DNA of 64,000 nucleotides from a virus. A model generated the notes under the pieces. That model was not told the origin of the DNA. It ran no database searches and was given only the letters and a program-made list of their open reading frames with translations. Shown in pieces: positions 1 to 64,000 of the stretch. Both the position numbers and the translations under genes were made by a program. Location of the stretch: IMG/VR virus record IMGVR_UViG_3300023112_000009, positions 32,001-96,000 of that record; one strand, 5' to 3'. Every line of letters begins with the position of its first letter. Within the stretch, counting starts at the first letter, position 1.

Positions 1-35
1 TACAGCGTATTGAATTTCTAGAGCTAATTGCTCAG

Positions 36-572
36 ATGTCTGGTCGCAGTGTGTTTGAACGTAAGTTGTCTTTGAATTCAGTAGATGTTGAATTCTATAA
101 GCAAGAGCTTGATGTTGAGAGTCCAGATGAAGCTCGTAGGTTAGCAAATAAACTTAAGAGACAGGGCGATGACGAGCGTGAGGCTAAGCTTTTAGAGCAA
201 ACACAAAAGATTCGTGAAGCAGAAGAAGTAGCCCAGGCAAGACTTGAAGCACTAGAGACTAGACGTGCATCCGAAGAGATTTCGAAGCCACGTAAGAAGA
301 TTGATGGTGACAAGATTCGTCAAGATGACGCAGATCGTCAACGTCGTTTTACTGAGCAGCAAAACAGTGTAGAGATTACCGCTAAAGAGTGGCATCTACC
401 CATGGAGTCTGACTCTGGTTCTCAATATGAGCAAACCGATAGGTTTCGTCGTGAGATTATGTATCGCGGGTTGTCGTTCGTCAACAACAAGTATGGCACT
501 ACGTCTAACCAAGTGAAGATTGAAGCTCAGCGACTAGGATTGTCCATTAATTGGGACATCGTTAAGCGATAA
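36..572 (+). CDS. hypothetical protein, charged/coiled-coil
   Basis: 178 aa ORF; stop overlaps next ATG (TAATG); true start uncertain near the window edge. Confidence 0.6.
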   Translation: MSGRSVFERKLSLNSVDVEFYKQELDVESPDEARRLANKLKRQGDDEREAKLLEQTQKIREAEEVAQARLEALETRRASEEISKPRKKIDGDKIRQDDADRQRRFTEQQNSVEITAKEWHLPMESDSGSQYEQTDRFRREIMYRGLSFVNNKYGTTSNQVKIEAQRLGLSINWDIVKR

Positions 573-1294
573 TGAAAATGACGAAGGAAAACCTTGAGGG
601 GTTATACGAAACCATGTCACTAGCTGAGATGGCAGAACACCTCAACATGGCACGGTCTACGTTGTACTATCATATGCGTAAACTGGGTGTACAAAGACGT
701 TCTAAGAGTGAGGCACAGACGCAACACTTAAAGAACTCTGCTCATCAAAGGACTGGTAAAAACCATTCTAATGATACCAAGGAAAAAATTTCAGAAGGGA
801 CTCGTCGCTTCTGGGACTCTACCGAAGGTCAGGAACAAAAACGACGATTAGGAGAACTTCGTCGTGAAGAGTGGGATCAACGCTCTCCCAAGCAGCGTTC
901 GCGTGTGCTCAGCCGTCTTCGTACGGCAGATCGCCCAACCCCAGGCAATCTTTCACGTTTTGGTGAAAAGCTCGCCGTGTTCTTGGGCGAAAAAGAGGAT
1001 GTAACTACCGGAATCAGGCTAACACCTGGGCACGTTTCTGATATCATTCTAGAAGCTCGGAAGGTAGTGATCGAACTGATCCTGCCTGTCTCCGTGTACG
1101 GTGACGAGCAAGAGACCAAGATCGAGGGAAGATATAACCGGCTCATCGATCAGTTGAATGATACAGGTTATCGAGTAGTAGTTATTGAGGACCGTTCAAA
1201 TTCTATCTCGCAGGCACGTTGCCAACGAGTGTATGATGAACTACTTCAGTTTTTCGAGAACAAGACCTTACAACGACTGACCATAGTGTCATAA
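572..1294 (+). CDS. HTH + basic repeat + PD-(D/E)XK/Vsr-like domain; probable homing-endonuclease-type protein
   Basis: N-terminal HTH (SLAEMAEHLNMARSTLYYHM), NUMOD3-like GKNHSNDTKEKISE, C-terminal D-I...VVIE...GYRVVVI. Confidence 0.55.
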   Translation: MKMTKENLEGLYETMSLAEMAEHLNMARSTLYYHMRKLGVQRRSKSEAQTQHLKNSAHQRTGKNHSNDTKEKISEGTRRFWDSTEGQEQKRRLGELRREEWDQRSPKQRSRVLSRLRTADRPTPGNLSRFGEKLAVFLGEKEDVTTGIRLTPGHVSDIILEARKVVIELILPVSVYGDEQETKIEGRYNRLIDQLNDTGYRVVVIEDRSNSISQARCQRVYDELLQFFENKTLQRLTIVS

Positions 1295-1301
1295 TGATAG
1301 C

Positions 1302-1970
1302 ATGACTAGACAAATCAAAGACCTGTTTGCAACTAACTGGTGCGACGAACTTGAGGCTGGCGACAAGGCCACCCGTAAAGAAGGGAATGAGGAAATGGAG
1401 GTCGTCCTGTTGGCTGGCCTGCAACGACTTGCTCGTGACGCTGGCATCTGTCGGCAGGCGTGTGTGATTCAAACACACGAAGGCAAGTCAACTCTGGTGC
1501 AAGCGATCTTCACCTCTGTTTTTAAAATGGAAGACGGAGAGGTGGAGTTTGTTGGTACTGCCGACTGCAACAGCAAGAACGTTAGTGGTAAATTTGCATC
1601 TTATCCTACTGCCGTTGCAGAGTCTCGTGCGGAAGCACGTTGTCTTCGCAAGGCACTAGGTATCCGTATGCTGTCTTCCGAAGAGATTGGCTTCCGCGAA
1701 GGGGCCGGTGCTATTGAGGCTTCGCCTAAGGGTAAGGTTGGTAGCTCTGTCGTGAAGGCTATTGAGAAACTCTGTACCGAACGCGGCGTTGACGCTGTGC
1801 AAGTACTAGAGAAGGTGGTGGACGGTGATCGTGCATCAACTATTTTTGAGCTATCTGAACTTACCACAGCGGAAGGGCAGAGTGCAATGGCGTGGCTGAA
1901 CGAGCAGAAGCCCGTCAGTACTAAATCGAAACGTGACGCTAGGAAAGCGGAACTAGAAGCAAAACAATAA
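1302..1970 (+). CDS. Rad52/Rad22-like single-strand annealing protein
   Basis: motif GTAD...AVAESRAEARCLRKALGI followed by a C-terminal helical extension. Confidence 0.6.
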   Translation: MTRQIKDLFATNWCDELEAGDKATRKEGNEEMEVVLLAGLQRLARDAGICRQACVIQTHEGKSTLVQAIFTSVFKMEDGEVEFVGTADCNSKNVSGKFASYPTAVAESRAEARCLRKALGIRMLSSEEIGFREGAGAIEASPKGKVGSSVVKAIEKLCTERGVDAVQVLEKVVDGDRASTIFELSELTTAEGQSAMAWLNEQKPVSTKSKRDARKAELEAKQ

Positions 1971-1972
1971 TC

Positions 1973-2284
1973 ATGGCTAAAGTAACAGTGAAATCCGGCA
2001 GTGTGACTGTCGAAGCAGAAGGACAGAAGGAACTTTTCGAGCTTCTTGCAACTTATCAAGAAGTATTCGGAGCGTCCAAGTGTGGTGGTTGTGGTAAAGA
2101 CAACCTTCGCTACGCTGTCCGCGAGCAAGAAGACTCGAAAGGAAAGAAGCAGAAGTACTACGAACTACGTTGTCAGGACTGCTTTGCCAAGCTTCCGTTT
2201 GGTCAGCATAATGATTCTCCGACGCTGTTCCCCAAGAGGTGGGTACGTTGGGACAAGGCCAACAACGTCGAGGTTGAACTGTAA
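1973..2284 (+). CDS. zinc-ribbon hypothetical protein
   Basis: CGGC...CQDC; tightly coupled to neighbouring genes. Confidence 0.65.
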   Translation: MAKVTVKSGSVTVEAEGQKELFELLATYQEVFGASKCGGCGKDNLRYAVREQEDSKGKKQKYYELRCQDCFAKLPFGQHNDSPTLFPKRWVRWDKANNVEVEL

Positions 2285-2616
2285 TGGAGTTCGGTGACTA
2301 TCAGAAGCAGTCTGCTAGTACTGCTATCTATCCTGGTCAGGGCGAAGTTCTGGGGCTGGCTTACGTCGGCCTTGGGCTTGGAGAGTCCGGTGAAGTTCAG
2401 GGTAAGATCAAGAAGGTTATTCGTGATGACGGTGGCGTGATCTCTGATGAGAAGCGTGCAGCTATCGCTAAGGAACTTGGTGATATGCTATGGTACGTGA
2501 GTCAGACCGCTAGCGAGATTGGCGTAAGTCTTGACGACATTGCCGAAGACAACCTAGATAAGCTCGCTTCGCGAGCGGAGCGTGGGGTACTTGGTGGTAG
2601 TGGCGACGAACGATGA
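2284..2616 (+). CDS. mazG: MazG-like nucleotide pyrophosphohydrolase
   Basis: GESGEV...KELGDMLWY...NLDKL motifs. Confidence 0.9.
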   Translation: MEFGDYQKQSASTAIYPGQGEVLGLAYVGLGLGESGEVQGKIKKVIRDDGGVISDEKRAAIAKELGDMLWYVSQTASEIGVSLDDIAEDNLDKLASRAERGVLGGSGDER

Positions 2617-2903
2617 AAAGACTCAATCAAAAACCTCAGGACAAAAGAGTGTTCAGTTGTCCTCAGTGTAAGAAGTATCGCATGACTCGTCCGCTTGACT
2701 ATGTGGTCAACGAGACGAAGCAAGAATACAAGACGAAGGACAAGGACACGATTGAGTTGTTTGTCGATATTTGTGAATCCTGCAAGGCTCGCAATAACCG
2801 ACAGTATTTCGAGCCCTCCAAGGCTGATATTAAACGCATCCTAAAAGCAATGCAAGAAGACGCCAAGCTTGGCGAGGACCAGTCGCTAGAAGATCTCCTA
2901 TAA
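2613..2903 (+). CDS. zinc-finger hypothetical protein
   Basis: CPQC...CESC; ATGA overlap with mazG. Confidence 0.6.
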   Translation: MKRLNQKPQDKRVFSCPQCKKYRMTRPLDYVVNETKQEYKTKDKDTIELFVDICESCKARNNRQYFEPSKADIKRILKAMQEDAKLGEDQSLEDLL

Positions 2904-4111
2904 TGGCAAGCCACAACAACTACTGGTTCCAGACGTGCCCGACTCGACACAAAGTTTCGTCGGGCATCGTTCGAAATGTAGACGTATTAATCATCGGTGG
3001 CGGGGTCGCCGGTATCAATATGCTTTACAATTTGATCAACGCTGGAGTAACTAATACTTATCTCGTTGAAGAATCGACCGTAGGTGCACACGCCTCGGGT
3101 CGAAGCAGCGGTCAACTCATGTTTCGTGGTTCAAAACTCTTTCATGAGTATGGCGACGAGGCGGGTGCCGAGTACATGAGCTTTATCAAAGAAAACAACA
3201 TGCGTTTTCTCAAGGGTTTACGTGTTGTGAACTTTGATACAGACCTACGTGACACTGGCGGTCTCAGGCTAGCCATTGACGAAAACGAGCTAGAAAAACT
3301 AGAGATTGAGTCAGAGTTTATTCGCGTACACGCTGGTCTCGACTGTCCTATACTGACAAAACAGGACGTAGAGGGGATGTTGCCCCAAACGGGTTTTGTT
3401 GGTGGCATGTTTGTGCCCACGGAAGCTACGTTTAATCCTTACAAAGTCGTCAATGGTTTGAGGGAGTTGGTAGAAAATAAAGGGTCGCGTGTTCTAACTG
3501 ACTGTCAAGTTACCAGCGTCACACCAGACGCTAAAGGGTTCAGTGTTTCAATTCGACACAAGGGAACTATTCGAGCTAAAAAGGTAGTTTATGCGATCAA
3601 TGCTTATACGTCAGAGCTATTACCTGAGCTTGCAGAGTCCCTGACTCCGTTTCGAGGTCAGATGATTGCTACAGATTATCTCGAAGATCAAATTTTACCT
3701 TCGATGAGTATGACCTGTAATGATTGTAACGAATATTTTCGAGTACATAATGGTCGTCTTGTCGTTGGCGGAATGAGACACGCAGTTAGAGGAAAGCAAA
3801 TAGGACTAACCAACGACGGAGAGTTAAGTCCTGTTGTATTCGATAAGCTTCGCGATTTTGTGTCTGGTGCATTGCCGCATATTAAAAATGTAAAATTCAC
3901 GCACTCATGGTCTGGAATCATGTGTGCTACGCCAGACGACTTACCGCTTATTGGTGCCTTGCCCAATCGCCCCAATGAATTTATTCTAAGTGGTTTTAAT
4001 GGTTATGGTTACGGTCATGCATTACACGGTAGCATGATCGTCCGAGACTTAATTGTTTCGGGGGAGTCCAAACGTCCTGGTACACAACTATTTGACCCCG
4101 CAAGATTTTAA
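2903..4111 (+). CDS. FAD-dependent oxidoreductase, DAO/glycine oxidase/PuuB family
   Basis: VLIIGGGVAG Rossmann motif, GASGRSSG-like motif, WSG...TPDDLPLIG, GFNGYG. Confidence 0.9.
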   Translation: MASHNNYWFQTCPTRHKVSSGIVRNVDVLIIGGGVAGINMLYNLINAGVTNTYLVEESTVGAHASGRSSGQLMFRGSKLFHEYGDEAGAEYMSFIKENNMRFLKGLRVVNFDTDLRDTGGLRLAIDENELEKLEIESEFIRVHAGLDCPILTKQDVEGMLPQTGFVGGMFVPTEATFNPYKVVNGLRELVENKGSRVLTDCQVTSVTPDAKGFSVSIRHKGTIRAKKVVYAINAYTSELLPELAESLTPFRGQMIATDYLEDQILPSMSMTCNDCNEYFRVHNGRLVVGGMRHAVRGKQIGLTNDGELSPVVFDKLRDFVSGALPHIKNVKFTHSWSGIMCATPDDLPLIGALPNRPNEFILSGFNGYGYGHALHGSMIVRDLIVSGESKRPGTQLFDPARF

Positions 4112-4593
4112 TGACTAGAGCTTTAGCTGACCATAATTACTGTTCGTACTGCGATTGCGATGTTGTTAACGATCACTGGTATTGGCAAAAGTCAAATAAA
4201 GTTAAGGGCGACGGTTACTGGAAATGTAAGCAGCAAAACCGCGACAACGCTAAGCGGTGGCGTTTGAATAACTTAGACCGTATGCGGTTGCGTTCACATT
4301 TTGATCAAGACAGGAAACACCTTAGAGAATTTGATCTTGATCTTGATTTTTATCGTACTCTTATTAAGCAGCCGTGTTTGTATTGCGAAACACTGCCCGC
4401 TAATGGGGTTGACCGAAAAGATTCTGGGATCGGGCACATAAAGACTAATTGTGTGCCTTGTTGTGCCAAGTGTAACATAATTTTAGGCGACATACCATTT
4501 TCGGCAAAGCTAGAACTGAGCAGCGGACTTCGTAACATACACACGAAGGGATTATTAAATAACTGGGAAGTACCATCCAAAAGACGATCATGA
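4111..4593 (+). CDS. HNH-type endonuclease (free-standing)
   Basis: CLYC...NGVDRKDSGIGH...NCVPCCAKCN. Confidence 0.75.
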   Translation: MTRALADHNYCSYCDCDVVNDHWYWQKSNKVKGDGYWKCKQQNRDNAKRWRLNNLDRMRLRSHFDQDRKHLREFDLDLDFYRTLIKQPCLYCETLPANGVDRKDSGIGHIKTNCVPCCAKCNIILGDIPFSAKLELSSGLRNIHTKGLLNNWEVPSKRRS

Positions 4594-6470
4594 AACTAGA
4601 AGGACTATCACGAGACATTTTCTTACAACGTTACGCCATGCCAGGAGAGGATTCCTGGACACAATGTGCTAAACGTGTCTCGGAGAACATTGCTACCGTT
4701 GAGATAAACGGTGCCGCCCAGGAGTGGGCAACAAATTTTGAGTCAGTGATCGACGCTGGCGACTTCATGCCTGGGGGACGCATCCTTTTTGGAGCAGGCA
4801 GACGCCAGTTCAATATGCTTAACTGCTATCGTCTTCACCCAGAAGATACAGTAGAGTCTATTGGCAAGATGATCAGTGACACCTACCTAATTTCATGTGG
4901 TGGCGGTGGCATCGGGTACAACTTCTCGTCTATTCGACCCAAGGGCGACGACATTCAGACGATTAGGAACTCTGCCCCTGGTGCCGTCTCCGTCATGAAG
5001 ATGGTCAACGAGGTTGGCAACCACGTACGCAGCGGCAAGAATCGCCGTACCGCACTAATCGCCATTCTCAATGTTGATCACCCTGATCTTTTCGAGTTCC
5101 TGCACGTTAAGCTAGACCTTGCACAACTCACTAACTTTAATATTTCGGTTGGCATCACAAACGATTTCATTAAAGCGGTAAAGAAAAACAAGCCGTGGGT
5201 ATTTAAGTTTAACGGACGCACCTATCACCAGTACCACATGAGACGAGTAAGTCCTGACGGTACCGAAACGATCAAGGTGATTGCTTTAAATGAAGAAGAT
5301 GCAGTGGGACGTGCCCAGACTCATCACCGTATCACCCAGGACGACAAGTTCACTCACGTTAGGCAAGTGGACATTATGGCAGCGGATATCTGGGAGACCC
5401 TGATGACCAACGCCTGGAAGAGTGGAGATCCCGGCATCTATAACTTGGACCTCGCCAACACGTTTACTAATGTTTCTTATTTCGAGGACTTGGATTCTCC
5501 GAATCCATGCGGTGAGATTCCGTTGCCCCCTTATGGCAACTGTTGTCTCGGACACATCAACTTGTCCAACATGTTCTCAGAGAAGACTGGTGACGTGAAC
5601 TGGAAACGCTTTGCCAAAGCTATTCGATATGGCGTTCGTTTCTTGGACGATGTTTTGACAGCAAATCATTACCCTATTCCTGAGTGCAAGACCGCTGGCG
5701 AACGTACTCGTCGTATTGGTTTGGGCGTGACAGGACTGCATTATCTCCTGCTAAAGCTGGGGCATGTGTACGGTGACGAGAGGTGTCTTGAGTTCCTAGA
5801 CAGACTGTTCGCTACGTTCCGTAACGAAGCTTACAAGGCGTCCATTGAGCTTGCCAAAGAGAAGGGTGCATTCCCTGAGTTTGACGTTGAGAAGTTTTCG
5901 CAGGAAGAGTTTTTCCAGCAGCTACCTCCACGTATTCAGAACGCCATTAAGAAGTACGGTATTCGTAACGCTGTAAGTCTAACGATTGCACCGTGTGGTA
6001 CGAACAGTATGGTGCTGAACGTTTCCTCTGGAGTGGAACCGATCTTTGCTCCTCTATATGAAAGACGATTCCGAGAGGGGAATGTGACTCGTAAGGAGGT
6101 CGTTACTGACGCTCTGTTTGCTGAGTTCTATAGTCAAGGTAGGGAGATGGAGCATTTCCGTGGTTCTCATGACATTTCTGTTGAGGATCACCTAGCGGTT
6201 CAGTCTACGATTCAAAAGTATATTGACTCCGCGATCTCCAAGACGACGAACCTACCTAAAGATTACCCTGTTGAAAAATTGAGCGAGGTCGTCTTAGAGC
6301 AAGCTCCGTACGTCAAGGGTTTTACGATTTATCGTCAAGGGTCTAAGGGGGGCGAGCCTTTGAAGCCGCTCGATATCTCTAACCCCACCAAGCTGGAAGC
6401 CGCTATGAAGAAAGCTGGAGTTGAAGTACTATCAATCGAAGCTTGTCGTGGTGGAATTTGCGAAATCTAG
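4590..6470 (+). CDS. nrdJ: class II (adenosylcobalamin-dependent) ribonucleotide reductase
   Basis: FMPGGRIL, NPCGEIPL, TIAPCGT, SSGVEP, C-terminal CRGGICEI; no beta subunit nearby. Confidence 0.9.
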   Translation: MKLEGLSRDIFLQRYAMPGEDSWTQCAKRVSENIATVEINGAAQEWATNFESVIDAGDFMPGGRILFGAGRRQFNMLNCYRLHPEDTVESIGKMISDTYLISCGGGGIGYNFSSIRPKGDDIQTIRNSAPGAVSVMKMVNEVGNHVRSGKNRRTALIAILNVDHPDLFEFLHVKLDLAQLTNFNISVGITNDFIKAVKKNKPWVFKFNGRTYHQYHMRRVSPDGTETIKVIALNEEDAVGRAQTHHRITQDDKFTHVRQVDIMAADIWETLMTNAWKSGDPGIYNLDLANTFTNVSYFEDLDSPNPCGEIPLPPYGNCCLGHINLSNMFSEKTGDVNWKRFAKAIRYGVRFLDDVLTANHYPIPECKTAGERTRRIGLGVTGLHYLLLKLGHVYGDERCLEFLDRLFATFRNEAYKASIELAKEKGAFPEFDVEKFSQEEFFQQLPPRIQNAIKKYGIRNAVSLTIAPCGTNSMVLNVSSGVEPIFAPLYERRFREGNVTRKEVVTDALFAEFYSQGREMEHFRGSHDISVEDHLAVQSTIQKYIDSAISKTTNLPKDYPVEKLSEVVLEQAPYVKGFTIYRQGSKGGEPLKPLDISNPTKLEAAMKKAGVEVLSIEACRGGICEI

Positions 6471-6505
6471 ATAACACGACAGACCATTCTGCGTATAATT
6501 GAAAC

Positions 6506-6829
6506 ATGACACAACCCCAATCGAAAGAGAAGTATATTCTAACCCATCCCAAAGACGAGAGCAATGAGGATATTCTGTATCGCTTCATGCTGACCCTCAA
6601 CAGGCGGCTTGCCGAAAAGGTTGGCAGTGAGACTATCGAGTCGCGTCTACTTAAGGCTATCGGCACGTTGGATGGTGTTGATGGTATGCAACAAGGCGGC
6701 ATGTACACCATTGAAGTGGTTATTGCTCGCACGTTTGATCCCGCAGAAGTTATCACGGAACTCAAGCGTCGTTTGGACGATGATGTTCTAAGCGAAATCA
6801 TTACCCCTAACAAAAAGATCATTGTCTGA
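6506..6829 (+). CDS. hypothetical protein
   Basis: 107 aa ORF; TATAAT 6 nt upstream of the ATG. Confidence 0.65.
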   Translation: MTQPQSKEKYILTHPKDESNEDILYRFMLTLNRRLAEKVGSETIESRLLKAIGTLDGVDGMQQGGMYTIEVVIARTFDPAEVITELKRRLDDDVLSEIITPNKKIIV

Positions 6830-6981
6830 TGTATTACACTCCCGCAGTCGTGATTCCTGGTAAGCTCGCACACATCACACTGGCCATGGCTCAATCCATG
6901 GCCAAGAGTGCTGGCACTTACGTCATGGACGACAACTTTAAGATCATTAAAGATTACCGCAAAGATGCAAAGCCACAATAA
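6829..6981 (+). CDS. small hypothetical protein (50 aa, below the ORF-track cutoff)
   Basis: TGATG coupling to the upstream gene; MYYTPAVVIPGKLAH... Confidence 0.45.
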   Translation: MYYTPAVVIPGKLAHITLAMAQSMAKSAGTYVMDDNFKIIKDYRKDAKPQ

Positions 6982-7591
6982 CTCTGTTGAGTTAGTTGGT
7001 TTCTACGGCAGTGACGAGTCCCACGCACTTAGTGCGTGGACTTCTACTAGTAGGGACTTAACTGATGACAAGCGTGGCCGGATGGATAAGATGTTGAACA
7101 CTCTTGCCTCCGCAGGTCACCACACTCCTTTCGAGAAAAGCACGCTTCACTTTTTAGTAAAGAGTGATATCGCTAGCCACATTCACATCATTAAGCACCG
7201 TATTGGTGTCAGTGTGAATGCTGAGTCTGCTCGATATAAAGAATTGAAAGAAGATCAGTTCTACATTCCGTGCGACTGGCCCGAAGATATGGCAGAACAG
7301 TTTGCTTTTGATATGTTGGCACAGTATGACAGATATCATGAGGTGCTTGAGGAACTTGTAGACCGTGGCATGGATAGGAAACGAGCCAAAGAGTCTGCAC
7401 GCTTCTATCTGCCGTACGCAAATCAGATTGTCTCTGATGTATCATTCAACTTCCGATCCTTTATGCATTTTCAAGGCTTGAGAAATAGCGAACATGCACA
7501 AAAGGAAATTCGTTACATTGCACAGGACATGCTAAAGCTCGTTAGAGAGACCGGCATGTTTGACCTTTCCTTAAACTCTTTTGGTTACTAA
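6965..7591 (+). CDS. thyX: flavin-dependent thymidylate synthase
   Basis: GHHTPFE, KHRIGVSVNAESARY (variant of the RHRx7SxR motif), AKESARFYLP, LRNSEHAQKEIR. Confidence 0.92.
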   Translation: MQSHNNSVELVGFYGSDESHALSAWTSTSRDLTDDKRGRMDKMLNTLASAGHHTPFEKSTLHFLVKSDIASHIHIIKHRIGVSVNAESARYKELKEDQFYIPCDWPEDMAEQFAFDMLAQYDRYHEVLEELVDRGMDRKRAKESARFYLPYANQIVSDVSFNFRSFMHFQGLRNSEHAQKEIRYIAQDMLKLVRETGMFDLSLNSFGY

Positions 7592-7592
7592 T

Positions 7593-8099
7593 ATGAATAA
7601 ACTATTCTCTTTTCTAGCTGTTGGTGCCCTCCTTGTTGGAGCGGCATTTACTACTCCTGCTCCTGCTCAGATGACTGCGACAGCAATCCCTATTGGGTGT
7701 TGCCGTATTAACCCTGACAATTACGTTGCTATTAATCTTCGTGGTGTACTAGCTTCTCCTGGACCCGTAGGAACATTCCTGCCTCTTCCGGATACCGTAG
7801 CGACCGTGAATAACGGTGCGATCATTCAGACCGATAAGGCTTTTGTGATCACTGACGTTCGTGTGAGCTACCGCGATGGTGCCACTGGTGATTTCGAGCT
7901 TATGGAAGCTAACCAGGGACAGACCTTCATTCGTACTCTTCTACAAGAAGACAGTATGCTTGACGGCTGGCAGTCGTCCCTTGGTGTGGTAGCCCGTGGA
8001 GACATGGGCGGTGCAATGGGACTTGCCATCAGGGCAGTGAATGGTCCCGACCCAATTCTGTTGGATGTAGAGATTATCGGGTACGCTCGAAATAATTAA
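7593..8099 (+). CDS. exported hypothetical protein
   Basis: signal peptide MNKLFSFLAVGALLVGAAFTTPAPA-Q. Confidence 0.7.
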   Translation: MNKLFSFLAVGALLVGAAFTTPAPAQMTATAIPIGCCRINPDNYVAINLRGVLASPGPVGTFLPLPDTVATVNNGAIIQTDKAFVITDVRVSYRDGATGDFELMEANQGQTFIRTLLQEDSMLDGWQSSLGVVARGDMGGAMGLAIRAVNGPDPILLDVEIIGYARNN

Positions 8100-8209
8100 A
8101 ACATAACACTCAGATACCTTTTCCTCTAGGGAGATGCCATTTTTGGTGTCTCCCTAGTGTATTATTACATGGTCGAGTTTCGTTTCAAGTCTTTAAATAG
8201 GTAAAAGTT

Positions 8210-8653
8210 ATGACCAGTATTGTACAGACATTTGTTGGGTCTGGCACCCTGCCCGCCACAAGGGGCATCCTGCCAGTGAGCCAAAGAGGCAATGAGCCCA
8301 TTGGCCAAGGGGTTCGCACCGGCATTCAGGTCGTAGTTGCGAACCCGGAAGATCTCGTAGCTGTTGATGCCTTTGCAGCATCCGGCATCACCGTGAGTAC
8401 CGGAGTTGTGGAGATCGTTGGGCCGCACACTAATCCTCTGCCTCGTAGCCGCGAGATCATTGTAGAAAACGTAGGTGCTGCTGACGTTTACCTAAGTCAT
8501 CTGCCCACGTTCCCGGCTGAAGATGCTTTCGAGCTATCAACAGAAGGTACAGCGGGTAGAAGCACAAGGGTCACCCTACCATTACTACATAACGTTTCGG
8601 TCTACGCCAAAACAGCAGCCGGTACCACGTCAGTACGTCTTTTGATTTTGTAA
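8210..8653 (+). CDS. beta-rich virion-associated protein (paralog of 8682-9119)
   Basis: shares VGSGTxP, NPED and RxxxVxNxGxxDVxL motifs with the next ORF. Confidence 0.6.
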   Translation: MTSIVQTFVGSGTLPATRGILPVSQRGNEPIGQGVRTGIQVVVANPEDLVAVDAFAASGITVSTGVVEIVGPHTNPLPRSREIIVENVGAADVYLSHLPTFPAEDAFELSTEGTAGRSTRVTLPLLHNVSVYAKTAAGTTSVRLLIL

Positions 8654-8681
8654 GGGACGCCCCTTTTAAGGAGGTTCCCTT

Positions 8682-9119
8682 ATGAATCAGCAATATTTTG
8701 CAACCGTAGGCAGCGGCACAGTTCCGCACACTGGGCACGGACCAGCACACGGCTTTACTCCGGGGGCGTACCCTGGAGCACATAGCAAGGAAGACTTACG
8801 TACCCGAGTAGGCGACGGAGCTATTATCCTCAATCCCGAGGACTTTAGTGTTAACATTGGCCTATCCACTCAGGCGATTATAGTAGCAACCTCGGCATTA
8901 CCTCTGCCTGCCACGCCCCTAGAATATCGCAGGGCGTTAGTTGTACACAACGCAGGAGATGTTGATGTCTTTTTAGGCAGTTCCAATGTAACCACAGCGA
9001 ACGGCATGCCCTTGGCGGCTGGTGAAAAAATCGCTTTTGATATCCAAGGTAATCCGAATGTCGAAGTGTATGCTGTCTGTGCCACGTCGGCTGACGTGAG
9101 AATCATGGAATTAGCTTAG
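8682..9119 (+). CDS. beta-rich virion-associated protein (paralog of 8210-8653)
   Basis: AAGGAGG SD; RRALVVHNAGDVDVFLG...GMPLAAGE. Confidence 0.65.
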   Translation: MNQQYFATVGSGTVPHTGHGPAHGFTPGAYPGAHSKEDLRTRVGDGAIILNPEDFSVNIGLSTQAIIVATSALPLPATPLEYRRALVVHNAGDVDVFLGSSNVTTANGMPLAAGEKIAFDIQGNPNVEVYAVCATSADVRIMELA

Positions 9120-9764
9120 ATGAAACATCAACACACAAACATATTTCAAGAGATTAATATGGTTTCTTGCTATTGGGCTGGATTTTTAGCCGCCGATGGA
9201 TCATTAATTCCTCAACGTAATGTTGTGTCTATTGGTTTAGCTGAAAAAGATATCGATCATTTGCACAAATTACAGACCGTCTTGTCTTGTGGTAATCCAG
9301 TAACCACAAGAGTAAACAATGCGTTTGGCGGACATGTACGATGTGACTTACAAATCACCGCCGCACGGGATCTTATTGAGTCACTTGGTTTAAACTTCAA
9401 CATTACATCACGTAAAAGCCTAACTCTACAACCACCTAGCTTAAAAACAGAAGATAATATTCGTTCTTTCGTCCGTGGTTACATGGATGGCGACGGGTAC
9501 ATTTCACAGTATGGCGGTAAGAACCGACCAAATACATACGTGGGTTTTGCAGGCACACGAGACGTGTTACAATGGATTAAAGAACAAATTCAGCGATCTG
9601 TAAAAGTTGGCAATCCTTCTATTTACAAGCACAAGAACGCTAATGTGTATCAATTGATTTTTGGTGGACGCCAAGCGGAACGCATCTTGGATTGGTTGTA
9701 TGCTGATTCTACACAATCTACTCGTCTTGATCGCAAGTACAAGAAGTATGGGGAGATTACCTAA
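9120..9764 (+). CDS. LAGLIDADG homing endonuclease
   Basis: two motifs, YWAGFLAADGS and FVRGYMDGDG; ends LDRKY. Confidence 0.9.
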   Translation: MKHQHTNIFQEINMVSCYWAGFLAADGSLIPQRNVVSIGLAEKDIDHLHKLQTVLSCGNPVTTRVNNAFGGHVRCDLQITAARDLIESLGLNFNITSRKSLTLQPPSLKTEDNIRSFVRGYMDGDGYISQYGGKNRPNTYVGFAGTRDVLQWIKEQIQRSVKVGNPSIYKHKNANVYQLIFGGRQAERILDWLYADSTQSTRLDRKYKKYGEIT

Positions 9765-10240
9765 TGGTTGGCGTTGGCAGTATCGTATCAGTCGGCGGCA
9801 CCGGAGGCGGTGGTGGTAGCGGTGGTAGCTCTGGCATTCAAAATCTGAATGGTCAGACCGGCCCCGTTGTTACGCTCGTTGGTACAAGTGGTATTGTCAT
9901 TGCTCCTGTTGCCCCCAACATCATCAATATTGGCTTTAATGGATCAACCACCCAATCAGGCGTTCTCGGTGTCAACGGCATCGACGTTCAGCAGGTTGGC
10001 GGTAACTTCATAGTAGACGGAGCATCTCTTTCTGGATTAGGTGTTTCAAAATTCTCTTCTTCTTTTTCCAGCATAACTAGCGGTGTGTTCACACATAGCT
10101 TCAATACCCTCGATGTCATTGTTCAAGTATTTGACAGTGATAGACACGTAATCTTCCCAGATGATATCATTGTGGAGAACGGTGACCAAGTAAGTGTCAC
10201 ATTCAATCAGCCACAAACAGGAAGAGTGGTCATAATATAG
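9764..10240 (+). CDS. Gly-rich tail/fibre-associated structural protein
   Basis: GIQNLNGQTG repeat; C-terminal HSFNTLDVIVQVFD module. Confidence 0.6.
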   Translation: MVGVGSIVSVGGTGGGGGSGGSSGIQNLNGQTGPVVTLVGTSGIVIAPVAPNIINIGFNGSTTQSGVLGVNGIDVQQVGGNFIVDGASLSGLGVSKFSSSFSSITSGVFTHSFNTLDVIVQVFDSDRHVIFPDDIIVENGDQVSVTFNQPQTGRVVII

Positions 10241-10281
10241 TGTACTATTTAATGAGGAAGGTCGCGTAACAGGAGAGCGTC

Positions 10282-11067
10282 ATGGGATTACCGTTTAATG
10301 GAGACTTGGTGCCGGTCAGCAGTGGTTTTGCTAACCTAGGTGTCAACATAAGTTCGAATGCACAAAATGCATTCGATATCACGTCTATTCGTCCATTTAA
10401 CCATGTTCACATGGTCAGTGGTGTCTTTCACGACCCCGTTCAAGGACAGTCTGGTGTTTTAAGGTACAGCAGAGAGCAGGCATCTTTCCAGGTGTCGGTT
10501 GATGGTGGTCTAACGTTCAACAATCTGTCTGCTGGTGCTGGCGTTGATAGCGTTGGTCAACTTGGTGGTGCAGATCTTACCGGGAATATCGATCTTGCTA
10601 CCCCCGCAAGTGGCTTCCTGTCTATTGATGATACGGCTGGTGCTAGTCCGCTTCTGTTTGCTGTTGATCATCTTGGACTATCTGGACTGTGGGATTTCCC
10701 CAGTCAAGGATTCAATGGCAGCGTAGTCAACGAACTGACAGACTTCAATGGTACTACGGTTCAAGGAGCCGTAAGTGTCGTAGGTGCCTCTGGCATCATT
10801 GTCGATATTGTTGGCCAGACCATGACCATTGCCTCTAACACAGATGTTGGATTAGTTGCTCGATGTTACACTGAAGCATTCGGTGCTGCTACATCGTGGG
10901 TTGTTACTCATAGTCTAAATACTACCAACGTTAGCATCCAGGTTTTTGATGCACAAGGTACTCCAAACATGCTTTTCCCAGATAGCATTATCATTACCGA
11001 TGCGAATACAGTCACCATTGGTTTCAATGTTTCACAAGCTGGACAAGCTATTATCTTAGGTTGTTAA
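10282..11067 (+). CDS. tail/fibre-associated structural protein
   Basis: GGAG SD; IRPFNHVH..SGVFHDP module shared with the next ORF; HSLNTTNVSIQVFD module shared with the previous ORF. Confidence 0.6.
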   Translation: MGLPFNGDLVPVSSGFANLGVNISSNAQNAFDITSIRPFNHVHMVSGVFHDPVQGQSGVLRYSREQASFQVSVDGGLTFNNLSAGAGVDSVGQLGGADLTGNIDLATPASGFLSIDDTAGASPLLFAVDHLGLSGLWDFPSQGFNGSVVNELTDFNGTTVQGAVSVVGASGIIVDIVGQTMTIASNTDVGLVARCYTEAFGAATSWVVTHSLNTTNVSIQVFDAQGTPNMLFPDSIIITDANTVTIGFNVSQAGQAIILGC

Positions 11068-11068
11068 T

Positions 11069-12787
11069 ATGGTTAGAGTAATTGGTGACATCTGGCCCGC
11101 AGCCAGTGGGTCTTCGTCGCTTGGCGTTGATCAGACAGCATGTTGTCCTATTGGAGATGAAATTCGTCCGTTCAATCATGTTCATCAAAACAGTGGAGTA
11201 TTTCATGATCCTACTCATGGTACTTCTGGTGTGATGAGATTCAATGGACGCGATGAATCTGGTATTGTATTTGAAACTTTGTCACCAGGGCAAATTCCAT
11301 CATTAGAATTTTCTTTTGATGGAGGCAATAGTTTTCCTGTACGATTAGGACAGGCACTCAAAAACAGCTTAGTATTCCAAAGTCAAGATGTCGTTCTTCA
11401 AACTCTTGATGGTTTACCGCTACAATTAAAATCAAGTGGTCTACTAGATCTATTGTCTGAAGTTAGTATTAATTTACGTTCCGTTAATGGAAGTATTGTT
11501 ATTGATGCCAACGGAGCCAGTAGCGATGTTAACATTACATCAGACAACAACGTCAATATTACATCTACTGATGACATACAAATCCTTGCTACTAATGGTA
11601 ATTTCAATTTAGGCACTAGTTCAGTTGGTGGTAACACAACACTGAGTGCTGGGCCGGGTGATGTTACCGTTGGTGCTGGTGTCAACGCTCAAGCTGGCGG
11701 TCAAACTAAGCTACAACCCTTTGGTGGAAGTGGCCAGCTTGAGTATAGACTAGGCGGCATTGGAGGTCATGAAGCGTGGCACTGGAGCCCAAACTATGAT
11801 GCAGCAGGCGGTCCTAATAGTGATGGTTTCCATCCAATACCTCATTCTGGTCAGATTTTCCAGATGATTCAGGAGCAAGCTCCTGGCATTCGATCACTTC
11901 GGAACGGTGGCAGTCCTGCTACTGAAGCAGATATTACATTAACAGAAGGCGGCGGTATAAGTATTGATGTTATTGCATCTGATGAAATAGAGTTTGTCAA
12001 TACCGGCACGCTTCAGCGTGCCTATGATAATGGCCAAACCATTTTTATTGATAGTGCTCAAGATTTACAGATTGCTGCCGGTAATCATAAGTTAAAATTA
12101 GGCACCAATGGTGATAAAGCTGAGATTAATATGTCTGGCTTGTTAACATATCCATCTTCTGATTTAGAACTTGGTGATGTTAATATGATTGTACATGGTC
12201 AAGAACCATTACATGGTGGCATCACTACACCTACATCACAGGCTGAAGCACAAGCATTATCGCTTGGTATTGGTATTCCTGTTATTAATACTGGCTCCGG
12301 TATCATTAATGTATCTGTTGGTTCTGGTGTAGGTCAATTTTTCAATACAAGCAATCAAACACTTAGTACATCTGCAACCAATATTAATTTTACATCAGCA
12401 GGCAACAACATTCCCGATGGTCACTTTATTAGTAGTTCTATAAATGATATACAAATATTGGTTCCAGGCTTATATAGACTTTGGTATGCGGCTAGTGCTG
12501 AAAAAACCTCTGGTTCTACAGGTCAACGTGTTGATGCTGCTATCAAAATTAATGCTAAAACAATCCTTGGTAGTGATGCTTCGTGTATTTTGAATGATAG
12601 TACGAATCTTAAATTTAACACTGCAAATGGTTTATGTATGTTTGATGCTAACGCTGGAGATATTGTTGCTATGACTATGACTTTATCTAATTCTCCTGGT
12701 GGTAATTCTGTACGTGCAGTAACACGTAGATGCAATATTCTAATAGAATGGATTGGCGTTAGAAGAGGAACGCTTACAGCTTTATAA
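11069..12787 (+). CDS. tail fibre/spike-like protein with C1q/BclA-like C-terminus
   Basis: 572 aa, G/S/N/T-rich, beta-helix-like repeats, TLQRAYDNG, C-terminal VPGLYRLWY. Confidence 0.6.
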   Translation: MVRVIGDIWPAASGSSSLGVDQTACCPIGDEIRPFNHVHQNSGVFHDPTHGTSGVMRFNGRDESGIVFETLSPGQIPSLEFSFDGGNSFPVRLGQALKNSLVFQSQDVVLQTLDGLPLQLKSSGLLDLLSEVSINLRSVNGSIVIDANGASSDVNITSDNNVNITSTDDIQILATNGNFNLGTSSVGGNTTLSAGPGDVTVGAGVNAQAGGQTKLQPFGGSGQLEYRLGGIGGHEAWHWSPNYDAAGGPNSDGFHPIPHSGQIFQMIQEQAPGIRSLRNGGSPATEADITLTEGGGISIDVIASDEIEFVNTGTLQRAYDNGQTIFIDSAQDLQIAAGNHKLKLGTNGDKAEINMSGLLTYPSSDLELGDVNMIVHGQEPLHGGITTPTSQAEAQALSLGIGIPVINTGSGIINVSVGSGVGQFFNTSNQTLSTSATNINFTSAGNNIPDGHFISSSINDIQILVPGLYRLWYAASAEKTSGSTGQRVDAAIKINAKTILGSDASCILNDSTNLKFNTANGLCMFDANAGDIVAMTMTLSNSPGGNSVRAVTRRCNILIEWIGVRRGTLTAL

Positions 12788-12798
12788 GGAGCATATAT

Positions 12799-13116
12799 AT
12801 GTGGATGTTTTTAGCACAGGTAGATCCGTCTGCCGGAACAATAGTCGGGGCATTAATTGAACAGTATGGTATTACCGGATTAGCGTTTGGTATCCTACTG
12901 ACAATTATGATACGTACAAACAAATCTGCTCAAAAACGTATCGAAAATCTAGAAGCACAACAGCAAGAACAGTATACCGCTCACCTATCTGACCAAAAAG
13001 AGATGATCAACGATTACATCGATTTGGTTAAGAATAAGACAAGTGTGTTGGCTGACTTAACTGGGTGCTTGAAAGCGATGAAAGATACGCTGGAACGCAT
13101 GGAGCGTAAAGGATAA
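12799..13116 (+). CDS. holin-like membrane protein
   Basis: AAGGAG SD; single TM (QYGITGLAFGILLTIMI) plus coiled coil at the end of the structural block. Confidence 0.5.
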   Translation: MWMFLAQVDPSAGTIVGALIEQYGITGLAFGILLTIMIRTNKSAQKRIENLEAQQQEQYTAHLSDQKEMINDYIDLVKNKTSVLADLTGCLKAMKDTLERMERKG

Positions 13117-13118
13117 TA

Positions 13119-13153
13119 AAAAAGAGGCGGCTAACAGCCGCCTCTTCCATTTC
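13119..13153. terminator. intrinsic terminator between convergent gene blocks
   Basis: AAGAGGCGGCT-AAC-AGCCGCCTCTT hairpin preceded by an A-run (U-tail on the - strand). Confidence 0.8.
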
Positions 13154-13166
13154 TATATCAGTAGAC

Positions 13167-13415
13167 TCAGATGATCTTGGGCGTGTTCGTCCCAGGACTC
13201 TGAGTTGTCTTGTTTTTTCTAGCTTGATCAGCAGCCATGCTCGCTTCGACAGTCATTACAGCGGCACCAAATGGTTTCACTTCAGGACGTTGAAAGAACG
13301 CAAGAATATCATTACGAAGCTCGGCACGAATCTCCGCAGGAACCTCGAATTGTTCTAGACGTTCACGAAAGATACGATCTAATGTTTGGGCAGGGTCAGT
13401 ACTTTTATCAGCCAT
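13167..13415 (-). CDS. hypothetical protein
   Basis: ORF with GGAG SD, last gene of the - strand block. Confidence 0.65.
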   Translation of the reverse strand: MADKSTDPAQTLDRIFRERLEQFEVPAEIRAELRNDILAFFQRPEVKPFGAAVMTVEASMAADQARKNKTTQSPGTNTPKII

Positions 13416-13920
13416 TGTTTTCTCCAAACCAAGCATTCTTAAGACGATCTATAAGTCTATGATTGCGACTCTTAGTACGAGCCTCGCGGAGCTTGGTTTC
13501 CCGTTCGGCAATCTTTTGTTGTTCAGGCCCACTGAGTTCAACTAACATGTTTGTGTGGGCATCATTTACGGTTGTATTAACATTAGTCGTGGGCTTCTTA
13601 CGAAAGAACACGACGGACTTGATGCTAGGAATGGTATGTCTATTTAATGTTTTAAGCCATTCGTCACATGTTGTGTCAAGCGGCTCTACGAGACCATTAA
13701 TTTCATCAACGATTCTACTGTCGTTGTAGACCATAATGTCATCCCTGATATTCATATCACGTATTTCACAAAGAGCTAAGAAAAGTACTTTGTATACGTG
13801 ATGAATTACTTGAAAGATACGATCACCACGAACAGTTAAAGCTGGGGAGCAACGTCGAGTCACATCAACGTTCTCCCCAGTTACATAGTAACCGTCTTCA
13901 TTGACGAAGACAGTAATCAT
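13408..13920 (-). CDS. degenerate RNase H-fold protein
   Basis: LFLALCEIRDM..DDIMVYNDSRIVDEING resembles the RNase HI helix/DS motif; other catalytic residues not evident. Confidence 0.45.
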   Translation of the reverse strand: MITVFVNEDGYYVTGENVDVTRRCSPALTVRGDRIFQVIHHVYKVLFLALCEIRDMNIRDDIMVYNDSRIVDEINGLVEPLDTTCDEWLKTLNRHTIPSIKSVVFFRKKPTTNVNTTVNDAHTNMLVELSGPEQQKIAERETKLREARTKSRNHRLIDRLKNAWFGENNG

Positions 13921-14447
13921 TACTCAGCTTGTAGTTCGTCGTACATTCGTAGTTCTTCACCGCTAACCAGCGTTGCTGCACGCAGCGAGTCGGCTACAGC
14001 GGTCAAGAGTTCCTGCGTACGAGGAGAGAATTTAATCAAGCCAGTCTCGGGGTTGATCCAACTAAGGGCACCACGAGAGGCAAGCTCAAGCTCTAGAATA
14101 GACAGTAGATCATGGATCTCTGAGCTAGTCAGACCAACATCTTCTAGTGCTGGTCCAATTACTCCTTGAGTACCAGTGATGATCGACTGATCACGAACCA
14201 ACTCAAGTGCAGATGCAGCTAGGTCTAGTTCCTCTTCGGTCACGGCACCTTCTTCTAGTAGAAGATTGCCACCAACCTTGACGCCAAGCTGAATGTACAG
14301 CTTCCACTTGCTGTATTCGAGTTCTGACATTCCTTCCAGAGCTTCGATACCTTGTTCTCCATTCTCGGTTGAAACACAACCGCTAATAGAACTACCAGCT
14401 AGTATTAATGTTAAAATTGCCGGTACAATCCACTTTTTTCTTTCCAT
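13920..14447 (-). CDS. lipoprotein
   Basis: MERKK + hydrophobic stretch + ISG-C lipobox. Confidence 0.7.
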   Translation of the reverse strand: MERKKWIVPAILTLILAGSSISGCVSTENGEQGIEALEGMSELEYSKWKLYIQLGVKVGGNLLLEEGAVTEEELDLAASALELVRDQSIITGTQGVIGPALEDVGLTSSEIHDLLSILELELASRGALSWINPETGLIKFSPRTQELLTAVADSLRAATLVSGEELRMYDELQAE

Positions 14448-14451
14448 ATTA

Positions 14452-15000
14452 TTATCCCTTAGGTGCTTTAGTGTTCATGTAATCTTGCCTATCCTTGGAA
14501 CTGTGTTCCAGGATGGTCTTGTTACATGAGTTACAGGTGCGGTACTTTTTGTGATCTGATGACACCTTAATACCGCTTTTATTAAGGTGCGAACATTTAC
14601 TTTGAACCGCACCAACAGCCTCGCTAACGGGGCCAGTAGCTAGTTCCCTCTCTTCTTCCTCACTGCCAATGATACCTTCTTGACGAAGCTCTTTCTTTTT
14701 GGCTGCTACAAAATCAGAATCATCCTCAATACCATCATTGGCTTGATCGCCAAAGACGGTGTTGTTGTCTAGTTGCGGAGGCGTTGGACTAGAAGGAACC
14801 TTAAAGAAGGCCCAATCGTTACCCAACGCGGCGTCTGAACCTGCTACTAACTGTTGTTCAAGTTTTGCAGCGGCACTAGGGGAGAGATCATAGGTACGTC
14901 CTTTGGTCTTTCCTTTCTTTTTAATGGTAATGATAACCGTTTCATCAGGATCATATTCCTGTTTGGTTAAATCACACTCTTGAATTACTCGTTTAGCCAT
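14452..15000 (-). CDS. Lsr2-like N-terminal domain with C-terminal Zn-ribbon
   Basis: MAKRV...DETV...TYDLSPSAAAKL; C-terminal CSH...CNSC. Confidence 0.5.
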   Translation of the reverse strand: MAKRVIQECDLTKQEYDPDETVIITIKKKGKTKGRTYDLSPSAAAKLEQQLVAGSDAALGNDWAFFKVPSSPTPPQLDNNTVFGDQANDGIEDDSDFVAAKKKELRQEGIIGSEEEERELATGPVSEAVGAVQSKCSHLNKSGIKVSSDHKKYRTCNSCNKTILEHSSKDRQDYMNTKAPKG

Positions 15001-15667
15001 GTTCTTCGTGTCTCTTATACGCCTTAAGGACTTCCTTGACGATTTTACTACGTTGCACGGTGTCAATGTCATCCATTTCTACGATACCAACACCCGGAAC
15101 ATCATCCAAGACGTTAACAGCTTCCGCAAGGGCACTATTATATGGATCAATGTCACACTGATCAAGGTCTCCAGCAATAACCATCTTGGTTCCTTTGCCA
15201 ATACGAGTCAAGATCATCTTCATGGCTCCGCCATCTAGAGGAACGTTTTGTGCTTCCTCAACAATTACGAAGCAATTATTGAACGAACGTCCACGGCACA
15301 TGCTCAGTACCGTAAATTCAAACTTCTGAGCAATCAGTTGTTGAATGTCTTGTTCGTTATTAAAACAAGCACGCAGGTTATCCTTAATGGATTCTACGTA
15401 CGGCAATACTTTTTCTTCCAAAGAACCCGGAAGAGATCCAATCTTTTCACCTGTGTTTGATTGGATATAGGGTCTGATAACTACGATTCTCTTAATGCCA
15501 CCACGTTTTGGAGAACGTTCCATCATTTCTACGCCTTCGGCAATAGCAAGAAACGTTTTACCTGTACCAGCAATGCCGGTACAGATAGTGATATCGTTTT
15601 CTCGCATACATCTGACGTATTCTTCTTGACCCTTTACTGGCGTGGGTGCGTTAAATTTCTTGAGCAC
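14993..15667 (-). CDS. phoH: PhoH family ATPase
   Basis: GIAGTGKT, IGSLPGSLEEK, RGRSF, EEAQN, TRIG, GDLDQCD. Confidence 0.95.
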   Translation of the reverse strand: MLKKFNAPTPVKGQEEYVRCMRENDITICTGIAGTGKTFLAIAEGVEMMERSPKRGGIKRIVVIRPYIQSNTGEKIGSLPGSLEEKVLPYVESIKDNLRACFNNEQDIQQLIAQKFEFTVLSMCRGRSFNNCFVIVEEAQNVPLDGGAMKMILTRIGKGTKMVIAGDLDQCDIDPYNSALAEAVNVLDDVPGVGIVEMDDIDTVQRSKIVKEVLKAYKRHEEHG

Positions 15668-15670
15668 GTT

Positions 15671-16333
15671 TTACCCCCTGTTGGCCCGATTATTCTTCCG
15701 TGAAGCACGGGCACATTTGTTTTTTGCACGTCTCTGTGCAATGACTTTAGTACGATGAGGGGTGATACGCATGCCAAACTTAGTGCGACTAGGCTGTTTC
15801 GACATTTGTTCTTCAATATACTTGCTAATAAGCTGACCATCTAGGTGATCCATTTCGTGCATAACTGCACGAGCCCAAAAACCAGTAAATGTTTCTTCTT
15901 GAACGTTACCGTCTAGATCAAAATATTGAAGAGTAACGCTCTTGGGGCGGGGAACCAAAGCTCCCATACCGGGTAAAGATAAACACGCTTCACCGTCTTT
16001 GGTGATTGCTTTACTCTTGGCGACAACATTGGGGTTAACATAAACGTTGTTGGTAGGGTTTCCTTCTTCGTTTGTACCATTACGCAGTAAGAAAATCCTA
16101 TGAGGAAAACCAATCTGTACAGCGGCTAATCCTGCCGCCTCTTCGTCTAATGCGTCCAGGATTGCATCCATGTCAATGATCGCCTGCTCATCGGCAGCAG
16201 TGATAGGGATTTGACATGGCTGAGAAGCCATTTCAAGCAACGGCCAACGCTCAGGATCACCTGGAGTGATGATAGGATTGCGTACAGGCTGTTGCGGTTC
16301 TGTGTTCTCGTTATCTTTCATGTTGGTGTTCAT
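15671..16333 (-). CDS. def: peptide deformylase
   Basis: GLAAVQIG, EACLS, HEMDHLDG. Confidence 0.95.
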   Translation of the reverse strand: MNTNMKDNENTEPQQPVRNPIITPGDPERWPLLEMASQPCQIPITAADEQAIIDMDAILDALDEEAAGLAAVQIGFPHRIFLLRNGTNEEGNPTNNVYVNPNVVAKSKAITKDGEACLSLPGMGALVPRPKSVTLQYFDLDGNVQEETFTGFWARAVMHEMDHLDGQLISKYIEEQMSKQPSRTKFGMRITPHRTKVIAQRRAKNKCARASRKNNRANRG

Positions 16334-16396
16334 GTGTTCTTATTGATCTGTGGTTATGATGGTCCTTTAGTATTATACGCCCAAGCTGAGTCATTG

Positions 16397-17008
16397 TTAA
16401 GGTGCATGTTGATATTTATATACTCTGTCAACCCAGTTCAAAAAATCTTGTTTTGTTTTGGTATACTTACCATAATTGCAGTCCATACAACTTGAAACGC
16501 AATTATCAGAAGTGTAGCCCTTTTGAGAGTCTTCTCTATCAATACTACTAACGTTCACGGCTGCTCTTTCGTGTCTATCTCTTGAAGCCTGTGATTGAAC
16601 TTTTTTAAATCTAGCCCTATTATATATGTTAATAGTGTGTGATGGCTGTAATCCGCAGTACGTGCAGCATTGCCCGATAAGTTTTTTAAACTCCTCTTCA
16701 CTAAGACCCCATTCTAAGTTGGTTTTATGTGCTCGATACTTATAATCCTTAAGATATTTGTTAATAGTTAACTCTTGTGGATTGTCACAGACTTTAGTCT
16801 TATGTAACGGTCTTTGACAACCGCAAGAAGGAACTGCTTGTCGTTTAATGCTTCTTGTTGTTATTGTTATCTCTTTACCACACTGACAGGCAGCCAACCA
16901 CGTTATACCCTTGTTGTTGTCGGAAAAAATACGTTTAATAATTTTTAAAGCACCAATTTGATGATCCGTGTAATCTGTGTGTTGACTTTTCATGGTAACA
17001 TAATACAC
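16397..17008 (-). CDS. HNH-type homing endonuclease
   Basis: WLAACQCG..SCGC N-terminus; CTYCG...IDREDSQKGYTSDNCVSSCMDCN; AT-rich insert. Confidence 0.75.
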   Translation of the reverse strand: MYYVTMKSQHTDYTDHQIGALKIIKRIFSDNNKGITWLAACQCGKEITITTRSIKRQAVPSCGCQRPLHKTKVCDNPQELTINKYLKDYKYRAHKTNLEWGLSEEEFKKLIGQCCTYCGLQPSHTINIYNRARFKKVQSQASRDRHERAAVNVSSIDREDSQKGYTSDNCVSSCMDCNYGKYTKTKQDFLNWVDRVYKYQHAP

Positions 17009-17033
17009 AAATTAGCCGTTCTGCTTGTGGCAA

Positions 17034-17840
17034 TTATGTGAAAAGTTCATATCCATGTTCATGCACAAGTATACAGCGTTCTGAGTGAGCCACTAAATTA
17101 TGCTCCGTTTGCTTGATGGTCCATCCATCTTCACTAAGTGCCATGTTAGCACTACCAGTCGTCACAACGGGCTCTATACAAATAGTGTCGCCAGTTTTCA
17201 ATAACTGTCTATCAAATCGTTTCTCTTCGATGGCCTGTTTGATTTTACTATGACCCCTATTGAGGGCACTTGGAATAAAAGGAGGTAGATGTACCTTGTT
17301 GCCAATTTTATGTCCACCCCAACAATCAATGATATTGACCCCATGCTCAGCAGCAGCGGCCTCAGCAGCAAGAACCATCTGTAAAAAAGTACACTCATTC
17401 TTCACAACTGATAGCTGGGCCTCTAGGATTGCCTCCGTGGCCTCAATAAGATCAGTTGCTTCATAAAATCGCTTCTTTTGTATGCCGTTCATGACTCCTG
17501 GCACGATACGAGTTCGTGCAGCATCCACATGCCACCCGTTGTATTCGGTACCTACGTCAATCGTGAGAAGATCTCCTGGCTCTAAAACATAATCACCAGG
17601 AATACCATGCACGACCACGCTATTAGGACTAATACACGCAGTCGCCGGAAAAGGTGACGGATATCCGTCAGGCTGATAATCTTTAAAGGAAGGCGTACAG
17701 CCAGCCTCTCGAATAAAGCTCTCCATTGCGGCATCAATCTCTCGCGTGGTCACTCCAGGCTGGGCAACTTCGAAGCCGCGTTCAATAGCCCCAACGTTCA
17801 CCTTGCCCGCGTATCGCATACTATCTAGTTTGTCGTTCAT
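17034..17840 (-). CDS. map: type I methionine aminopeptidase
   Basis: CISPNSVVVHGIP, IDVG, DAART, GHKIG..H, IEP, AHSE. Confidence 0.93.
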   Translation of the reverse strand: MNDKLDSMRYAGKVNVGAIERGFEVAQPGVTTREIDAAMESFIREAGCTPSFKDYQPDGYPSPFPATACISPNSVVVHGIPGDYVLEPGDLLTIDVGTEYNGWHVDAARTRIVPGVMNGIQKKRFYEATDLIEATEAILEAQLSVVKNECTFLQMVLAAEAAAAEHGVNIIDCWGGHKIGNKVHLPPFIPSALNRGHSKIKQAIEEKRFDRQLLKTGDTICIEPVVTTGSANMALSEDGWTIKQTEHNLVAHSERCILVHEHGYELFT

Positions 17841-18435
17841 TCTGTACCCAGTTCTTGACCTTCGTCCAATGTGGCAGTGTAGTTTTGTACGCACGCTTGG
17901 GCGAACGCAAGTGATAATTCGGGTGATAGCTCACCATGACCTTGGCCTCGTGACCACCAACACGGTAGCGAAGCCAGCCGTCTTCGTGATCGGTCAGGTT
18001 CTCAGTGAAGTACTGACTCAGGGCACCCTTCACCTTCTTATTTTGAAGCTGTTGAGTAGCAATCTTTCCCAACAAGATAACTAGTCGTGGCTTAAGGAGA
18101 CTAATCTGTAAGTCTAATCGCCATTTACATGACTCTAGTTCTTCTGCTCTGGGGTTACGTCCATTTGGAGTAGAGCACAAAACAGAGTTTGTCATGTAAA
18201 CTTCATCGCGAGAGACATCGATATACTTGAGAATACTACTTAGTTTATCGTCAATAGGTCCGACAAACGAAGTGTCTGCACTCTCTTCGGGGGCTTCACC
18301 CACAAACATGATTAGTGGTTCGGTAGACCCTTCACCGAAGACAACGTGGCTCCTGGTACGACAGAGGTCGCACGAGCCACAGTTTTCCATCTGCTGACGA
18401 AGCTCGTTAAGAGAGGTGCCCGGTGAATAGGTCAT
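17821..18435 (-). CDS. uracil-DNA glycosylase, family 4
   Basis: CGSCDLC, VVFGEG, FVGEAP, NSVLC, YHP. Confidence 0.85.
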   Translation of the reverse strand: MTYSPGTSLNELRQQMENCGSCDLCRTRSHVVFGEGSTEPLIMFVGEAPEESADTSFVGPIDDKLSSILKYIDVSRDEVYMTNSVLCSTPNGRNPRAEELESCKWRLDLQISLLKPRLVILLGKIATQQLQNKKVKGALSQYFTENLTDHEDGWLRYRVGGHEAKVMVSYHPNYHLRSPKRAYKTTLPHWTKVKNWVQNERQTR

Positions 18436-19348
18436 CGTTCCAATTTCCGTTTGCTTTACGTTGTAGAGGAGTAACACTAAAGTCTAGTACGTCTGCCATG
18501 TTGTCAGCACAGGCAACGATCTTGCCCTCAAGCGTGAGCACGTCTGACTGCTTGTTACAGATGTTTTCTAGAGCGTGTCGTTTAGACTCAGAGATTTTGA
18601 TTTCAAGATCGTTTTCACACGTCATCATGAGGTGGTCGATATAACGAACACTCGCACGATAGATACCAGTCATCTTGTGTGCGTCACGAGACCTAAGGTG
18701 ATCGCCTTGAAATAGAGTAGTTGTATGCCACCCGATATTGCGGAGGGCACAACCAGCGACGACCAGCGAGGGGCTGAACGGGATCTCTAGCTCAGTGGCC
18801 TGATTGATTGCAACCTTTGCCAGACGCATGGAGTGTGCAACATGTACTAGCAGCCCGCCCCTATAGGACATTGGGCCAGTGATACCATACGGAGACCCCT
18901 TGAGGGCACTCATGAGTTCGAGACGGTGCAGGGCGTTACACATTACGTCGCGATACACTGGATCAGCAATCGATGTGATCTCGTCTTCAATTTCTAGTGC
19001 GTACGCCGATAGGATGTTATCGTTTGCACCCTTGACATAATCAAATTGGTTCAGTGGTACATCGACTGGTTCTATTTGGTTCGCCTGAGCACTGAACTCT
19101 TCTGCGTTGCGGTAAGTCTTGGGCTCAATCTTGAGCTTGGCATAACCACCTTCTTCTAGCTCGTCTTGGTAGCCCCAAATGTTACCAGTAAGTTCGCCGG
19201 TCACGTCCTTGAGTGTGACCCTGGCAAAAGACTTACCCTGTTTGGTTTTCATCTTCGAATTGTGTACGACGTTGGCGATGAGGAACACTTGGTCATAGAC
19301 CTTGCCGTGTTCTAGGTTACTGATAGAGACATAGGATTCAACGCTCAA
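18407..19348 (-). CDS. YhaM/Cbf1-like OB-fold + HD-domain protein (HD replaced by RN)
   Basis: KTKQGKSFARVTLKDVTG..W OB fold; GGLLVH; LRNIG; ADN; TTG start inferred from the GGAG SD. Confidence 0.7.
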   Translation of the reverse strand: MSVESYVSISNLEHGKVYDQVFLIANVVHNSKMKTKQGKSFARVTLKDVTGELTGNIWGYQDELEEGGYAKLKIEPKTYRNAEEFSAQANQIEPVDVPLNQFDYVKGANDNILSAYALEIEDEITSIADPVYRDVMCNALHRLELMSALKGSPYGITGPMSYRGGLLVHVAHSMRLAKVAINQATELEIPFSPSLVVAGCALRNIGWHTTTLFQGDHLRSRDAHKMTGIYRASVRYIDHLMMTCENDLEIKISESKRHALENICNKQSDVLTLEGKIVACADNMADVLDFSVTPLQRKANGNWNDDLFTGHLS

Positions 19349-19550
19349 ATTTCTTTCTCCTGCCACCCTGGGTGCGGTCTTCTCGTTCTTTGCAAGACGC
19401 ACAAGCGGCTACTTTACGTACGATTACGTATACTTCGTCGGGTAGTTCGTTTTCGTTTCCAGGAAGTAGTGTTACGCGAACAGATCCACTAAAGTATTGT
19501 CCGCTACACTTACGACACTCGATAAGCTCAATTGTTTTAGGCGTTTTCAT
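19338..19550 (-). CDS. small zinc-ribbon protein
   Basis: CRKC...CASC. Confidence 0.55.
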   Translation of the reverse strand: MKTPKTIELIECRKCSGQYFSGSVRVTLLPGNENELPDEVYVIVRKVAACASCKEREDRTQGGRRKKFER

Positions 19551-20070
19551 TGACAAGCCTCATTTCTAGTACGTCGAGTAGTTTGTTGACGCGATTGGCA
19601 ACCGAAACATGTGACGTGCCTGTCTCTTTTGCGATTTGACGGAACGACTTGTTGTTGACGAAGTGTTCGACCAGCAGTTCAACGTGCTTTTGATCAGACA
19701 CAAGATCAAAAATCGTTTTCATGAAGTCTTGTCGTTCTGCCGTAGTATCTTCGTAGCTTTTATTCTCGTCCATTATATCAACGTAATTGTCTACTTGACA
19801 TTGATACGGCTTATTGCGTGTCACTCGTGAGATGTATCTCATAACACGCCCACGAATATAGTGGTAAGCAAACGTCACAAACTTACCCTTACGACTATCG
19901 TATCGCTCACATGCAATCAGTAGACTGATCCAGGCTTCTTGTTGAAGGTCTTCCGTAGTGATGAGTGTATCTCTAACACACAGAGGGAAGAAAGGTTTGA
20001 GAATGCTAAGAATGAGTGCGTCCCACTCGTTCTTGGGGATACAACTTAGGGGGCTATCGTTCGTGTCCAT
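19537..20070 (-). CDS. sigma70-family RNA polymerase sigma factor
   Basis: EDLQQEAWISLL..ERYD..KGKFVTFAYHYIRG (region 2); SFRQIAKETGTSHVSV (region 4). Confidence 0.85.
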   Translation of the reverse strand: MDTNDSPLSCIPKNEWDALILSILKPFFPLCVRDTLITTEDLQQEAWISLLIACERYDSRKGKFVTFAYHYIRGRVMRYISRVTRNKPYQCQVDNYVDIMDENKSYEDTTAERQDFMKTIFDLVSDQKHVELLVEHFVNNKSFRQIAKETGTSHVSVANRVNKLLDVLEMRLVNENA

Positions 20071-20440
20071 TAATTTGTGATACAATAAGTCGAATGTACG
20101 TGTCTTTTTCAGATTGGGTTAGAGCATTCCAATGCACTACTACGTTCTCGTTTCCTCCAATCGGAACCTCTTCACCGCCAGCAGTCATCGTTTTGTGGCG
20201 ATATAGAATACGACCTTCTTCATCCTGTGCAACAAGTGTTACAACATTGAGTCTTGGATCTTCAGAAAGTGACCAAAGAAATCTTAAAAAGTCTTTAAAC
20301 TTAACAACTGATTTCTTTTGTTTGTAATCAGACATAACCATTATGATAATGATTTTTGTCTCATCCGTTAACGTTGGCAATTCTAGCAGGTGCTTGTGAA
20401 CCGCACAAAGTTTTTCCCAGTCTAATTTTATGCTCATCAT
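20054..20440 (-). CDS. hypothetical protein
   Basis: GGGAGG SD; overlaps the sigma gene. Confidence 0.55.
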   Translation of the reverse strand: MMSIKLDWEKLCAVHKHLLELPTLTDETKIIIIMVMSDYKQKKSVVKFKDFLRFLWSLSEDPRLNVVTLVAQDEEGRILYRHKTMTAGGEEVPIGGNENVVVHWNALTQSEKDTYIRLIVSQINGHER

Positions 20441-20465
20441 GGGTGACCTCCCTAATAACACTACA

Positions 20466-21722
20466 CTAAGCGTTGGGGGTCACCTCTACCACAGAACCGT
20501 CTTCAATGTATACTCCCATGCGATCTGCGTCGTTTCTAGAGGCGTATTCGATCCAACATTGATAGTCTTCGTCGTCGGCCATTTCCTTAATGATTGCCAT
20601 ACTGTTGTCGTCTAGTAGTGACCCGTCAGCAATACGGATCACGCGGAGCTTGGGGTTCGCGGCCATAGCAATACCCAGCGAGATTCTTAGCTGCTGAGCG
20701 GACGAAGCCTGACAAAAAGGTACTTCATGCCCTTCGTCATTCACGACTACGACACCATCCTCTGTGATGCGAAGGTTTTTCACAGGAAGTGGCGAAGATT
20801 CGAGTGCTTCCGCCTTCTGGATGCCAATAAGCTCCATTTTGTCGTTAAGTTCCTGAATACCTTCGTCAACTTTCGTCAGATCTTTACGTGTTTCATTGTA
20901 CGTAATCACTTCGCGAGCACGCTTGTTTCGCTGTTCAATTCCACCCAGTTCTTTCTTCAAAAACTCAATGTCAGGAACATCGGGAGCGTCCTCTAGTCCT
21001 TTCTTAACTAGCGTCAGTTCTTTGTTGGCTTCTTCCAATTCCTGCTCCAGTCTTTTAACTTTATTTTTTAAGTCATTATCCTGGAGAGTCAATTGATTTG
21101 TTTTCGTCTGAGAAGTAATGGCATCCGTAATAGCCTTAGTTAAATCCTCTACAGAAATTTCTTCCGTAGGATCAGTAGCCAAAGGGGGTGCCATCTGAGT
21201 AACAAGAGCAGTTAGTCTCTTTTTGTCCTTGTTGAGACTACTGCGTGCCTCGAACGCTTCTTTGTGTTGTACGTCATAGTTGGCTAGGTCTAGCTCACCC
21301 TCGGTGATACTGTAGAGCACGTCAGCCAACATTTCACGTTGTTCTTTCTCTTTCTTGCGAGAAAACTCCCATGGATCGAAGCTCAGGTCACCAATCAGAC
21401 CGTCCAGGATTTTCTGTGGAGATTTTAGAGTGCTACCGTCAGGTGTGCGAATTGAGAGCGTCGATCCAGAGGGAGTGAACTTACGGGTTACAATATATTC
21501 CCCTAGATCAAGCTCAACGAACCCCTTGTCTTCACCGGCACGTAGAGGGTTGGGATTGCTTTTCTTAGCCGCTTTGAACTCGAAAACAAGCCAGATAGAA
21601 TCCAGCACGGAGCTTTTTCCAGCACCGTTCGGACCACTAAGCACAATGATATCACCATCAGGGGTAATATCAATAGCACGAACTCGTTTGATGTTCTCGG
21701 AGTGTAGTTGAATAATTCTCAT
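20466..21722 (-). CDS. SMC/SbcC-like ABC ATPase
   Basis: GPNGAGKSS Walker A, coiled coil, ASSAQ signature, DGSLLD. Confidence 0.85.
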   Translation of the reverse strand: MRIIQLHSENIKRVRAIDITPDGDIIVLSGPNGAGKSSVLDSIWLVFEFKAAKKSNPNPLRAGEDKGFVELDLGEYIVTRKFTPSGSTLSIRTPDGSTLKSPQKILDGLIGDLSFDPWEFSRKKEKEQREMLADVLYSITEGELDLANYDVQHKEAFEARSSLNKDKKRLTALVTQMAPPLATDPTEEISVEDLTKAITDAITSQTKTNQLTLQDNDLKNKVKRLEQELEEANKELTLVKKGLEDAPDVPDIEFLKKELGGIEQRNKRAREVITYNETRKDLTKVDEGIQELNDKMELIGIQKAEALESSPLPVKNLRITEDGVVVVNDEGHEVPFCQASSAQQLRISLGIAMAANPKLRVIRIADGSLLDDNSMAIIKEMADDEDYQCWIEYASRNDADRMGVYIEDGSVVEVTPNA

Positions 21723-22312
21723 CGTTTAAAGTGGTAAGTTACTGCGTCGGTCTCGGCGGCAATGCCGCCGGATGCGAGCATTTGTTTCCAGAGCATGTGA
21801 TCGTGGTTGTCGCACGGTTGCCAGCCGTCCGTCTTGTCAAAGACCTCTCGTGTATGGGCCATGCCAACCGTTAAGAAGTCAGTTGAATTTACAGCACCCA
21901 TCTTTTTGACTAGCTTGCTTGATCGTGGGGACTTGTGTTTCATCATAAACGATTGGCCAGCGGTACGAACCATATTCACGCCAGGGTTCTCTTCAATCAA
22001 CTTGGCAAGAGTCTCCAAGTGGTTGGGTAGCCACTCGTCATCGTCATCGATGTACGCAATCCATGACTCAGCCTGACTCATAAGGATGCCAAAGTTTCGT
22101 GCTGGCCCACCGTAACCACCTTGTGGCTCCACCGAACCAACGACAGGTTTAAAACGTGGACCGAGATCGGGTATCGCGTCTCCCGGCATGAAGACCTGTC
22201 CATCACATGAGATCTGCAAGGACCAATCTTCATGAGTTTGTCCTACCACTGACTCAACGGCAGCGACTAGTGAGTCACGACCTGTGGTTGGTAGAATGAT
22301 ATCGAAGTGCAT
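21719..22312 (-). CDS. glycosyltransferase family 2
   Basis: IILPT, AVESVVGQT, ARNFG, YIDDDDEWLPNHL. Confidence 0.85.
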   Translation of the reverse strand: MHFDIILPTTGRDSLVAAVESVVGQTHEDWSLQISCDGQVFMPGDAIPDLGPRFKPVVGSVEPQGGYGGPARNFGILMSQAESWIAYIDDDDEWLPNHLETLAKLIEENPGVNMVRTAGQSFMMKHKSPRSSKLVKKMGAVNSTDFLTVGMAHTREVFDKTDGWQPCDNHDHMLWKQMLASGGIAAETDAVTYHFKR

Positions 22313-22372
22313 TTTCTGAAAATTGGAGGAGGTTAGACGTGAGGGATTTCCCTACTCAGTGCCTTCGGTGTT

Positions 22373-22864
22373 TCACTTGAGCGGTCGCCATAGGAAACGG
22401 CTAACAAGAATACGGTACGCTGGCTTCCAACCAAACCCTTTGAAGTTGATCGCCTTACAGTCTCGTACGATAGCGTCCAAGGCTTCTGGCTTAAGCATGG
22501 TGAACATCGGGGTTTCTTCACCCGCTCCGTTCACCATAAGAATGGTGGCCCTACGTGTGCAATAGTTCTTAATCTGGTTGGTTTTTAGATGGAAGTAAGT
22601 CTTGATCAGTGGTTTAGAAAACTTGACCTCGATCTCACCGTAACCTTCAACAGTAAAGTCGGGGTCAGTGTTGACCTTACTGTTTTCTAGGAACTCACCA
22701 TCGTTACCGCACCCCGTATCCGTAAACTTGGGACGTTTGCCAGTGTCTTTTTCTATCAGGTCTAACCACAGGAAAAACAGTGTACGTTCTGACATCGTAT
22801 GGTTTTTGATGTCTTCTTTAAACTCTTCTTCGCTGCGATTGTCAAACCTGTAGTTTCTAGCCAT
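22373..22864 (-). CDS. PD-(D/E)XK nuclease-like protein
   Basis: DPDF...IEVKF. Confidence 0.5.
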   Translation of the reverse strand: MARNYRFDNRSEEEFKEDIKNHTMSERTLFFLWLDLIEKDTGKRPKFTDTGCGNDGEFLENSKVNTDPDFTVEGYGEIEVKFSKPLIKTYFHLKTNQIKNYCTRRATILMVNGAGEETPMFTMLKPEALDAIVRDCKAINFKGFGWKPAYRILVSRFLWRPLK

Positions 22865-22868
22865 ACTT

Positions 22869-23069
22869 TCATACCGTAAAACCCTGACGCTTTAGGTCGC
22901 GAGCAGCCATAATAAAAGCACGTTCACGCGAATATGCCTTCTTGCGGTCTTGGTGAATCCACTTCCACTGGAAGGCACCAGAGTCCTTGAGTGCTGGGAC
23001 GGCAACCCATCCAGCACGCTGTAGAACACGACGCTGTTCGTCGCGATGTTGTTTGTTGTTATCCATCAT
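22869..23069 (-). CDS. hypothetical protein
   Basis: 66 aa, coupled to the exonuclease gene. Confidence 0.5.
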   Translation of the reverse strand: MMDNNKQHRDEQRRVLQRAGWVAVPALKDSGAFQWKWIHQDRKKAYSRERAFIMAARDLKRQGFTV

Positions 23070-23671
23070 CCTTTCATCAACGCTTCGGCAAACGCCGGGT
23101 CCGAGAACACACTACGGAAGCGATACAAGATACGAAAGCTAGCAACCGCATCAAACAGAGCGGCGTGGAACTTGTTCTTGCCAAAATCAGACATGTCAAT
23201 GTTCAAAGCCTTAACAGATTGAGTCAAGGTAGCACCAGACTTTACATTATCGTGCCCAGTAAACAGACGCATCACAGGCAGGGAGTCAAGGGCACGATAG
23301 GTGAAGTTACGTTCGAAGTTTTGCTTAGAGCAGCCAAAGATATCCTTAGAGATAATCGGCCTATCGTAGCTCGCTTCGTTGTGTCCACCCAGCATGGCGG
23401 CTCCAGTATTAAACCATAGATCAGTGAACTTCTCACAGATCTCTTCGGTTGAAATACCTTGGTTGAAAGCCTCTTGCGGAGTGATGCCATGTACTTCAAT
23501 AGCCTTAGGCGTGTACACATAGTCATCCACAGATGGTTTTCGGTGAAAGGCTTCAAATTGATCAATGATCTCGCCAGTGTCAAGGTCACCAACCAAAGCA
23601 CCCACCGAGAAGACTGAATGCTTCTCGGTGTCTAGGCCCCCAGTTTCGGTATCGTAAATGAGACAACGCAT
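23066..23671 (-). CDS. DEDDh 3'-5' exonuclease (DnaQ-like)
   Basis: YDTETGG, GHN..YD, HAALFDA. Confidence 0.9.
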   Translation of the reverse strand: MRCLIYDTETGGLDTEKHSVFSVGALVGDLDTGEIIDQFEAFHRKPSVDDYVYTPKAIEVHGITPQEAFNQGISTEEICEKFTDLWFNTGAAMLGGHNEASYDRPIISKDIFGCSKQNFERNFTYRALDSLPVMRLFTGHDNVKSGATLTQSVKALNIDMSDFGKNKFHAALFDAVASFRILYRFRSVFSDPAFAEALMKG

Positions 23672-23683
23672 TATTTATTTCTC

Positions 23684-24118
23684 CTAGACACTAGTACTCG
23701 CATTAGCGATCACCCCGTGGACGGTTTGAGTTAGACGGTCAACCATATCGGTTGCAAGGGGACGAGTACGAACCTCAATGCCAGCGAACTCGCCAACTTC
23801 ACTCAGGAATTCGTCCGATTCGTCAACGGTGGGCTTAAAGGACTCGCGGAACGCCTTCATGAAGTCACGAGAGCCAAGACTAGTGTCAAAGCTAAACGTT
23901 AGACTGCCAGCGTTGCCGTCAACAGCGGCACCGAGACGACCATTGATGATCGCACGAGCAGTTGCACGGCAGAAGTGGTCTTCGCGGTCTGCGTGGTAGA
24001 AGTTGTTACGGCTTGTGCCGTCGTTCACTAGTGCGAAAGCGACAACTAGAACGTCGCCAACGTTACAAGCACCAACACTTACGCCCGCAAGGGGGCGGTG
24101 AGAAAAGATAGTATCCAT
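23684..24118 (-). CDS. hypothetical protein
   Basis: 144 aa ORF within the operon. Confidence 0.65.
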   Translation of the reverse strand: MDTIFSHRPLAGVSVGACNVGDVLVVAFALVNDGTSRNNFYHADREDHFCRATARAIINGRLGAAVDGNAGSLTFSFDTSLGSRDFMKAFRESFKPTVDESDEFLSEVGEFAGIEVRTRPLATDMVDRLTQTVHGVIANASTSV

Positions 24119-24288
24119 TATTTTTCGTCTTCGTTTGTAGGAGGAGTAGGAGGCTGGACTTGACTAATTTCAGTTAGACTAGACCAGAGTTTAATCGTCA
24201 TTTGTGAGGGCACAGAAGCCGTGGAGGTAGCCATGGCCACCATCAATACGCGAGCTTCGTCGCCAGTAAGAGCAAGGTTGTTTTCCAT
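24118..24288 (-). CDS. small hypothetical protein (56 aa)
   Basis: MENNLALTGDEARVLMV...; TAATG overlaps on both sides. Confidence 0.55.
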   Translation of the reverse strand: MENNLALTGDEARVLMVAMATSTASVPSQMTIKLWSSLTEISQVQPPTPPTNEDEK

Positions 24289-24998
24289 TATAGTAGATTC
24301 AGTTTTTGTAGTACGCCACGCATGAATGCTTCCAGGTCTTCCATGGACCCATTGTTATTGTATACGCACTCGAACGTGCGTCCATCGAGAGCAGTCTCGC
24401 TGGAATGTCCATCCTTGAGTCCCGTTTTCCTCTCTAGTCTAATGATGACGCCAGAATGGTCTTCTGTTACTCTCTTTTCGTTGGGAAATCTGCAATCAGA
24501 AATGATAACCACATCTAGGTTACCCCAATCACGGTTGAAGGGTGCGTTAGCCCACACGTTAAAGTCAAACATCGTGCGAAAGATATCTGTCCCCATCACT
24601 TGCAATACATCGCGAATCGTCATCGGGCCAGACCTTAGTGGCATGTACCATGTCTCTCTGTATTTAAAGCGAATGCTCAACGGGAATGTATCCCATAGAA
24701 CATGTGTAGGTGTCTCCTTGTCTTCGTTGGTCCCGTACACAAGATCTCGGTCGAGACCTAGCACAGTAATCGCTGCGTCTTTCAAGACCTCGGCAAAAGC
24801 GGTGATCTTGAAGGTTTTGTTGGCCTCGTACAGCATCTTAGATGCCATCAACGCTGCCGTATCCTTGCCAGTCTGCTTCTTACCGGATAAGACGATAAAA
24901 AGAGGACCGGGTGTTCCTGTGGGGTCTTCCTTCATAGTCGTATTATACGCCGGGTTTTCCTCTTTGTCAAGCATTCTTTGCTTTAAATAATCATTCAT
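24288..24998 (-). CDS. deoxynucleoside monophosphate kinase (T4 gp1-like)
   Basis: SGKKQTGKDT, AFAEVLK, RDVLQVMGTD, ISDCRFPNE, HSSE. Confidence 0.9.
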   Translation of the reverse strand: MNDYLKQRMLDKEENPAYNTTMKEDPTGTPGPLFIVLSGKKQTGKDTAALMASKMLYEANKTFKITAFAEVLKDAAITVLGLDRDLVYGTNEDKETPTHVLWDTFPLSIRFKYRETWYMPLRSGPMTIRDVLQVMGTDIFRTMFDFNVWANAPFNRDWGNLDVVIISDCRFPNEKRVTEDHSGVIIRLERKTGLKDGHSSETALDGRTFECVYNNNGSMEDLEAFMRGVLQKLNLL

Positions 24999-25052
24999 GT
25001 CAGTCTTCTCAAAAATGCTACGAGCGTGGGTATATGCACTAAGGGGTGTTCC

Positions 25053-25538
25053 TTAGTAGCCCTCGAATATTCCTTTGACAATATCCAACCCTGCGTCAAT
25101 ATTGTTTACTACATAATCAAATGTCTCTCTGAGCATGGGATGATTTTTATGTAGAGTATCGTCGTCCTCAACGACAACGACGATGGGTTTGTTTAATTGA
25201 TATGCCCAGGCAATTTCCATAATGGTGCCAGTTGAAACTCGCGTAGCACCCAGGAAGCTGACGAACAAGACCGAACAATTCAGTGCATCAAATTTGTCAC
25301 GAGCCAAGATGCCTCGTGACGTACTCATGGGGTTGTCTGTTAGTCCTTCTTGTTTAGAGAAGTCCATTTCGCCAGCGATCTCCGCGAAGTCTGCGATGTA
25401 TCCCTTGCCCCGTTGGGGCGACATGCCCTTGATACCATGGACCGCAAGGTCTTTTTGTGCATGCTGTCGCCACTCGATACCCTCTGCGTATGAGAGACCG
25501 TCGATGGGGCCAGCAAGATAGACTGTTTTGTGTACCAT
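25053..25538 (-). CDS. nucleoside 2-deoxyribosyltransferase-like protein
   Basis: VYLAGPI, RD, STGTIMEIAWA. Confidence 0.8.
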   Translation of the reverse strand: MVHKTVYLAGPIDGLSYAEGIEWRQHAQKDLAVHGIKGMSPQRGKGYIADFAEIAGEMDFSKQEGLTDNPMSTSRGILARDKFDALNCSVLFVSFLGATRVSTGTIMEIAWAYQLNKPIVVVVEDDDTLHKNHPMLRETFDYVVNNIDAGLDIVKGIFEGY

Positions 25539-25539
25539 A

Positions 25540-26763
25540 TTATTCCTTAATCCTTTCAGTAACTAGTTTCCAAATCTTGTCCTCGATATCCTTATCATCG
25601 AGTAGTGCGAACACGAAGCCGCCCTCCATGTTGTCCACGTTGGCCTGGATCCACATGGCCTGTTCTTTTCGAGGACGATTTGCACCGACCTCTTCATGCA
25701 TGCGGTTCAGGTTGACATGAGCAGCAGTGAAGATTTCATCGTACATTCCCTGCACCAAGGCACGAATGTCATCAAAGTCGCAAGCGATGCTTGCGGGTAG
25801 TTGCTTGACGGTTACACCGTACTCGTGACCACGGATCAATGCGATTACACCTTTTGGACTCATAGCGTCCAAAAGACGGTGGATACGAACGTACGTTGGA
25901 CTCTTAACCTTCACGCGAAGGCTGCCAATCTTAGCAACATATCCCTCAGTGTTATCTTCGAACGTAGCTTCACGCAAGTCCATTTGATATACTTTAGGTC
26001 TACGGAAGCCACACATTTCTGCGATCTGATCGACACGACGAGGGTGCCACTCGACTCCGTTGTGCTCGAAAATCGCAAGCAATACAAGCTCGCGAGCACC
26101 GTGGTAGTCCACGACGATACGGTTCTCGGGATAGATGATCTCGAAAACAGGAGTACAATCTGTCGGCAGAGCCGTAAGGTCATAACGTGGCAAAGCACAC
26201 ACTGTTTCCTGATAAGTAGAGTATCGTTCAGTGTATTCAGATGCACAACGCGGGTGCGTGGGCTGTCCCTCGCATTCTGGCACCATTTCATTTAGGATAC
26301 GAGTACCCTCAAGAGCCTGATCAGACTCCATGTTACCCGGCGTAGCCAAACGCCACATGGGTACATTTATGGTGTAGACGTGACCTCGCGTGTACATGTC
26401 TGGGTTTTCTTCAAACGAAGGTAACGGATCTCTCGTGTCTGGTCCCTTGGTACCGAAGTATCCAACACCACACGAACCATCCATCTTTTCATAGACTTCA
26501 CAGCCCTCATCCCACGGAAGGTTAGCAACCTTGGTCTCTTCACGTTCGTTCATGTTGAAGAACTTAGAGAACGGTCGAGCTATAACGGTACCGTCAACAT
26601 CGAAGATAATCCCTCTGGCCTGACGATTTACGTCATTCCAGAGGTCTTGAATGTGTGTGTCTTGCGTGTACTTGAAAAGAGTATACGATCCTGACTGGTT
26701 CGCGTTCACGCGACCAGCTTCTACCTCTTTCCAGAGTTTGTTTAATAGGATCGGATCTTTCAT
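25540..26763 (-). CDS. RNA ligase (T4 Rnl1 family)
   Basis: ARGIIF...RPFSKFFN, EKMDGS, FEII, EGYV, RVKVK. Confidence 0.88.
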   Translation of the reverse strand: MKDPILLNKLWKEVEAGRVNANQSGSYTLFKYTQDTHIQDLWNDVNRQARGIIFDVDGTVIARPFSKFFNMNEREETKVANLPWDEGCEVYEKMDGSCGVGYFGTKGPDTRDPLPSFEENPDMYTRGHVYTINVPMWRLATPGNMESDQALEGTRILNEMVPECEGQPTHPRCASEYTERYSTYQETVCALPRYDLTALPTDCTPVFEIIYPENRIVVDYHGARELVLLAIFEHNGVEWHPRRVDQIAEMCGFRRPKVYQMDLREATFEDNTEGYVAKIGSLRVKVKSPTYVRIHRLLDAMSPKGVIALIRGHEYGVTVKQLPASIACDFDDIRALVQGMYDEIFTAAHVNLNRMHEEVGANRPRKEQAMWIQANVDNMEGGFVFALLDDKDIEDKIWKLVTERIKE

Positions 26764-26776
26764 AATCGCTCCGCGA

Positions 26777-26980
26777 TTAGGTGTTGGGCAACAATGCCCT
26801 GCTGTGCAATGTATTTAGTTGGTATGTATCGTACCAAGCAGAGACTTGGCACATCACTGGACCATTGACGTTTAGTTTATCAACTAGTTCTTGTGCTTCT
26901 TCACGGGTATCAAATATTCCCATGAACGGGAGGCGATGATTGCCATTGTGCCTATCAAAGACAACGTAGACTTCTTTCAT
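26777..26980 (-). CDS. hypothetical protein
   Basis: VYVV...GIFDTREEA small phage protein pattern. Confidence 0.55.
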   Translation of the reverse strand: MKEVYVVFDRHNGNHRLPFMGIFDTREEAQELVDKLNVNGPVMCQVSAWYDTYQLNTLHSRALLPNT

Positions 26981-27068
26981 GCAATCAAAATTCCCATAGC
27001 AACGATAGCGGCTACTGCAATTACAGCAGATATAACCTGCATGACTGTCGGCTTCTTGGCTTTTCGGT

Positions 27069-27353
27069 TCATGCGAATTTTTCCTGCTCTTTGGCGTCAG
27101 TAATTTTTTGCATAATTACATCTGGACTATCATGACAAACTCTTGATTGATTACCCAACATGATTAGTGATCCACCAAGAATTTGCTTGTGCTTTCCATT
27201 AGCCATAGCACGTCCGTCCGGTCCAAAAGAATGCAACCCAAACGGACCACTATACGGTTCAATTTGCATAATCATATGCGGCCTGATGTATACGTCGTTA
27301 GCGGTATCTTCCTCCGTCATGGAGTCAGCCATTTTGATCTTAATAAAATTCAT
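27069..27353 (-). CDS. hypothetical protein
   Basis: 94 aa, ATGA overlap. Confidence 0.55.
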   Translation of the reverse strand: MNFIKIKMADSMTEEDTANDVYIRPHMIMQIEPYSGPFGLHSFGPDGRAMANGKHKQILGGSLIMLGNQSRVCHDSPDVIMQKITDAKEQEKFA

Positions 27354-27634
27354 TTCTTCGTTCTACGCTTAGGTTTCGCTTCTGGTTCTTCTTCTTCTAC
27401 AGGATCAGGGTCAAGCCATTCAATAGCCCCCTTTCCCTCGTGGCCATGAACAGCCACGAATGTTTTCATGTTGTCATAAACACTCACGGTTCCCATGTTG
27501 GAAATCCACGAATGAACTACCTTTCCATTAGACAGTTCCACGCCTTCACCCACAACGCCCGTACCGCTGACGCCTGAAACGTCTTCGGTACGGACAAAGT
27601 GAAAGCGACGGATGCCGGGTTTACTATTGCTCAT
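27350..27634 (-). CDS. conserved-looking phage hypothetical protein
   Basis: RRF...RTEDVSGVSGTGVVGEGV...HGH. Confidence 0.7.
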   Translation of the reverse strand: MSNSKPGIRRFHFVRTEDVSGVSGTGVVGEGVELSNGKVVHSWISNMGTVSVYDNMKTFVAVHGHEGKGAIEWLDPDPVEEEEPEAKPKRRTKK

Positions 27635-27636
27635 AA

Positions 27637-28908
27637 TTAAAATCCAGCACCCTTAAGTGCCTTGGCTCTTGCACGCTCCATGTTTTGAGCGATCTTTTGA
27701 CCATCCTTTAGGTGGGCGAACTCGTGACCTCGAACCTGCCGGATAACTCCAGCAGCTTTCAGCAACCTGTCGCCCTGCTCGTACGGGTCGTTTGCGTGCA
27801 GCGGACCTCTCCCCCTCGCGTCTGCCTTAGAAGCAAGAACAACACGAGAAAGCATTTGGTCTCCCTGTACAGCAAGCAGTCGCATAAGCAGACGCACCTT
27901 CTTCACGGGCTTTAAATCATCAAATCTATGGACGTTCAAGTGGTCCTTTGCCGTCACCGCCGCAACCTTGCGATGCGTGTTCGGTACGCGGAGCCTGTCG
28001 CACATGTCGTGAACAAGCGGCACACCGAGTGCTTCGTGGTTGTAATGATGTGGCAAATTGTCATCGTCCGTAACAGCCTTACCCAAATCGTGTGTAAGTG
28101 CAGCGAACATCGTCTCATCGTCCGCACCAAGCTCGGCAGCCCGGTCCACGACCTCAAGAGTGTGTACGTATGCATCACCTTCGGGATGGTACTTCTCGGG
28201 CTGAGTACGCCCCTGTAGAGCGTCTATTTCCGGAAGGACAACCTCTAGGGCACCCAATTTGTCTAAAGCTTCAAAGAACAGCGACGGCTTCGGCGTACGG
28301 AGTGCCTTTTCAAGCTCACCCCACAGACGCTCGCCCGGTAGCGTGATTAGCTCAGGTAAAACAACCTGTGCTACCTCAACAAGCTCATCAGATAGTACCA
28401 TGCCCAATTGGGCTGCGAACCTTGCGGCACGCAGTACACGCAACGGATCTTCTCCGAAGTGTGCTCCAACAGGACGCAGTACACCATCAGCTAGGTCTCT
28501 GGCTCCACGGAACGGGTCAAAGACCTTACCCGTGAAGGGATCCATAGCCATAGCGTTTATCGTGAGATCTCGACGTTGAAGGTCTTGTTCAAGCGTAACG
28601 TCTTCCGTTTGGCAATCGAATCCCTTGTAGCCTTGACCATCGTCTGTTTTTTGCTCAGTTCTAGCAAGGGCTACCTCAACGTCGCCGTGATCGGTGACGA
28701 TTTTCCATACCGGAAAGCTGTCGCCAACAAGTTCACCGTGCTTATGTAGCAGGCGGCAAAGCTCGTTAGAAGCACCCACAACCATAACGTCCACGTCTTT
28801 GGGCTGTCGGCCCAAAAGCATGTCGCGTACAAACCCTCCTACAACGAAGGGCGTACCGCCAGCGTCAACGATCAACTGGCATAGGTCTAGGTGTTTTTGA
28901 CGTAGCAT
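27637..28908 (-). CDS. cca: CCA tRNA nucleotidyltransferase with HD domain
   Basis: VGGFVRD..DVD, DLQRRDLTINA, EDPLRVLRAARF, HPEGD..H, HDLGK. Confidence 0.93.
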   Translation of the reverse strand: MLRQKHLDLCQLIVDAGGTPFVVGGFVRDMLLGRQPKDVDVMVVGASNELCRLLHKHGELVGDSFPVWKIVTDHGDVEVALARTEQKTDDGQGYKGFDCQTEDVTLEQDLQRRDLTINAMAMDPFTGKVFDPFRGARDLADGVLRPVGAHFGEDPLRVLRAARFAAQLGMVLSDELVEVAQVVLPELITLPGERLWGELEKALRTPKPSLFFEALDKLGALEVVLPEIDALQGRTQPEKYHPEGDAYVHTLEVVDRAAELGADDETMFAALTHDLGKAVTDDDNLPHHYNHEALGVPLVHDMCDRLRVPNTHRKVAAVTAKDHLNVHRFDDLKPVKKVRLLMRLLAVQGDQMLSRVVLASKADARGRGPLHANDPYEQGDRLLKAAGVIRQVRGHEFAHLKDGQKIAQNMERARAKALKGAGF

Positions 28909-29195
28909 TATTCTTTTTTAAAGCGATTGCATTCTTCGATCTTGGAAACCAGGATCGGAGGAGAGTCCTTGACATTCTCAGGTCTCCAGAAGCAAATTGT
29001 CTTTACTCTTTCGTGTTCAATTACGGTGTCGATTACTTCTGGAGTCTGTTGTGACTCATTAAAGATATCGTATGTGTCTTCTTGTTTTTCGTTCGGTGAC
29101 TCATATGAGACACGTTCCTGTTCGGTCTCTTTTACGCAAATGCCAAACTTGCAGGTCCAGCACTTACTTTCTTCGGCCTTAAGTTCGTCATTCAT
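28908..29195 (-). CDS. Cys-containing hypothetical protein
   Basis: CWTCKFGIC...C...C. Confidence 0.55.
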   Translation of the reverse strand: MNDELKAEESKCWTCKFGICVKETEQERVSYESPNEKQEDTYDIFNESQQTPEVIDTVIEHERVKTICFWRPENVKDSPPILVSKIEECNRFKKE

Positions 29196-29629
29196 GCTTG
29201 AAAAATAGACATATCAGTCCACTCGGTTTCGTCGTCGTGAGGTTGGTACTTGTTGATCTGCTTTCGTAGCGTTGCCAAAGGAACACCATGAACGTTACGC
29301 TCAAAGAGCACTTCGGGATCCCAGGGGCCAGGGGTGCGTAGCACTTCTACAGTGTACCCGTATTTCTCAGCCATGTCAAGATAAGGTTTCATTTCCCATC
29401 GAGTCATGCTAGTGTTAGCCACCACGACCAACTCTACATCAAAATTACACGCAGTCCTGACGTTCGTTTGGTTCCAGGAATGAGCGAGCCCCAATTTGGA
29501 GGGGTCGAAGTCATATGGACCTTTTCTCTCCCAGAACTTGTCGGTTTCAAAGATTTCGCCACCGACAGCCTTGGCGATTGTGCTTTTGCCGCTTCCTGAC
29601 GGGCCTCGTAGTAGGACTAGTCTCTTCAT
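29192..29629 (-). CDS. P-loop polynucleotide kinase-like protein (AAA_33/N4BP2-like)
   Basis: LLRGPSGSGKST, AHSWNQ, ERNVHGVP. Confidence 0.8.
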   Translation of the reverse strand: MKRLVLLRGPSGSGKSTIAKAVGGEIFETDKFWERKGPYDFDPSKLGLAHSWNQTNVRTACNFDVELVVVANTSMTRWEMKPYLDMAEKYGYTVEVLRTPGPWDPEVLFERNVHGVPLATLRKQINKYQPHDDETEWTDMSIFQA

Positions 29630-29635
29630 GCTACC

Positions 29636-29663
29636 ATTATACACCAGAAGCGGAGCAAGTCAA
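29636..29663 (-). promoter_or_regulatory. sigma70-type promoter, probably leaderless
   Basis: TTGACT-N16-TATAAT-6 nt-ATG; the -35 lies in the loop of an 11-bp inverted repeat. Confidence 0.7.
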
Positions 29664-29697
29664 GCTCCGCTTCTAGTTTTTTATCTCTTACTGACGA

Positions 29698-30117
29698 TTA
29701 GAAGAGTTGTTCGTCAGTACCGCCTTCGCCACCACCAGTTGTGGCAGGAACCTTTTCACCGGGTTCGTCACCGCCCACGCTGGGAGCCCCGGAACCACCG
29801 CTGTTGCCAACGAAGAAGAAACCATTGACGTTTTCAAGCTGAACTTCTAGCTTGGTACGCTTCTCGCCTTCGTCGTTCGTCCAACTGTTCGGGATAAGAT
29901 TGCCCCTGATAAGGATTTGCTTACCTTTTTCAAGGTGCTTGCCCATGATCTCGGCCTGCTTGCCAAAACCAACACAGTCCACGAAGGTAGTGGTCTTGCG
30001 ATCACCGAAGCCATTGTTAACAGCAATGGTAAATCGTACGACGTTATTTTCTTGACCCATCACCTTGGGGTCATCAACAAGGTTGCCTTGGGCAATAAAT
30101 TGATTGAGATTACTCAT
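29698..30117 (-). CDS. ssb: single-stranded DNA-binding protein
   Basis: NQFIAQGNLVDDP, FTIAVN, FVDCVGFGKQAE, Gly-rich linker, acidic tail DEQLF. Confidence 0.92.
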   Translation of the reverse strand: MSNLNQFIAQGNLVDDPKVMGQENNVVRFTIAVNNGFGDRKTTTFVDCVGFGKQAEIMGKHLEKGKQILIRGNLIPNSWTNDEGEKRTKLEVQLENVNGFFFVGNSGGSGAPSVGGDEPGEKVPATTGGGEGGTDEQLF

Positions 30118-30125
30118 ATTTATGT

Positions 30126-30698
30126 TCAGCTACCAGTGGTTTCAATACCATCTGCCACAGTGATAGCTTCTTCCTGTGCGACGGGGGTTTGAGGTTGTTT
30201 AGACGCTACGACTTCGGCCAACGCTTGTTCGCGTGTCAGGTCGCCAGCTTTAAACCTGACGTTTTGTTCACGAGACATACGAAAGCGATGCTTGGCTCCA
30301 GTGGCAGCTTCGGCTAGATCCGTAAAGTTTTTCAAAGTCAGTGCGGGATCAAGATACACCGAGTCAGGTACTTCGGGCTTGCGGCCTTGTAGTTTTTCTA
30401 GGCCACCGTTAGCCAAGAACTCTTGAAAGGCCCCTTCGCGGGTCAACGACATTGAATCGTTCCAGCCATCAATGATTTCAAGGGATTCTTTTACCCAATT
30501 GAACGGCTTGCCTTTGTTGTTACGGGAATTCTCAAGAACGTTAGCTGCATCTTCAATACTGAGTCCACTAAAGGTGGAACGAGCAGCAGCGTCAAGAGAG
30601 GTAAGTGCGATACGTGCAGCTTGATTTTTGGTCACTCGAAAACGAAAGCCCGTTTCCTTTGCGAAGTTGTCAAGCGTGAGGTTAGTTGTTGTTGTCAT
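30126..30698 (-). CDS. hypothetical protein with an internal duplicated motif
   Basis: LTLDNF..FRV..LTREGA repeated as LTLKNF..FRM..LTREQA. Confidence 0.65.
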   Translation of the reverse strand: MTTTTNLTLDNFAKETGFRFRVTKNQAARIALTSLDAAARSTFSGLSIEDAANVLENSRNNKGKPFNWVKESLEIIDGWNDSMSLTREGAFQEFLANGGLEKLQGRKPEVPDSVYLDPALTLKNFTDLAEAATGAKHRFRMSREQNVRFKAGDLTREQALAEVVASKQPQTPVAQEEAITVADGIETTGS

Positions 30699-30803
30699 GT
30701 GTTTACCTTTTACTGGGAGGAGTACATATACATTATGACACCTTGGCAGTAGAGTGTAAGGGGGATTCTTAAGTTTTCTACAGGCGTAAGTCTTTATCTA
30801 GCA

Positions 30804-31025
30804 TTAGGTTAGGTCAATGATCCTGTCGGCACATTCGATTGCTTGTGAGGTCAGATCAGACGTATCGAACTTCTCCTTTCTAGTGTTGGATAGCATACCA
30901 GAGAGAATCTGAGCAACCATCAGTCTCTTGAGGTCACGCTGTGATAGTATGGGCTTGAGAGATTTAATCTTAATCGGTTTTTGAAAAACCAGAGGAGTAG
31001 TAGATCTGGGATTTTTCCTACTCAT
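30804..31025 (-). CDS. hypothetical protein
   Basis: AQILSGMLSN...AIECADRII. Confidence 0.55.
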   Translation of the reverse strand: MSRKNPRSTTPLVFQKPIKIKSLKPILSQRDLKRLMVAQILSGMLSNTRKEKFDTSDLTSQAIECADRIIDLT

Positions 31026-31279
31026 GACATTCGGTGTTTCAATGCATTTCGTTTCCGTTCTTCTTCTTTATCTTTCAGCCAATCATTCCAACGAGTACAA
31101 TATATGCTAATCAGAGGTGCAACAAAGGCAAGTATAAACGTAACCGGGACAGCGAAGCAGCATAGGATTAATACTATCTCAGCCAAGATGAAAAATAATC
31201 CGAAGGAGCCTGGTACAGCGGGGTCAGCGTGTGCTAAAAACATCGCGATCAGCATTAGGGTGGGGTTTGATAGCCTCAA
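31022..31279 (-). CDS. membrane protein
   Basis: long hydrophobic segment. Confidence 0.45.
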   Translation of the reverse strand: MRLSNPTLMLIAMFLAHADPAVPGSFGLFFILAEIVLILCCFAVPVTFILAFVAPLISIYCTRWNDWLKDKEEERKRNALKHRMS

Positions 31280-31327
31280 TCGTGGTAGGCTGAATGATTA
31301 GTTCGCTCATAGTAAGTAAAAAGTGTG

Positions 31328-31414
31328 TGGTACAGGAAGGGGGACTCGAACCCCCACACCATTTCTGATACGAGATCCTAAATCTCGTGCGGCTACCAAT
31401 TACGCCATTCCTGC
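31328..31414 (-). tRNA. tRNA-Leu(UAG)
   Basis: GCAGGAA/TTCCTGT acceptor, CGAGA-TT TAG GA-TCTCG, long V arm, encoded CCA. Confidence 0.92.
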
Positions 31415-31507
31415 ATGGCTCTCTCCGACAGAAAAAATTTCTGTGGGATTCCTTCAGTTCGATTAACCTTTGATATTATCTATAGTTAGTGAATGTCGGA
31501 GAGAGTG

Positions 31508-31657
31508 TTATTCGTCTTCCAGGATTTCTTGGGCATCTGCATACCCTTCCCAGTTGTCAACGCCAGCAGCTTGTAGTGCCCGAAGGAACTGCTGATCTTC
31601 CAAGAGTTGTTCGTGCTCTGCACGAGTGAGAGTGACTGTTTCGTTTTGTTCGTTCAT
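31508..31657 (-). CDS. small phage protein (49 aa)
   Basis: LQAAGVDNWEGY motif; TATAAT just upstream. Confidence 0.65.
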   Translation of the reverse strand: MNEQNETVTLTRAEHEQLLEDQQFLRALQAAGVDNWEGYADAQEILEDE

Positions 31658-31673
31658 GACTACATTATACTCG

Positions 31674-31883
31674 TTATTGCTCGTGTGTCAAGTTATTCCA
31701 CTCAAAACTAGTAAATTTGGATCCTTCTTTTACAACCCAGGTGGCGTGTCCATTATCTACTGCTTCTTGACGAACTGAGTCTTTTCCAGCATCCATAATT
31801 GTGCCAATAACAGCAATGATAGAAAGTATTACTAATATTGCAAGGCCCAACGTTATTAGATTATCTTTAGTTTTATATTTCAT
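31674..31883 (-). CDS. single-pass membrane protein
   Basis: N-terminal TM segment. Confidence 0.55.
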   Translation of the reverse strand: MKYKTKDNLITLGLAILVILSIIAVIGTIMDAGKDSVRQEAVDNGHATWVVKEGSKFTSFEWNNLTHEQ

Positions 31884-31890
31884 AGTTATT

Positions 31891-31979
31891 TGGTGGGAGT
31901 GGTAGGATTTGAACCCACGACGGAGCTTTCGCTCATCCGGTTAAAAGCCGGGTATCTTCGGCCACTTGATTACACTCCC
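31891..31979 (-). tRNA. tRNA with Lys(UUU) anticodon and long variable arm
   Basis: GGGAGTG/CACTCCC, loop CT TTT AA, V arm GAGC-GAAA-GCTC, A73, CCA. Confidence 0.85.
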
Positions 31980-32008
31980 TTGACTTCATTCTTACGAACG
32001 AAGTGAGT

Positions 32009-32085
32009 TGGTACGGGCGGAAGGATTCGAACCCTCGTTTTTCAGCTTAGAAGGCTGATGCATTGGTCCACTATGCTACGCCCGC
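32009..32085 (-). tRNA. tRNA-Arg(UCU)
   Basis: TCAGC-CT TCT AA-GCTGA, canonical arms, CCA. Confidence 0.92.
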
Positions 32086-32114
32086 ATTTTCGCTTCGCTC
32101 AAAGAGCGAATGTT

Positions 32115-32194
32115 TGGTCGGCCCCCTGGGATTTGAACCCAGATCTGACGGATTAAGAGTCCGCCTCTTGCACCAATCCACAACCAACAGTCCG
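32115..32194 (-). pseudogene. degenerate tRNA-Lys(CUU)
   Basis: good anticodon arm (CT CTT AA), T arm and CCA, but the 5' acceptor and D arm pair poorly. Confidence 0.55.
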
Positions 32195-32235
32195 TTGTCT
32201 TGTCAACGTGCTTAAAGAACAACTGAATTGGATCC

Positions 32236-32694
32236 TTACGATTCATAATCCTCAATGTCTTTTGGAAAATGAAACCTTGTTAATGCTTCACCTATACCAA
32301 GGTCAAGAATGTGGTTTAGAAGTTTCGTGTTGTCTCCGTCGTACGGAGAGTCTAACAGGGTTCCAAACCAACCGTACCACTTTTCATCAAGAACTATTTC
32401 AACAGGCCCATTTGGGAGTCGTTCGAAATAACTAGACTCAACGCCAGCAGCAGGACGAATCTTGATCGTAATATCGCCCTTTCGTGACGTAGATGCTCGC
32501 GGCGTGGGGCGACTACCAACAGCACCAGCCGGAAGATCGTTGGCTTCCCTTAGGCGTAGTTCCAACGCTTTTTCAGCAGTCAGCCCCATTGCCATTTCTT
32601 CCTTAGTACGCTTGAAACGCTTAGCTCCCATCACTTCCTTGTAAGAAGCAATGTCGTGAATGAGAGTTGCCTGATGAGAGGAAATTTCGTTCAT
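32236..32694 (-). CDS. hypothetical protein
   Basis: ATG 5 nt after TATACT; RFKRTKEE resembles the motif in 30126-30698. Confidence 0.65.
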   Translation of the reverse strand: MNEISSHQATLIHDIASYKEVMGAKRFKRTKEEMAMGLTAEKALELRLREANDLPAGAVGSRPTPRASTSRKGDITIKIRPAAGVESSYFERLPNGPVEIVLDEKWYGWFGTLLDSPYDGDNTKLLNHILDLGIGEALTRFHFPKDIEDYES

Positions 32695-32699
32695 ACTCA

Positions 32700-32727
32700 A
32701 GTATAGCACGATTTTCGTGCTTGTCAA
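32700..32727 (-). promoter_or_regulatory. promoter with palindromic spacer
   Basis: TTGACA-AGCACGAAAATCGTGC-TATACT. Confidence 0.75.
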
Positions 32728-32735
32728 GTTTTATT

Positions 32736-32813
32736 TGGAGGTAAGTGTGGGATTTGAACCTACAATCGCCCGATTCGTAGTCGGGAGCCCTGGTCCAGTT
32801 AGGCCACGGGTGC
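32736..32813 (-). pseudogene. chimeric tRNA-Arg(ACG) with a non-pairing acceptor stem
   Basis: 5' GCACCCG vs 3' ACTTACC; intact D and anticodon arms (CT ACG AA). Confidence 0.65.
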
Positions 32814-32819
32814 ATGTGT

Positions 32820-32894
32820 TGGTTGGGAATACGGGACTTGAACCCATAGCCCTGGCTTATGAGGCCAGGATGTTGCCGATTACACCAATTCCCT
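32820..32894 (-). tRNA. tRNA-Met/Ile2(CAU)
   Basis: CTGGC-CT CAT AA-GCCAG; A1:A72 mismatch; CCA. Confidence 0.8.
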
Positions 32895-32899
32895 GTGTT

Positions 32900-33334
32900 C
32901 TATAGCCTTACGTTAACTTTCAGGCCGTTCGAGGTGTTGAATTGACTGCCGAAACCCGGATCACGGTACCAAGCTTGGAAGTAAATGGTATCACCAGGAG
33001 AAGCAAAGTCAAGTGTGGCTTGCCAGTTTTGTTCGCCGGTTGCAGAAGTGTACTTCGTGCCACCAATAAACTGAGAATATCCAGGATGGAGACAGAGCCA
33101 ACCATCACCGAAGGGGAGTTCCATGGGGACGGTGCCGTACATGATGCCGCAGTAACGATTGCCAACCATATTGGTGACATTCATACTACAGTCATCAAGA
33201 GCGAGACTGGAGGTGCCTTCTCCAACGATAACGGCTCCAATTCCCCAGGAGTTATCACCTGATTGGCAATAGGACTCGAAATCGGGGGTGTTGCCGCTCA
33301 TCAGAAGGGGGAGTGCTAGAAGGAGTGCTTTCAT
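32900..33334 (-). CDS. exported protein with FQAWYRDP C-terminal domain
   Basis: signal peptide; PFGDGWLCL...YFQAWYRDP..FNTSNGL. Confidence 0.7.
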   Translation of the reverse strand: MKALLLALPLLMSGNTPDFESYCQSGDNSWGIGAVIVGEGTSSLALDDCSMNVTNMVGNRYCGIMYGTVPMELPFGDGWLCLHPGYSQFIGGTKYTSATGEQNWQATLDFASPGDTIYFQAWYRDPGFGSQFNTSNGLKVNVRL

Positions 33335-33385
33335 ATTCAATAGAAGGGGTTAGGGGGTAAGTTGACTAATTATACCCTCAAGGGC

Positions 33386-34831
33386 TCAGTCTGTCAAGTA
33401 GGATTTCGGATTTGTGCAGTCGTAGTCCTGTGAAGATCCATTAACTCCACGACTTTCATTAGCTGCATTGAAATGCTCAAAACTATCATAACCAAAAATG
33501 CCAATATTGTACATACCATTGTATGGACGGTACATTTCATGGCCGTTGTGGTTAGAGTGATTTAGTGTTTCTGAATAATCAGGAACCCAAATCGGAAACG
33601 TGTTTCTAAAGTTTGCAAGAATGTCGTCCAGGCCAAGCTCTTCATAAACAGAAGCTAAAAGCTGTGCTTGGAATCCACGAGTCAAGGGAACGTCCCCCAT
33701 AACTTCAAAAATGTGTTGAGGTACGTTTTCGTCTCTCAAGCATACGCCATCTGGTGTGACCACACGACGAATAGCTGCAATGAAAAGTCGTCTCCACTTC
33801 TTACGCTCTCTGCGTCCTATGTACGGTGACACAGACAAGAAGCAACGAATTACATGATAGAAACCACGGTCAGCCCAGCGAGCCCCTTGGTTGGGTTCAG
33901 CAGAACGCATTCTCTTGGTTAACGACCAGAACAAGTTGTTGTAATCGTTATTTCCAGCGGCACCCTCAAGGTTCATCTTGCAGTCGTTCCAAACCCACTT
34001 CATGAACATGCGTGCAAATGGATCATAAGGAGCAAGCTGCCACGCCGCACGAATCATACGCCACAAGTGCGTGTAATCGTGAGCCTGATAGTGCATCAGC
34101 CATTCGCTATATTCACACCAGTTGTCGGGCCAACTGTTAAACTGAGGCAATTCATGCTGATATGTTCTACCAAGCCAGTACTTTTCATTAAGCTGTAATG
34201 GTTTACCATTTCTAGGCTTTAAACAAGCAATAGGTGAACGACAAACCTCGCCATAGAACTCAAGCGAACGAAGTTGGTATCCTTCTTTGCACTTGGTCCA
34301 ATCAGAGAAGGGGGCGATGCCCGCTCCACCGTGCGAATCACTGAGCGTGTGGAACTTATTCCAAAAAGGCTTATACGGCCCGTACGAGTCTTCGCTGCGG
34401 TTGTGATACTTGTCTATGGCAACCTTTGCTTTATGCGGCAGCCATTCCGGCACCCATTCCTCAGGAATGTGCTTGTAGTCCCTAACTTGGTCTGCGTCAG
34501 GTCCGGTAACAAAACGCTCGGCAATGATGCCGCGAGGACGGATCATGTGTTTGCCGCTATACTCGCGAACTTCTCCGTCTACCTCAATTTTAAGATTTGT
34601 GAAATACTTGGTTCCCTTGTTACGGAAACCATTAGCAATACTTACAACAACCTCAGTCGCGTCGAAGTTATTGTGCTGCGTTAATGTAATGTGTAACGCC
34701 TGACCCAGAAGTCTCTTATACTTCTGAGTCCATCGCAAGTATCTTTCTTTTCTCCAGTGTAGCCCGCCGCTTAAAACATACTCCTCACGGGAGCCGTCGC
34801 GGAGTTCCATACTTACTTTTATATCAAACAT
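33386..34831 (-). CDS. hypothetical protein (481 aa, aromatic-rich)
   Basis: long ORF, no recognised motif. Confidence 0.7.
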   Translation of the reverse strand: MFDIKVSMELRDGSREEYVLSGGLHWRKERYLRWTQKYKRLLGQALHITLTQHNNFDATEVVVSIANGFRNKGTKYFTNLKIEVDGEVREYSGKHMIRPRGIIAERFVTGPDADQVRDYKHIPEEWVPEWLPHKAKVAIDKYHNRSEDSYGPYKPFWNKFHTLSDSHGGAGIAPFSDWTKCKEGYQLRSLEFYGEVCRSPIACLKPRNGKPLQLNEKYWLGRTYQHELPQFNSWPDNWCEYSEWLMHYQAHDYTHLWRMIRAAWQLAPYDPFARMFMKWVWNDCKMNLEGAAGNNDYNNLFWSLTKRMRSAEPNQGARWADRGFYHVIRCFLSVSPYIGRRERKKWRRLFIAAIRRVVTPDGVCLRDENVPQHIFEVMGDVPLTRGFQAQLLASVYEELGLDDILANFRNTFPIWVPDYSETLNHSNHNGHEMYRPYNGMYNIGIFGYDSFEHFNAANESRGVNGSSQDYDCTNPKSYLTD

Positions 34832-34879
34832 GTTGCCATCCGTTCTATAAGAGGACCATCCCCCTTATAGAATAGTACC

Positions 34880-35383
34880 CTAGAAGGGCCAGATTTCAAG
34901 CTGATAATCGCTAACGTTGTTTAACGAGGTGATACCCACTACAAAGCCGTAATTGCTTTGCGGCACAGGAAATCCAGTAACCTGTAACGAGCCAGGGTCT
35001 CCAATGAAGGAGTATACCAAATCGTGTACAATGATGGTTTCGCCTTCGTCCTGAATGAGACTGCGACCCCACACATTAAGATTAAGCGTTGTGTCTGCTT
35101 CGCTGTCTAGTGCAAGGTTCATCAGAACTTCGTCCTGTGAAATAAACCAGTAGTAGTCTTGTTCTGTCGGGTCGGTGTCGCCACAAACGAAATACCTATC
35201 AGGAATCTCAAAGTGGCCAATGAACTGCGGTAGCGGCAGCGTGGATCCGCCAGTCTCCCAATCGGTGCAGTCTTCGTGAATCTGCGGAGGGTCGGGCGGT
35301 TCGTGGTTGGTCTGCGGGCTCTCTGTCTTCTGCTGATGGCAGCTAGCCAGCAGAAGTAGAACCGCTGTTAGTTTTCTTAGCAT
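34880..35383 (-). CDS. lipoprotein
   Basis: MLRK..LLLLAS-C lipobox; DYYWF beta-sandwich-like motif. Confidence 0.65.
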   Translation of the reverse strand: MLRKLTAVLLLLASCHQQKTESPQTNHEPPDPPQIHEDCTDWETGGSTLPLPQFIGHFEIPDRYFVCGDTDPTEQDYYWFISQDEVLMNLALDSEADTTLNLNVWGRSLIQDEGETIIVHDLVYSFIGDPGSLQVTGFPVPQSNYGFVVGITSLNNVSDYQLEIWPF

Positions 35384-35412
35384 CTTTATTCTTTATGGTC
35401 TTTCAGTAAAGG

Positions 35413-35489
35413 TGGTGGCCCTAGCGGGAGTCGAACCCGCAAACCTCCGATTTTAAGTCGGATCCATATGCCAATTCTGGTACAGGGCC
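35413..35489 (-). tRNA. tRNA-Leu(UAA) with short variable loop
   Basis: GGCCCTG/TAGGGCC, TCCGA-CT TAA AA-TCGGA, V loop GGTTT, CCA. Confidence 0.85.
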
Positions 35490-35497
35490 GAGTTGTT

Positions 35498-35571
35498 TGG
35501 TCAGGCTACTAGGAATCGAACCTAGACTGGATGTTCCCAAAACACCCGTGCGGCCATAACACTTTAGCCTG
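35498..35571 (-). tRNA. tRNA-Pro(UGG)
   Basis: CAGGCTA/TAGCCTG, loop TT TGG GA, CCA. Confidence 0.88.
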
Positions 35572-35578
35572 ATTGTAT

Positions 35579-35667
35579 TGGCTCATGGACTAGGATTCGA
35601 ACCTAGGATGGAGATTTCTCTCGTTGGGTTAACGGCCCAATGCCTTCGACCGCTCGGCCATCCATGA
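35579..35667 (-). tRNA. tRNA with Asn(GUU) anticodon, Ser-like D arm and long variable arm
   Basis: TCATGGA/TCCATGA, G73, D arm GCCGAGCGGTCGAAGGC, loop CC GTT AA, V arm GAGA-GAAA-TCTC. Confidence 0.85.
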
Positions 35668-35854
35668 ATGTTACTGTCTTCTGCACTTCAACAACTTGAC
35701 AGTTTCGAAGGCTGTGAAAACGGCTTTGTGCTTTACTCGCTTCGCTTCGTGAAGCGTAGCTGTTGACTGCTTCCGCAGGATGCCCAGAGGTCCATCCGTG
35801 ACGAACTCTAACGAATGATTCCGACTCAGGGCAGTAGATGATGAATCTGTTCAT
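35603..35854 (-). CDS. hypothetical protein whose 3' end overlaps the tRNA(GUU)
   Basis: ATG 6 nt after TATACT of its own promoter. Confidence 0.45.
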   Translation of the reverse strand: MNRFIIYCPESESFVRVRHGWTSGHPAEAVNSYASRSEASKAQSRFHSLRNCQVVEVQKTVTFMDGRAVEGIGPLTQREKSPS

Positions 35855-35860
35855 GTTCAA

Positions 35861-35888
35861 AGTATAGCACGATTCTCGTGCTAGTCAA
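35861..35888 (-). promoter_or_regulatory. promoter with palindromic spacer
   Basis: TTGACT-AGCACGAGAATCGTGC-TATACT, near-identical to 32700-32727. Confidence 0.75.
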
Positions 35889-35904
35889 GTGAATTTCAAG
35901 AAAA

Positions 35905-35980
35905 TGGAAGCGGGACTGGGACTTGAACCCAGACAGACAGGTTCAAAACCTCTCATGCTAACCGATTACATCATCCCGCT
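35905..35980 (-). tRNA. tRNA-Gln(UUG)
   Basis: AGCGGGA/TCCCGCT, loop TT TTG AA, CCA. Confidence 0.82.
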
Positions 35981-35985
35981 ATAGT

Positions 35986-36061
35986 TGGCAGCGGGACTGA
36001 GATTCGAACTCAGGTGACTGGGCTCAGAACCCAGCATACTAGACCGCTGTATGATCCCGCA
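35986..36061 (-). tRNA. tRNA-Gln(CUG)
   Basis: CTGGG-TT CTG AG-CCCAG, G73, CCA. Confidence 0.88.
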
Positions 36062-36131
36062 CTACTTACCATAAAAGGTCGAAACGCCCTTTCATGACTT
36101 GTTTCAGCTTACTTGTTTTCTTGTGTTGTAT

Positions 36132-36205
36132 TGGTAGGCAATGAGGGTAACGATCCCCCGTCTTCGGTATGTAACACCGACGTTCTTCCATTGAACTAAT
36201 CGCCC
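36132..36205 (-). tRNA. tRNA-Val(UAC)
   Basis: TCGGT-GT TAC AT-ACCGA; atypical T loop ATCGTTA; CCA. Confidence 0.8.
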
Positions 36206-36213
36206 GTGTGTGT

Positions 36214-36287
36214 TGGAGCCCCCACCAGGAATTGAACCAGGATTTCAAGTTTACAAAACTAGTGTTTTACCATTAAACTATAGGGGC
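36214..36287 (-). tRNA. tRNA-Thr(UGU)
   Basis: GCCCCTA/TGGGGGC, loop TT TGT AA, CCA. Confidence 0.85.
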
Positions 36288-36357
36288 TAATTTACGTGTT
36301 TCCAGGTTTTGCCTATCAATTTGGACAATTGATTAACTTTATTCCAAAATCTTTTCA

Positions 36358-36915
36358 TTATCTGTCATATGCCATTTGTAATCTCGTACGTACTTGATCC
36401 ATACCATCGTGAGCATTCACAAGATTTGGATTTTGTGTTGGACAATTCACTATCCCCAGTCCGCGTGGGCGATTTTGCAGCCAAAGCTCCATAAAAGGAA
36501 GATAGTCATCCACGAATACACGACCGTAAGCAATGCGTTTGTCGTCAGTGATATGTAGCGTGGCTTCGGGAAGATTCTCTCGTACCCAATCAACCTTCTC
36601 ACTCCAGGCTACTGAGCCTGTCGTGGGGCCTTTGGTAAGAACATGAATGTCAAATCCGATCTCGCGAGCGATATCGAGTACATCCCAACCCCATTGCAGC
36701 TTCGGAAGGTTACGCCAGAATCCAGGTTCCTTTTTGATTGCCTGGGCTCGTGCATACCAGTGATCGGGCATAGCCCACAGATTTTCAGGGATCTCTTCTT
36801 CTGGACCTTTCATGCGAAGCAAAGCTTCACGGAGCGGACCTTGAAAATTGACAAGGGTTTCGTCCATATCGAAGAGTGCGATCTTGTCACTATCGAACTT
36901 GGGTGCGTTCATCAT
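36358..36915 (-). CDS. HAD-family 5'(3')-deoxyribonucleotidase
   Basis: LFDMDETLV, FWRNLP, EKVDWV, FVDD; own TTGACA-N16-TATACT promoter. Confidence 0.85.
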   Translation of the reverse strand: MMNAPKFDSDKIALFDMDETLVNFQGPLREALLRMKGPEEEIPENLWAMPDHWYARAQAIKKEPGFWRNLPKLQWGWDVLDIAREIGFDIHVLTKGPTTGSVAWSEKVDWVRENLPEATLHITDDKRIAYGRVFVDDYLPFMELWLQNRPRGLGIVNCPTQNPNLVNAHDGMDQVRTRLQMAYDR

Positions 36916-36970
36916 GATATTTAGTATACCCTCGTTTTGACCGCTGTCAAACAGTACCGGGGGTATTATT

Positions 36971-37045
36971 TGGAACCGCATGCGAGGCTCGAACTCGCTT
37001 ATCAAACTTGGAAGGCTTGCGTGTCACCCGTTACACTTATGCGGC
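36971..37045 (-). tRNA. tRNA-Gly(UCC)
   Basis: loop CT TCC AA, U73, CCA. Confidence 0.85.
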
Positions 37046-37101
37046 ATATTCTTGTTTTCTCAAAAATGCTAGAAGCTTCTGAGATCCCCTTAAGGGGTGT
37101 A

Positions 37102-37181
37102 TGGTTGGCCCCGCAGGACTCGCACCTGCATTTCCTCCTGTAAATAGGAGGTGTCCTAGCTTGTTTTTAGACGAAAAGCCA
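37102..37181 (-). tRNA. atypical tRNA-like gene with an 8-nt anticodon loop (undetermined)
   Basis: CCTCC-TATTTACA-GGAGG; T loop TGCGAGT; CCA. Confidence 0.6.
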
Positions 37182-37579
37182 TTACTCAAAATCAATCAGA
37201 TCGCAGTGATTTTGGGTGTTTTCATATGATTTTCGATCATAAATGATCAGAATCTATTCGTTCGCAGTGATTCCTTCTCCTACGATGTTCGGTGACTGCT
37301 GTACTAGCTTCAAAGGATATTGTCCTTGAGTTTTGGCTTACCATGCCCAAGGACTCGCCTCCACCATTACAACTCACGGAGGTCGGCTCCGGTCTCTCCG
37401 AGACTAGGGGCTTTTGTTACGACTGTCATGTCGTTTCTACATCATGGGGCTTGTCGCCACCCCCACTAGCCACTAACAATGGCGTGTTCAAAAGCTAGAA
37501 AGGGTTTGCGGCCCTACGAGTTACCCTAGTTATCCTAGGTTCTAGGAAAGGCGTTACTGTTATCTCGCCTAGCTTGTAT

Positions 37580-37668
37580 TGGTGCCGCATCTGGGTAATG
37601 CTCCCAGCGGGGCCTTTACGGCCACGAGGGTTACAGCCTCGGCCCTCTCTTTAGGGGTCTACTACGAC
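37580..37668 (-). tRNA. tRNA-Tyr(GUA)
   Basis: CGAGG-CT GTA AC-CCTCG, long V arm, atypical T loop AGCATTA, CCA. Confidence 0.75.
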
Positions 37669-37760
37669 GTTCGCTCCGCTCACGGAGCTTGAAAATACAA
37701 TATCCACGAACTAGATTTTGCCTTCGACAGTTACTAAAGCTGTCTGAATATTGCATTGTT

Positions 37761-37836
37761 TGGGGTACATAATGGGGTTTGAACCCATGCCGTCTCAGTC
37801 ACAGTGAGATATGCTGCCACCTACACCATATGCACC
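37761..37836 (-). tRNA. tRNA-His(GUG)
   Basis: G-1:C73 8-bp acceptor, loop CT GTG AC, CCA. Confidence 0.92.
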
Positions 37837-37839
37837 ATA

Positions 37840-38298
37840 CTATTTCCAGTACTTGTATCGAACTATTCCTTTAATGGCGTTGTGACTTACTTGGTATTTT
37901 TTAGCTAGAGCTTTAAAACCATAACCCTTAACGCCCGGACGATACTCTTGACGTATATTCTCTACGTCTTCTGGAGATAATTTTGTTTTACCTCTGCGGT
38001 TACGTCCTTTAGTAACCATATCTTTATTATTATCGTCTCTCGTACCTAAGAATAAATGATCTGATCGTACGCATTTTCTATTGTCGCACTTGTGACATAC
38101 ACAAAGACCATGAAGAATTAATCCAAAGTGGAGCGTCCATGAAACACGATGAACATCAATAACTTTTTTGTTAATTTTTATTGCACCATATCCATTGCCA
38201 CGACTACCGCCCTGCCATTCCCAGCATTCGGTTGGATACTTGCCATCTACTCCAAAAACGCCAGAGTTTTTGTTTACTTTATTCCAAAATCTTTGCAT
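37840..38298 (-). CDS. HNH homing endonuclease
   Basis: RFWNKV, CWEW, HRVSW, CHKCDNRKCV..HL..GT..DN..D. Confidence 0.9.
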   Translation of the reverse strand: MQRFWNKVNKNSGVFGVDGKYPTECWEWQGGSRGNGYGAIKINKKVIDVHRVSWTLHFGLILHGLCVCHKCDNRKCVRSDHLFLGTRDDNNKDMVTKGRNRRGKTKLSPEDVENIRQEYRPGVKGYGFKALAKKYQVSHNAIKGIVRYKYWK

Positions 38299-38740
38299 AT
38301 CATTCGCTGCCCTATTGCAGCGTTGTATTTACGATAAACAACGAGCCGACCCTCCAAAAGCTTCTTCTTGTATCATCAGCTACTAGTTCAGCTTGCTACG
38401 CAAGCACACATTGGAGACTTATTCGTTTACCGTAAGAGGGTGAGTAATGTTATTTTTAAGGTCTGTGGGCCTTCGGCTCTAGCGAGCAGTCCACCATTCC
38501 GTTTTACCTTTTAAGAGTATTCCACAACTCTGCTAGATTAACACTGGATGATTACTCCAGTCGCCTTAAAAACAACGTGTAAGGTGGCGGGGTATCCCCC
38601 GCCTAAGGTGTGGCACTATTGGTAGCTCCAACATGCCGCCAGCGTTTCGAAGCTCTCGTTGCTTATCCATTCTTGTAGTCGAAGCAAATCCTAGGGTTTG
38701 TCAACGGATATAACACGAGATGTTTTCTAACACCCTGTAC

Positions 38741-38815
38741 TGGTGCGTCGGGCAGGCACTACCTCCTGCTCTACTCCCCCCGCTGGGAAGCGTGCTTTAA
38801 TTACACCACCGATGC
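38741..38815 (-). tRNA. atypical tRNA-like gene, nominal Arg(GCG)
   Basis: cloverleaf with CCA; loop CA GCG GG; 8-nt T loop without TTC. Confidence 0.5.
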
Positions 38816-39090
38816 ATGTTCCTTAGCGGCAGACGCTATGCGTCTCTGCCGCTATGATTGGTTCCGAGTTTTCAAAGACCCCTCGTGACGAGGAGTTGTC
38901 AGGTCTCAGTTGACTTGACAGGTACATTGTACCCTGGAAGCGAAGATAGTCAAGTTCTTTTCTTGAAAAGATTCGCTGACCAGGGTAATTACACTAGTTT
39001 AGGTGTGTCAAGAAACAATTATCTAATAAAATAGGTGACTCTCTCCAGAGCCACCTACCCTCGGGCGTTAGCCCAACACAAGGTTAACTT

Positions 39091-39978
39091 TTACCAGTCG
39101 CACTCGCAGTCGTCTTCCGGATAGCCGCACTCGCCGCAGTCGGAGTCTTCGCACTCGCCATCACAGTAGGATTCACCGCAAGAACTACAGCAGTCTTCTT
39201 CTACCTCAGGGAACGTGGGAGCGTACAGCGGCTCACTCAGTACCTTGTCTAGCTTGACTTCTTCAAGGACTTCGTAGCGGCAGCAGCGAAGCTTCTGGCA
39301 GTCATGGTCGCTCGGGACGCTCACCGCATCCTTGGGGTTGACCTTAACCAAAAGCAGACGTTGGCCAAAGCCAGATGCGTACCCCTGGGAGCCAATATGG
39401 AACCCAGACGAGCAGTGGTTGTTCGGGTTGTCATCCACCGAAGAACGATCCATTTCGTGTACTTGACCGACACTGTTGTCGAACGAGTTCGTGTGACAAT
39501 CCTTAAGGTCATTGTTCACGCCCTTGTACCCCACGAAACACCCGTCTTCCGTCACGGCCAACCCCTCGTTCTCCAGGAACGTGTACAGTTGTGCTCGCGA
39601 GTTGAAGGACGGATTATCCATCAGGTTTTCAAGGAACTTCACAAGCGGCTGGAAGTCAAGGCCACGCTGGAAGAAATCCGTAATGCGTCTGCCGATAGCA
39701 TTGTGCAACTCTTCCCCATTGTAGGTGACTTCACCGTACTCGTTGACCACTACACTGCCGTTCGTGTAAGCGTTCAGGGCCTTCGGGATGTTGACCAGGG
39801 TAGGCAGTACATCGTAGTCCTCAGCGTCGAGAGCTTCGATGATTTTGCCATGGTTCGGATGGGTGGAGCCAAGCATGTGGGTCTGACCATCAAGAACCAA
39901 AATGATCGACAGATCGTTGGCGATGACAAACCTAGGGGCCTTGGCTTTACGACGGAAGGGGTTGGTTAAAATGCTCAT
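39091..39978 (-). CDS. rIIB: rIIB-like protein
   Basis: FLENLMDNPS, LYTFL, TEDG.FVGYK, CSSGFH, KVNPKD.VSVP.D..KLRCCRYEV. Confidence 0.85.
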   Translation of the reverse strand: MSILTNPFRRKAKAPRFVIANDLSIILVLDGQTHMLGSTHPNHGKIIEALDAEDYDVLPTLVNIPKALNAYTNGSVVVNEYGEVTYNGEELHNAIGRRITDFFQRGLDFQPLVKFLENLMDNPSFNSRAQLYTFLENEGLAVTEDGCFVGYKGVNNDLKDCHTNSFDNSVGQVHEMDRSSVDDNPNNHCSSGFHIGSQGYASGFGQRLLLVKVNPKDAVSVPSDHDCQKLRCCRYEVLEEVKLDKVLSEPLYAPTFPEVEEDCCSSCGESYCDGECEDSDCGECGYPEDDCECDW

Positions 39979-39980
39979 GA

Positions 39981-41903
39981 TTATGACTTGAGTTGGATGT
40001 ATTCGATTACGTCTTCGACTTTGGCGTAGTCAAGGTCGATGTTGGCAACCAGAGGGTATTGTTCTTTGAATGTGTTAGTGAAGTTCTCAGCCTTAGGCAG
40101 AGTCAGGTTGAACAAGCTAAGGAGTCCATTCCACCTGTAGTTGGTTTCTTCTGCCTTGGTCAGCTTGACCAGATTCGAACTAGCGTCCGACAGACCATCA
40201 ACAGCGTTCAGGAACTCGTCAGAGAACTCTCTCGGAACACCATATTGTACCCTAGCTCTTGTGTACTGGTCGGCAGTTTTCACGAAATCTTCCATTTTCT
40301 TTCGAGCCTCGGTCGCAAGATCGTCCAGGCCAAGCTCGGCACGCAGCTTCTCGTAACGCTTTTGAGGAAGACCGTAGACCGACGTATAGCCAAGGCTTAC
40401 GGCAATTTCCTGAATTTCGTTAGCGTTGTACTCTCGCCCCATCCAGATGCACTTGTATCCAATACGCTCGATAGCAATAGCGTTAGTAACATCAACGTCT
40501 TTCTTGTCAACACTATCCCACATATCGCTAACTCGACTACGGTAGCGACAGTTGAGCTTCTTAACATAGGTCCGAGTGCCACTAGCGGTACCATTACTGC
40601 GTACCTTTTTGGGTGCGTCCGGAAGATCCGAAAGCTTAACGGTAACTTCGCCAAAGGTCTCTGCGAATTTCGCAGCGTCATCAATCTTGACTAGGAAGCA
40701 CTCAGCGTTGTTACCGTTAAGGTAATGACGCAGGTTTCTCTTTTCTTTGTAGCTAATCTCGCAGTCATCGTTCTTTTGAATGAAGACGTATGTCCTGTCG
40801 GCCTTGGGCTGGAACCTGTGGGCGTGACGATTGATTTCAAGCGTCTTCTTACGATACGCCAATCCAACCGGATACAAAGTGTATGCACCGTCTTCGTGAG
40901 TATCAATACTCTTTTCGTCTTGGTCGAAATTCACAAGACCACGGAAGGCATCCATTTTGATAATGCGTTCCATTCTGGTCTTGGCATCCTTAACGGTATC
41001 CAGTACCGCTACACAAGCCTCTGCTTCTGCTGTAGTCAAAGCAGCTTGCAGGTTTCCGATAGTCTTCTCGTCGTAGTGAAGTTCTTCACGACTCGGAGTA
41101 GGAGTACAATCACCAACGTTCATTTCGAGCATCAGCTTAGCAGAATGCCCAAGCCCAGAACGAACTCCTCCACCAGTCGCATTGTAACAAACGTTACCCA
41201 TAACGATACTGATCTCAGAACGAGTGGGCGAAGAATACCCCCGATACAAGGACCAGCCATCACCAGACAGTGCGGGTTCATAATCCGTAAAGTCTAGACG
41301 GGCACCAGTGACGTTCGGACGAAGCTTGAAAAAGGCATACACCTTTTGGGCTTTCTGGTTGAAGTCCCAGATATCCCTTTCGTTAATGTGCAGCTTGATC
41401 TCAACACCGTTCTTTTCGACCGTGACGGTCTTATTCAACAGTGCAATCGTGGGTGCTCCTGCTTCACCTTTGAAGACAGAGTACTCGTACTTCATCCCCT
41501 TGAAATAAGAAGTAAAGGAAAACATGTCCACCAGAGCGAACGGGGTTTTCGAGCCCAGGCCGAAGCCTCCCGTGCATTCGTTGGAACCATTGCGGTTCGA
41601 CTCGAAATACGTAGAGTAAATACCTTCTACGTCTTCCTGCGAGAGACCAGTGCCGTAATCGCGGATCACGAACTCGGGGTCAATCGAGTTGGGAAGGTGA
41701 ACGTCGAACGGCTCAGGGTTTCCTGCATCAGTATGGGAGTCCGCAGCGTTGGTGCTGAGTTCCCGAATGATAGCAGTCATGGGGTCAGAGTACAGATTCT
41801 TCGACAGAATCTCGAACGCCTGAGCGTTGGCCGCGATCTTGAATGCGGTCTCTTGAAAGTCGCCTGAGCGAACGATGGTGTTTTCTACTTGCTTGATTTC
41901 CAT
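39981..41903 (-). CDS. rIIA: rIIA-like protein (Hsp90-like ATPase N-terminus)
   Basis: ILSKNLYSD, IRELSTNAADSH, RDYGTG, GGFGLGSKTPF; adjacent to rIIB. Confidence 0.88.
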   Translation of the reverse strand: MEIKQVENTIVRSGDFQETAFKIAANAQAFEILSKNLYSDPMTAIIRELSTNAADSHTDAGNPEPFDVHLPNSIDPEFVIRDYGTGLSQEDVEGIYSTYFESNRNGSNECTGGFGLGSKTPFALVDMFSFTSYFKGMKYEYSVFKGEAGAPTIALLNKTVTVEKNGVEIKLHINERDIWDFNQKAQKVYAFFKLRPNVTGARLDFTDYEPALSGDGWSLYRGYSSPTRSEISIVMGNVCYNATGGGVRSGLGHSAKLMLEMNVGDCTPTPSREELHYDEKTIGNLQAALTTAEAEACVAVLDTVKDAKTRMERIIKMDAFRGLVNFDQDEKSIDTHEDGAYTLYPVGLAYRKKTLEINRHAHRFQPKADRTYVFIQKNDDCEISYKEKRNLRHYLNGNNAECFLVKIDDAAKFAETFGEVTVKLSDLPDAPKKVRSNGTASGTRTYVKKLNCRYRSRVSDMWDSVDKKDVDVTNAIAIERIGYKCIWMGREYNANEIQEIAVSLGYTSVYGLPQKRYEKLRAELGLDDLATEARKKMEDFVKTADQYTRARVQYGVPREFSDEFLNAVDGLSDASSNLVKLTKAEETNYRWNGLLSLFNLTLPKAENFTNTFKEQYPLVANIDLDYAKVEDVIEYIQLKS

Positions 41904-42139
41904 GTGTCTTTGAGTGTTTGAAGGTTTCCCTTCGCCTTGTGTGAGTACATTATACCCTGGTTAGCACGTATGTCAAGTGATTTTTAAGATTGTGATGCGA
42001 ATAAGTTTGCCCTTGCCAGCCCGAAAGTCTGTAAACCCAATCGGGACAAGCATTCCAGCACCCCGTCACCAATGACAAAGCACCATTCTTTGTTTTCGAG
42101 CTTCTTCACGAGGATAGTATATCCCGTGAATGCCGTCTG

Positions 42140-43282
42140 TCAAGTATATAATTCTCTTGTTTTGATGTAATCAGATACAGCAGGAGTTAGGTACTCGTGT
42201 TCGTGGGGGTTGTCGTGCTCTCGTATTTCTGTAGAGCTTAAGTGATCCATGTCGCGGACACTTGACACTGACCAGTTAAGCGTGGCAGAGATTTGATTGT
42301 CTTGAATGTCCATACCCTTGCGTGACATAATCACGAAATCAGTATTGGGCAGACGATCACTTAGCCATTCCACAGACGGATACTGGTGTGCAGTAATCGT
42401 CATGTTCCAAGCGTCAGCACCCAGTACAAAGATAATGTCTTTTGCACCAGCAGTAGTAAGCGTCTGGCGTTTGTCTATAAATCTAGGTGCTTGCGTAAGT
42501 AGAGTCGGGCGACCTTCCACATCCAACATACGCACTCTATGAAGCATATCCTCAATAGAGAGCCCGCCCTTATAGTAGTGTTGTTGTGAAATCTCGTACA
42601 AGCAACTCTCCACGCTCAGGTGTTTTTGAGTAGGAGGATTGAATGCCCCAGGATAGATCGTGGGATAATCCCTAACGTAATCCATCACCCGTTGGAACTT
42701 GCCTTTGTGATAAACCAAAGGATTGAGCGGCTTCAAAAGGATCATGCGTTCAGCATCAGAGACACCAGGAGCATACAACACATCGATATTGTGAGTCTCA
42801 AGGGAATCCTCAATACTATTAATGTGTTCAACCCAAGTGTCGGTGCTCAGCATACACGCATTCATGAGCCACTGTACACGATCACTTACAATGCGGCCAA
42901 CCCACTCACGGTCGGCACAGGCAGCTACCGAGAAGTGCATGTACGCTTGCCATTCTCTTGTGGCAATGTATATCCATCCATGCGACGGTCGATCCTGGTA
43001 GTGTGCTCCGGTAATAGCTAATCCAAACAGACTGGGACTATGTTCTGTTCGTCCCAACACTTTAAACAGGTTCTCATGAGCTAATCTCTTAGCGTTTTCA
43101 AGTGATACCGCACGCATACCTGCGGAGCGACCAGTAGCATCATACGGACAGTCAATGCCTAGAATCGTTTTGGATGCACCGGGTACTCGTAGATACTTAG
43201 AGCTAAACTCTAGACCTAGACCAACCTCCGTGATGATACCTCGCCACGAAGATTGATTAAGTTGATTGCAAAATTGTTCCAT
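42140..43282 (-). CDS. CinA-like domain fused to a NadD/NMNAT-type nucleotidyltransferase
   Basis: PGASKTIL..Y N-terminus; YPGAFNPPTQKHL, FVLGAD, SSTEIR; overlaps the NAMPT gene. Confidence 0.7.
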   Translation of the reverse strand: MEQFCNQLNQSSWRGIITEVGLGLEFSSKYLRVPGASKTILGIDCPYDATGRSAGMRAVSLENAKRLAHENLFKVLGRTEHSPSLFGLAITGAHYQDRPSHGWIYIATREWQAYMHFSVAACADREWVGRIVSDRVQWLMNACMLSTDTWVEHINSIEDSLETHNIDVLYAPGVSDAERMILLKPLNPLVYHKGKFQRVMDYVRDYPTIYPGAFNPPTQKHLSVESCLYEISQQHYYKGGLSIEDMLHRVRMLDVEGRPTLLTQAPRFIDKRQTLTTAGAKDIIFVLGADAWNMTITAHQYPSVEWLSDRLPNTDFVIMSRKGMDIQDNQISATLNWSVSSVRDMDHLSSTEIREHDNPHEHEYLTPAVSDYIKTRELYT

Positions 43283-44813
43283 CGATTTTGATTATGTCTG
43301 TTTCTGTGACGGGGAGTGCGGCGTTGACCCGAATCTCATCGAGCGTCATGATGTTCATGGGGACACCATTATAGAGAACGTCTTGCAATAGGTTTTCCTT
43401 AAGTCTGGTCTCGTGAACTGTCTCCAGCTTAAGGGTTTTGAATTCGCCCCGTGAGTTACGGAAGACACCCAAGCGTCCACGCTTGGAGTTCTTTGTAGGA
43501 TCGGTCTTCGGTTGCTTGAAGATATCGACCCACTCGCCATTGATTTGCATAGCAGAACACTTGATAGCGAAGCACTGCGTGTCTCGCGTGAAGTCTTGGA
43601 GGAGTCCCCCTCCAGAGCCGAACGCAATGTTGTCGGCAGAGATACCGTTAACCTTGAACGCTTCAAGAACATCGGCAACAGTGTGTCCCCAGTGGTCACA
43701 CCATACGTCATTCTCTGCTTGTGTTTTATACTCGTACCACTTAATGCCGTCGCCTTGGATCATGCGAACATAATCTGGCAGAACTCGGAAGCCTTTCTCG
43801 TTAACAGTAGTCCCGAAGACTTCTGCCAGGGCTTCAAAAACATCAATATCAATCTTGGGGAGCGTACCAGAATCGGGACGGAACACGACGGTTCCCTCGC
43901 GATTGCGGATCATATCCATAATGTCTTCGTTGCCGCCGATGACGTTGTGAATAAAGCCCATGGTATCGAACGAGTCGATGACGATGGCAACCAAGCCTGT
44001 CGGATGAGCAGTGAGCACCTTGCGTACAATGTCGGCCTCGCCCTCGGGTCCACCCGAAGTCATAACAGAGTGCTCTGTTGCGGGGATGGAGAACCCAGGC
44101 ATATCCCATTGTGTCTTGCTGTCTGCCAGTCGCATCGACATGGGAAGTGCTTTGGGGCCATAGTAGTCCCGCAACAGGGGAAGTGCGGCCATGGTATCGG
44201 TGCCCATGAAACTCGTAAGGTGAGCAGCACCAGACAGTGCGGCAGTTTCGAGCGACGAAACACCACGCATGCCAAAATCATGAAGCTTAAACGGCAGGCC
44301 AGCAAGGTCGCCAGTCTCTTCCAGGTAGCGAGCGATGATCTTTTTGACCTTACGACTAGAGCTTGCAACGGTCGTGGGCGACCACATTTGCATAAGCAAA
44401 GTCTCCAGGAAGTTCGTTAGCCACGGCACCTGCGGATCGGTGTTCTCGATAGTGAATAGTGCTGTGCCTGTCGGCACGACCGTCCCCTCGGGGATAGCAG
44501 TAATCCTTACGGGAAGGCGTCCTTGGCACTTGTCGAGAATGTATTCCCAGCCTTCGCGGTTGAAGACTTCTTCGCTACCGAAGTGTGCCGTACAGATAGC
44601 AGCGGCTTCCTCAATCTTATCTCGCGTAACAACCTGACCAGTCAGGTAACGCGAGATAATGTACTGTAGTCCGAAGAACACGGTCTCATCAAAACGAGCA
44701 CCGACTCGCGGTTCGCAATACGAGTAAACGGTTTCAAGACCGTCAGGATAAAAACCGTGATGCGAATACTTGTAGGAATCCGATCCAAATGCTACTATGT
44801 TAAAATTATTCAT
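43257..44813 (-). CDS. nadV: nicotinamide phosphoribosyltransferase
   Basis: DSYKYSH, FFGLQY, LHDFGMRG, PATEHS, RPDSG, IQGDG, AFGSGGGLLQ, SKRGR. Confidence 0.95.
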   Translation of the reverse strand: MNNFNIVAFGSDSYKYSHHGFYPDGLETVYSYCEPRVGARFDETVFFGLQYIISRYLTGQVVTRDKIEEAAAICTAHFGSEEVFNREGWEYILDKCQGRLPVRITAIPEGTVVPTGTALFTIENTDPQVPWLTNFLETLLMQMWSPTTVASSSRKVKKIIARYLEETGDLAGLPFKLHDFGMRGVSSLETAALSGAAHLTSFMGTDTMAALPLLRDYYGPKALPMSMRLADSKTQWDMPGFSIPATEHSVMTSGGPEGEADIVRKVLTAHPTGLVAIVIDSFDTMGFIHNVIGGNEDIMDMIRNREGTVVFRPDSGTLPKIDIDVFEALAEVFGTTVNEKGFRVLPDYVRMIQGDGIKWYEYKTQAENDVWCDHWGHTVADVLEAFKVNGISADNIAFGSGGGLLQDFTRDTQCFAIKCSAMQINGEWVDIFKQPKTDPTKNSKRGRLGVFRNSRGEFKTLKLETVHETRLKENLLQDVLYNGVPMNIMTLDEIRVNAALPVTETDIIKIDGTILQST

Positions 44814-45351
44814 TGAAGTTAGTTTTGGCGTATTCGCCAAATAATTCACGAGCTTTAGCGTCGTATGCTCGTGCTGCTTTTACGGGATTATCAAAATTAC
44901 CAAGATAGATTGCTTTGCCATTATGTCTTATTTCGGCCTGCCATCTATTTTTACTGTTTTTACTAATGCCTTTATATCCGGAAGATTTTGCCTTAGAGTT
45001 AAATTGTTGTTCTTGAACAGTAGCTAATCGCAGATTACGAATATCATTATCATGAATACATCCATTAACATGATCCACAGTTTTGCCGTCTGGTATTACT
45101 GTATTGAGGGCAGCAACCATAATCGCACGATGCATATAGATTGCTACTGGTTTATCAGAACTAATTGTTCTAAAAACCAATTGCACATATCCATAACGAG
45201 TTAATCGTCCTTTAAGTAACAGTGGACGCGGACGTTTGCCAGATTGACAATATTCACTATAGATGTTGCCGCTATACTTATTAACCGTGTATTTACCAGC
45301 ATGTAATGCTTCTAAAAACAACGCATCGTTTTGTATGGGGCTCCGATTCAT
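44806..45351 (-). CDS. HNH-AP2 homing endonuclease
   Basis: MHR..VDHVNG..DN...NLR, then YKGI..WQAEI..YLG.F..AARAYD. Confidence 0.9.
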   Translation of the reverse strand: MNRSPIQNDALFLEALHAGKYTVNKYSGNIYSEYCQSGKRPRPLLLKGRLTRYGYVQLVFRTISSDKPVAIYMHRAIMVAALNTVIPDGKTVDHVNGCIHDNDIRNLRLATVQEQQFNSKAKSSGYKGISKNSKNRWQAEIRHNGKAIYLGNFDNPVKAARAYDAKARELFGEYAKTNFNE

Positions 45352-45773
45352 TACTGTTGCGTGTAATCGAGGTAGTCTTGAATGATTTGCTTATGATCAA
45401 AGCACAGTACTAGAGTACCGTTGTAGTATTGATCAAGTGCGGTTTGCGGATCAATCACAATCGCATTCTTTGCATCGTCAGCACCAACAGGAGTGCCTTC
45501 TGCTTGAGCGTAATGTGTAATACTTACAGCGTGACCTCGCGGATCGCGGTCGGGAGCGTCATAGATGCCAGCTTCTACAACATTGTTAATTTTCAAGCCA
45601 GTTTCTTCCTTGGCTTCACGGATGGCAGCGTCTTGGCAGGTTTCACCTACGTCAACGCAACCTCCCGGTAGTGCCCAGCCATGGGGCTCATTCTTACGCT
45701 CGATCAGTACGATACCATCTTCAATTTCGATGATGATATCGACTGTGAGCATGGGTGTTTCGGGTTTTGTCAT
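45351..45773 (-). CDS. Nudix hydrolase (ADP-ribose pyrophosphatase-like)
   Basis: WALPGG.VD.GE...AA.RE.KEETG Nudix box, RDPRG, ADDA. Confidence 0.9.
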   Translation of the reverse strand: MTKPETPMLTVDIIIEIEDGIVLIERKNEPHGWALPGGCVDVGETCQDAAIREAKEETGLKINNVVEAGIYDAPDRDPRGHAVSITHYAQAEGTPVGADDAKNAIVIDPQTALDQYYNGTLVLCFDHKQIIQDYLDYTQQ

Positions 45774-45775
45774 GA

Positions 45776-46498
45776 TTACCAGTGTGTGATGATTGATTCG
45801 CCTGTCCAAATCGTGTAGAGTCTGGACTCGATGATTGGGCAACACGCCCATTCCATCTGACCAATCATACCCCGGTCTTCGCTATGATGATGCCCAAAAA
45901 AGCAAAAACTTGGCTGAAACTTATCTACAATCGCTTGCAGTAGTTGCCGATTGCCCTTGCTCTCTGTATGATTACGTTTATAGCGATCATCAGAATATGG
46001 AATACACATTGGATGCTCATGGGTGAACAGTGCATCGATTGTACCCTCAACATTGTCCAAAGTGTTTTGAACCTGTTGATAAGTAATATCTTCCTGTCGC
46101 CACCAAGAGGAACCTTCGACACGACGATACTTGTCAATCGAAGCAGCCCCACCGAAGAACATAGCTCTATAGCCATCAACCTCGATCACACTACCTCGCG
46201 GCATGTGTGTCCAATCGGGTTGCCATGCTCCACCATCCATTTCAAGCATGTCAAAGTTCTCATGGTTGCCGTCAATCCAAAGCTTCTCAGCGTTGTCGTA
46301 GACTTCCATTTCCTCAGGAGAGAGAAAACTCTTACTTGCCTTAAATGGCTTATCTTTACTGTGGGGCCATGTACCGTAACCAAAATCCCCCACCTGGACA
46401 ATATGCGTAATGTCAGAGTGCTGACGGATCGCTCTCGCAATCGTCACGTTCATGTCTTCCCAGAAAGCATGAACATCGCCAAGGATGAGGAACTTCAT
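45776..46498 (-). CDS. calcineurin-like metallophosphoesterase
   Basis: GDVH, GDFG, GNHE, THE, GHHH. Confidence 0.9.
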   Translation of the reverse strand: MKFLILGDVHAFWEDMNVTIARAIRQHSDITHIVQVGDFGYGTWPHSKDKPFKASKSFLSPEEMEVYDNAEKLWIDGNHENFDMLEMDGGAWQPDWTHMPRGSVIEVDGYRAMFFGGAASIDKYRRVEGSSWWRQEDITYQQVQNTLDNVEGTIDALFTHEHPMCIPYSDDRYKRNHTESKGNRQLLQAIVDKFQPSFCFFGHHHSEDRGMIGQMEWACCPIIESRLYTIWTGESIITHW

Positions 46499-46548
46499 TG
46501 TATCAGTAGTATTAGTGCGGCAATGTGTGCGAATTGGTCTGCTGCAAT

Positions 46549-46839
46549 TCATGACGGTATTAGTGAGGCGACCATAGCAGACCCAATTAGGATGATGATG
46601 ACGATGCCAGCGATCCCGCCAAAGATCACGCCGACCTCGGGTTTCTTCTCAACTATGACCGTCACCACTTTAGGCTTATCCATTTCAAGCCACGCCAAAG
46701 CTTTCTGTAAGGCCATGACTTGTCCACGGTGATTGTCAATAGTTGGCGTATGTTGTTTTTTGTTGTCGGTTTCAGAAGCTACTACAGCCTCCGCTCGTGC
46801 CAATTCGTTTTGAAGAAACCGCTCGGCGTTTTCGTGCAT
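46549..46839 (-). CDS. membrane protein
   Basis: C-terminal TM segment. Confidence 0.55.
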   Translation of the reverse strand: MHENAERFLQNELARAEAVVASETDNKKQHTPTIDNHRGQVMALQKALAWLEMDKPKVVTVIVEKKPEVGVIFGGIAGIVIIILIGSAMVASLIPS

Positions 46840-47264
46840 CAAGGCAATTTGCAGATAATTGTTTCCGGTGCGATATCCTCAAGCATGTGGACAACAACGT
46901 CCCAATCGCCTCCAGCGAGACCGCAGCCCATCATGTGGGGTATGTACAATTGGATGTCGTTTGCCCTGGTGAAGTCACGAGCCTGACGGAAAGCTTGGCA
47001 CAATCCGTTGTAATCCGTTTGTACACCGCCACCTACGTTCTGTTGACCAGCCAGATTGGCCACGAATTGAGCGTCACCGATTGTTACCAGTTGACAGTCT
47101 CCCACTTGCCAATCGTCCTTGTCCACGTAGACATTGTAGACGTTTTCCCACTCTCTGCGAATTTGAAGGGCAAGCCCAGCACCCATGACCCCAAGGCAAT
47201 TGACCTGATGACAGATGACGGCAGGGCCAGTCACATCCAGGATGTTTTTCTCAATCAGTTTCAT
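46839..47264 (-). CDS. macro domain (ADP-ribose binding/processing) protein
   Basis: ICHQVNCLGVMGAGLA...GCGLAGGDW. Confidence 0.9.
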   Translation of the reverse strand: MKLIEKNILDVTGPAVICHQVNCLGVMGAGLALQIRREWENVYNVYVDKDDWQVGDCQLVTIGDAQFVANLAGQQNVGGGVQTDYNGLCQAFRQARDFTRANDIQLYIPHMMGCGLAGGDWDVVVHMLEDIAPETIICKLP

Positions 47265-47455
47265 TTGTCTTCTTTGGGGTAATCGTTGCAGTAGAAGCCA
47301 TCACCTTTAAAGATAACGCCAACATTCCTGCTGATCTGTCGTTGTAACTTCATCTTACCACACGATGGGCACTTACGCTTGGGGTTTTCCGACATTCTTT
47401 GAATGAATTCGTGCTCAGCATCACAAGCACTGCATTTGTATTCGTATGTAGGCAT
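47261..47455 (-). CDS. FmdB-family zinc-ribbon protein
   Basis: MPTYEYKC..C...CPSCG...FKGDGFY.ND. Confidence 0.85.
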   Translation of the reverse strand: MPTYEYKCSACDAEHEFIQRMSENPKRKCPSCGKMKLQRQISRNVGVIFKGDGFYCNDYPKEDK

Positions 47456-47599
47456 CTAGATGTATTGCTGACAAATCCAGCCACCGAGATGGGTTTTCAT
47501 AACCCAAAAACCACCTTCTCGATGGTTGGGATCACCAGCAATCACAGGAAGTTCTGGATCTAGCTGAGACAATTGTTCAATCAATTCTCGTACTTTCAT
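47456..47599 (-). CDS. small hypothetical protein (47 aa)
   Basis: MKVRELIEQLSQLDPELPV pattern. Confidence 0.5.
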   Translation of the reverse strand: MKVRELIEQLSQLDPELPVIAGDPNHREGGFWVMKTHLGGWICQQYI

Positions 47600-47610
47600 A
47601 TCTTTAAATT

Positions 47611-47796
47611 CTATCTTTCGAGCAGTTTGAGGTCAGTAATGTTCCACGAAACGAAGCCCTCGATGGGCTTGTCTAGACGGACTCCTCCGGGGATATCATC
47701 ATACATTCTGATGATGGTTCTGGTGCTTCTACCTCGGCGTACCTTCCGCCCAACGAGATCACTATCCGAGTTGTTTATGTCGTTTTTGTTTGTCAT
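47611..47796 (-). CDS. hypothetical protein
   Basis: 61 aa, SH3-like beta pattern. Confidence 0.5.
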   Translation of the reverse strand: MTNKNDINNSDSDLVGRKVRRGRSTRTIIRMYDDIPGGVRLDKPIEGFVSWNITDLKLLER

Positions 47797-47842
47797 TTTT
47801 GGATGACCGTGCTGGTGCGTATTCTACACGATTGTCATTCAT

Positions 47843-48091
47843 TTACAGCGGGATGACGTGGAACTCGCAATCAGACCTATGACTTAAACCAGTACAGGTG
47901 CATTGAGCAAACTTGTAACACATGAGGTCTGAAATCATGTCGCTTTCCTCTTGACTTTGAACGTTATCCTCGGTTAGCCACATGCGATTAAGGGCCTTGT
48001 GAACGGTCCTGTACTCACGTCTGTTAAGCTTTACTTCGATGATTGTGGCAATAGAGCGTTCCAGTAGTTCTTTTACGTGTTGATTGAACAT
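47843..48091 (-). CDS. hypothetical protein
   Basis: 82 aa, TAATG coupling. Confidence 0.5.
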   Translation of the reverse strand: MFNQHVKELLERSIATIIEVKLNRREYRTVHKALNRMWLTEDNVQSQEESDMISDLMCYKFAQCTCTGLSHRSDCEFHVIPL

Positions 48092-48501
48092 TAGATTTTA
48101 TCTCTTTTCAAGCGAATCCACCTAATTAGGTGACGCCGGGTAGTAGGGCCACGAAACTCGTGTCCATCGCCAAGTTCGCGATGTACCAAATTGTGACATT
48201 CTACGCAGAGCCTAATCGTGGGTCTTGCTGATTGTGTGGCCAATCGCTCCTCATTAGAGACAAATGACGCTTTAGGAACTAAGTGATGACGAGTAATGAG
48301 TTCGCTGTTTGACTTGAACGTTTTTAAGCAGGCCGCACACGGTATCATGCTCCTAGCGGTGTTTGAACGCACCTTTCTGAGCTTTTCACTAAGCTTCTTA
48401 ATGAGAGGGCGTACGTCCTGGTTTCTGGTTCGTTTTAAAGACTGCACAATGGCATCGAGTTCAACCTCGTCCAGTTTGGTCTTGATGGCAATGTTGTCCA
48501 T
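48091..48501 (-). CDS. HNH endonuclease
   Basis: CAAC...HHLVP...LCVECHNLVH. Confidence 0.75.
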   Translation of the reverse strand: MDNIAIKTKLDEVELDAIVQSLKRTRNQDVRPLIKKLSEKLRKVRSNTARSMIPCAACLKTFKSNSELITRHHLVPKASFVSNEERLATQSARPTIRLCVECHNLVHRELGDGHEFRGPTTRRHLIRWIRLKRDKI

Positions 48502-48707
48502 TATGGTTTAGGGCAAGCCTGATACTCTCCAAAACTACCATGAGTGATGTAGTTAGAGTTAATCAGGAAGGAAAGGTCGCATTGCGTGCGATGGAGTTGG
48601 GTATCTAGCTCTAGAGCGATCTCGCTAGCGGTCATGGGGGCACCACCATCCTCTAGTAGCTCGATGATCTTCTGTTGCCTCAGGGGGAGGTCTTTGGATG
48701 TGTACAT
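48501..48707 (-). CDS. winged-HTH protein
   Basis: RQQKIIELL..PMTASEIA.EL..RTQCDL..L; ATG 5 nt after TATACT. Confidence 0.65.
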   Translation of the reverse strand: MYTSKDLPLRQQKIIELLEDGGAPMTASEIALELDTQLHRTQCDLSFLINSNYITHGSFGEYQACPKP

Positions 48708-49093
48708 GTCACAGTATAGCCGCATTAGCGGCTAAGTCAAGCTACTTTCCTGTAAAAGACAACATAAGAACGGCCAGTCGAGAAGTCTTCATCTTCTACA
48801 CGAACCACGATTTGGAGAACCCAGTCGCCATCTGGGGTTTGATAGAAGTCGGCGTGAGGGATTGTAGTCATGTTATTTTTAAGCGAATCCTAATCCCTAT
48901 AGAGAACAAAAGAAGTCTTACAGGAACAACCAGTAGAAAGACAGGCAGGACAGGTGTAGGCGAGGGCGTTCGTGTGACTAGAGTCTACCACGATTTTGAG
49001 ACCACAGCAAGAACATTCGTACGTTTCATCTTCATTGCTTCGTTCTTCTTGATTCTTCATATTGACCACAGGTGTACACACACTCACTATAAG

Positions 49094-49300
49094 TTAACGG
49101 AGGGCCTGCGTAGTGACGTGGTAGGATGCTTCTGCCAGTTTCGCAGCAGCGGCAGCAGAATCAGCCGTTTCTATGTCCCTCAGGATCACAGTAAGCCTGC
49201 CCAGCCGCTCCTCAGCCGTCTTAGCACTGAGCCCTTGTTCCTTTTGTAGTAGGATCTGTTCCCATAGAAGATTGATCTCTTGTCTTAGTTGTTCTTTCAT
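49094..49300 (-). CDS. hypothetical protein
   Basis: 68 aa helical ORF. Confidence 0.45.
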   Translation of the reverse strand: MKEQLRQEINLLWEQILLQKEQGLSAKTAEERLGRLTVILRDIETADSAAAAAKLAEASYHVTTQALR

Positions 49301-49561
49301 GTGGGAATGATACGCTTTAAAACGTACTCTGTCAAGGTAAAAATCTTTTTAACTTCCAGCTTGACTTCCTGTGGTTTGAGTGTACTATGAATACTCACGC
49401 AGAGACGGACTGCCGATGCATGAGGTGAGGGGTAGTACCCTGGATACACTGCTTGAGTGGCTGAAGTTAAACGTAGAGGATAGTCAGACCAAAGGCTTGA
49501 AATGACAGAAATGGGGTTTGCGGGTATCAAACCGTCTCATTGATGTTTTCCTTGTTTTTCC

Positions 49562-49590
49562 TTGACATAGGGCGTATTTCGTCGTATAAT
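49562..49590 (+). promoter_or_regulatory. consensus sigma70 promoter for the tRNA(CAU)
   Basis: TTGACA-N17-TATAAT. Confidence 0.85.
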
Positions 49591-49614
49591 GAGGTACTTG
49601 AAAACACATAGTGT

Positions 49615-49690
49615 CGCGGGGTGGAGCAGTAGGTAGCTCGCCAGACCCATAATCTGGAGGTCGTAGGTTCGAATCCTACCCCCGCTACCA
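49615..49690 (+). tRNA. initiator-type tRNA-fMet(CAU)
   Basis: CGCGGGGTGGAGCAG..GTAGCTCG fMet body, C1:U72 mismatch, loop CC CAT AA, CCA. Confidence 0.85.
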
Positions 49691-49843
49691 ATACACCAGC
49701 CATGACCCATGAGCCCGACCGTGGCTGGTTTCGTAGGGGCAACGTAAAGAAGTGGACAACCAGGATTGGCAGCCTATCAACAATCCTGACAAAACCACAG
49801 CCGTCAGGCTGACGGAAGCGGTCGCAACAAGATCGCCCCTAAA

Positions 49844-49872
49844 AGGACCAGACATTAGTCTGGTCCTATTTT
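49844..49872 (+). terminator. intrinsic terminator
   Basis: AGGACCAGAC-ATTA-GTCTGGTCCT followed by ATTTT. Confidence 0.65.
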
Positions 49873-49902
49873 ATAGCAAAGAAGTAAGGACGCCACGCTA
49901 CT

Positions 49903-50391
49903 ATGGATCGCTTTTGGAACAAGGTACAGAAACTACCGGGGGTCAATACCTGCTGGTTGTGGACCGCTGGAAAAGACAGATATGGATACGGACAGTTTAA
50001 GCTGGACGGTAAGGTTGTACGTGCTCATCAGGTTAGCTGGAAAATCGAGAAGCGTGTGAATCCTTCTTACTTATGTCATACTTGTGACAATCGTGCCTGT
50101 GTGAACCCAGCACACTTGTACGAAGGTAGTCACGCTAGCAACATGAGCGACAAAAAGCACCGCAACCTTACATGGAGTAAATATGACCCTCATGTGATTA
50201 GACGTATTCGTAGGAAGTATGCCGTAGGTTTTTCAAGTGGACAACTCTCGAAAGAATTTAATATCCCTAGGAGCACCGTACTCAATATTCTAGACGGTAA
50301 GCTCTGTAGGAGCACCGGGGGTCCAATTAGAGATCCTAATTTTAGATACTATGGCAATCGCTTTAAAAAAGCCATTCCTAGAAAATCGTAG
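49903..50391 (+). CDS. HNH homing endonuclease
   Basis: RFWNKV, CWLW, GYG, CHTCDNRACVNPAHL. Confidence 0.9.
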   Translation: MDRFWNKVQKLPGVNTCWLWTAGKDRYGYGQFKLDGKVVRAHQVSWKIEKRVNPSYLCHTCDNRACVNPAHLYEGSHASNMSDKKHRNLTWSKYDPHVIRRIRRKYAVGFSSGQLSKEFNIPRSTVLNILDGKLCRSTGGPIRDPNFRYYGNRFKKAIPRKS

Positions 50392-50589
50392 CAGTGTGGC
50401 GAAACGCCTTACTATGCTCAAAATTCCATCAGTGTCAGTTCTCCCCTTACTGTATCCGGGGAGGCAGGGATGAAGCCTGCCACTTATGTCCCCTCTGGGG
50501 AACCCCGAATGGGGTGACTTCTCCGCTCAAGGCGGCTACTCGGGTTGGGCGAAGTCACTACTCCCAACGCGGTAACAGAGTATACCCTG

Positions 50590-50889
50590 TTATTCTAGAA
50601 AGTCAAGCAAAGGATCCGAAATCTTATGCCCTTCCTGAAGTAAATTGTAATGGCCAGTGCAAAAGTTCTTGCCGTCAAGCAAAAAAGACGCTTCTTGTTT
50701 GCACCTGATATGGAAGCATTCCACAGGTTTTTCCAGCATTTGCGTTAAATGATCTCGCAATCGCTCGGCCTCTTCTCTTTCGAGCATACGATAGACGTAA
50801 TCGGCATCATCCGACTGAATTTCTATCCTAAGCTCTAAACGATTCTTATGCCAATCGTTTTGGACGGTGATCGTTTCTTGTAAGTACAT
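50590..50889 (-). CDS. hypothetical protein
   Basis: about 100 aa with a C-terminal C..C...C.H cluster. Confidence 0.5.
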   Translation of the reverse strand: MYLQETITVQNDWHKNRLELRIEIQSDDADYVYRMLEREEAERLRDHLTQMLEKPVECFHIRCKQEASFLLDGKNFCTGHYNLLQEGHKISDPLLDFLE

Positions 50890-51140
50890 GCCCAATCATA
50901 CCCTTAGGATCTAACCCTGTCAACATGTTTCTAATAGTTTCTTATACTCTATGTTATTCTTTATTTTCAAGCATCTTCTGGGGTTGGCCGTAAGGGCAAC
51001 CTTATATAGTACAGAGAACGCTTGGTTTTTCTGACTTTCCGAGATTTATTTAGATTCTATTTGACTTTCCAGGACTTAGAGCTATACTCTCCATGTTCGA
51101 TCAATGAAACGCCCCAACGGGCACAACCAAACACAAGACT

Positions 51141-51395
51141 ATGACCACCACGAAAAAGACCACGAAAAAGAATTCCAAGCCCGTTGCCACCACTATCAAG
51201 CGAGGCCGGGGCCGTCCCGCTAGCTTCCCCGCTGACGTGGCAACCCGTGCGATGCTCTCCACGATCCCCGTTGACAGCATCACCCAATTGCACGAACTCA
51301 AGACGAAATGGGGTGTCAACCTCAATCAAGCCCTGGCCCGCGTGCTACAACGGGCACACAAGGACACTTTCCGCTCCCGCTCGAAAAAGAGCTAA
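51141..51395 (+). CDS. basic DNA-binding protein with AT-hook-like motif
   Basis: KRGRGRPASF; promoter TTGACT-N16-TATACT at 51061-51088. Confidence 0.65.
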   Translation: MTTTKKTTKKNSKPVATTIKRGRGRPASFPADVATRAMLSTIPVDSITQLHELKTKWGVNLNQALARVLQRAHKDTFRSRSKKS

Positions 51396-51527
51396 GCCCA
51401 CAGGAACAGGCCACCCAATCGGGTGGCTTTTTTCTTTTCTCCCGATTCTGTTTGCATTCCTCCCAATTGTGGGTATACTGTTTGTGAATCGAGGGAACGC
51501 CCTCACAACCCTAACCAACACAAAGCC

Positions 51528-52595
51528 ATGAGCACTGATATCACAGGATTTTTCAACGCCCGCACCGATACGGATCAAGCGGCCAAAAGCATCTTCTTGG
51601 GTGTCGAGGGTGAAACCTCAGACCGCATCATTTCCGATCTTCCCACGTTTTTGGAGACTGCCGGGAGAGACTACGGCATCCTTCGGAAGCCCGCACTGGT
51701 TCGCGATCCCTTCGGTGGGGTTGACGCCCAAGGGAACGTCTGTGAGGCGATTCGCGAGGTGGACAATCAATATCACCTCTCCCGCACGAGTGACGGGCGA
51801 GTCGTGAGCCCGCACACTGTCACGAAACAGTACGCCCCTCTCACTTTGATGGACGTGGCAACCGAAATCAAGCCCTGGCTTGACGCGGGTTGGGTGACTC
51901 CCGATGCCGTTTTCAGCGGCAAAAACGAAAGTCTCGAATTGCTCTGTCTCAGGATGGATGCAAACGGTATGCTTCCCAACGGGGAGCAATGGCAACACTA
52001 CATTATCTTGCGTCTTCCGCACGCTGCGGGCGGCAAGTGCAAGGGTCAAGTGGTGAATTTCCGTCCCCAGTGTTCCAACGTGTACGCTGCAATCGGACGT
52101 GGAAACGAGTTCACGATCTCTCACAGGATTTCGAGCAAGATGGACGACGCGGAACGTCAAGCCGCAATGCTCGCCCGTGTCAAGATGGCTAAGAACGCCT
52201 GGAAGACCGCACAGGATCACATTGAGGTTCTGGCCCGCAAGGTCAACGCATGGAGCGGGAAAGCTCTCACGGTGACTCAGGCTGTCAACCTCACGAACAC
52301 CCTTCTGGGGATCAAGTCTCTTGACGACGCTAGCGGTGTCGCTAAGAACAAACAGGAAGCGATCCTAAACGGGTTCGATCTTCCGGAGTTCGGAACGCAC
52401 GGGGCCACCCTTTACGATTGGGTGAACGCTGTCACGTTCTACACGTCAAGCCCTAACTCACCCGTAGTGGCGAAATCTACGGTCAACCCGATTGATCGTA
52501 TGATCCGCAACGTGGATCCCCAGGGTACGGGGTTCAAGATGGAAGACGCGGCCCAAAAGCTTGCGGCCCGATTCCTCGGGGGTGACTTCCAGTAA
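51528..52595 (+). CDS. DUF932-like phage/plasmid protein
   Basis: overall pattern RTSDG..V...Y, RPQCSN, SH, GATLYDWVNAVTFY; own promoter. Confidence 0.6.
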   Translation: MSTDITGFFNARTDTDQAAKSIFLGVEGETSDRIISDLPTFLETAGRDYGILRKPALVRDPFGGVDAQGNVCEAIREVDNQYHLSRTSDGRVVSPHTVTKQYAPLTLMDVATEIKPWLDAGWVTPDAVFSGKNESLELLCLRMDANGMLPNGEQWQHYIILRLPHAAGGKCKGQVVNFRPQCSNVYAAIGRGNEFTISHRISSKMDDAERQAAMLARVKMAKNAWKTAQDHIEVLARKVNAWSGKALTVTQAVNLTNTLLGIKSLDDASGVAKNKQEAILNGFDLPEFGTHGATLYDWVNAVTFYTSSPNSPVVAKSTVNPIDRMIRNVDPQGTGFKMEDAAQKLAARFLGGDFQ

Positions 52596-52600
52596 ATAAC

Positions 52601-52642
52601 CTAGGGGCCAGGGTTGACAAGCCCTGGCCCCTATGCTATACT
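52601..52642 (+). promoter_or_regulatory. hairpin overlapping a promoter
   Basis: TAGGGGCCAGGGTT-GACA-AGCCCTGGCCCCTA with TTGACA at the apex and TATACT downstream. Confidence 0.6.
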
Positions 52643-52650
52643 GTATTCAC

Positions 52651-52872
52651 ATGGGAAGACATACCATTGGGGACCGACGCGGTTCCGTTCGGGGGGCTCC
52701 CCCCGACGTTTACATGGGGTTTGCATCGGCTGACGATGGGGACTCGGAAGCGATGGACGAAGCCATCACTTTGTTTGGCCGGTTTGTATTGTATGCTGTC
52801 GGCTCAATTGTTCTTGCTACAATCGCGGTAATCTTTTCGGCTGTCGGGTGCATTCCTGATATTTCGGATTGA
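52651..52872 (+). CDS. small membrane protein
   Basis: C-terminal TM segment; ATG shortly after TATACT. Confidence 0.5.
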   Translation: MGRHTIGDRRGSVRGAPPDVYMGFASADDGDSEAMDEAITLFGRFVLYAVGSIVLATIAVIFSAVGCIPDISD

Positions 52873-52951
52873 TCTTTTTTCAGGGAGTCGCTTGACAAAG
52901 CGGCTCCCTGAGGTATACTGTCAGTGTTCGAGAGGACATGAAAACTCATAT

Positions 52952-53144
52952 GGGGCGGTAGCTCAGTCTGGCCAGAGCGGGGGGATAATCTCCCTCGATC
53001 AAAGGGTCTTAGCTAAGGATGTTTAGGGTAGCTCCCGAAGGTGTCCACGGCAGCAAAATAGTAGCCTATTCTGTTAGATCTAATGATGTTGCTAAATACT
53101 AGTACGTGCAATTTGTCGCAGGTTCGAATCCTGCCCGCCTCACC
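52952..53144 (+). ncRNA. tRNA-shaped RNA with a ~115-nt insertion
   Basis: GGGGCGG/CCGCCTC acceptor, GCTC/GAGC D stem, GCAGG-TTCGAAT-CCTGC T arm; promoter TTGACA-N16-TATACT at 52892-52919. Confidence 0.7.
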
Positions 53145-53337
53145 TTTTTCCCAGTTTTCACTTGACAGCCTGTAAGGCGTTTTCAGCCCGCGAGGAATAT
53201 GCCCGCGTGTCTATACTACGTCCGATTGTAAAAAGGTCGGGAGAACGGCTTAGAGAGCGTCTGAGAGAAAATCGCCCTCTTGAAAAAAGAAAAGGGTTAT
53301 CTACTTGCTTTCTGTTCTTTCGAGGGTATACTCTGGC

Positions 53338-53970
53338 ATGACGATCAAAGCACTAGAACAAGCCATCGGCGGGCTTTCCAATCCCTCCAAAATGCCGGGA
53401 TGGTCCTATGGGATCCCGGCTTCCGCGTGCAAGATCGGGGCCATCCTTCGCAAGATCAAGCGTAGCGTGTGCTCCAAGTGTTACGCTTTCAAGGGTATGT
53501 ATGTTTTCCCGGTTGTGAAGGAAGCACAAGCCCGTAGGCTTGCCATTCTCACGGGGGATCTTGAAACGTGGCAAGGGGATATGATCCAATTGCTTTCTTT
53601 CAAGTATCGCAAGAAAACGGGGGACGATAGGGTATTTCGCTGGCATGACGCGGGGGATATCCAATCGGAGGATCATTTTCAAGCGATTGTGAATATCGCT
53701 CTTGCCCTTCCCGATATCCAATTCTGGATTCCCACAAAAGAGTATGACCTGATTCGCCAGCACGCCCACAAGGCCCCTGCTAACCTCGTGGTGAGGGTTT
53801 CGGCCCCGATGCTAGGGGATACCCTTCCCATGATCCCCGGCACGGTAGGGAGCACGGTAGGGACCGGCAAGGGCTTTGTCTGTGGAGCGTACACTCGGGA
53901 AGGCAAGTGTGGACCCTGCCGAGCGTGTTGGGATAAATCGGTGGAATGGGTTGACTATCCCCAGCACTAG
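53338..53970 (+). CDS. phage Gp88-like protein
   Basis: LSNPSKMPG.S..IPA..C, C..CYA.KG.Y, FRWHDAGD, W.PT, C..CRACW. Confidence 0.75.
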   Translation: MTIKALEQAIGGLSNPSKMPGWSYGIPASACKIGAILRKIKRSVCSKCYAFKGMYVFPVVKEAQARRLAILTGDLETWQGDMIQLLSFKYRKKTGDDRVFRWHDAGDIQSEDHFQAIVNIALALPDIQFWIPTKEYDLIRQHAHKAPANLVVRVSAPMLGDTLPMIPGTVGSTVGTGKGFVCGAYTREGKCGPCRACWDKSVEWVDYPQH

Positions 53971-54328
53971 GGTATACTAGAGTGTCGCTTAGGAAGTGGC
54001 CTCGCTGGACTCGCAAGAGAATGGTCAGCGTCGGGGGCTCCGATCAAGGGGAAACGGAGAAGCGACTATGAATGAGTGAGGCCCGGTGTCAAAACCGGGT
54101 CTCTTCTCTTAGACCTCCTGTAAGCTCGCTCACGGCCACCGGCTCAAATCCGCGTGTCTATACTACCTTGTTTTGGACTCGTGCCCGCCTAGGGGCCTTG
54201 TAGGCCGCACAATGGCTTATCTTATTTCTAGCAAAATCTCCTTGCCTTCCTGTGTTTTGACCGTATAATGTACCCATGAACGCGGACGATCAATACGACT
54301 GGTGGGAAAGCAAACCCAAGGAAAAACA

Positions 54329-54640
54329 ATGAATCAAGTCATCGAATGGATTTGGCAACGGCCCGCACGGGCTTTCAAGGTCTACTACAAGGGCAGCCGC
54401 TCCAATGCGATCACAGAGAAGTGTATCGAGTGTGCCTGCACGCTCAAGGAGGCCAAGGAGTGTGAGATCTCCGATTGTGCCCTATGGTGCTTCCGTCCCG
54501 GTGCTACCAAGGGAGAGGTTCCCTCGTTCGTACCGCCTCAGGACGAGCTACAAGCCTTGGCAGACGCTAAGGTTCCCGATGCTGTCCGCGAGCACGCTCG
54601 CAAGATGGGCAACGCACGGAAGGAAGCTAGCGAGGAGTGA
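54329..54640 (+). CDS. hypothetical protein
   Basis: AI..KC.EC...C...DC.LW.FRP. Confidence 0.65.
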   Translation: MNQVIEWIWQRPARAFKVYYKGSRSNAITEKCIECACTLKEAKECEISDCALWCFRPGATKGEVPSFVPPQDELQALADAKVPDAVREHARKMGNARKEASEE

Positions 54641-54693
54641 GGTTTCTCCTAATCCTGCTTGACTTCTACCCATTTCTAGGGTATTATCTAAAC

Positions 54694-54852
54694 ATGAAGA
54701 GAAGGAAGAAAAAGAGAAAGCCCAAGGCGGCTGAACAAGGACAACGGGGGGCAGGAGCTATGGCCAACGCTACCCGTGGTAGGGCACGACGATTCACTGA
54801 CAAGCCCAAAGCGGCTAACAAGACAGCCTGTAGGGGCAAGGTAGAACTATGA
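54694..54852 (+). CDS. small basic protein
   Basis: MKRRKKKRKPK...ANKTACRG. Confidence 0.5.
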   Translation: MKRRKKKRKPKAAEQGQRGAGAMANATRGRARRFTDKPKAANKTACRGKVEL

Positions 54853-55013
54853 GCACGGACGAAATGAATGCGATCCTAGGCCCGTGTCCTATTTGCAAAA
54901 AGGTCAAGTGGTGGTATAATGACTTGCCGCTTAGGGCCTTCTGCTGGGGATCACCAGACGACGAACACAAAGAGGTGTCCAGGGTGGCACCAACACAACG
55001 CAAGTACGCATGA
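54849..55013 (+). CDS. small hypothetical protein
   Basis: ATGA-coupled; CPIC motif. Confidence 0.45.
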   Translation: MSTDEMNAILGPCPICKKVKWWYNDLPLRAFCWGSPDDEHKEVSRVAPTQRKYA

Positions 55014-55183
55014 AAGAACGAATCGAAGCTTTCTTGGCAGCCCTAGCAGCCGCGTCCTACTACGATCCTAGCTCGGATAGCTCAGAAGTATTTCAAGGTA
55101 TGTTCATCGAGCCCGATGGGGATTACATTGATAGACAAGAGTTGGAAGCATTAGTGAAAGAACATTTGACTTCCACCGATTAG
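55010..55183 (+). CDS. small acidic protein
   Basis: ATGA-coupled; MKERIEAFLAAL... Confidence 0.45.
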   Translation: MKERIEAFLAALAAASYYDPSSDSSEVFQGMFIEPDGDYIDRQELEALVKEHLTSTD

Positions 55184-55199
55184 GTGTTATACTGTAACC

Positions 55200-55430
55200 A
55201 TGAGCGAACAAATCACAATCACAGAGAAGGTCCGCATTGGACTGGACGAACTGATCGCAGACTACAAAGCCTGTTGGTCATGGCAACACGAAAGCTTCTA
55301 TTCCTTCCTGAGTGAGAAGGTGGCAGAAAAACTGGATCGTGAACTGGACAACTTCCAGGTTATGTGCTACTCTGTAGTAGGTCACGAACACGACGCCGTT
55401 ATCTTTGAAGTCGAGAGGTACGAAGAATGA
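55200..55430 (+). CDS. hypothetical protein
   Basis: ATG 6 nt after TATACT. Confidence 0.6.
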   Translation: MSEQITITEKVRIGLDELIADYKACWSWQHESFYSFLSEKVAEKLDRELDNFQVMCYSVVGHEHDAVIFEVERYEE

Positions 55431-55627
55431 CACTACGCTGCAAAACCTGCAACTCAAGCGACGTTCGGCAAGAGTGGACGGCCATGATTGACCCGAACGA
55501 CGACGATTGCATGAAGGACTTTGACCCCACCACGTTGGAGTACAATGAGTTTGAGTACTGTCTTGACTGCGAAGACACGACGGACACCTACGACGACACG
55601 ATGAAAGACTTCAACTATTACGCTTGA
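55427..55627 (+). CDS. acidic zinc-ribbon protein
   Basis: CKTC...CLDC, D/E-rich. Confidence 0.6.
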   Translation: MTLRCKTCNSSDVRQEWTAMIDPNDDDCMKDFDPTTLEYNEFEYCLDCEDTTDTYDDTMKDFNYYA

Positions 55628-55656
55628 CATTCTCTGTTTTCAAGCTATACTAGAGC

Positions 55657-55911
55657 ATGAAGAAAGAAAAACTAGCTCTCATCAAGGTCATGGACGAGTG
55701 TTTGTGTTCGCCTGATGGAATGAGCGACAACGCTTACACGGTAGCATACGCTGCACTCGAAGACGATGATGAGATCGTGGATATCTTGGAAGCCGTAGAG
55801 GCGACCGATGGACGGTTCTACTTTCCCGAGTGTCATGTGGGCATTGAGAACATGCTCCGCGTAGACGTTGGGAGCCGACACGAACAGGACGAGCAGCCGT
55901 CCGAGGGATAA
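55657..55911 (+). CDS. acidic hypothetical protein
   Basis: ATG 5 nt after TATACT. Confidence 0.6.
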   Translation: MKKEKLALIKVMDECLCSPDGMSDNAYTVAYAALEDDDEIVDILEAVEATDGRFYFPECHVGIENMLRVDVGSRHEQDEQPSEG

Positions 55912-56345
55912 GAACCCAGAACAGGCTGAAACGGTATCTCTCACGCTGGGGAGCGGTAAGGGGGTGCCTTGAAAGGCGGAAGACTAAGCATGGGGTCGTT
56001 TGAACCGCTAATACCTCCCGCGATGGATCGCCCCCGATACGCACGGTCGAGAGGTATACTGCCACAATTGTAGAAGGCTGAGAAAACCCTTTACCTCTTT
56101 TTAGAAGTGCGGGAAAAGACGTTACTGTAAAAATAGGCTTCTGCCATATTGGCATAGGGAAAACTTTTCCACGTCAATTTGGCAGGCTCCTGTAAGCTCG
56201 CCTACGGCCACGGGCAAAAACGCAGGTAGTATAGACACGCGGGTTTGCCGCCATGCCCGTACAGGGCCGCACAGGACGTGCGAATTTCCAGCAACAAAAT
56301 CCGAAATCCGTTTGCTTCTCCCGATTGTGGAGGTATAATGAAGGC

Positions 56346-56891
56346 ATGAAAGCAATCAATCAAGCCACCCTGATCGACACGATCAACGCCGTCAAGGGTG
56401 CCACGTTCGCCACGATCATCACCGAAACCGATGCCCGCCTCAAGAAAACGGGCAACCCCTTCGGTCCCGTCCGCAAGATTTCCCGCGTCAACGTTTGCCT
56501 CGGTTTCCAGTATGAGGCCGCTGTAAATCGTCAACGCATCCGTGAGGATTCCGAGGCCGATTTCGAGGCCCGTCCGCGTCAATGGGGCGAGCGTATCTCG
56601 GCCATGCTGATCGGGCACAAGGGACGGACCTATCTCGAAACCAAGGTCCAGCGTGCTCTCGAAACGTCCTACATCGACGCCACGGGCAAGGAACTCTCCA
56701 AGGAAGATGTTCGCCCCTTCCTTCCTGCACGCTCCAAGAGCCGTCAAGAGGTCGCGGACGAGGTTATCGTCCGAGACTACGCTCTCGATTCGATCCGCTC
56801 GCTGGCCTTCGGTGGCGAAACGTACCTCTTGACTCAAGCAACGGCACCCGTGGCCGTCAAGATCGCCCGCACTCAACCCGTCACGAAATAA
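56346..56891 (+). CDS. phage hypothetical protein (cassette gene)
   Basis: ATG 7 nt after TATAAT; followed by the repeat hairpin. Confidence 0.7.
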   Translation: MKAINQATLIDTINAVKGATFATIITETDARLKKTGNPFGPVRKISRVNVCLGFQYEAAVNRQRIREDSEADFEARPRQWGERISAMLIGHKGRTYLETKVQRALETSYIDATGKELSKEDVRPFLPARSKSRQEVADEVIVRDYALDSIRSLAFGGETYLLTQATAPVAVKIARTQPVTK

Positions 56892-56900
56892 AGCCGCCAG

Positions 56901-56920
56901 GAGGCCCCGCAAGGGGCCTC
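56901..56920 (+). terminator. GC-rich GNRA hairpin closing cassettes (8 copies)
   Basis: GAGGCCCC-GCAA-GGGGCCTC at 56901, 57533, 58083, 58887, 59391, 59910, 63493, variant at 62520; weak U-tract, so a terminator role is unproven. Confidence 0.6.
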
Positions 56921-57063
56921 TCTTGCGTTGTGCCGCGTCCTAGAAAATCCAAGGTAGTATAGACACGCGGGCGGGCGGGCGGTGGCCGTAGCGGGCAGCA
57001 CAGGAGCCTGAAATAAATAAGGTTTAGAGTTTGCATTTTCGAGTGGAGAGGGTATACTGTGGC

Positions 57064-57258
57064 ATGAGTAAAGCACACACATGGAATGGCGAGCCGCCCC
57101 GGCACATCGAATACGCTCGGAACCTCGCCACCCGCTTGGGGAGAGCTAACATCAGCACCCGTATCGGGATGCCGATCAAGAGGATCCCCGTCACTGAAAC
57201 CATTTCGGAGAAAACCAAACGCATTCTTGCCGAGTGCGATGCAATTCTCTGCAAGTAA
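57064..57258 (+). CDS. 64-aa cassette protein (paralog of 58247-58441)
   Basis: PRHIE.A.NLATRLG..ISTRIG..TETISEKT...LAECDAILCK. Confidence 0.7.
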   Translation: MSKAHTWNGEPPRHIEYARNLATRLGRANISTRIGMPIKRIPVTETISEKTKRILAECDAILCK

Positions 57259-57335
57259 ATCAGAAAAACAGTTTGCCTTTTCCACTGGGGAGGGTATACT
57301 GTAATTGTTCGAGAGAAAACAAACAAAGGAATGCA

Positions 57336-57524
57336 ATGGAATTCAAAGAATGGATGAAAGCGATGAACCGCCACATTTCCGCCAAAATCTGCTTGGATGC
57401 TGGCGACATGCCCGATCTGTGCTTTCGGGATATGTTCGAGGATGAAATGACGCCGAAAGAAGCGGCGGAAAACTCGCTCGAAATCTGGGCAGAACAAGGG
57501 GACGTTCCCTACGATCTGATCTAA
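57336..57524 (+). CDS. small cassette protein
   Basis: AAGGA SD; F.EWM..........DMPD..FRD.FEDEMTP.EAA. Confidence 0.65.
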   Translation: MEFKEWMKAMNRHISAKICLDAGDMPDLCFRDMFEDEMTPKEAAENSLEIWAEQGDVPYDLI

Positions 57525-57728
57525 CGCACTAGGAGGCCCCGCAAGGGGCCTCGCTTGCGTTGTGCCGAGACCTAGAAAATCCCGCGTGGCTTAGCCACAC
57601 GGGGTCAAGGTCCGTGCCCGTACAGGGCCGCACAGGAGGCCAAAAAAGAATTGGCTTTCTACTTGCATTTTCGAGCGGGGAGGGTATACTGTAGCAGATT
57701 CGAGGCCACTAACCAACGGAGTAACCGA

Positions 57729-58070
57729 ATGAATCAGAACATCATCAGCACCGATCAAGCCGCCAACCTCATTCACCAGAGCAACGGGACCGTGTTCACG
57801 GTCGGGTTCTACAAAAAGGGGAAAAAGAACGGGGAGGGCAAAAACGACTTCCGCGAAATGCGTGCTCGCCTCGGCAGCACGGTTCGCAAGGGGCTTGCGG
57901 GTGGCCCGCCCGCCTACAACCCTTCCGAGCACGGGCTTATCTGGGCCTACCTTATGGCGGGGGATGAGAACCGCGAAGAGGCCCGCAACCGCCGTAGCAT
58001 CCCGGTGAGCGGCATCGTGGAATTGAACATCGGTGGCGAGTCCTATCGGGTCGCCGGATCGCCCCACTAA
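57729..58070 (+). CDS. SH3/WYL-like fold phage protein
   Basis: GGAG SD; VFTVGFYKK...REM.ARLG...RRSIPV..I..L. Confidence 0.6.
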   Translation: MNQNIISTDQAANLIHQSNGTVFTVGFYKKGKKNGEGKNDFREMRARLGSTVRKGLAGGPPAYNPSEHGLIWAYLMAGDENREEARNRRSIPVSGIVELNIGGESYRVAGSPH

Positions 58071-58246
58071 AAAACACCGCAGGAGGCCCCGCAAGGGGCC
58101 TCTCTTGCGTTGTGCCGCGTCCTACAAAATCGTGCGTAGTATAGACACGCGGGCGAGCCGCCCGTGCCCGCACAGGGCAGCACAGGAGCCTGAAATAAAT
58201 AAGGTTTAGCGTTTGCTTTTCTAGCTCACGAGGGTATACTGTCAAC

Positions 58247-58441
58247 ATGAAAACAAAGAACATCACGGAGTACAAGGCTCCCCGTCACATCGAATTCGCA
58301 CAGAACCTCGCCACCCGTTTGGGCAAGGTGGGAATCAGCACCCGCATCGGAAGGCCGGTCAAGGTGGTGATCGTGACCGAAACCATTTCGGAGAAAACCC
58401 GCCGCGTGCTCGCTGAGTGCGATGCAATTCTCTGCAAGTAA
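58247..58441 (+). CDS. 64-aa cassette protein (paralog of 57064-57258)
   Basis: high identity to 57064-57258; ATG 6 nt after TATACT. Confidence 0.7.
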   Translation: MKTKNITEYKAPRHIEFAQNLATRLGKVGISTRIGRPVKVVIVTETISEKTRRVLAECDAILCK

Positions 58442-58521
58442 AATCCAGAAAACAGTTGCCCTTCCCGCTGGGGAGGGTATACTGTAACGGTTCGAGAGAC
58501 AGCAAACCAACGGAGACAACG

Positions 58522-58773
58522 ATGGAACACGACGACGGCCCGGAAGAGTTGTGGGATGATGCGGAAGAGTTCGAGCGTGACGAGCTTGCACGGTTCTTAG
58601 CGGCCTATCCCGATGGCTGGACATGTCAGGATTGCTCCTGCGAATACCTGCCGGGAGAATGCCATCCCGTCATGCCAGCCGAAGACCTAGACGGTTGGGT
58701 TGCTGGTGACGGCACGGTTTGTCCGCTGGGCCACGGATGCAAAGAGGACGAGGCCGAGGATCTGCCCTTCTGA
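58522..58773 (+). CDS. acidic Cys-rich protein ending EDEAEDLPF
   Basis: GGAG SD; CQDC, CH, CP.GH.C. Confidence 0.65.
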   Translation: MEHDDGPEELWDDAEEFERDELARFLAAYPDGWTCQDCSCEYLPGECHPVMPAEDLDGWVAGDGTVCPLGHGCKEDEAEDLPF

Positions 58774-58880
58774 TGGACGAGATAGAATTCTGCAAGAGGC
58801 AGGCGAAAGCCTGTCTCTTGTTTCTAGTGCTCTTGCCCGTGGGCGTTGTTGTCGCCGTGCTTTGGGTTTACGGTTTTTAG
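58773..58880 (+). CDS. 35-aa membrane peptide, copy 1
   Basis: TGATG coupling; MDEIEFCKRQAKACLLFLVLLPVGVVVAVLWVYGF. Confidence 0.6.
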   Translation: MDEIEFCKRQAKACLLFLVLLPVGVVVAVLWVYGF

Positions 58881-59049
58881 CCACAGGAGGCCCCGCAAGG
58901 GGCCTCGCTTGCGTTGTGCCGCGTCCTACAAAATCGTGCGTAGTATAGACACGCGGACAAGGGGCCGGTGGCCGTACACGCCAGCACAGGAGGCCAAAAG
59001 AAAAACCATTTGCTATTTGCTTTTTCAAGGGGTTGTGGTATACTGTGGC

Positions 59050-59277
59050 ATGGATGAACGACAAGAGCTTGAAGACGAATACAACGCCCGCTATGGCGAT
59101 CCTCGCCACTGCCCGCATCACCCGATGGTGCAGACCTCTTCGGGTTGCGGCAACTTCGATGCCCCTTGTGGGCTTTGCGAGTCCGAGATGGACGAGTACG
59201 ATACGGTGGATCCCGATTGGGTTCCCGAGCCGTGGGTTGCTCCCGAAGAGGACGAGGCCGAGGATCTGCCCTTCTGA
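59050..59277 (+). CDS. acidic Cys/His protein ending EDEAEDLPF
   Basis: ATG 5 nt after TATACT; CPHH...C..C. Confidence 0.65.
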   Translation: MDERQELEDEYNARYGDPRHCPHHPMVQTSSGCGNFDAPCGLCESEMDEYDTVDPDWVPEPWVAPEEDEAEDLPF

Positions 59278-59384
59278 TGGACGAGATAGAATTCTGCAAG
59301 AGGCAGGCGAAAGCCTGTCTCTTGTTTCTAGTGCTCTTGCCCGTGGGCGTTGTTGTCGCCGTGCTTTGGGTTTACGGTTTTTAG
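59277..59384 (+). CDS. 35-aa membrane peptide, copy 2
   Basis: identical to 58773-58880. Confidence 0.6.
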   Translation: MDEIEFCKRQAKACLLFLVLLPVGVVVAVLWVYGF

Positions 59385-59553
59385 CCACAGGAGGCCCCGC
59401 AAGGGGCCTCTCTTCCGTTCTCCCGCGTTCTACAAAATCGTGCGTAGTATAGACACGCGGGCGGGCGGGCCGTGCCCGTAGCGGGCCGCACAGGAGGTCA
59501 AAAAGATTTGGTTTTCCATTTGCTTTTCTAGCTTCCTAGGGTATAATGTAAAC

Positions 59554-59682
59554 ATGAACAACAAGGAAGACAAGCGGATCGGCAAGAAGGCACTGGGCCA
59601 CACTCCCCACTGCAAGTGGGGCCGCAAGAAAGCCAACAAGAAAAGCCGCAGTGTTGCGAAAAAGGAGTTGCACAATGTATAA
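59554..59682 (+). CDS. small basic peptide (42 aa)
   Basis: ATG 6 nt after TATAAT; K/R-rich. Confidence 0.5.
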   Translation: MNNKEDKRIGKKALGHTPHCKWGRKKANKKSRSVAKKELHNV

Positions 59683-59902
59683 CGACGATTGGATGGATCC
59701 CGAGCCCGAGGAAGAGGTTGAGCCCATCAACCCCGAAGGGGACAAGGGACCGAACTACCTCCCCGACCCCGACCTTGACGGTCCCTACAAGGGTCCACCC
59801 GTGGGCACCTATGCCTACACCGCTTGGCTGATGGCTCAATCGGGCATGGATCCTGACGAGGCCGACGCCTGGAAGGACGAGATGAAAGAGCGAGATTTTT
59901 AG
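59675..59902 (+). CDS. small acidic protein
   Basis: AAGGAG SD; D/E/P-rich. Confidence 0.6.
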   Translation: MYNDDWMDPEPEEEVEPINPEGDKGPNYLPDPDLDGPYKGPPVGTYAYTAWLMAQSGMDPDEADAWKDEMKERDF

Positions 59903-60112
59903 TCAACAGGAGGCCCCGCAAGGGGCCTCTTCTGCTTTGTGTCGCATCCTACAAAATCGCAGGTAGCTTAGCCACGCACGATTGAGGCCACGCCCGCACG
60001 CGGCAGCACAGGCAGCCACAGGGCAAACAAAAGAAATCACAAATACCATTTGCTTTTTCCAGCGGTTGTGGTATACTCTCGGTGGATTCAACAACAGCAA
60101 CGGAGACAAGAC

Positions 60113-60292
60113 ATGCAAATCACCATCACCACGATTGACGACTCGGACGACGACTGCCGCAGGACCACCTACGAGACCCGCGTGGACGGCAAGCTCTACA
60201 CGCTCGCCGCGTGCTCCCTTCGAGGGGAAGGCGTTGAGGAACGTGCTCGCGAGTTGTTCGGTGACGACGTGGAAATCGTTTGGGAATTCTAA
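60113..60292 (+). CDS. small protein (paralog of 61627-61833)
   Basis: GGAG SD; DDDCRR, VDGK.Y, ERARELFG.DVE. Confidence 0.65.
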   Translation: MQITITTIDDSDDDCRRTTYETRVDGKLYTLAACSLRGEGVEERARELFGDDVEIVWEF

Positions 60293-60366
60293 AGAAAGGA
60301 CTTGCATCTGCCCGATACAGTGGTATACTGTTAGTGAGTCAAGGAAACAACACAACGGAGACAACA

Positions 60367-60582
60367 ATGAACGAGCAAAACGAAATCGGCGGCGACCTTC
60401 AAGACGAGTACACCGCCATTCAAGAGGCCGAGCTTCTCGAAGAGAGTCCGATCATGGACCTCACCGATCAAGACTTGGAGGGCTGGTATCAGGAATGGCT
60501 CTCCGAGCAGGACGATCCCGCGAGCATCGACCCGGACTTTTACGATCCCCGCGTGGACTTCGGCCCCGATCCCCGCGACTAG
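60367..60582 (+). CDS. very acidic small protein
   Basis: GGAG SD; about one third D/E with only two R and no K. Confidence 0.65.
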   Translation: MNEQNEIGGDLQDEYTAIQEAELLEESPIMDLTDQDLEGWYQEWLSEQDDPASIDPDFYDPRVDFGPDPRD

Positions 60583-60793
60583 CACACTTGTTGCTTCTCT
60601 CCTATGCTCCCTGGCGATTTAGGTCGTCAGGGGGCCTTTCCATGTGCCTAGGAGGCCGCAGGACGAGGGCTGCAAAAATCAAGGTAGCTTAGCCACGCAG
60701 GGTGAAGGCCCGTGCCCGTACAGGGCAGCACAGGAGCCCAAAAGAAATCACAAATGGAATTTGCTTTCTAGCCAATTGGGAGTATTATTGGGC

Positions 60794-61270
60794 ATGAGAA
60801 ACAAGCAACAGATTCAGGGCCAAGCGAGGGCCATCCTGAACAAACTCGCCCCGCAGTACCCCGTGCTGGCAAACCTGCCGATTCGCATTTCGACCCGTAT
60901 GACACGGGCCGCTGGTCAGGCTTCCTGGCGAGGTGGTATCCCTGTCGAGATCACCCTTTCGCTCCCTTTTTTCGCAGATGAGGCGAACGACCTACATCGT
61001 ACCGTAACGCATGAGGCGGCTCATATCGTCGCTGGCCACGCTGCTGGTCATGGCCCCACGTGGAAGGCTGTACACCGTAGCATGGGCGGCAAAGGCGACC
61101 GCTGCCACACTATGAGCCTTGCGGAAGGTTTCAAGCATACTCCCCGCAAGCGTGCCCCGCGTGTCGAGGTGACTTGCCCCAAGTGTAGCCAACCGATGCT
61201 GCTGGGGCCTACGCAAGCCAAGAAGGCACAACGGGGCTATCGCTACACGCACGCACGCTGCCCGAGATAG
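60794..61270 (+). CDS. SprT-like zinc metalloprotease
   Basis: RMTRAAGQA, HEAAH, GHGPTWK, CH, C-terminal CPKC. Confidence 0.85.
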   Translation: MRNKQQIQGQARAILNKLAPQYPVLANLPIRISTRMTRAAGQASWRGGIPVEITLSLPFFADEANDLHRTVTHEAAHIVAGHAAGHGPTWKAVHRSMGGKGDRCHTMSLAEGFKHTPRKRAPRVEVTCPKCSQPMLLGPTQAKKAQRGYRYTHARCPR

Positions 61271-61329
61271 GGTAAAGAAAAATCCCTTCTCCCGCTTGAC
61301 TTCAAGCGGGGGGAGGGTATACTGCAAGC

Positions 61330-61539
61330 ATGAAAGAACAAACAACATTCGTCCTTCGCAACACGGGCACCTCGCGATTCGTCAAGACGAGCCCCCACGA
61401 GTTCCTTGACGAGAACTTTGTCGAGGGGTGGGATAACCTCGCGGCTCGTGGTGCTCTGACCTTCGGGACGCACGAGGCGGCTCTGATCGCCAAGGATGCT
61501 GACCCCGATGGCTGCTCTCTCGCTGTCGAGGAAATCTGA
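61330..61539 (+). CDS. small hypothetical protein
   Basis: ATG 6 nt after TATACT. Confidence 0.6.
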   Translation: MKEQTTFVLRNTGTSRFVKTSPHEFLDENFVEGWDNLAARGALTFGTHEAALIAKDADPDGCSLAVEEI

Positions 61540-61626
61540 TAAACAAAACCCTTTTCCCGCTTGACATTCGGCGGGGATGGGGTATACTGTCAGCGTTCAA
61601 GGAAACAACAGCCAAGGAAACAAGCC

Positions 61627-61833
61627 ATGAAACTTCAAATCGAATACAACGACGCCTGCCGCAGGACCACCTACGAGTCTGACGACGACTGCCGCCGCGT
61701 GGACTACTGCGTGACCGTGGACGGCAAGGAATACTGCCTTTCCGGTTCTGCTCTCGGCAACGAGCACAACGACCGCGAAGCCACCGAGCGTGCTCGCGAG
61801 TTGTTCGGCCCCGACGTTGAGCTGATCTTCTAA
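61627..61833 (+). CDS. small protein (paralog of 60113-60292)
   Basis: AAGGA SD; shared CRRTTYE, DDDCRR, ERARELFG. Confidence 0.65.
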   Translation: MKLQIEYNDACRRTTYESDDDCRRVDYCVTVDGKEYCLSGSALGNEHNDREATERARELFGPDVELIF

Positions 61834-62121
61834 GAGGCTGCCAGAATGGCGGGGGCCACGGCCCCCGCTGAGCCCCCTGCCTGCCCCCACACGGGGAGCG
61901 GCCCCGACCCCCTGTGGCTTAGCCACGCGGGCACGGCACTCGTGCCGGTAGAGCGTATCCCAGGCCCCTTGTGATGCCTGCTATGCGTTACGCTTTTTCG
62001 GTTTCTCGCTTGACTTCTGCCAATCGCATGGTATACTGTGGCATGAAGTTGAGCAAAGAAGATATGGAGTTCGCCCACGACACTATCCACGGTGCCCGCG
62101 AATACGCCGAATCCGCCTAAC

Positions 62122-62292
62122 ATGTACTCACTGACCTACAACGGAGAGCAACTGGCCGAGTGGACTATCCCACGCGGTTGGCTGCCCTCCTTTGGTACGC
62201 TGCTGGCCGTGAAATATCACGGTAGGCTGACGCTATTTCGTGCGATGGGAATTCAAGAAAGGGAAATTCTGCTTGACATCTACCAATCGTAG
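62122..62292 (+). CDS. small hypothetical protein
   Basis: follows a 25-codon leaderless ORF at 62043-62120. Confidence 0.45.
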   Translation: MYSLTYNGEQLAEWTIPRGWLPSFGTLLAVKYHGRLTLFRAMGIQEREILLDIYQS

Positions 62293-62306
62293 GGTATACT
62301 GTGGGC

Positions 62307-62504
62307 ATGAAGCAACAAGAAACAACCGAGTTCGCACAAGCCGTCGCCGGGAACTGTGACCGTTGGGTGCCCGCCTGTGGTGGCCACGAGCAACCGTTCA
62401 CCCACAACGGCACTCGCTATCTGTACTGCTTCAACCCAAACAAGCACGAGCACGGGTATATCAATCTGGACACCGATATTCTGGAGACCACGCTGCCCTT
62501 CTGA
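62307..62504 (+). CDS. small hypothetical protein ending LPF
   Basis: ATG 6 nt after TATACT; WVPACGG.E.PF...YLYC.N....H.Y..LDTD. Confidence 0.65.
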   Translation: MKQQETTEFAQAVAGNCDRWVPACGGHEQPFTHNGTRYLYCFNPNKHEHGYINLDTDILETTLPF

Positions 62505-62683
62505 ATCCGAGACCACGAGGAGGCCCCGAAAGGGGTCTCTCGTGCGTTGTGCCGCGTCCTACAAAATCGCACGTAGTATAGACACGTTGGCTTGCGGTTC
62601 GTGGCCACCACGGGCTGCACAGGAGGCCAAAAAGAATTACCATTTACAATTTGCTTTTTCCAGCGTGGAGGGTATACTCTAGC

Positions 62684-62830
62684 ATGGTTGAAGAAAACAA
62701 AGCACTGACGAAGGCGGGCTGGGTTCTGGTTCGCATCACTGACGCCCAAGGCTTGGTTGTCTTTTGTGAGACGGTCAGGGACGAGGACGCCGAAAGCATC
62801 ATCGCCAAGTTCCGCAACACAATTCGCTAA
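62684..62830 (+). CDS. small hypothetical protein (48 aa)
   Basis: ATG 5 nt after TATACT. Confidence 0.55.
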   Translation: MVEENKALTKAGWVLVRITDAQGLVVFCETVRDEDAESIIAKFRNTIR

Positions 62831-62870
62831 AACAACTGGACACGCCCCCGAAAGGGGGCTATACTCTGAC

Positions 62871-63053
62871 ATGCACATTCACGACCCCGACTGGACAGGC
62901 CCTATCTGTCGCAACTGTACCGCCCCCGTCAAGAGCCTGCACATGATGGCACAGCATCAAGAGGCTTGGAACAAAGCGAAAGCGAAAGATTCCGAAGCAA
63001 AGGAACCGCCGCACTTCTGCTCAAACCAGTGCGTCTACGACAAGTACATGTAA
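62871..63053 (+). CDS. small zinc-finger protein
   Basis: CRNC...FCSNQC; ATG 5 nt after TATACT. Confidence 0.6.
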   Translation: MHIHDPDWTGPICRNCTAPVKSLHMMAQHQEAWNKAKAKDSEAKEPPHFCSNQCVYDKYM

Positions 63054-63288
63054 AACAAGGCCCCTAGCTCTGCTGGATCACAACAAGAGAACCGGCTCTC
63101 TCTGTTCACTGATCGAAGCCGCTAGGGGCCTTTTCTACCCACCTGAGAGCCCGCGTGCCGAGCCCTACAAAATCGCAGGTAGCTTAGCCACGTTGGCTTG
63201 CAGCCGGTGGCCGCACACGCCCGCACAGGAGGCCAAAAGAAATCACAAATGGTATTTGCTTTTTCGAGCGTGGAGGGTATACTCTGAC

Positions 63289-63483
63289 ATGCAAGAACAA
63301 ACAAACCCCTTTGAAAAGGGAACTGACAAACACGCCCAATGGGAAGAGTTGGATTGTCACGAGTGCCGAGCCGCACTGAGTGATTCGATGTATCCCCGCC
63401 ATAGTGGCAGCCGCAACTGCAATAGTGGCAGTATCGCCTCTGGCGGCAACAGATCGCACTGCACTTGCGACACTTGTTTCTAA
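63289..63483 (+). CDS. small Cys/His-rich protein
   Basis: CHEC..P.H..S..C.SG.....HCTCDTCF; ATG 5 nt after TATACT. Confidence 0.65.
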   Translation: MQEQTNPFEKGTDKHAQWEELDCHECRAALSDSMYPRHSGSRNCNSGSIASGGNRSHCTCDTCF

Positions 63484-63655
63484 ACACCGCAGGAGGCCCC
63501 GCAAGGGGCCTCTTTTGCGTTGTGCCGAGAGCTACAAAATCGCAGGTAGTATAGACACGTTGGCAAGAGGTCGGTGGCCACCACGGGCCGCACAGGAGCT
63601 TTCTCTTTTTCTTATTTCAAGCTTGCATTCTTGTCAATTGAGGGTATACTCTGGC

Positions 63656-63763
63656 ATGGATACAACAAAAGAAAATCTCAAGGTCGGCCTCGGAATCCTC
63701 CTGCCCTTCTACGTGATCGCGGCGGCCTACTGCTTCGAATTGTTTATGCGATATTTCGCTTGA
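63656..63763 (+). CDS. 35-aa membrane peptide
   Basis: ATG 5 nt after TATACT; single TM segment. Confidence 0.55.
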   Translation: MDTTKENLKVGLGILLPFYVIAAAYCFELFMRYFA

Positions 63764-63826
63764 CATTTCGAGCGGAGAGGGTATACTCTCACTGTTCAAG
63801 AGCAACCGAAACCAACAGAAAGCAAC

Positions 63827-64000
63827 ATGGAACAAGTAAACGCAAGCGGGACCGGACTTCGAGGATACGTGGACGTGAGCTACAATCGACTCGTGGAAGT
63901 GTTCGGGGAGCCGCACTACCGCATGGGCGACAAGACCACCGTGGAGTGGTCCTTCGAGCACGAGGGTACGCGATTCACCCTGTACGACTACAAGTGGCAA
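63827..64000 (+). CDS. phage hypothetical protein (truncated by the window end)
   Basis: GT.L.GYV..SY..LVEVFGEP...DKT.VEW......FTLYDYK. Confidence 0.65.
   Translation, partial: MEQVNASGTGLRGYVDVSYNRLVEVFGEPHYRMGDKTTVEWSFEHEGTRFTLYDYKWQ

Follow-up and report, generated by a model that had tools for sequence, protein, structure and literature searches.

An array of about twenty early-gene cassettes in a marine phage: PeSL-like units that share a short palindrome, probably an operator

The DNA described here belongs to an uncultured marine phage record of 125,609 bases (estimated completeness, 69%); the window, that is, the whole stretch of 64,000 nucleotides that was analysed, comprises bases 32001-96000 of that record. 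The early genes of this phage are about twenty self-contained units, each consisting of promoter, gene and terminator, and each headed by the same short palindrome (Table 1). A search of the window with the pattern GTRGYWWAGMYAC recovers 14 places (19 strand matches), all of them between 53207 and 63558; shuffles of the window give an expectation of 0.06 places and a largest value of 2. Fourteen is also the number of copies that the first-pass annotation of this DNA had counted, and its account of the region as an array of self-contained units is supported, as are the perfect palindromes that it placed at 57586 and 61914 and the spacing that it put at about 370-1230 bp (367-1230 bp from centre to centre, computed from the coordinates from 56.2 kb on). 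The limits that it drew around the array hold for all 14 copies in the window but not for the array as a whole, which runs past the window's end: the entire record contains 20 copies, and the recommended scan for copies beyond the early array found none, all 20 lying within 14.6 kb (85.2-99.8 kb in record coordinates).

What lies between the modules is mostly anonymous. From 56898 to 63660, the space between neighbouring modules holds one to three small genes and, here and there, a stand-alone TTGAC(A/T)-16-TATACT promoter. No Pfam family was found for nine of the ten cargo proteins scanned, which the first-pass annotation took for putative host-takeover or anti-defence genes.

Table 1. Features of the early block (window coordinates)
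Feature	Position	Strand	Remarks
First early-block gene and its promoter	51061..51395	+	Consensus promoter TTGACT-16-TATACT, no module; 84-aa protein
Module 1	53165..53340	+	Allele-A core 53207-53219; promoter TTGCTT-16-TATACT; upstream of GP88-family gene 53338-53970
Module 2	54110..54275	+	Allele-A core 54154-54166; promoter TTGCCT-16-TATAAT; inverted copy of right arm on left side
Module 3	56190..56350	+	Core 56226-56238; inverted copy of right arm on left side; promoter TTGCTT-16-TATAAT, leaderless ATG
Eleven further modules	56898..63660	+	Cores at 56954, 57586, 58136, 58940, 59444, 59963, 60684, 61914, 62573, 63179 and 63546, each between GC-rich hairpin and promoter
Skipped two-cassette stretch	58188..59500		Both ends joined in contigs of three runs (three studies)
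SprT-like protein (cargo example)	60794..61270	+	A rare cargo gene with a Pfam assignment; also in relative G001

The module that parts one unit from the next is a composite of a GC-rich terminator hairpin, a palindrome of 13-15 bp (GTRGCTWAGCYAC, with a derived allele, GTAGTATAGACAC, referred to below as allele A), a GC-rich arm, an A-rich tract and a sigma70-type promoter, in that order. The alignments reproduce the arrangement originally proposed: on the left, a hairpin GAGGCCCC-GCAA-GGGGCCTC followed by TTGCGTTGTGCCG..CCTACAAAATC and then the core; on the right, an arm ending GCACAGGAG, an A/T tract, and TTGnnn-16-TATACT. The AT-rich tracts are of the type CAAAAAGATTTGGTTTTCCA or CAAAAGAAATCACAAAT and abut the -35 element. 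A hairpin common to all the modules, as first proposed, is too simple: the hairpin GAGGCCCC..GGGGCCTC/GGGGTCTC is present in 12 of the 20 copies, and most of the others have a different GC-rich hairpin. The 67 nt on the 5' side of the core fold at -12 kcal/mol or below in 45 of 46 modules (a count made with no shuffled control), and on the strength of that folding the stem-loop is a predicted terminator or attenuator; its sequence varies between phages.

The core is the constant element. In an alignment of 46 modules from three phages, where column identity averages 51%, columns G27, T28, A38 and C39 show little or no variation, and the palindrome is retained in all 56 copies read or aligned in five phage sequences as the arms around it drift. 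Allele A, which makes up 10 of the 20 copies in the record, is a poor palindrome and yet is itself invariant. (A technical note: the core matches the minus strand at 53207, 54154 and record position 96171. The notion that these are reversed modules was rejected; their flanks and downstream promoters point the same way as the others, and the asymmetry of the core is for that reason an unreliable mark of direction.) Every combination of half-site and centre base is found with the same flanks, and the allele-A core that precedes the GP88 gene has opposite orientations in this record and in a related short contig, L108. The palindrome thus appears to be usable in either orientation.

The promoters are equally conspicuous: between 50500 and 64000 of the window, 27 sigma70-like promoters are found, against 6.5 +/- 2.5 in shuffles. 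Strict matches number 28 on the + strand at 83.4-98.6 kb of the record and five on the other strand of the record in its entirety. In 19 of 20 modules a TTGnnn-16-TAnnnT promoter follows within 69-100 bp, and these module-linked promoters are mostly of the form TTGC[T/A]T-16-TATACT, a host-type sigma70 promoter. The start codon often lies only 5-6 bases past the -10 box, which suggests leaderless mRNA. The distance from the centre of the core to the -35 element falls into classes about 10 bp apart: among the 38 modules with a scored promoter, 13 are at 69-72 bp, 14 at 79-82 and eight at 90-93, with rarer instances at 99-100 (two modules) and 113 (one). Five of the seven modules of another related contig, L114, were read by hand and gave 81, 71, 71, 82 and 81. 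The copies are related by descent, and these figures therefore represent only about ten independent distance classes; the 10-bp steps could also reflect slippage of 10-11-base direct repeats in the arm, of which the extra CAGCCACAGG at 59.99 kb is an example, rather than selection.

The relatives of this phage permit a look at how the array changes. Two long ones, G001 and G002, have about 68% DNA identity with the record, and their arrays come after the same conserved early genes. In the relatives, too, the palindrome is confined to arrays of small-gene cassettes: 14 of 14 copies at 16.2-30.0 kb in G001, 12 of 12 at 14.0-23.4 kb in G002, and seven and three copies in the short contigs L114 and L108, respectively. 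Their hairpin and left-arm sequences differ from those of the record, and so, for the most part, does their cargo: of the 32 automatic gene calls from the third module (core at record position 88226) to the last, 14 (in nine families) have a relative in the G001 array and one has a relative in that of G002. This supports the original contention that the module is far better conserved than the genes that it separates. Cassette order is only partly kept, and L114 presents yet another order. G001 is collinear with the record at 64-73% DNA identity, and the blocks of DNA homology between them begin or end in modules or promoters.

Closer relatives tell the same story at finer grain. Contig L107, a strain 97-100% identical to the record over most of its 7.4 kb, carries at the module 2 promoter an extra unit of 384 bases that consists of a promoter -10 element, a leaderless gene and the next -35 element: on the left the two sequences cease to match inside the promoter, and on the right they match again from the next -10/ATG. 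Contigs from three of four runs compared appear to skip 1.3 kb (58188-59500) by joining one module to another, with both ends at the end of a module's GC-rich arm; the left side of this joint is 107 bases of module sequence alone. Most contig joints can be explained by paralogous modules that lie beyond the stretch compared; the exceptions are this joint and another, from 62606 to 60029, each of them in a short contig. The junctions thus fall at varied places in the module (promoter -10, arm end) and define no single crossover point. The comparison of cassette content and order that had been called for accordingly finds that relatives and strains differ, with breakpoints inside the repeated signals: the modules are the repeated homology at which promoter-gene units are gained, lost, duplicated and reordered.

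The reading that we favor, with a probability of roughly 0.6, is that these are regulatory cassettes resembling the PeSLs (promoter-early stem-loop cassettes) of T4-type phages (PMC2839356; PMC4122927), that they are shuffled by homologous recombination, and that the palindrome is probably the operator of a dimeric regulator. At each boundary the hairpin would terminate the upstream unit, and the A-rich tract and sigma70 promoter would open the next. Shuffling would most likely proceed by homologous recombination with no dedicated site-specific recombinase. The 13-15 bp palindrome would be a double-stranded DNA site whose regulator keeps to the same side of the helix with respect to the promoter, and the module-linked promoters would be controlled together, being silenced or activated once the first minutes of infection have passed. 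Some features fit less comfortably. An invariant yet poorly palindromic allele A is not easily explained by one symmetric dimer. The centre of the palindrome, moreover, precedes the start point by about 100-110 bp, a distance that is long for simple steric repression and counts against the operator reading.

What might bind the palindrome? The best candidate is the small 84-aa protein encoded by the first gene of the block, behind a promoter that has no module of its own. It is conserved in every relative whose sequence extends over this position, has only nine homologues among 5.8 billion clusters, and has no match in Pfam or PHROG. Its modelled monomer has an extended N-terminal part followed by two helices (mean pLDDT, 68), and the top of the Foldseek list consists mostly of ribbon-helix-helix (RHH) proteins (CopG, Arc, MatP, AmrZ, antitoxins), all with E > 2. 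Modelled as a homodimer it scores 0.56 (pLDDT, 73) against 0.00 for the best control, a mark that 20 of 30 solved homodimers and 1 of 23 single chains also attained; the separate runs agree on at least 98% of contacts, and the contacts 39-39, 38-40 and 41-37 are consistent with an antiparallel ribbon. The score may reflect likeness to solved RHH dimers. The protein is a candidate RHH-like binder of the palindrome, and its presumed DNA-contacting strand varies between phages that have the same core.

Other ways of accounting for the array have to be weighed, and they differ in what they take the palindrome to be. One is an integron-like platform, in which the palindrome is the site of a dedicated recombinase that moves cassettes as circles; the first-pass annotation had named integron cassette arrays as an analogue. 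Each cassette boundary does have a short palindrome, relatives do differ in cassette content, and the core allele has been swapped as a short patch between near-identical modules (record positions 91444 vs 97733). The recombinase that was to be looked for elsewhere in the genome is nevertheless not found: Phage_integrase (PF00589) is absent from all three records searched (this one, the 99% complete G001, and G002), with controls matching 14/14, and Resolvase is likewise absent from all three, with its controls matching. The observed junctions are in the promoter -10 element and the arm end, outside the core; every cassette has a promoter of its own, unlike integron cassettes; and no single-strand fold backed by covariation is seen. 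With no tyrosine or serine recombinase in the record and two relatives, with own promoters and with scattered junctions, this mechanism is very improbable, though a host-encoded or unrecognised recombinase might still supply it. Might the palindrome and arm be read by no protein at all, the repeat being mere homology for recombination, or the product of duplication and gene conversion? Paralogous cassettes and duplicated segments (258 nt at 93%, 245 nt at 78%) and the reassortment of module parts among the copies speak for that, the shared TTGC-type -35 boxes of the module-linked promoters would be explained by it, and gene conversion could also maintain the conservation of the repeat within one genome. 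Conversion within a genome is, however, unable to hold a sequence constant between genomes, and a 13-mer is common to five phage sequences whose core genomes are 64-73% identical where measured; it stays in place where the left arm and hairpin have been replaced between phages, and it is found only between hairpin and promoter, in distance classes of about 10 bp. Homology alone is for these reasons an unlikely account.

If the core is read, the reader need not be encoded by the phage: a host transcription factor, with no phage protein involved, would suit a symmetric site upstream of host-type promoters, and would be indifferent to the variation in the candidate's presumed DNA-contacting strand among phages with the same core. 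An exact and narrow search for the CGG-flanked perfect palindrome in 185,579 species genomes yielded 12 stretches (11 single matches in unrelated taxa and one phage-like cassette contig), hence no host regulon, which makes this distinctly unlikely. A second promoter, with core and arm recognised by a phage sigma factor or phage RNA polymerase for later transcription, finds encouragement in the two or three sigma70-family proteins that each phage encodes and in the TATAG/TATACT-like letters of the allele-A core. In the three long records, however, the motif is confined to the early array, and a phage sigma factor would be expected to act on middle and late genes in other parts of the genome; the core is also found in both orientations, and no T7-type polymerase was matched by a search whose controls gave no match either. 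We give it little credence. Least probable of all is a structured RNA (small RNA, processing site or antitermination element). The GC-rich arm has hairpin potential, perfect-palindrome copies can form a 7-bp stem, and some cores come up in a simple scan as terminator-like sites on the minus strand. RNAalifold nonetheless finds no consensus pairs in 46 copies; two specified hairpins have a covariation score of 0.066, against 0.098 in shuffles; 29 of the 46 copies lack the core pair 29-37, and in the arm helix 43% of cells are paired; tRNA is the only Rfam family found in the window; and the A/T tract beside the core, A-rich in this phage, is T-rich in G001, G002 and L114.

How do PeSL-like cassettes with a probable operator compare with systems already known? 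Integrons carry promoterless cassettes expressed from one common promoter, with the IntI tyrosine recombinase encoded alongside and a folded attC site. The likeness is in the row of small gene cassettes parted by a repeated imperfect palindrome; the array described here differs in having no integrase, a promoter for each cassette, no conserved single-strand fold, and scattered junctions. The host-takeover module of the Bacillus phage SPO1 is a cluster of numerous small early genes, rich in terminators and in strong promoters of the host type, and in that respect this early block is much like it; we know of no description of a shared palindrome at every SPO1 unit. The operator of CopG and the matS site of MatP are 13-bp palindromes read by ribbon-helix-helix dimers, and here likewise a symmetric site of about 13 bp has a small dimeric beta-ribbon DNA binder as its candidate reader, with the differences that no sequence relation is demonstrated and that the modelled fold match is non-significant. 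The stoperators of the Cluster A mycobacteriophages provide a precedent for one short site, in many copies in short intergenic spaces, read by one phage regulator (as would be the case here), although stoperators, as described, are asymmetric, are bound by a monomeric repressor and are distributed genome-wide in temperate phages (PMC9283540). The site in this phage is instead symmetric and confined to the early array, and the searches for Phage_integrase and Resolvase in three records found no lysogeny genes.

The closest likeness is to the PeSLs. In the published descriptions on which we draw, these combine a sigma70 promoter, an AT-rich tract and a stem-loop, are dense in a plastic, ORFan region, and are places of insertion and deletion (PMC2839356). 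So it is here: a repeated composite, at least about 100 bp long, with a sigma70-like early promoter, a terminator stem-loop and an AT-rich tract upstream of the -35 element, is dense in one plastic, ORFan-rich block (14.6 kb), close relatives differ by insertion, deletion or replacement at the elements (L107, the 58188-59500 joint, the ends of the G001 blocks), and recombination between copies is the proposed engine in both. The first-pass verdict that the module matches neither attC nor PeSL consequently holds for attC, there being no attC-type single-strand fold or covariation, and was too strong for PeSL, with which these features are shared. What is additional is a conserved block of about 60 bp (the palindrome of 13-15 bp together with about 45 bp of GC-rich arm), which is interposed between stem-loop and AT tract and is conserved between phages; the PeSLs of those descriptions are without such an operator-like core at distances from the promoter that step by about 10 bp. 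The phage itself is not of the T4 type: it has sigma factors of its own and a DnaE-type polymerase, which matches phrog_405 and whose best named relative (31% identity) is annotated as DNA polymerase III alpha. One can therefore think of the array as PeSL-like in its working, in a phage that does not belong to the group for which PeSLs were defined.

The early genes of this phage are laid out as an array of small cassettes, promoter-gene-terminator units that meet at boundary modules, and each module is centered on a core of pattern GTRGYWWAGMYAC. The core is found at 14 places in the window, the number that the first-pass annotation had counted, where shuffled sequence is expected to yield 0.06. 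The whole record holds 20 copies, and their span (Table) carries the array ~3.8 kb past the window's end. The order of elements originally described within the module is also seen in the aligned copies. In the alignment of 46 modules, no stretch other than the core is nearly invariant (core consensus CGTRGCTWAGCYACG); on the core's right lie a short CGGG, a GC-rich arm that ends in GYACAG(G) and reads as two direct repeats of ~11 bases each, an A-rich tract, and then the promoter. Each phage has its own sequence for the terminator hairpin and for the left arm, and the A/T tract adjoining the core is A-rich in the source phage and T-rich in three relatives (G001, G002 and L114, below). Scanning the sequence collection with left arm and core together gave no matches, since the source phage alone has this left arm.

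Two long relatives carry the array: G001 (154,408 bp, 99% complete), found by a gapped pattern scan and collinear with the source record at 64-73% DNA identity, and G002 (169,742 bp), found when the GP88-family gene was used as a protein query. In both, the array is preceded by conserved early genes for a small basic protein, a DUF932-like protein, a 73-aa protein and GP88. Two short contigs of related phages add 3 core copies (L108) and 7 (L114, a 5.5-kb fragment of a cassette array). The latter is binned in an Alphaproteobacteria metagenome-assembled genome, a label that may reflect faulty binning or, at most as a weak lead, point to the host. An exact scan of 185,579 species genomes for a host regulon bearing the perfect palindrome returned only 11 scattered single matches besides a phage-like contig. 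Other, unrelated phages with a GP88-family gene (L064, L098, L088) have their own repeated 12-mers in the examined stretch; for example, GGTTTTACCAAA occurs 12 times in a 328-kb contig, and words of the GGGCGGGACCCACCC type occur 10 times in L098.

Coordinates of features in the source record and of core copies in its long relatives
Feature	Coordinates	Strand	Remarks
sigma70_r2 match 1	genome 51.8 kb (window 19816-19959)	-	above Pfam cut-off
sigma70_r2 matches 2 and 3	genome 7.6 kb; 109.6 kb	+ (both)	above Pfam cut-off
HNH homing-type endonuclease	window 49903-50391		phrog_1872, E 8e-27; directly upstream of early block
84-aa basic protein	window 51141-51395		first gene of early block; consensus promoter without module
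Stand-alone promoters followed by a conserved leader	window 52912-52934; 57293-57315; 58476-58498; 61581-61603; 63780-63802		
tRNA-like stretch	window 52950-53145		just 5' of first module
Core copies in the window (14)	window 53.2-63.6 kb		all copies
Core copies in the whole record (20)	genome 85.2-99.8 kb		all copies
258-nt duplicate	window 58742-58999; 59246-59503		93% identity
Two tandem ~30-bp units	genome ~99.85-99.93 kb (contig L011, 5850-5930)		TTTTTCCGTACCGTTTCCGCACACGGAAA and TTTTTTCTGTACCATTTCCGCACGCGAAAA; after last module, which lacks a promoter
G001 core copies (14)	G001 16.2-30.0 kb		all copies
G002 core copies (12)	G002 14.0-23.4 kb		all copies

The source record (125,609 bp; 69% complete according to CheckV) encodes a DnaE-type DNA polymerase, ribonucleotide reductase, an rIIA-like protein (phrog_612), nicotinamide phosphoribosyltransferase, large terminase and portal. 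The window holds 15 tRNAs, and tRNAs are all that Rfam recognized there. Megablast against deposited phages gave no match, and the polymerase's best protein relatives are <35% identical; near-identical DNA is found in seawater, sediment and hydrothermal-vent metagenome runs, and the listed samples with close strains come from 23 studies. Three σ70-family proteins are encoded in open frames of ~190-260 aa (two or three in each relative), and the phage's own σ factors probably redirect the host polymerase for later genes. The tRNA-like stretch that comes just before the array, with a good T-arm and acceptor end (GGTTCGAATCCTGCCCGCCTCACC), was called by neither ARAGORN nor Rfam; its version in the near-identical strain contig L107 differs (5' part GGGGTGGTAGCTCAGTTTGG...), and perhaps it is a tRNA gene that has decayed or been interrupted.

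The core is used symmetrically: half-sites GTAGCT and GTGGCT occur with a central T or A in every combination, within the same flanks. Upstream of the GP88 gene the core is flipped between the source record and L108 and its flanks are not; the three minus-strand core matches in the source record are therefore not reversed modules. The 20 source copies divide equally into two alleles. Allele B is a palindrome; allele A (GTAGTATAGACAC) is a poor one and is itself invariant. The modules at genome 91444 and 97733 are nearly identical except for the allele that they carry. Past the last module and the two tandem units that follow it come palindromes of the TGCCA..TGGCA type, and motifs resembling these also occur near window 56150 and in G001.

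What kind of signal is the core? The 67 nt upstream of it fold at or below -12 kcal/mol in 45 of 46 modules from three phages, a count taken with no shuffled control. An RNA structure comprising core or module finds no favor in the alignment: RNAalifold returns 0 consensus pairs for the 46 copies, covariation of two specified hairpins (0.066) lies below the shuffled mean (0.098), the central core-stem pair is unpaired in 29 of the 46 copies, and the arm helix is paired in 43% of cells. A late promoter is disfavored by the motif's absence from the rest of the three long records, where the phage σ factors must act, and a ParB/KorB-type regulator by the absence of PF02195 from all three. A T7-type RNA polymerase also went unmatched in these records, a result that says little, the controls having likewise failed to match.

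Window positions 50500-64000 have 27 σ70-type promoters on the + strand (6.5 +/- 2.5 expected), and strict matches number 28 on the + strand at genome 83.4-98.6 kb versus 5 on the other strand of the whole record. In many units the start codon comes 5-6 bases past the -10 box, which suggests that the mRNAs are leaderless. Module-linked promoters of the source record have TTGC-type -35 boxes in 17 of 19 cases, and 12 of 20 stand-alone promoters inside cassettes have TTGAC; the split may denote two regulatory classes or shared descent alone. Five stand-alone promoters (Table) are followed, up to the start codon, by a conserved ~45-nt leader (GGTATACTGTAAnnGTTCGAGAGA...ACGGAG), a second repeated signal separate from the palindrome module; the leader also borders a duplicated segment of 245 nt (78% identity).

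Spacing between core center and -35 box falls into classes. A promoter was scored for 38 modules, and the spacing is 69-72 bp in 13 of them, 79-82 bp in 14, 90-93 bp in 8, 99-100 bp in 2 and 113 bp in one. (A technical note: the nearer, second-listed promoter was used for two source-record and two G001 modules; five G002 modules with weak promoter scores were omitted, as were four modules with no nearby promoter call, one in the source record, two in G001 and one in G002.) The commonest spacing is 71 in the source phage, 80 in G001 and 92 in G002; five of the seven L114 modules, read by hand, give 81, 71, 71, 82 and 81. With steps of ~10 bp the core stays on the same helical face as seen from the promoter, as a protein bound there that touches or loops to the transcription complex would require. 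The same steps could also come from slippage of the arm repeats, which are themselves 10-11 bases long, and the module copies are not independent of each other. A hand calculation on the ten class means, made post hoc with the period fixed at 10.4, puts the mean resultant length at ~0.77 and the Rayleigh p at roughly 0.003.

The genes between the modules are nearly all ORFans: 9 of 10 scanned cargo proteins have no Pfam family, the exceptions to the rule being an SprT-like and a GP88-family protein, and Pfam and PHROGs mostly gave no match to the early proteins. From the third module, whose core is at genome 88226, to the last one, automatic gene calling finds 32 genes; G001's array has relatives of 14 of them (9 families) and G002's a relative of one (BLASTP, E <= 1e-3). 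Comparing all ORFs more loosely yields three further links to G002, but is noisy because frames running through modules cluster together. Families common to the G001 and source arrays are collinear only in part, several being duplicated in the source record, and the blocks of DNA homology between the two arrays start or end in modules or promoters. The order differs again in L114, which keeps the G001 pair 22954-23476 as a single unit and has it on the opposite side of the zinc-ribbon gene (G001 22651).

Turnover is also seen at close range. L107, 97-100% identical to the source record over most of its length, carries an extra 384-base unit. The left junction falls in the promoter at genome 86242, where identity extends across the -35 box and the spacer and is lost at the -10 box; on the right identity returns at the -10/ATG of a second promoter, 3' of the inserted leaderless gene. 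Further left are a 610-base indel (genome 80137-80747) and a segment with RHH-like (ribbon-helix-helix), DUF932-like and 73-aa genes (L107 3134-5230 versus genome 82921-85036) that, at 78% identity between flanks of 97-100%, looks like a swapped module. In contigs of three out of four runs, which belong to three studies, window position 58188 is linked to 59500 across four letters of other sequence. The joint has the end of a module arm on either side and leaves out two cassettes. The left side consists of module sequence only, so that the upstream neighbor at this joint is not proven. Paralogous modules or cassettes beyond the window end, at genome 96-100 kb, account for other contig joints (57572-60672, 59527-60367, 58943-62612, 61931-62320, 62476-57532 and 64000-61834) and for the loose ends at 62603. 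Window 63252-64000, uncovered in runs X9 and X16, was left out of the evidence. The 258-nt duplicate holds the C-terminal end (..EDEAEDLPF) that two genes, different elsewhere, have in common, together with a 35-aa hydrophobic ORF, the hairpin and most of a module; it shows mosaicism finer than whole cassettes.

What might read the palindrome? A candidate is the 84-aa product of the first early gene, which is present in every relative that covers its place, has 9 homologues among 5.8 billion protein clusters, and matches nothing in Pfam or PHROGs. Its monomer model (mean pLDDT 68) has an extended N-part and two helices; the best Foldseek matches are RHH proteins (MatP, CopG, Arc, AmrZ and RHH antitoxins), none of them significant (all E > 2). 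Modeled as a homodimer, the protein scores 0.56 (best of three controls, 0.00), a mark that 20 of 30 solved homodimers reach, as does 1 of 23 single chains; at least 98% of contacts agree between runs (pLDDT 73), and the modeled contacts 39-39, 38-40 and 41-37 fit an antiparallel ribbon. Likeness to solved RHH dimers may itself account for this score. That this RHH-like protein reads the palindrome is what we infer. The regulon can be sketched as follows: 1) a small RHH protein would be made from the first, module-free early promoter; 2) it would bind a palindromic operator approximately seven to eleven helical turns upstream of some twenty early promoters, and so time their expression; 3) the source phage's two operator alleles (10 copies apiece) would distinguish two kinds of unit; 4) the operator-promoter block would serve also as homology for cassette exchange, and each newly acquired gene would therefore arrive already in the timing circuit. 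Taken jointly, all of this is a tentative proposal, to which we assign a probability of about 0.3. A palindrome-marked early array with an RHH protein was not found described in the literature searched.

How are cassettes exchanged? The three long records yielded neither a tyrosine nor a serine recombinase (controls were positive), and exchange junctions are spread over several positions in the module. Together these fit homologous recombination between repeated regulatory sequences rather than an integron-type reaction. Recombination of that kind is what has been proposed, in the part of the description available, for the promoter-early stem-loop elements (PeSLs) of T4-type phages (PMC2839356).

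If the small early protein does bind the palindrome, the array is a simple system in which to ask how large lytic phages time dozens of ORFan genes, how they plug new genes into that timing, and why arrays of this kind are so quick to turn over. The cargo genes vary between strains, and that makes them natural candidates for host-specific functions. The modules had been set apart from PeSLs; wherever the features given in the available part of the PeSL description (PMC2839356) are testable, the modules have them, apart from membership of the T4 group, and they work like PeSLs. They differ in belonging to a source phage outside that group, and in an extra palindrome and arm, kept across phages in ~10-bp distance classes, which that part of the description does not contain. 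The modules are thus PeSL-like signals with an added operator-like palindrome. The PeSL idea, that repeated promoter-terminator signals serve as joints for the shuffling of small early genes, reaches well beyond the T4 group, and acquires here a new layer: a symmetric, phased site, conserved across phages, that resembles an operator.

Follow-up and report, generated by a model that had tools for sequence, protein, structure and literature searches.

The window analysed here is a 64,000-nt stretch of viral DNA that corresponds to bases 32001-96000 of a 125,609-nt IMG/VR record (IMGVR_UViG_3300023112_000009), for which CheckV gives a completeness of 69%. The gene content, as revealed by a PHROG scan, is that of a large phage and includes ribonucleotide reductase, rIIA and rIIB, nicotinamide phosphoribosyltransferase, RNA ligase and tRNA nucleotidyltransferase; the phage also has genes for a primase, a DNA polymerase, an exonuclease and sigma factors of its own. 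No near relative is apparent, with megablast of window positions 56000-64000 against GenBank phages returning no match. Between 55 and 64 kb the G+C content is raised and the DNA is a series of small cassettes separated by nine copies of an intergenic module (~180 nt), each of which contains a terminator hairpin and promoter-like sequences. The genes and sequence elements of interest are as follows (window coordinates):

[quoted passage not shown]
58456-58483, plus strand: sigma-70-like promoter 5' of ORF A (TTGCCC, 16 nt, TATACT), a consensus scan giving one site against 0.6 expected
58512-58515, plus strand: GGAG ahead of the ORF A ATG
58522-58773, plus strand: ORF A, 83 aa, ATG at 58522, a Cys/His-rich mosaic ending KEDEAEDLPF
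58742-58906, plus strand: copy 1 of a 165-nt identical segment (family D4), 100% identical to 59246-59410, with the first mismatch at 58907
58744-58770, plus strand: the SSB-tip-like tail EDEAEDLPF of ORF A, within the 100%-identical repeat
58773-58880, plus strand: copy 1 of a 35-aa hydrophobic (membrane) micro-ORF, MDEIEFCKRQAKACLLFLVLLPVGVVVAVLWVYGF, the start of which overlaps the ORF A stop (TGATG)
59039-59044, plus strand: -10-like TATACT, 5 nt 5' of the ORF B ATG
59050-59277, plus strand: ORF B, 75 aa, ATG at 59050, ending EEDEAEDLPF, a member of a zinc-knuckle family with a C-terminus resembling that of bacterial SSB (SSB-Ct)
59110-59178, plus strand: the CHCC zinc-knuckle core of ORF B, C21-x2-H24-x15-C40-x2-C43
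59246-59410, plus strand: copy 2 of the 165-nt identical segment
59248-59274, plus strand: the SSB-tip-like tail EDEAEDLPF of ORF B, kept in related contigs L005-7 although there is a 6-aa insertion just upstream
59277-59384, plus strand: copy 2 of the 35-aa hydrophobic micro-ORF, 3' of ORF B
62307-62504, plus strand: ORF C, 65 aa, ATG at 62307, ending DILETTLPF, from a separate small family (WVPACGG...YINLDTD)

ORF B lies within a cassette array of small promoter-led genes, a setting typical of early host-takeover genes. The arrangement found immediately upstream of its start codon, GGTATACT-N5-ATG, is also present in repeat families D6 and D11, which belong to other cassettes, and this recurring TATACT-to-ATG geometry suggests that the ORF B mRNA is leaderless or nearly so.

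A first-pass annotation of this DNA had picked out ORFs A and B as proteins with different Cys/His-rich bodies but the same tail, in a phage whose own SSB ends in DEQLF. Translation of both ORFs bears out the first point, the bodies being unrelated and the EDEAEDLPF tails identical, and the end of the PF00436 protein bears out the second. The further claim that the tail-bearing proteins have no OB fold is likewise upheld: they have no match to PF00436, and AlphaFold2 (AF2) models of ORF B and of the family member P0047 consist of a knuckle and a helix, with no OB barrel. Indeed, ORFs A, B and C match nothing in Pfam (E<=0.1), PHROGs or NCBIfam, whilst the same Pfam scan readily identifies the phage SSB. 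ORF B is also conspicuously acidic in composition, with 22 D/E against 3 K/R in 75 residues.

The C-terminus of bacterial SSB (SSB-Ct) is a conserved octapeptide in which the terminal IPF is required and the Asp residues set the affinity (PMC10143822); its partners include exonuclease I and RecO, and a definition of the motif is also given in PMC5872125. The tails of ORFs A and B share several of its features: Phe is the very last residue, the sequence ends in LPF, E-D occupies positions -5/-4 and six of the last nine residues are D/E. They depart from the canonical tip in having Ala directly before E-D, and they have no hydrophobic residue at -7 to -9, the position matching Phe172 in E. coli SSB and at which 39 of 69 PF-ending members of the ORF B family do have one. 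Such ends are rare in this phage. Across the whole record, five of 1336 six-frame ORFs of at least 30 aa end in PF, and the three that end in LPF are exactly ORFs A, B and C.

ORF C had been put forward as a further case of an SSB-like tail. Its LPF end is real but the resemblance fails in its relatives, where P-[PI]-F is kept but followed by two more residues in five of six proteins, the sixth ending differently and without PF. In the SSB tip it is the free carboxylate of the last Phe that is read by partners. Since the PF of the relatives is not C-terminal and the residues ahead of PF in ORF C are not acidic, we rejected ORF C as a candidate; it is probably no SSB-tip mimic and unrelated to the mechanism proposed below.

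The identity of the A and B tails can be traced to the DNA itself. A direct repeat with copies at 58742-58999 and 59246-59503 (240 of 258 nt identical) has the tail codons at its 5' border, and the perfectly identical 165-nt segment within it contains the last 9-10 codons of ORF A or B, the overlapping micro-ORF and the terminator hairpin. The shared tail is thus a product of this 165-nt duplication and not of independent convergence. The micro-ORF that follows ORF B is retained in contigs L005-7 and was not found behind any other member of the family among those examined in metagenome loci L005-L052; as it follows ORF B only in L005-7, it was rejected as a family-wide partner.

ORF A itself is a composite. 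Its acidic N-terminal 22 aa are common to proteins P0003-P0005, which continue differently, whilst its Cys-rich body recurs only in P0002, with the likeness stopping at PLGHGC, precisely at the start of the repeat; none of these four proteins (P0002-P0005) has the tail. In the closest related contigs the position of ORF A is taken by tail-less variants (L005, L006 and L008) or by unrelated sequence (L007), and in its mosaic form ORF A is found only in this phage variant. ORF B is kept in L005-7; the L008 contig ends inside it. Because the homologues of ORF A are tail-less and the related contigs either have no ORF A or have tail-less variants of it, the gene gained its tail recently through the duplication, with ORF B as the donor and ORF A as the recipient (a recombinant gene). 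ORF A may present the same docking peptide on a second Cys-rich head, unrelated to that of ORF B. The idea that the tail spreads as a portable module survives in part: a duplicated DNA segment did carry it into ORF A, but that segment also brought the micro-ORF and the terminator. Conservation of the tail among homologues holds for ORF B (five of seven close homologues and most of the family) but not for ORF A, given P0002-P0005, nor for ORF C.

A word-index search identified the seven close homologues of ORF B, which share the pattern QELEDEYNAxYGDPRRCPxH...TSSxxGxFDAPCGxCE. Five of them end in acidic-xPF (EDLPF in three cases, DDIPF and EETPF in the others), and the stretch from core to tip is unalignable and varies in length. 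A profile built from ORF B and these seven proteins was used to search 1.84 billion cluster representatives (50%-identity clusters), giving 415 representatives at E<=1e-3 and 256 at E<=1e-10; the members analysed from this search are the best 150 of the 415. A scan of metagenomes added 53 loci, of which five were spurious or fragmentary and three ran off the contig, leaving 45 complete family ORFs.

The family is not represented in current annotation. None of 25 members matches Pfam and none has a credible match in PHROGs, the single match (E 0.0014) being to 15 N-terminal residues of P0093, and NCBIfam has no match to any of the 11 proteins compared with it (ORFs A, B and C, six members of the ORF B family, P0164 and P0165). 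All ten representatives that were looked up come from metagenome sources only and, where named, are called 'hypothetical protein'. Among cultured phages, tblastn with ORFs A and B produced noise only (best E 2-8), tblastn with family members P0132 and P0147 gave no match, and the family profile found no member among the six-frame ORFs of phage T1 (best E 0.79), where the only protein ending in this manner is the SSB-like gp27 (FDDDIPF); the tblastn searches and the T1 scan turned up no family member in any cultured phage. Records of the phages that do carry the family span 9.6-407 kb in size. Fusion of the head to other domains is seen in some members, among them L009, L065 and P0093. Clustering of 584 neighbouring ORFs from 58 loci revealed no partner common beyond closely related contigs; a GP88-family gene (PF17338) adjoins the family member in some marine loci only, and PF00436 was found in none of five other family-bearing virus records.

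Conservation of the tip was assessed in 163 distinct members with the core motif, pooled from 152 proteins (the homologues plus the best 150 of 415) and the complete locus ORFs. Long members, defined as having at least 17 aa after the core, make up 146 of the 163 and the remaining 17 are short. Among the long members listed, 120 of 146 end in F, 92 in PF and 76 in acidic-[ILMV]PF, and the most frequent residues of the final six positions are D (57), D (70), D (72), I (74), P (94) and F (120), spelling out DDDIPF. Position -2 is thus P in 94 of 146; at -3, I (74/146) is followed by L (19/146), and acidic residues (D/E) number 101 at -4, 83 at -5 and 78 at -6 in the same 146 sequences. Some members have looser ends, with ILF, ICF, IDF, IEF or VGF in place of xPF. 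Complete ORFs taken from raw metagenome loci give a similar picture, with 38 of 45 ending in F (31 in PF and seven in another xxF) and seven ending otherwise.

The region between the core and the tip behaves quite differently. Mean pairwise identity across 110 members is 0.70 at 12 anchored core positions and 0.35 over the last 6 aa versus 0.08 in the preceding 20 aa, and the linker, which is unalignable, ranges from 18 to 100 aa in the members listed (median 46). The background rate was taken from loci L002-L057, which contain 1721 distinct six-frame ORFs of at least 40 aa, 30 of them ending in PF; the 30 include 22 family members and one true SSB (L015:4-366). The family to which ORF B belongs is, then, large, unnamed and unannotated, with a conserved CHCC knuckle and a DDDIPF-type C-terminus.

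These data bear directly on the possibility that the tails have no function, the identity of A and B being a by-product of duplication and the LPF ends being due to chance. The 165-nt duplication does indeed explain the A/B identity and the LPF of ORF C looks incidental, but this account leaves unexplained both a DDDIPF consensus in a family of 415 representatives whose linker identity is at random level and the fact that 22 of 30 PF-ending locus ORFs are family members. For ORF B, absence of function is contradicted by the family data, and for the tails as a whole we regard it as scarcely credible.

The tail is not universal, however. A final F is absent from 26 of 146 long members and from all 17 short members, which stop soon after the core, and seven of ten IMG/VR family loci are without the tail. 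Some of these proteins could be truncated gene calls. In a core-only tree (FastTree, 116 members, ~45 residues), which is poorly resolved, 22 changes are required for the 23 members without a final F; they are therefore scattered and form no clade, a pattern consistent with a tail that is ancestral and has been lost sporadically, or is missing from truncated gene calls, and on this basis the tail looks ancestral in the ORF B family. That it is not present in every member implies that the head must have a function of its own.

Two further small proteins with tips of this kind were encountered in related contigs. P0164 (142 aa) belongs to no family, ends in DPYDIPF and has relatives at one distant locus, L059. 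P0165 ends in DPDCPF, and its N-terminus matches a window ORF at 60367-60582. Together they hint at the presence of the tip on several scaffolds.

Within the head, C21, H24 and C43 are invariant in 121 aligned sequences, at least 90% of which also have C40 (C-x2-H-x15-C-x2-C), and the CHCC site presumably binds zinc. AF2 models of ORF B (pLDDT 78, with 85-92 for the first three 10-residue blocks) and of P0047 (pLDDT 73) agree in starting with helix or coil at the N-terminus, which leads into the knuckle and a confidently predicted helix; beyond this there is coil without secondary structure as far as the C-terminus. No match to the head was found in the PDB by sequence profile (best E 1.1), and the head model gave none at E<=0.001 with Foldseek against the PDB or against BFVD and none at Z>=2 with VIA-align wide; in the ESM Atlas, it matched only unnamed viral clusters, with scores of 0.83-0.84. 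The spacing resembles the C-x2-H-x15-17-C-x2-C zinc site of the CHC2-type zinc finger, which lies within the zinc-binding fold of DnaG/T7 primases. This ligand spacing is present and conserved in the ORF B family, but there is no match in Pfam, in PDB sequences (best E 1.1) or at the level of fold, and the protein is not placed in the primase finger family.

What might such a protein do? We propose that ORF B encodes an early, strongly acidic, putative zinc-binding protein made up of a CHCC knuckle, a flexible and fast-evolving linker and a C-terminal peptide (acidic residues followed by [I/L]-P-F-COOH) that copies the SSB tip. In E. coli, the partners of this tip include exonuclease I, RecQ, PriA, RecO, RecG and the chi subunit. 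The free tail of ORF B would enter the pocket in which host SSB-interacting proteins take the SSB tip, the zinc knuckle would provide a second contact or a steric block, and the resulting competition with host SSB would uncouple at least one host genome-maintenance enzyme from ssDNA early in infection.

Several observations favour this scheme. The only conserved feature outside the 45-residue head is an SSB-tip peptide at the very C-terminus, on a variable leash, for which docking in the same pockets is the best explanation. As the phage SSB has a different tip (DEQLF) and the phage encodes its own primase, polymerase and exonuclease, the pockets are most likely to be those of host proteins, and a decoy or inhibitor is favoured by the nature of ORF B as an early, promoter-led, very acidic small protein. 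Complex prediction with E. coli exonuclease I, a stand-in partner modelled without controls, gave a score of 0.28 (mark 0.32), which counts neither for nor against the scheme. With zinc binding, docking and inhibition all inferred from sequence, we consider the possibility that ORF B acts as a decoy or inhibitor of host SSB partners through docking of its tail to be evenly balanced between right and wrong.

The main alternative is that the protein is an adaptor, with a knuckle that attaches to phage DNA or some other phage component and a tail that brings useful host SSB partners to phage replication forks. The evidence from the tip is the same in either case, and recruited functions might include primer removal, restart or a topoisomerase, host partners that the phage SSB coating the forks would be unable to recruit with its DEQLF tail. 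PHROG scans covering record ORFs of at least 130 aa and 21 further ORFs named no RNase H, topoisomerase or ligase, in a record that is 69% complete and in which many ORFs have no assignment, and fusion of the head to other domains in L009, L065 and P0093 would also suit an adaptor. On the other hand, in L015 the phage SSB is already host-like (GDVPF) and lies beside a family member ending in YDLPF, no phage neighbour is conserved across loci, and the strong acidity of the proteins, seen both in ORF B (22 D/E versus 3 K/R) and in a mean net charge of about -0.155 per residue over 133 members, argues against a DNA-binding head. We think an adaptor unlikely, albeit worth keeping in mind.

Alternatively, the tail could dock on a phage partner, such as a polymerase, primase-helicase or recombinase, with its likeness to SSB-Ct reflecting a shared physico-chemical solution. 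There is precedent for this in T7, where the gp4 helicase has an acidic Phe tail similar to that of gp2.5 and the two tails target the same polymerase sites; one type of tail on two proteins would parallel the single tail on the A and B bodies. For gp2.5, docking of the disordered, acidic, Phe-ended tail on the phage polymerase is described in PMC12339929. The looser ILF, IDF and IEF variants of the family might be accommodated in this way, and an interaction of lambda Red-beta with E. coli SSB is reported in PMC6393309, such that some phage proteins do contact the host SSB. The T7 tails, however, act inside the phage replisome and are without [I/L]-P-F, whereas the consensus of the family members listed is exactly DDDIPF; here, moreover, the phage SSB tail, presumably the one that the phage replisome reads, differs from those of ORFs A and B. 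Family members are also found in very different phages (9.6-407 kb) with no shared neighbour, which makes a common phage partner unlikely. Taking all of this together, we judge docking on a phage protein to be distinctly improbable.

Phage SSBs are known to trigger some defence systems, raising the question of whether a host defence component that senses SSB, or ssDNA coated by it, is occupied by the tail or shielded by the protein. The early-gene position of ORF B would be in keeping with such a role. Nevertheless, no defence-related domain or neighbour was found at the loci and full-text literature searches gave no match tying the SSB tip itself to defence sensing, and so we give an immune decoy or trigger-blocker very little credence.

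Returning to the preferred scheme of a decoy or inhibitor acting on host SSB partners, it is instructive to compare the ORF B family with known bearers of the tip. As in bacterial SSB-Ct (...DFDDDIPF), the family tip lies at the extreme C-terminus, with a terminal Phe, [I/L]-Pro and a run of Asp/Glu, and follows a flexible, non-conserved linker. Unlike bacterial SSB, the carrier is a CHCC knuckle of ~45 residues, without PF00436, and not an OB-fold tetramer; the strong acidity of the family protein makes it an unlikely ssDNA binder, and it presumably exists as a free cytoplasmic monomer. Also comparable are the prophage DUF669 ssDNA-binding proteins, which end in DDDIPF and for which the authors suggest mimicry of the bacterial SSB C-terminus for host interaction (PMC13687109). 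These too are mobile-element proteins outside PF00436 that end in a host-type SSB tip, but they are genuine ssDNA-binding proteins, whereas the ORF B family shows no sign of an ssDNA-binding domain. A search of the full-text literature, with subscription-only papers outside its scope, found no account of an SSB tip on a phage protein other than an SSB; the DUF669 paper comes nearest. What appears to be new here is the presence of the known SSB docking tip on a new, non-SSB scaffold.

A parallel may also be drawn with synthetic molecules. SSB-Ct peptides, peptidomimetics and small molecules have been built to block the contacts between SSB and its partners (PMC10143822), and, like these inhibitors, the ORF B protein is proposed to occupy the IPF pocket of partners of the ExoI and RecO type. 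Unlike the laboratory compounds, members of the ORF B family would be natural, phage-evolved inhibitors with an added folded head.

The SSB tip is a single peptide that recruits over a dozen enzymes of bacterial replication, repair and recombination to ssDNA, and it has already been pursued as an antibacterial target. Our wider proposal, that the early proteins of a widespread and as yet unnamed phage family are natural mimics of the SSB tip that shut down or commandeer the host SSB interactome, with recombination moving the tail to other heads (that of ORF A and possibly those of P0164 and P0165), is a tentative one that falls slightly on the doubtful side of even. If true, phages attack or exploit the SSB hub by short-linear-motif mimicry, and these evolved, probably high-affinity bivalent binders could reveal the partners that are important in infection. 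Rules for tip recognition across many hosts would come from the natural variants (IPF, LPF, MPF, PPF, ILF and ICF), and the proteins themselves would offer a natural template for inhibitors of SSB-partner interactions. The proposal would, in addition, offer a way into the function of a family whose hundreds of cluster representatives are at present known only as 'hypothetical protein'.

Nine copies of an intergenic module of ~180 nt lie between positions 55000 and 64000 of the window and split this region into cassettes of one or two genes. The module has a promoter as well as a terminator hairpin, GGAGGCCCCGCAAGGGGCCTC, and a second GC-rich hairpin; its TAGTATAGACACGC box is conserved. It is probably this module that drove the recombination by which ORF A, a mosaic gene, was built. 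The array includes the following features.

Features of the cassette array (window positions)
57071-57258 and 58247-58441: pair of paralogous small genes
60113-60292 and 61627-61833: another such pair
58773-58880 and 59277-59384: hydrophobic micro-ORF of 35 aa
60367-60582: acidic protein
60794-61270: protein with SprT-like zinc metalloprotease domain (PF10263, E 3.6e-12)
59039-59052, 62670-62686, 63275-63291 and 63642-63658: ATG 5-6 nt past a GGTATACT -10 element (repeat families D6 and D11)

The two paralogous pairs correspond to repeat families D5, D10 and D13. Proteins of one pair are 62-64 aa in length and take the form ...PRHIE[YF]A[RQ]NLATRLG...AECDAILCK, whilst CRRTTYE...ERARELFG is common to the second. 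ORF A and ORF B, the latter a zinc-knuckle gene, each have a stop codon that overlaps the start of a micro-ORF copy, in the arrangement TGATG, and in metagenome loci L005-7 the micro-ORF is retained 3' of ORF B with a few changes at its C-terminus. Several cassettes share the short spacing between -10 element and ATG, such that the mRNAs of these micro-genes would be leaderless or nearly so and would be translated as such. Other cassettes, such as that of ORF A, have a leader of ~35 nt with a GGAG.

Some members of the ORF B family are fused to extra domains (L065:5485-6255, L009:3001-3756 and the homologue P0093). The first has an N-terminal domain of the GGWD..VVE.YED type that is found as a separate small gene at L003:4178-4402, and the second has a C-terminal extension of 200 aa without the tip. 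Tips ending in PF are also seen elsewhere. The acidic protein at 60367-60582 starts MNEQNEIGGDLQDE and ends DFGPDPRD but its relative P0165, on another contig (L022:4276-4449), ends DPDCPF instead; this may be a further scaffold on which an xPF tip is present in some cases. P0164 (L003:5282-5710), a 142 aa protein of no known family with one distant relative locus (L059), has the C-terminus GDPYDIPF, and its contig also encodes a relative of ORF C, the window gene with a TTLPF end.

The SprT-like protein, which has a Cys cluster at its C-terminus, sits among the early cassettes. On metagenomic contig L018, a family member with the terminus DDDIPF is preceded, ~1.2 kb upstream, by a gene for a PARP-like protein with WGR, PARP regulatory and catalytic domains (177-1727). 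At L013:2521-3240, on a related contig, an ORF C-family gene (end PFPPFLS) is directly upstream of an ORF B-family gene (end EEDMPF), and two more genes lie close by, one SprT-like and the other with an ...AFEDWRDD motif. This arrangement points to an early gene set that is common to related contigs, its order reshuffled.
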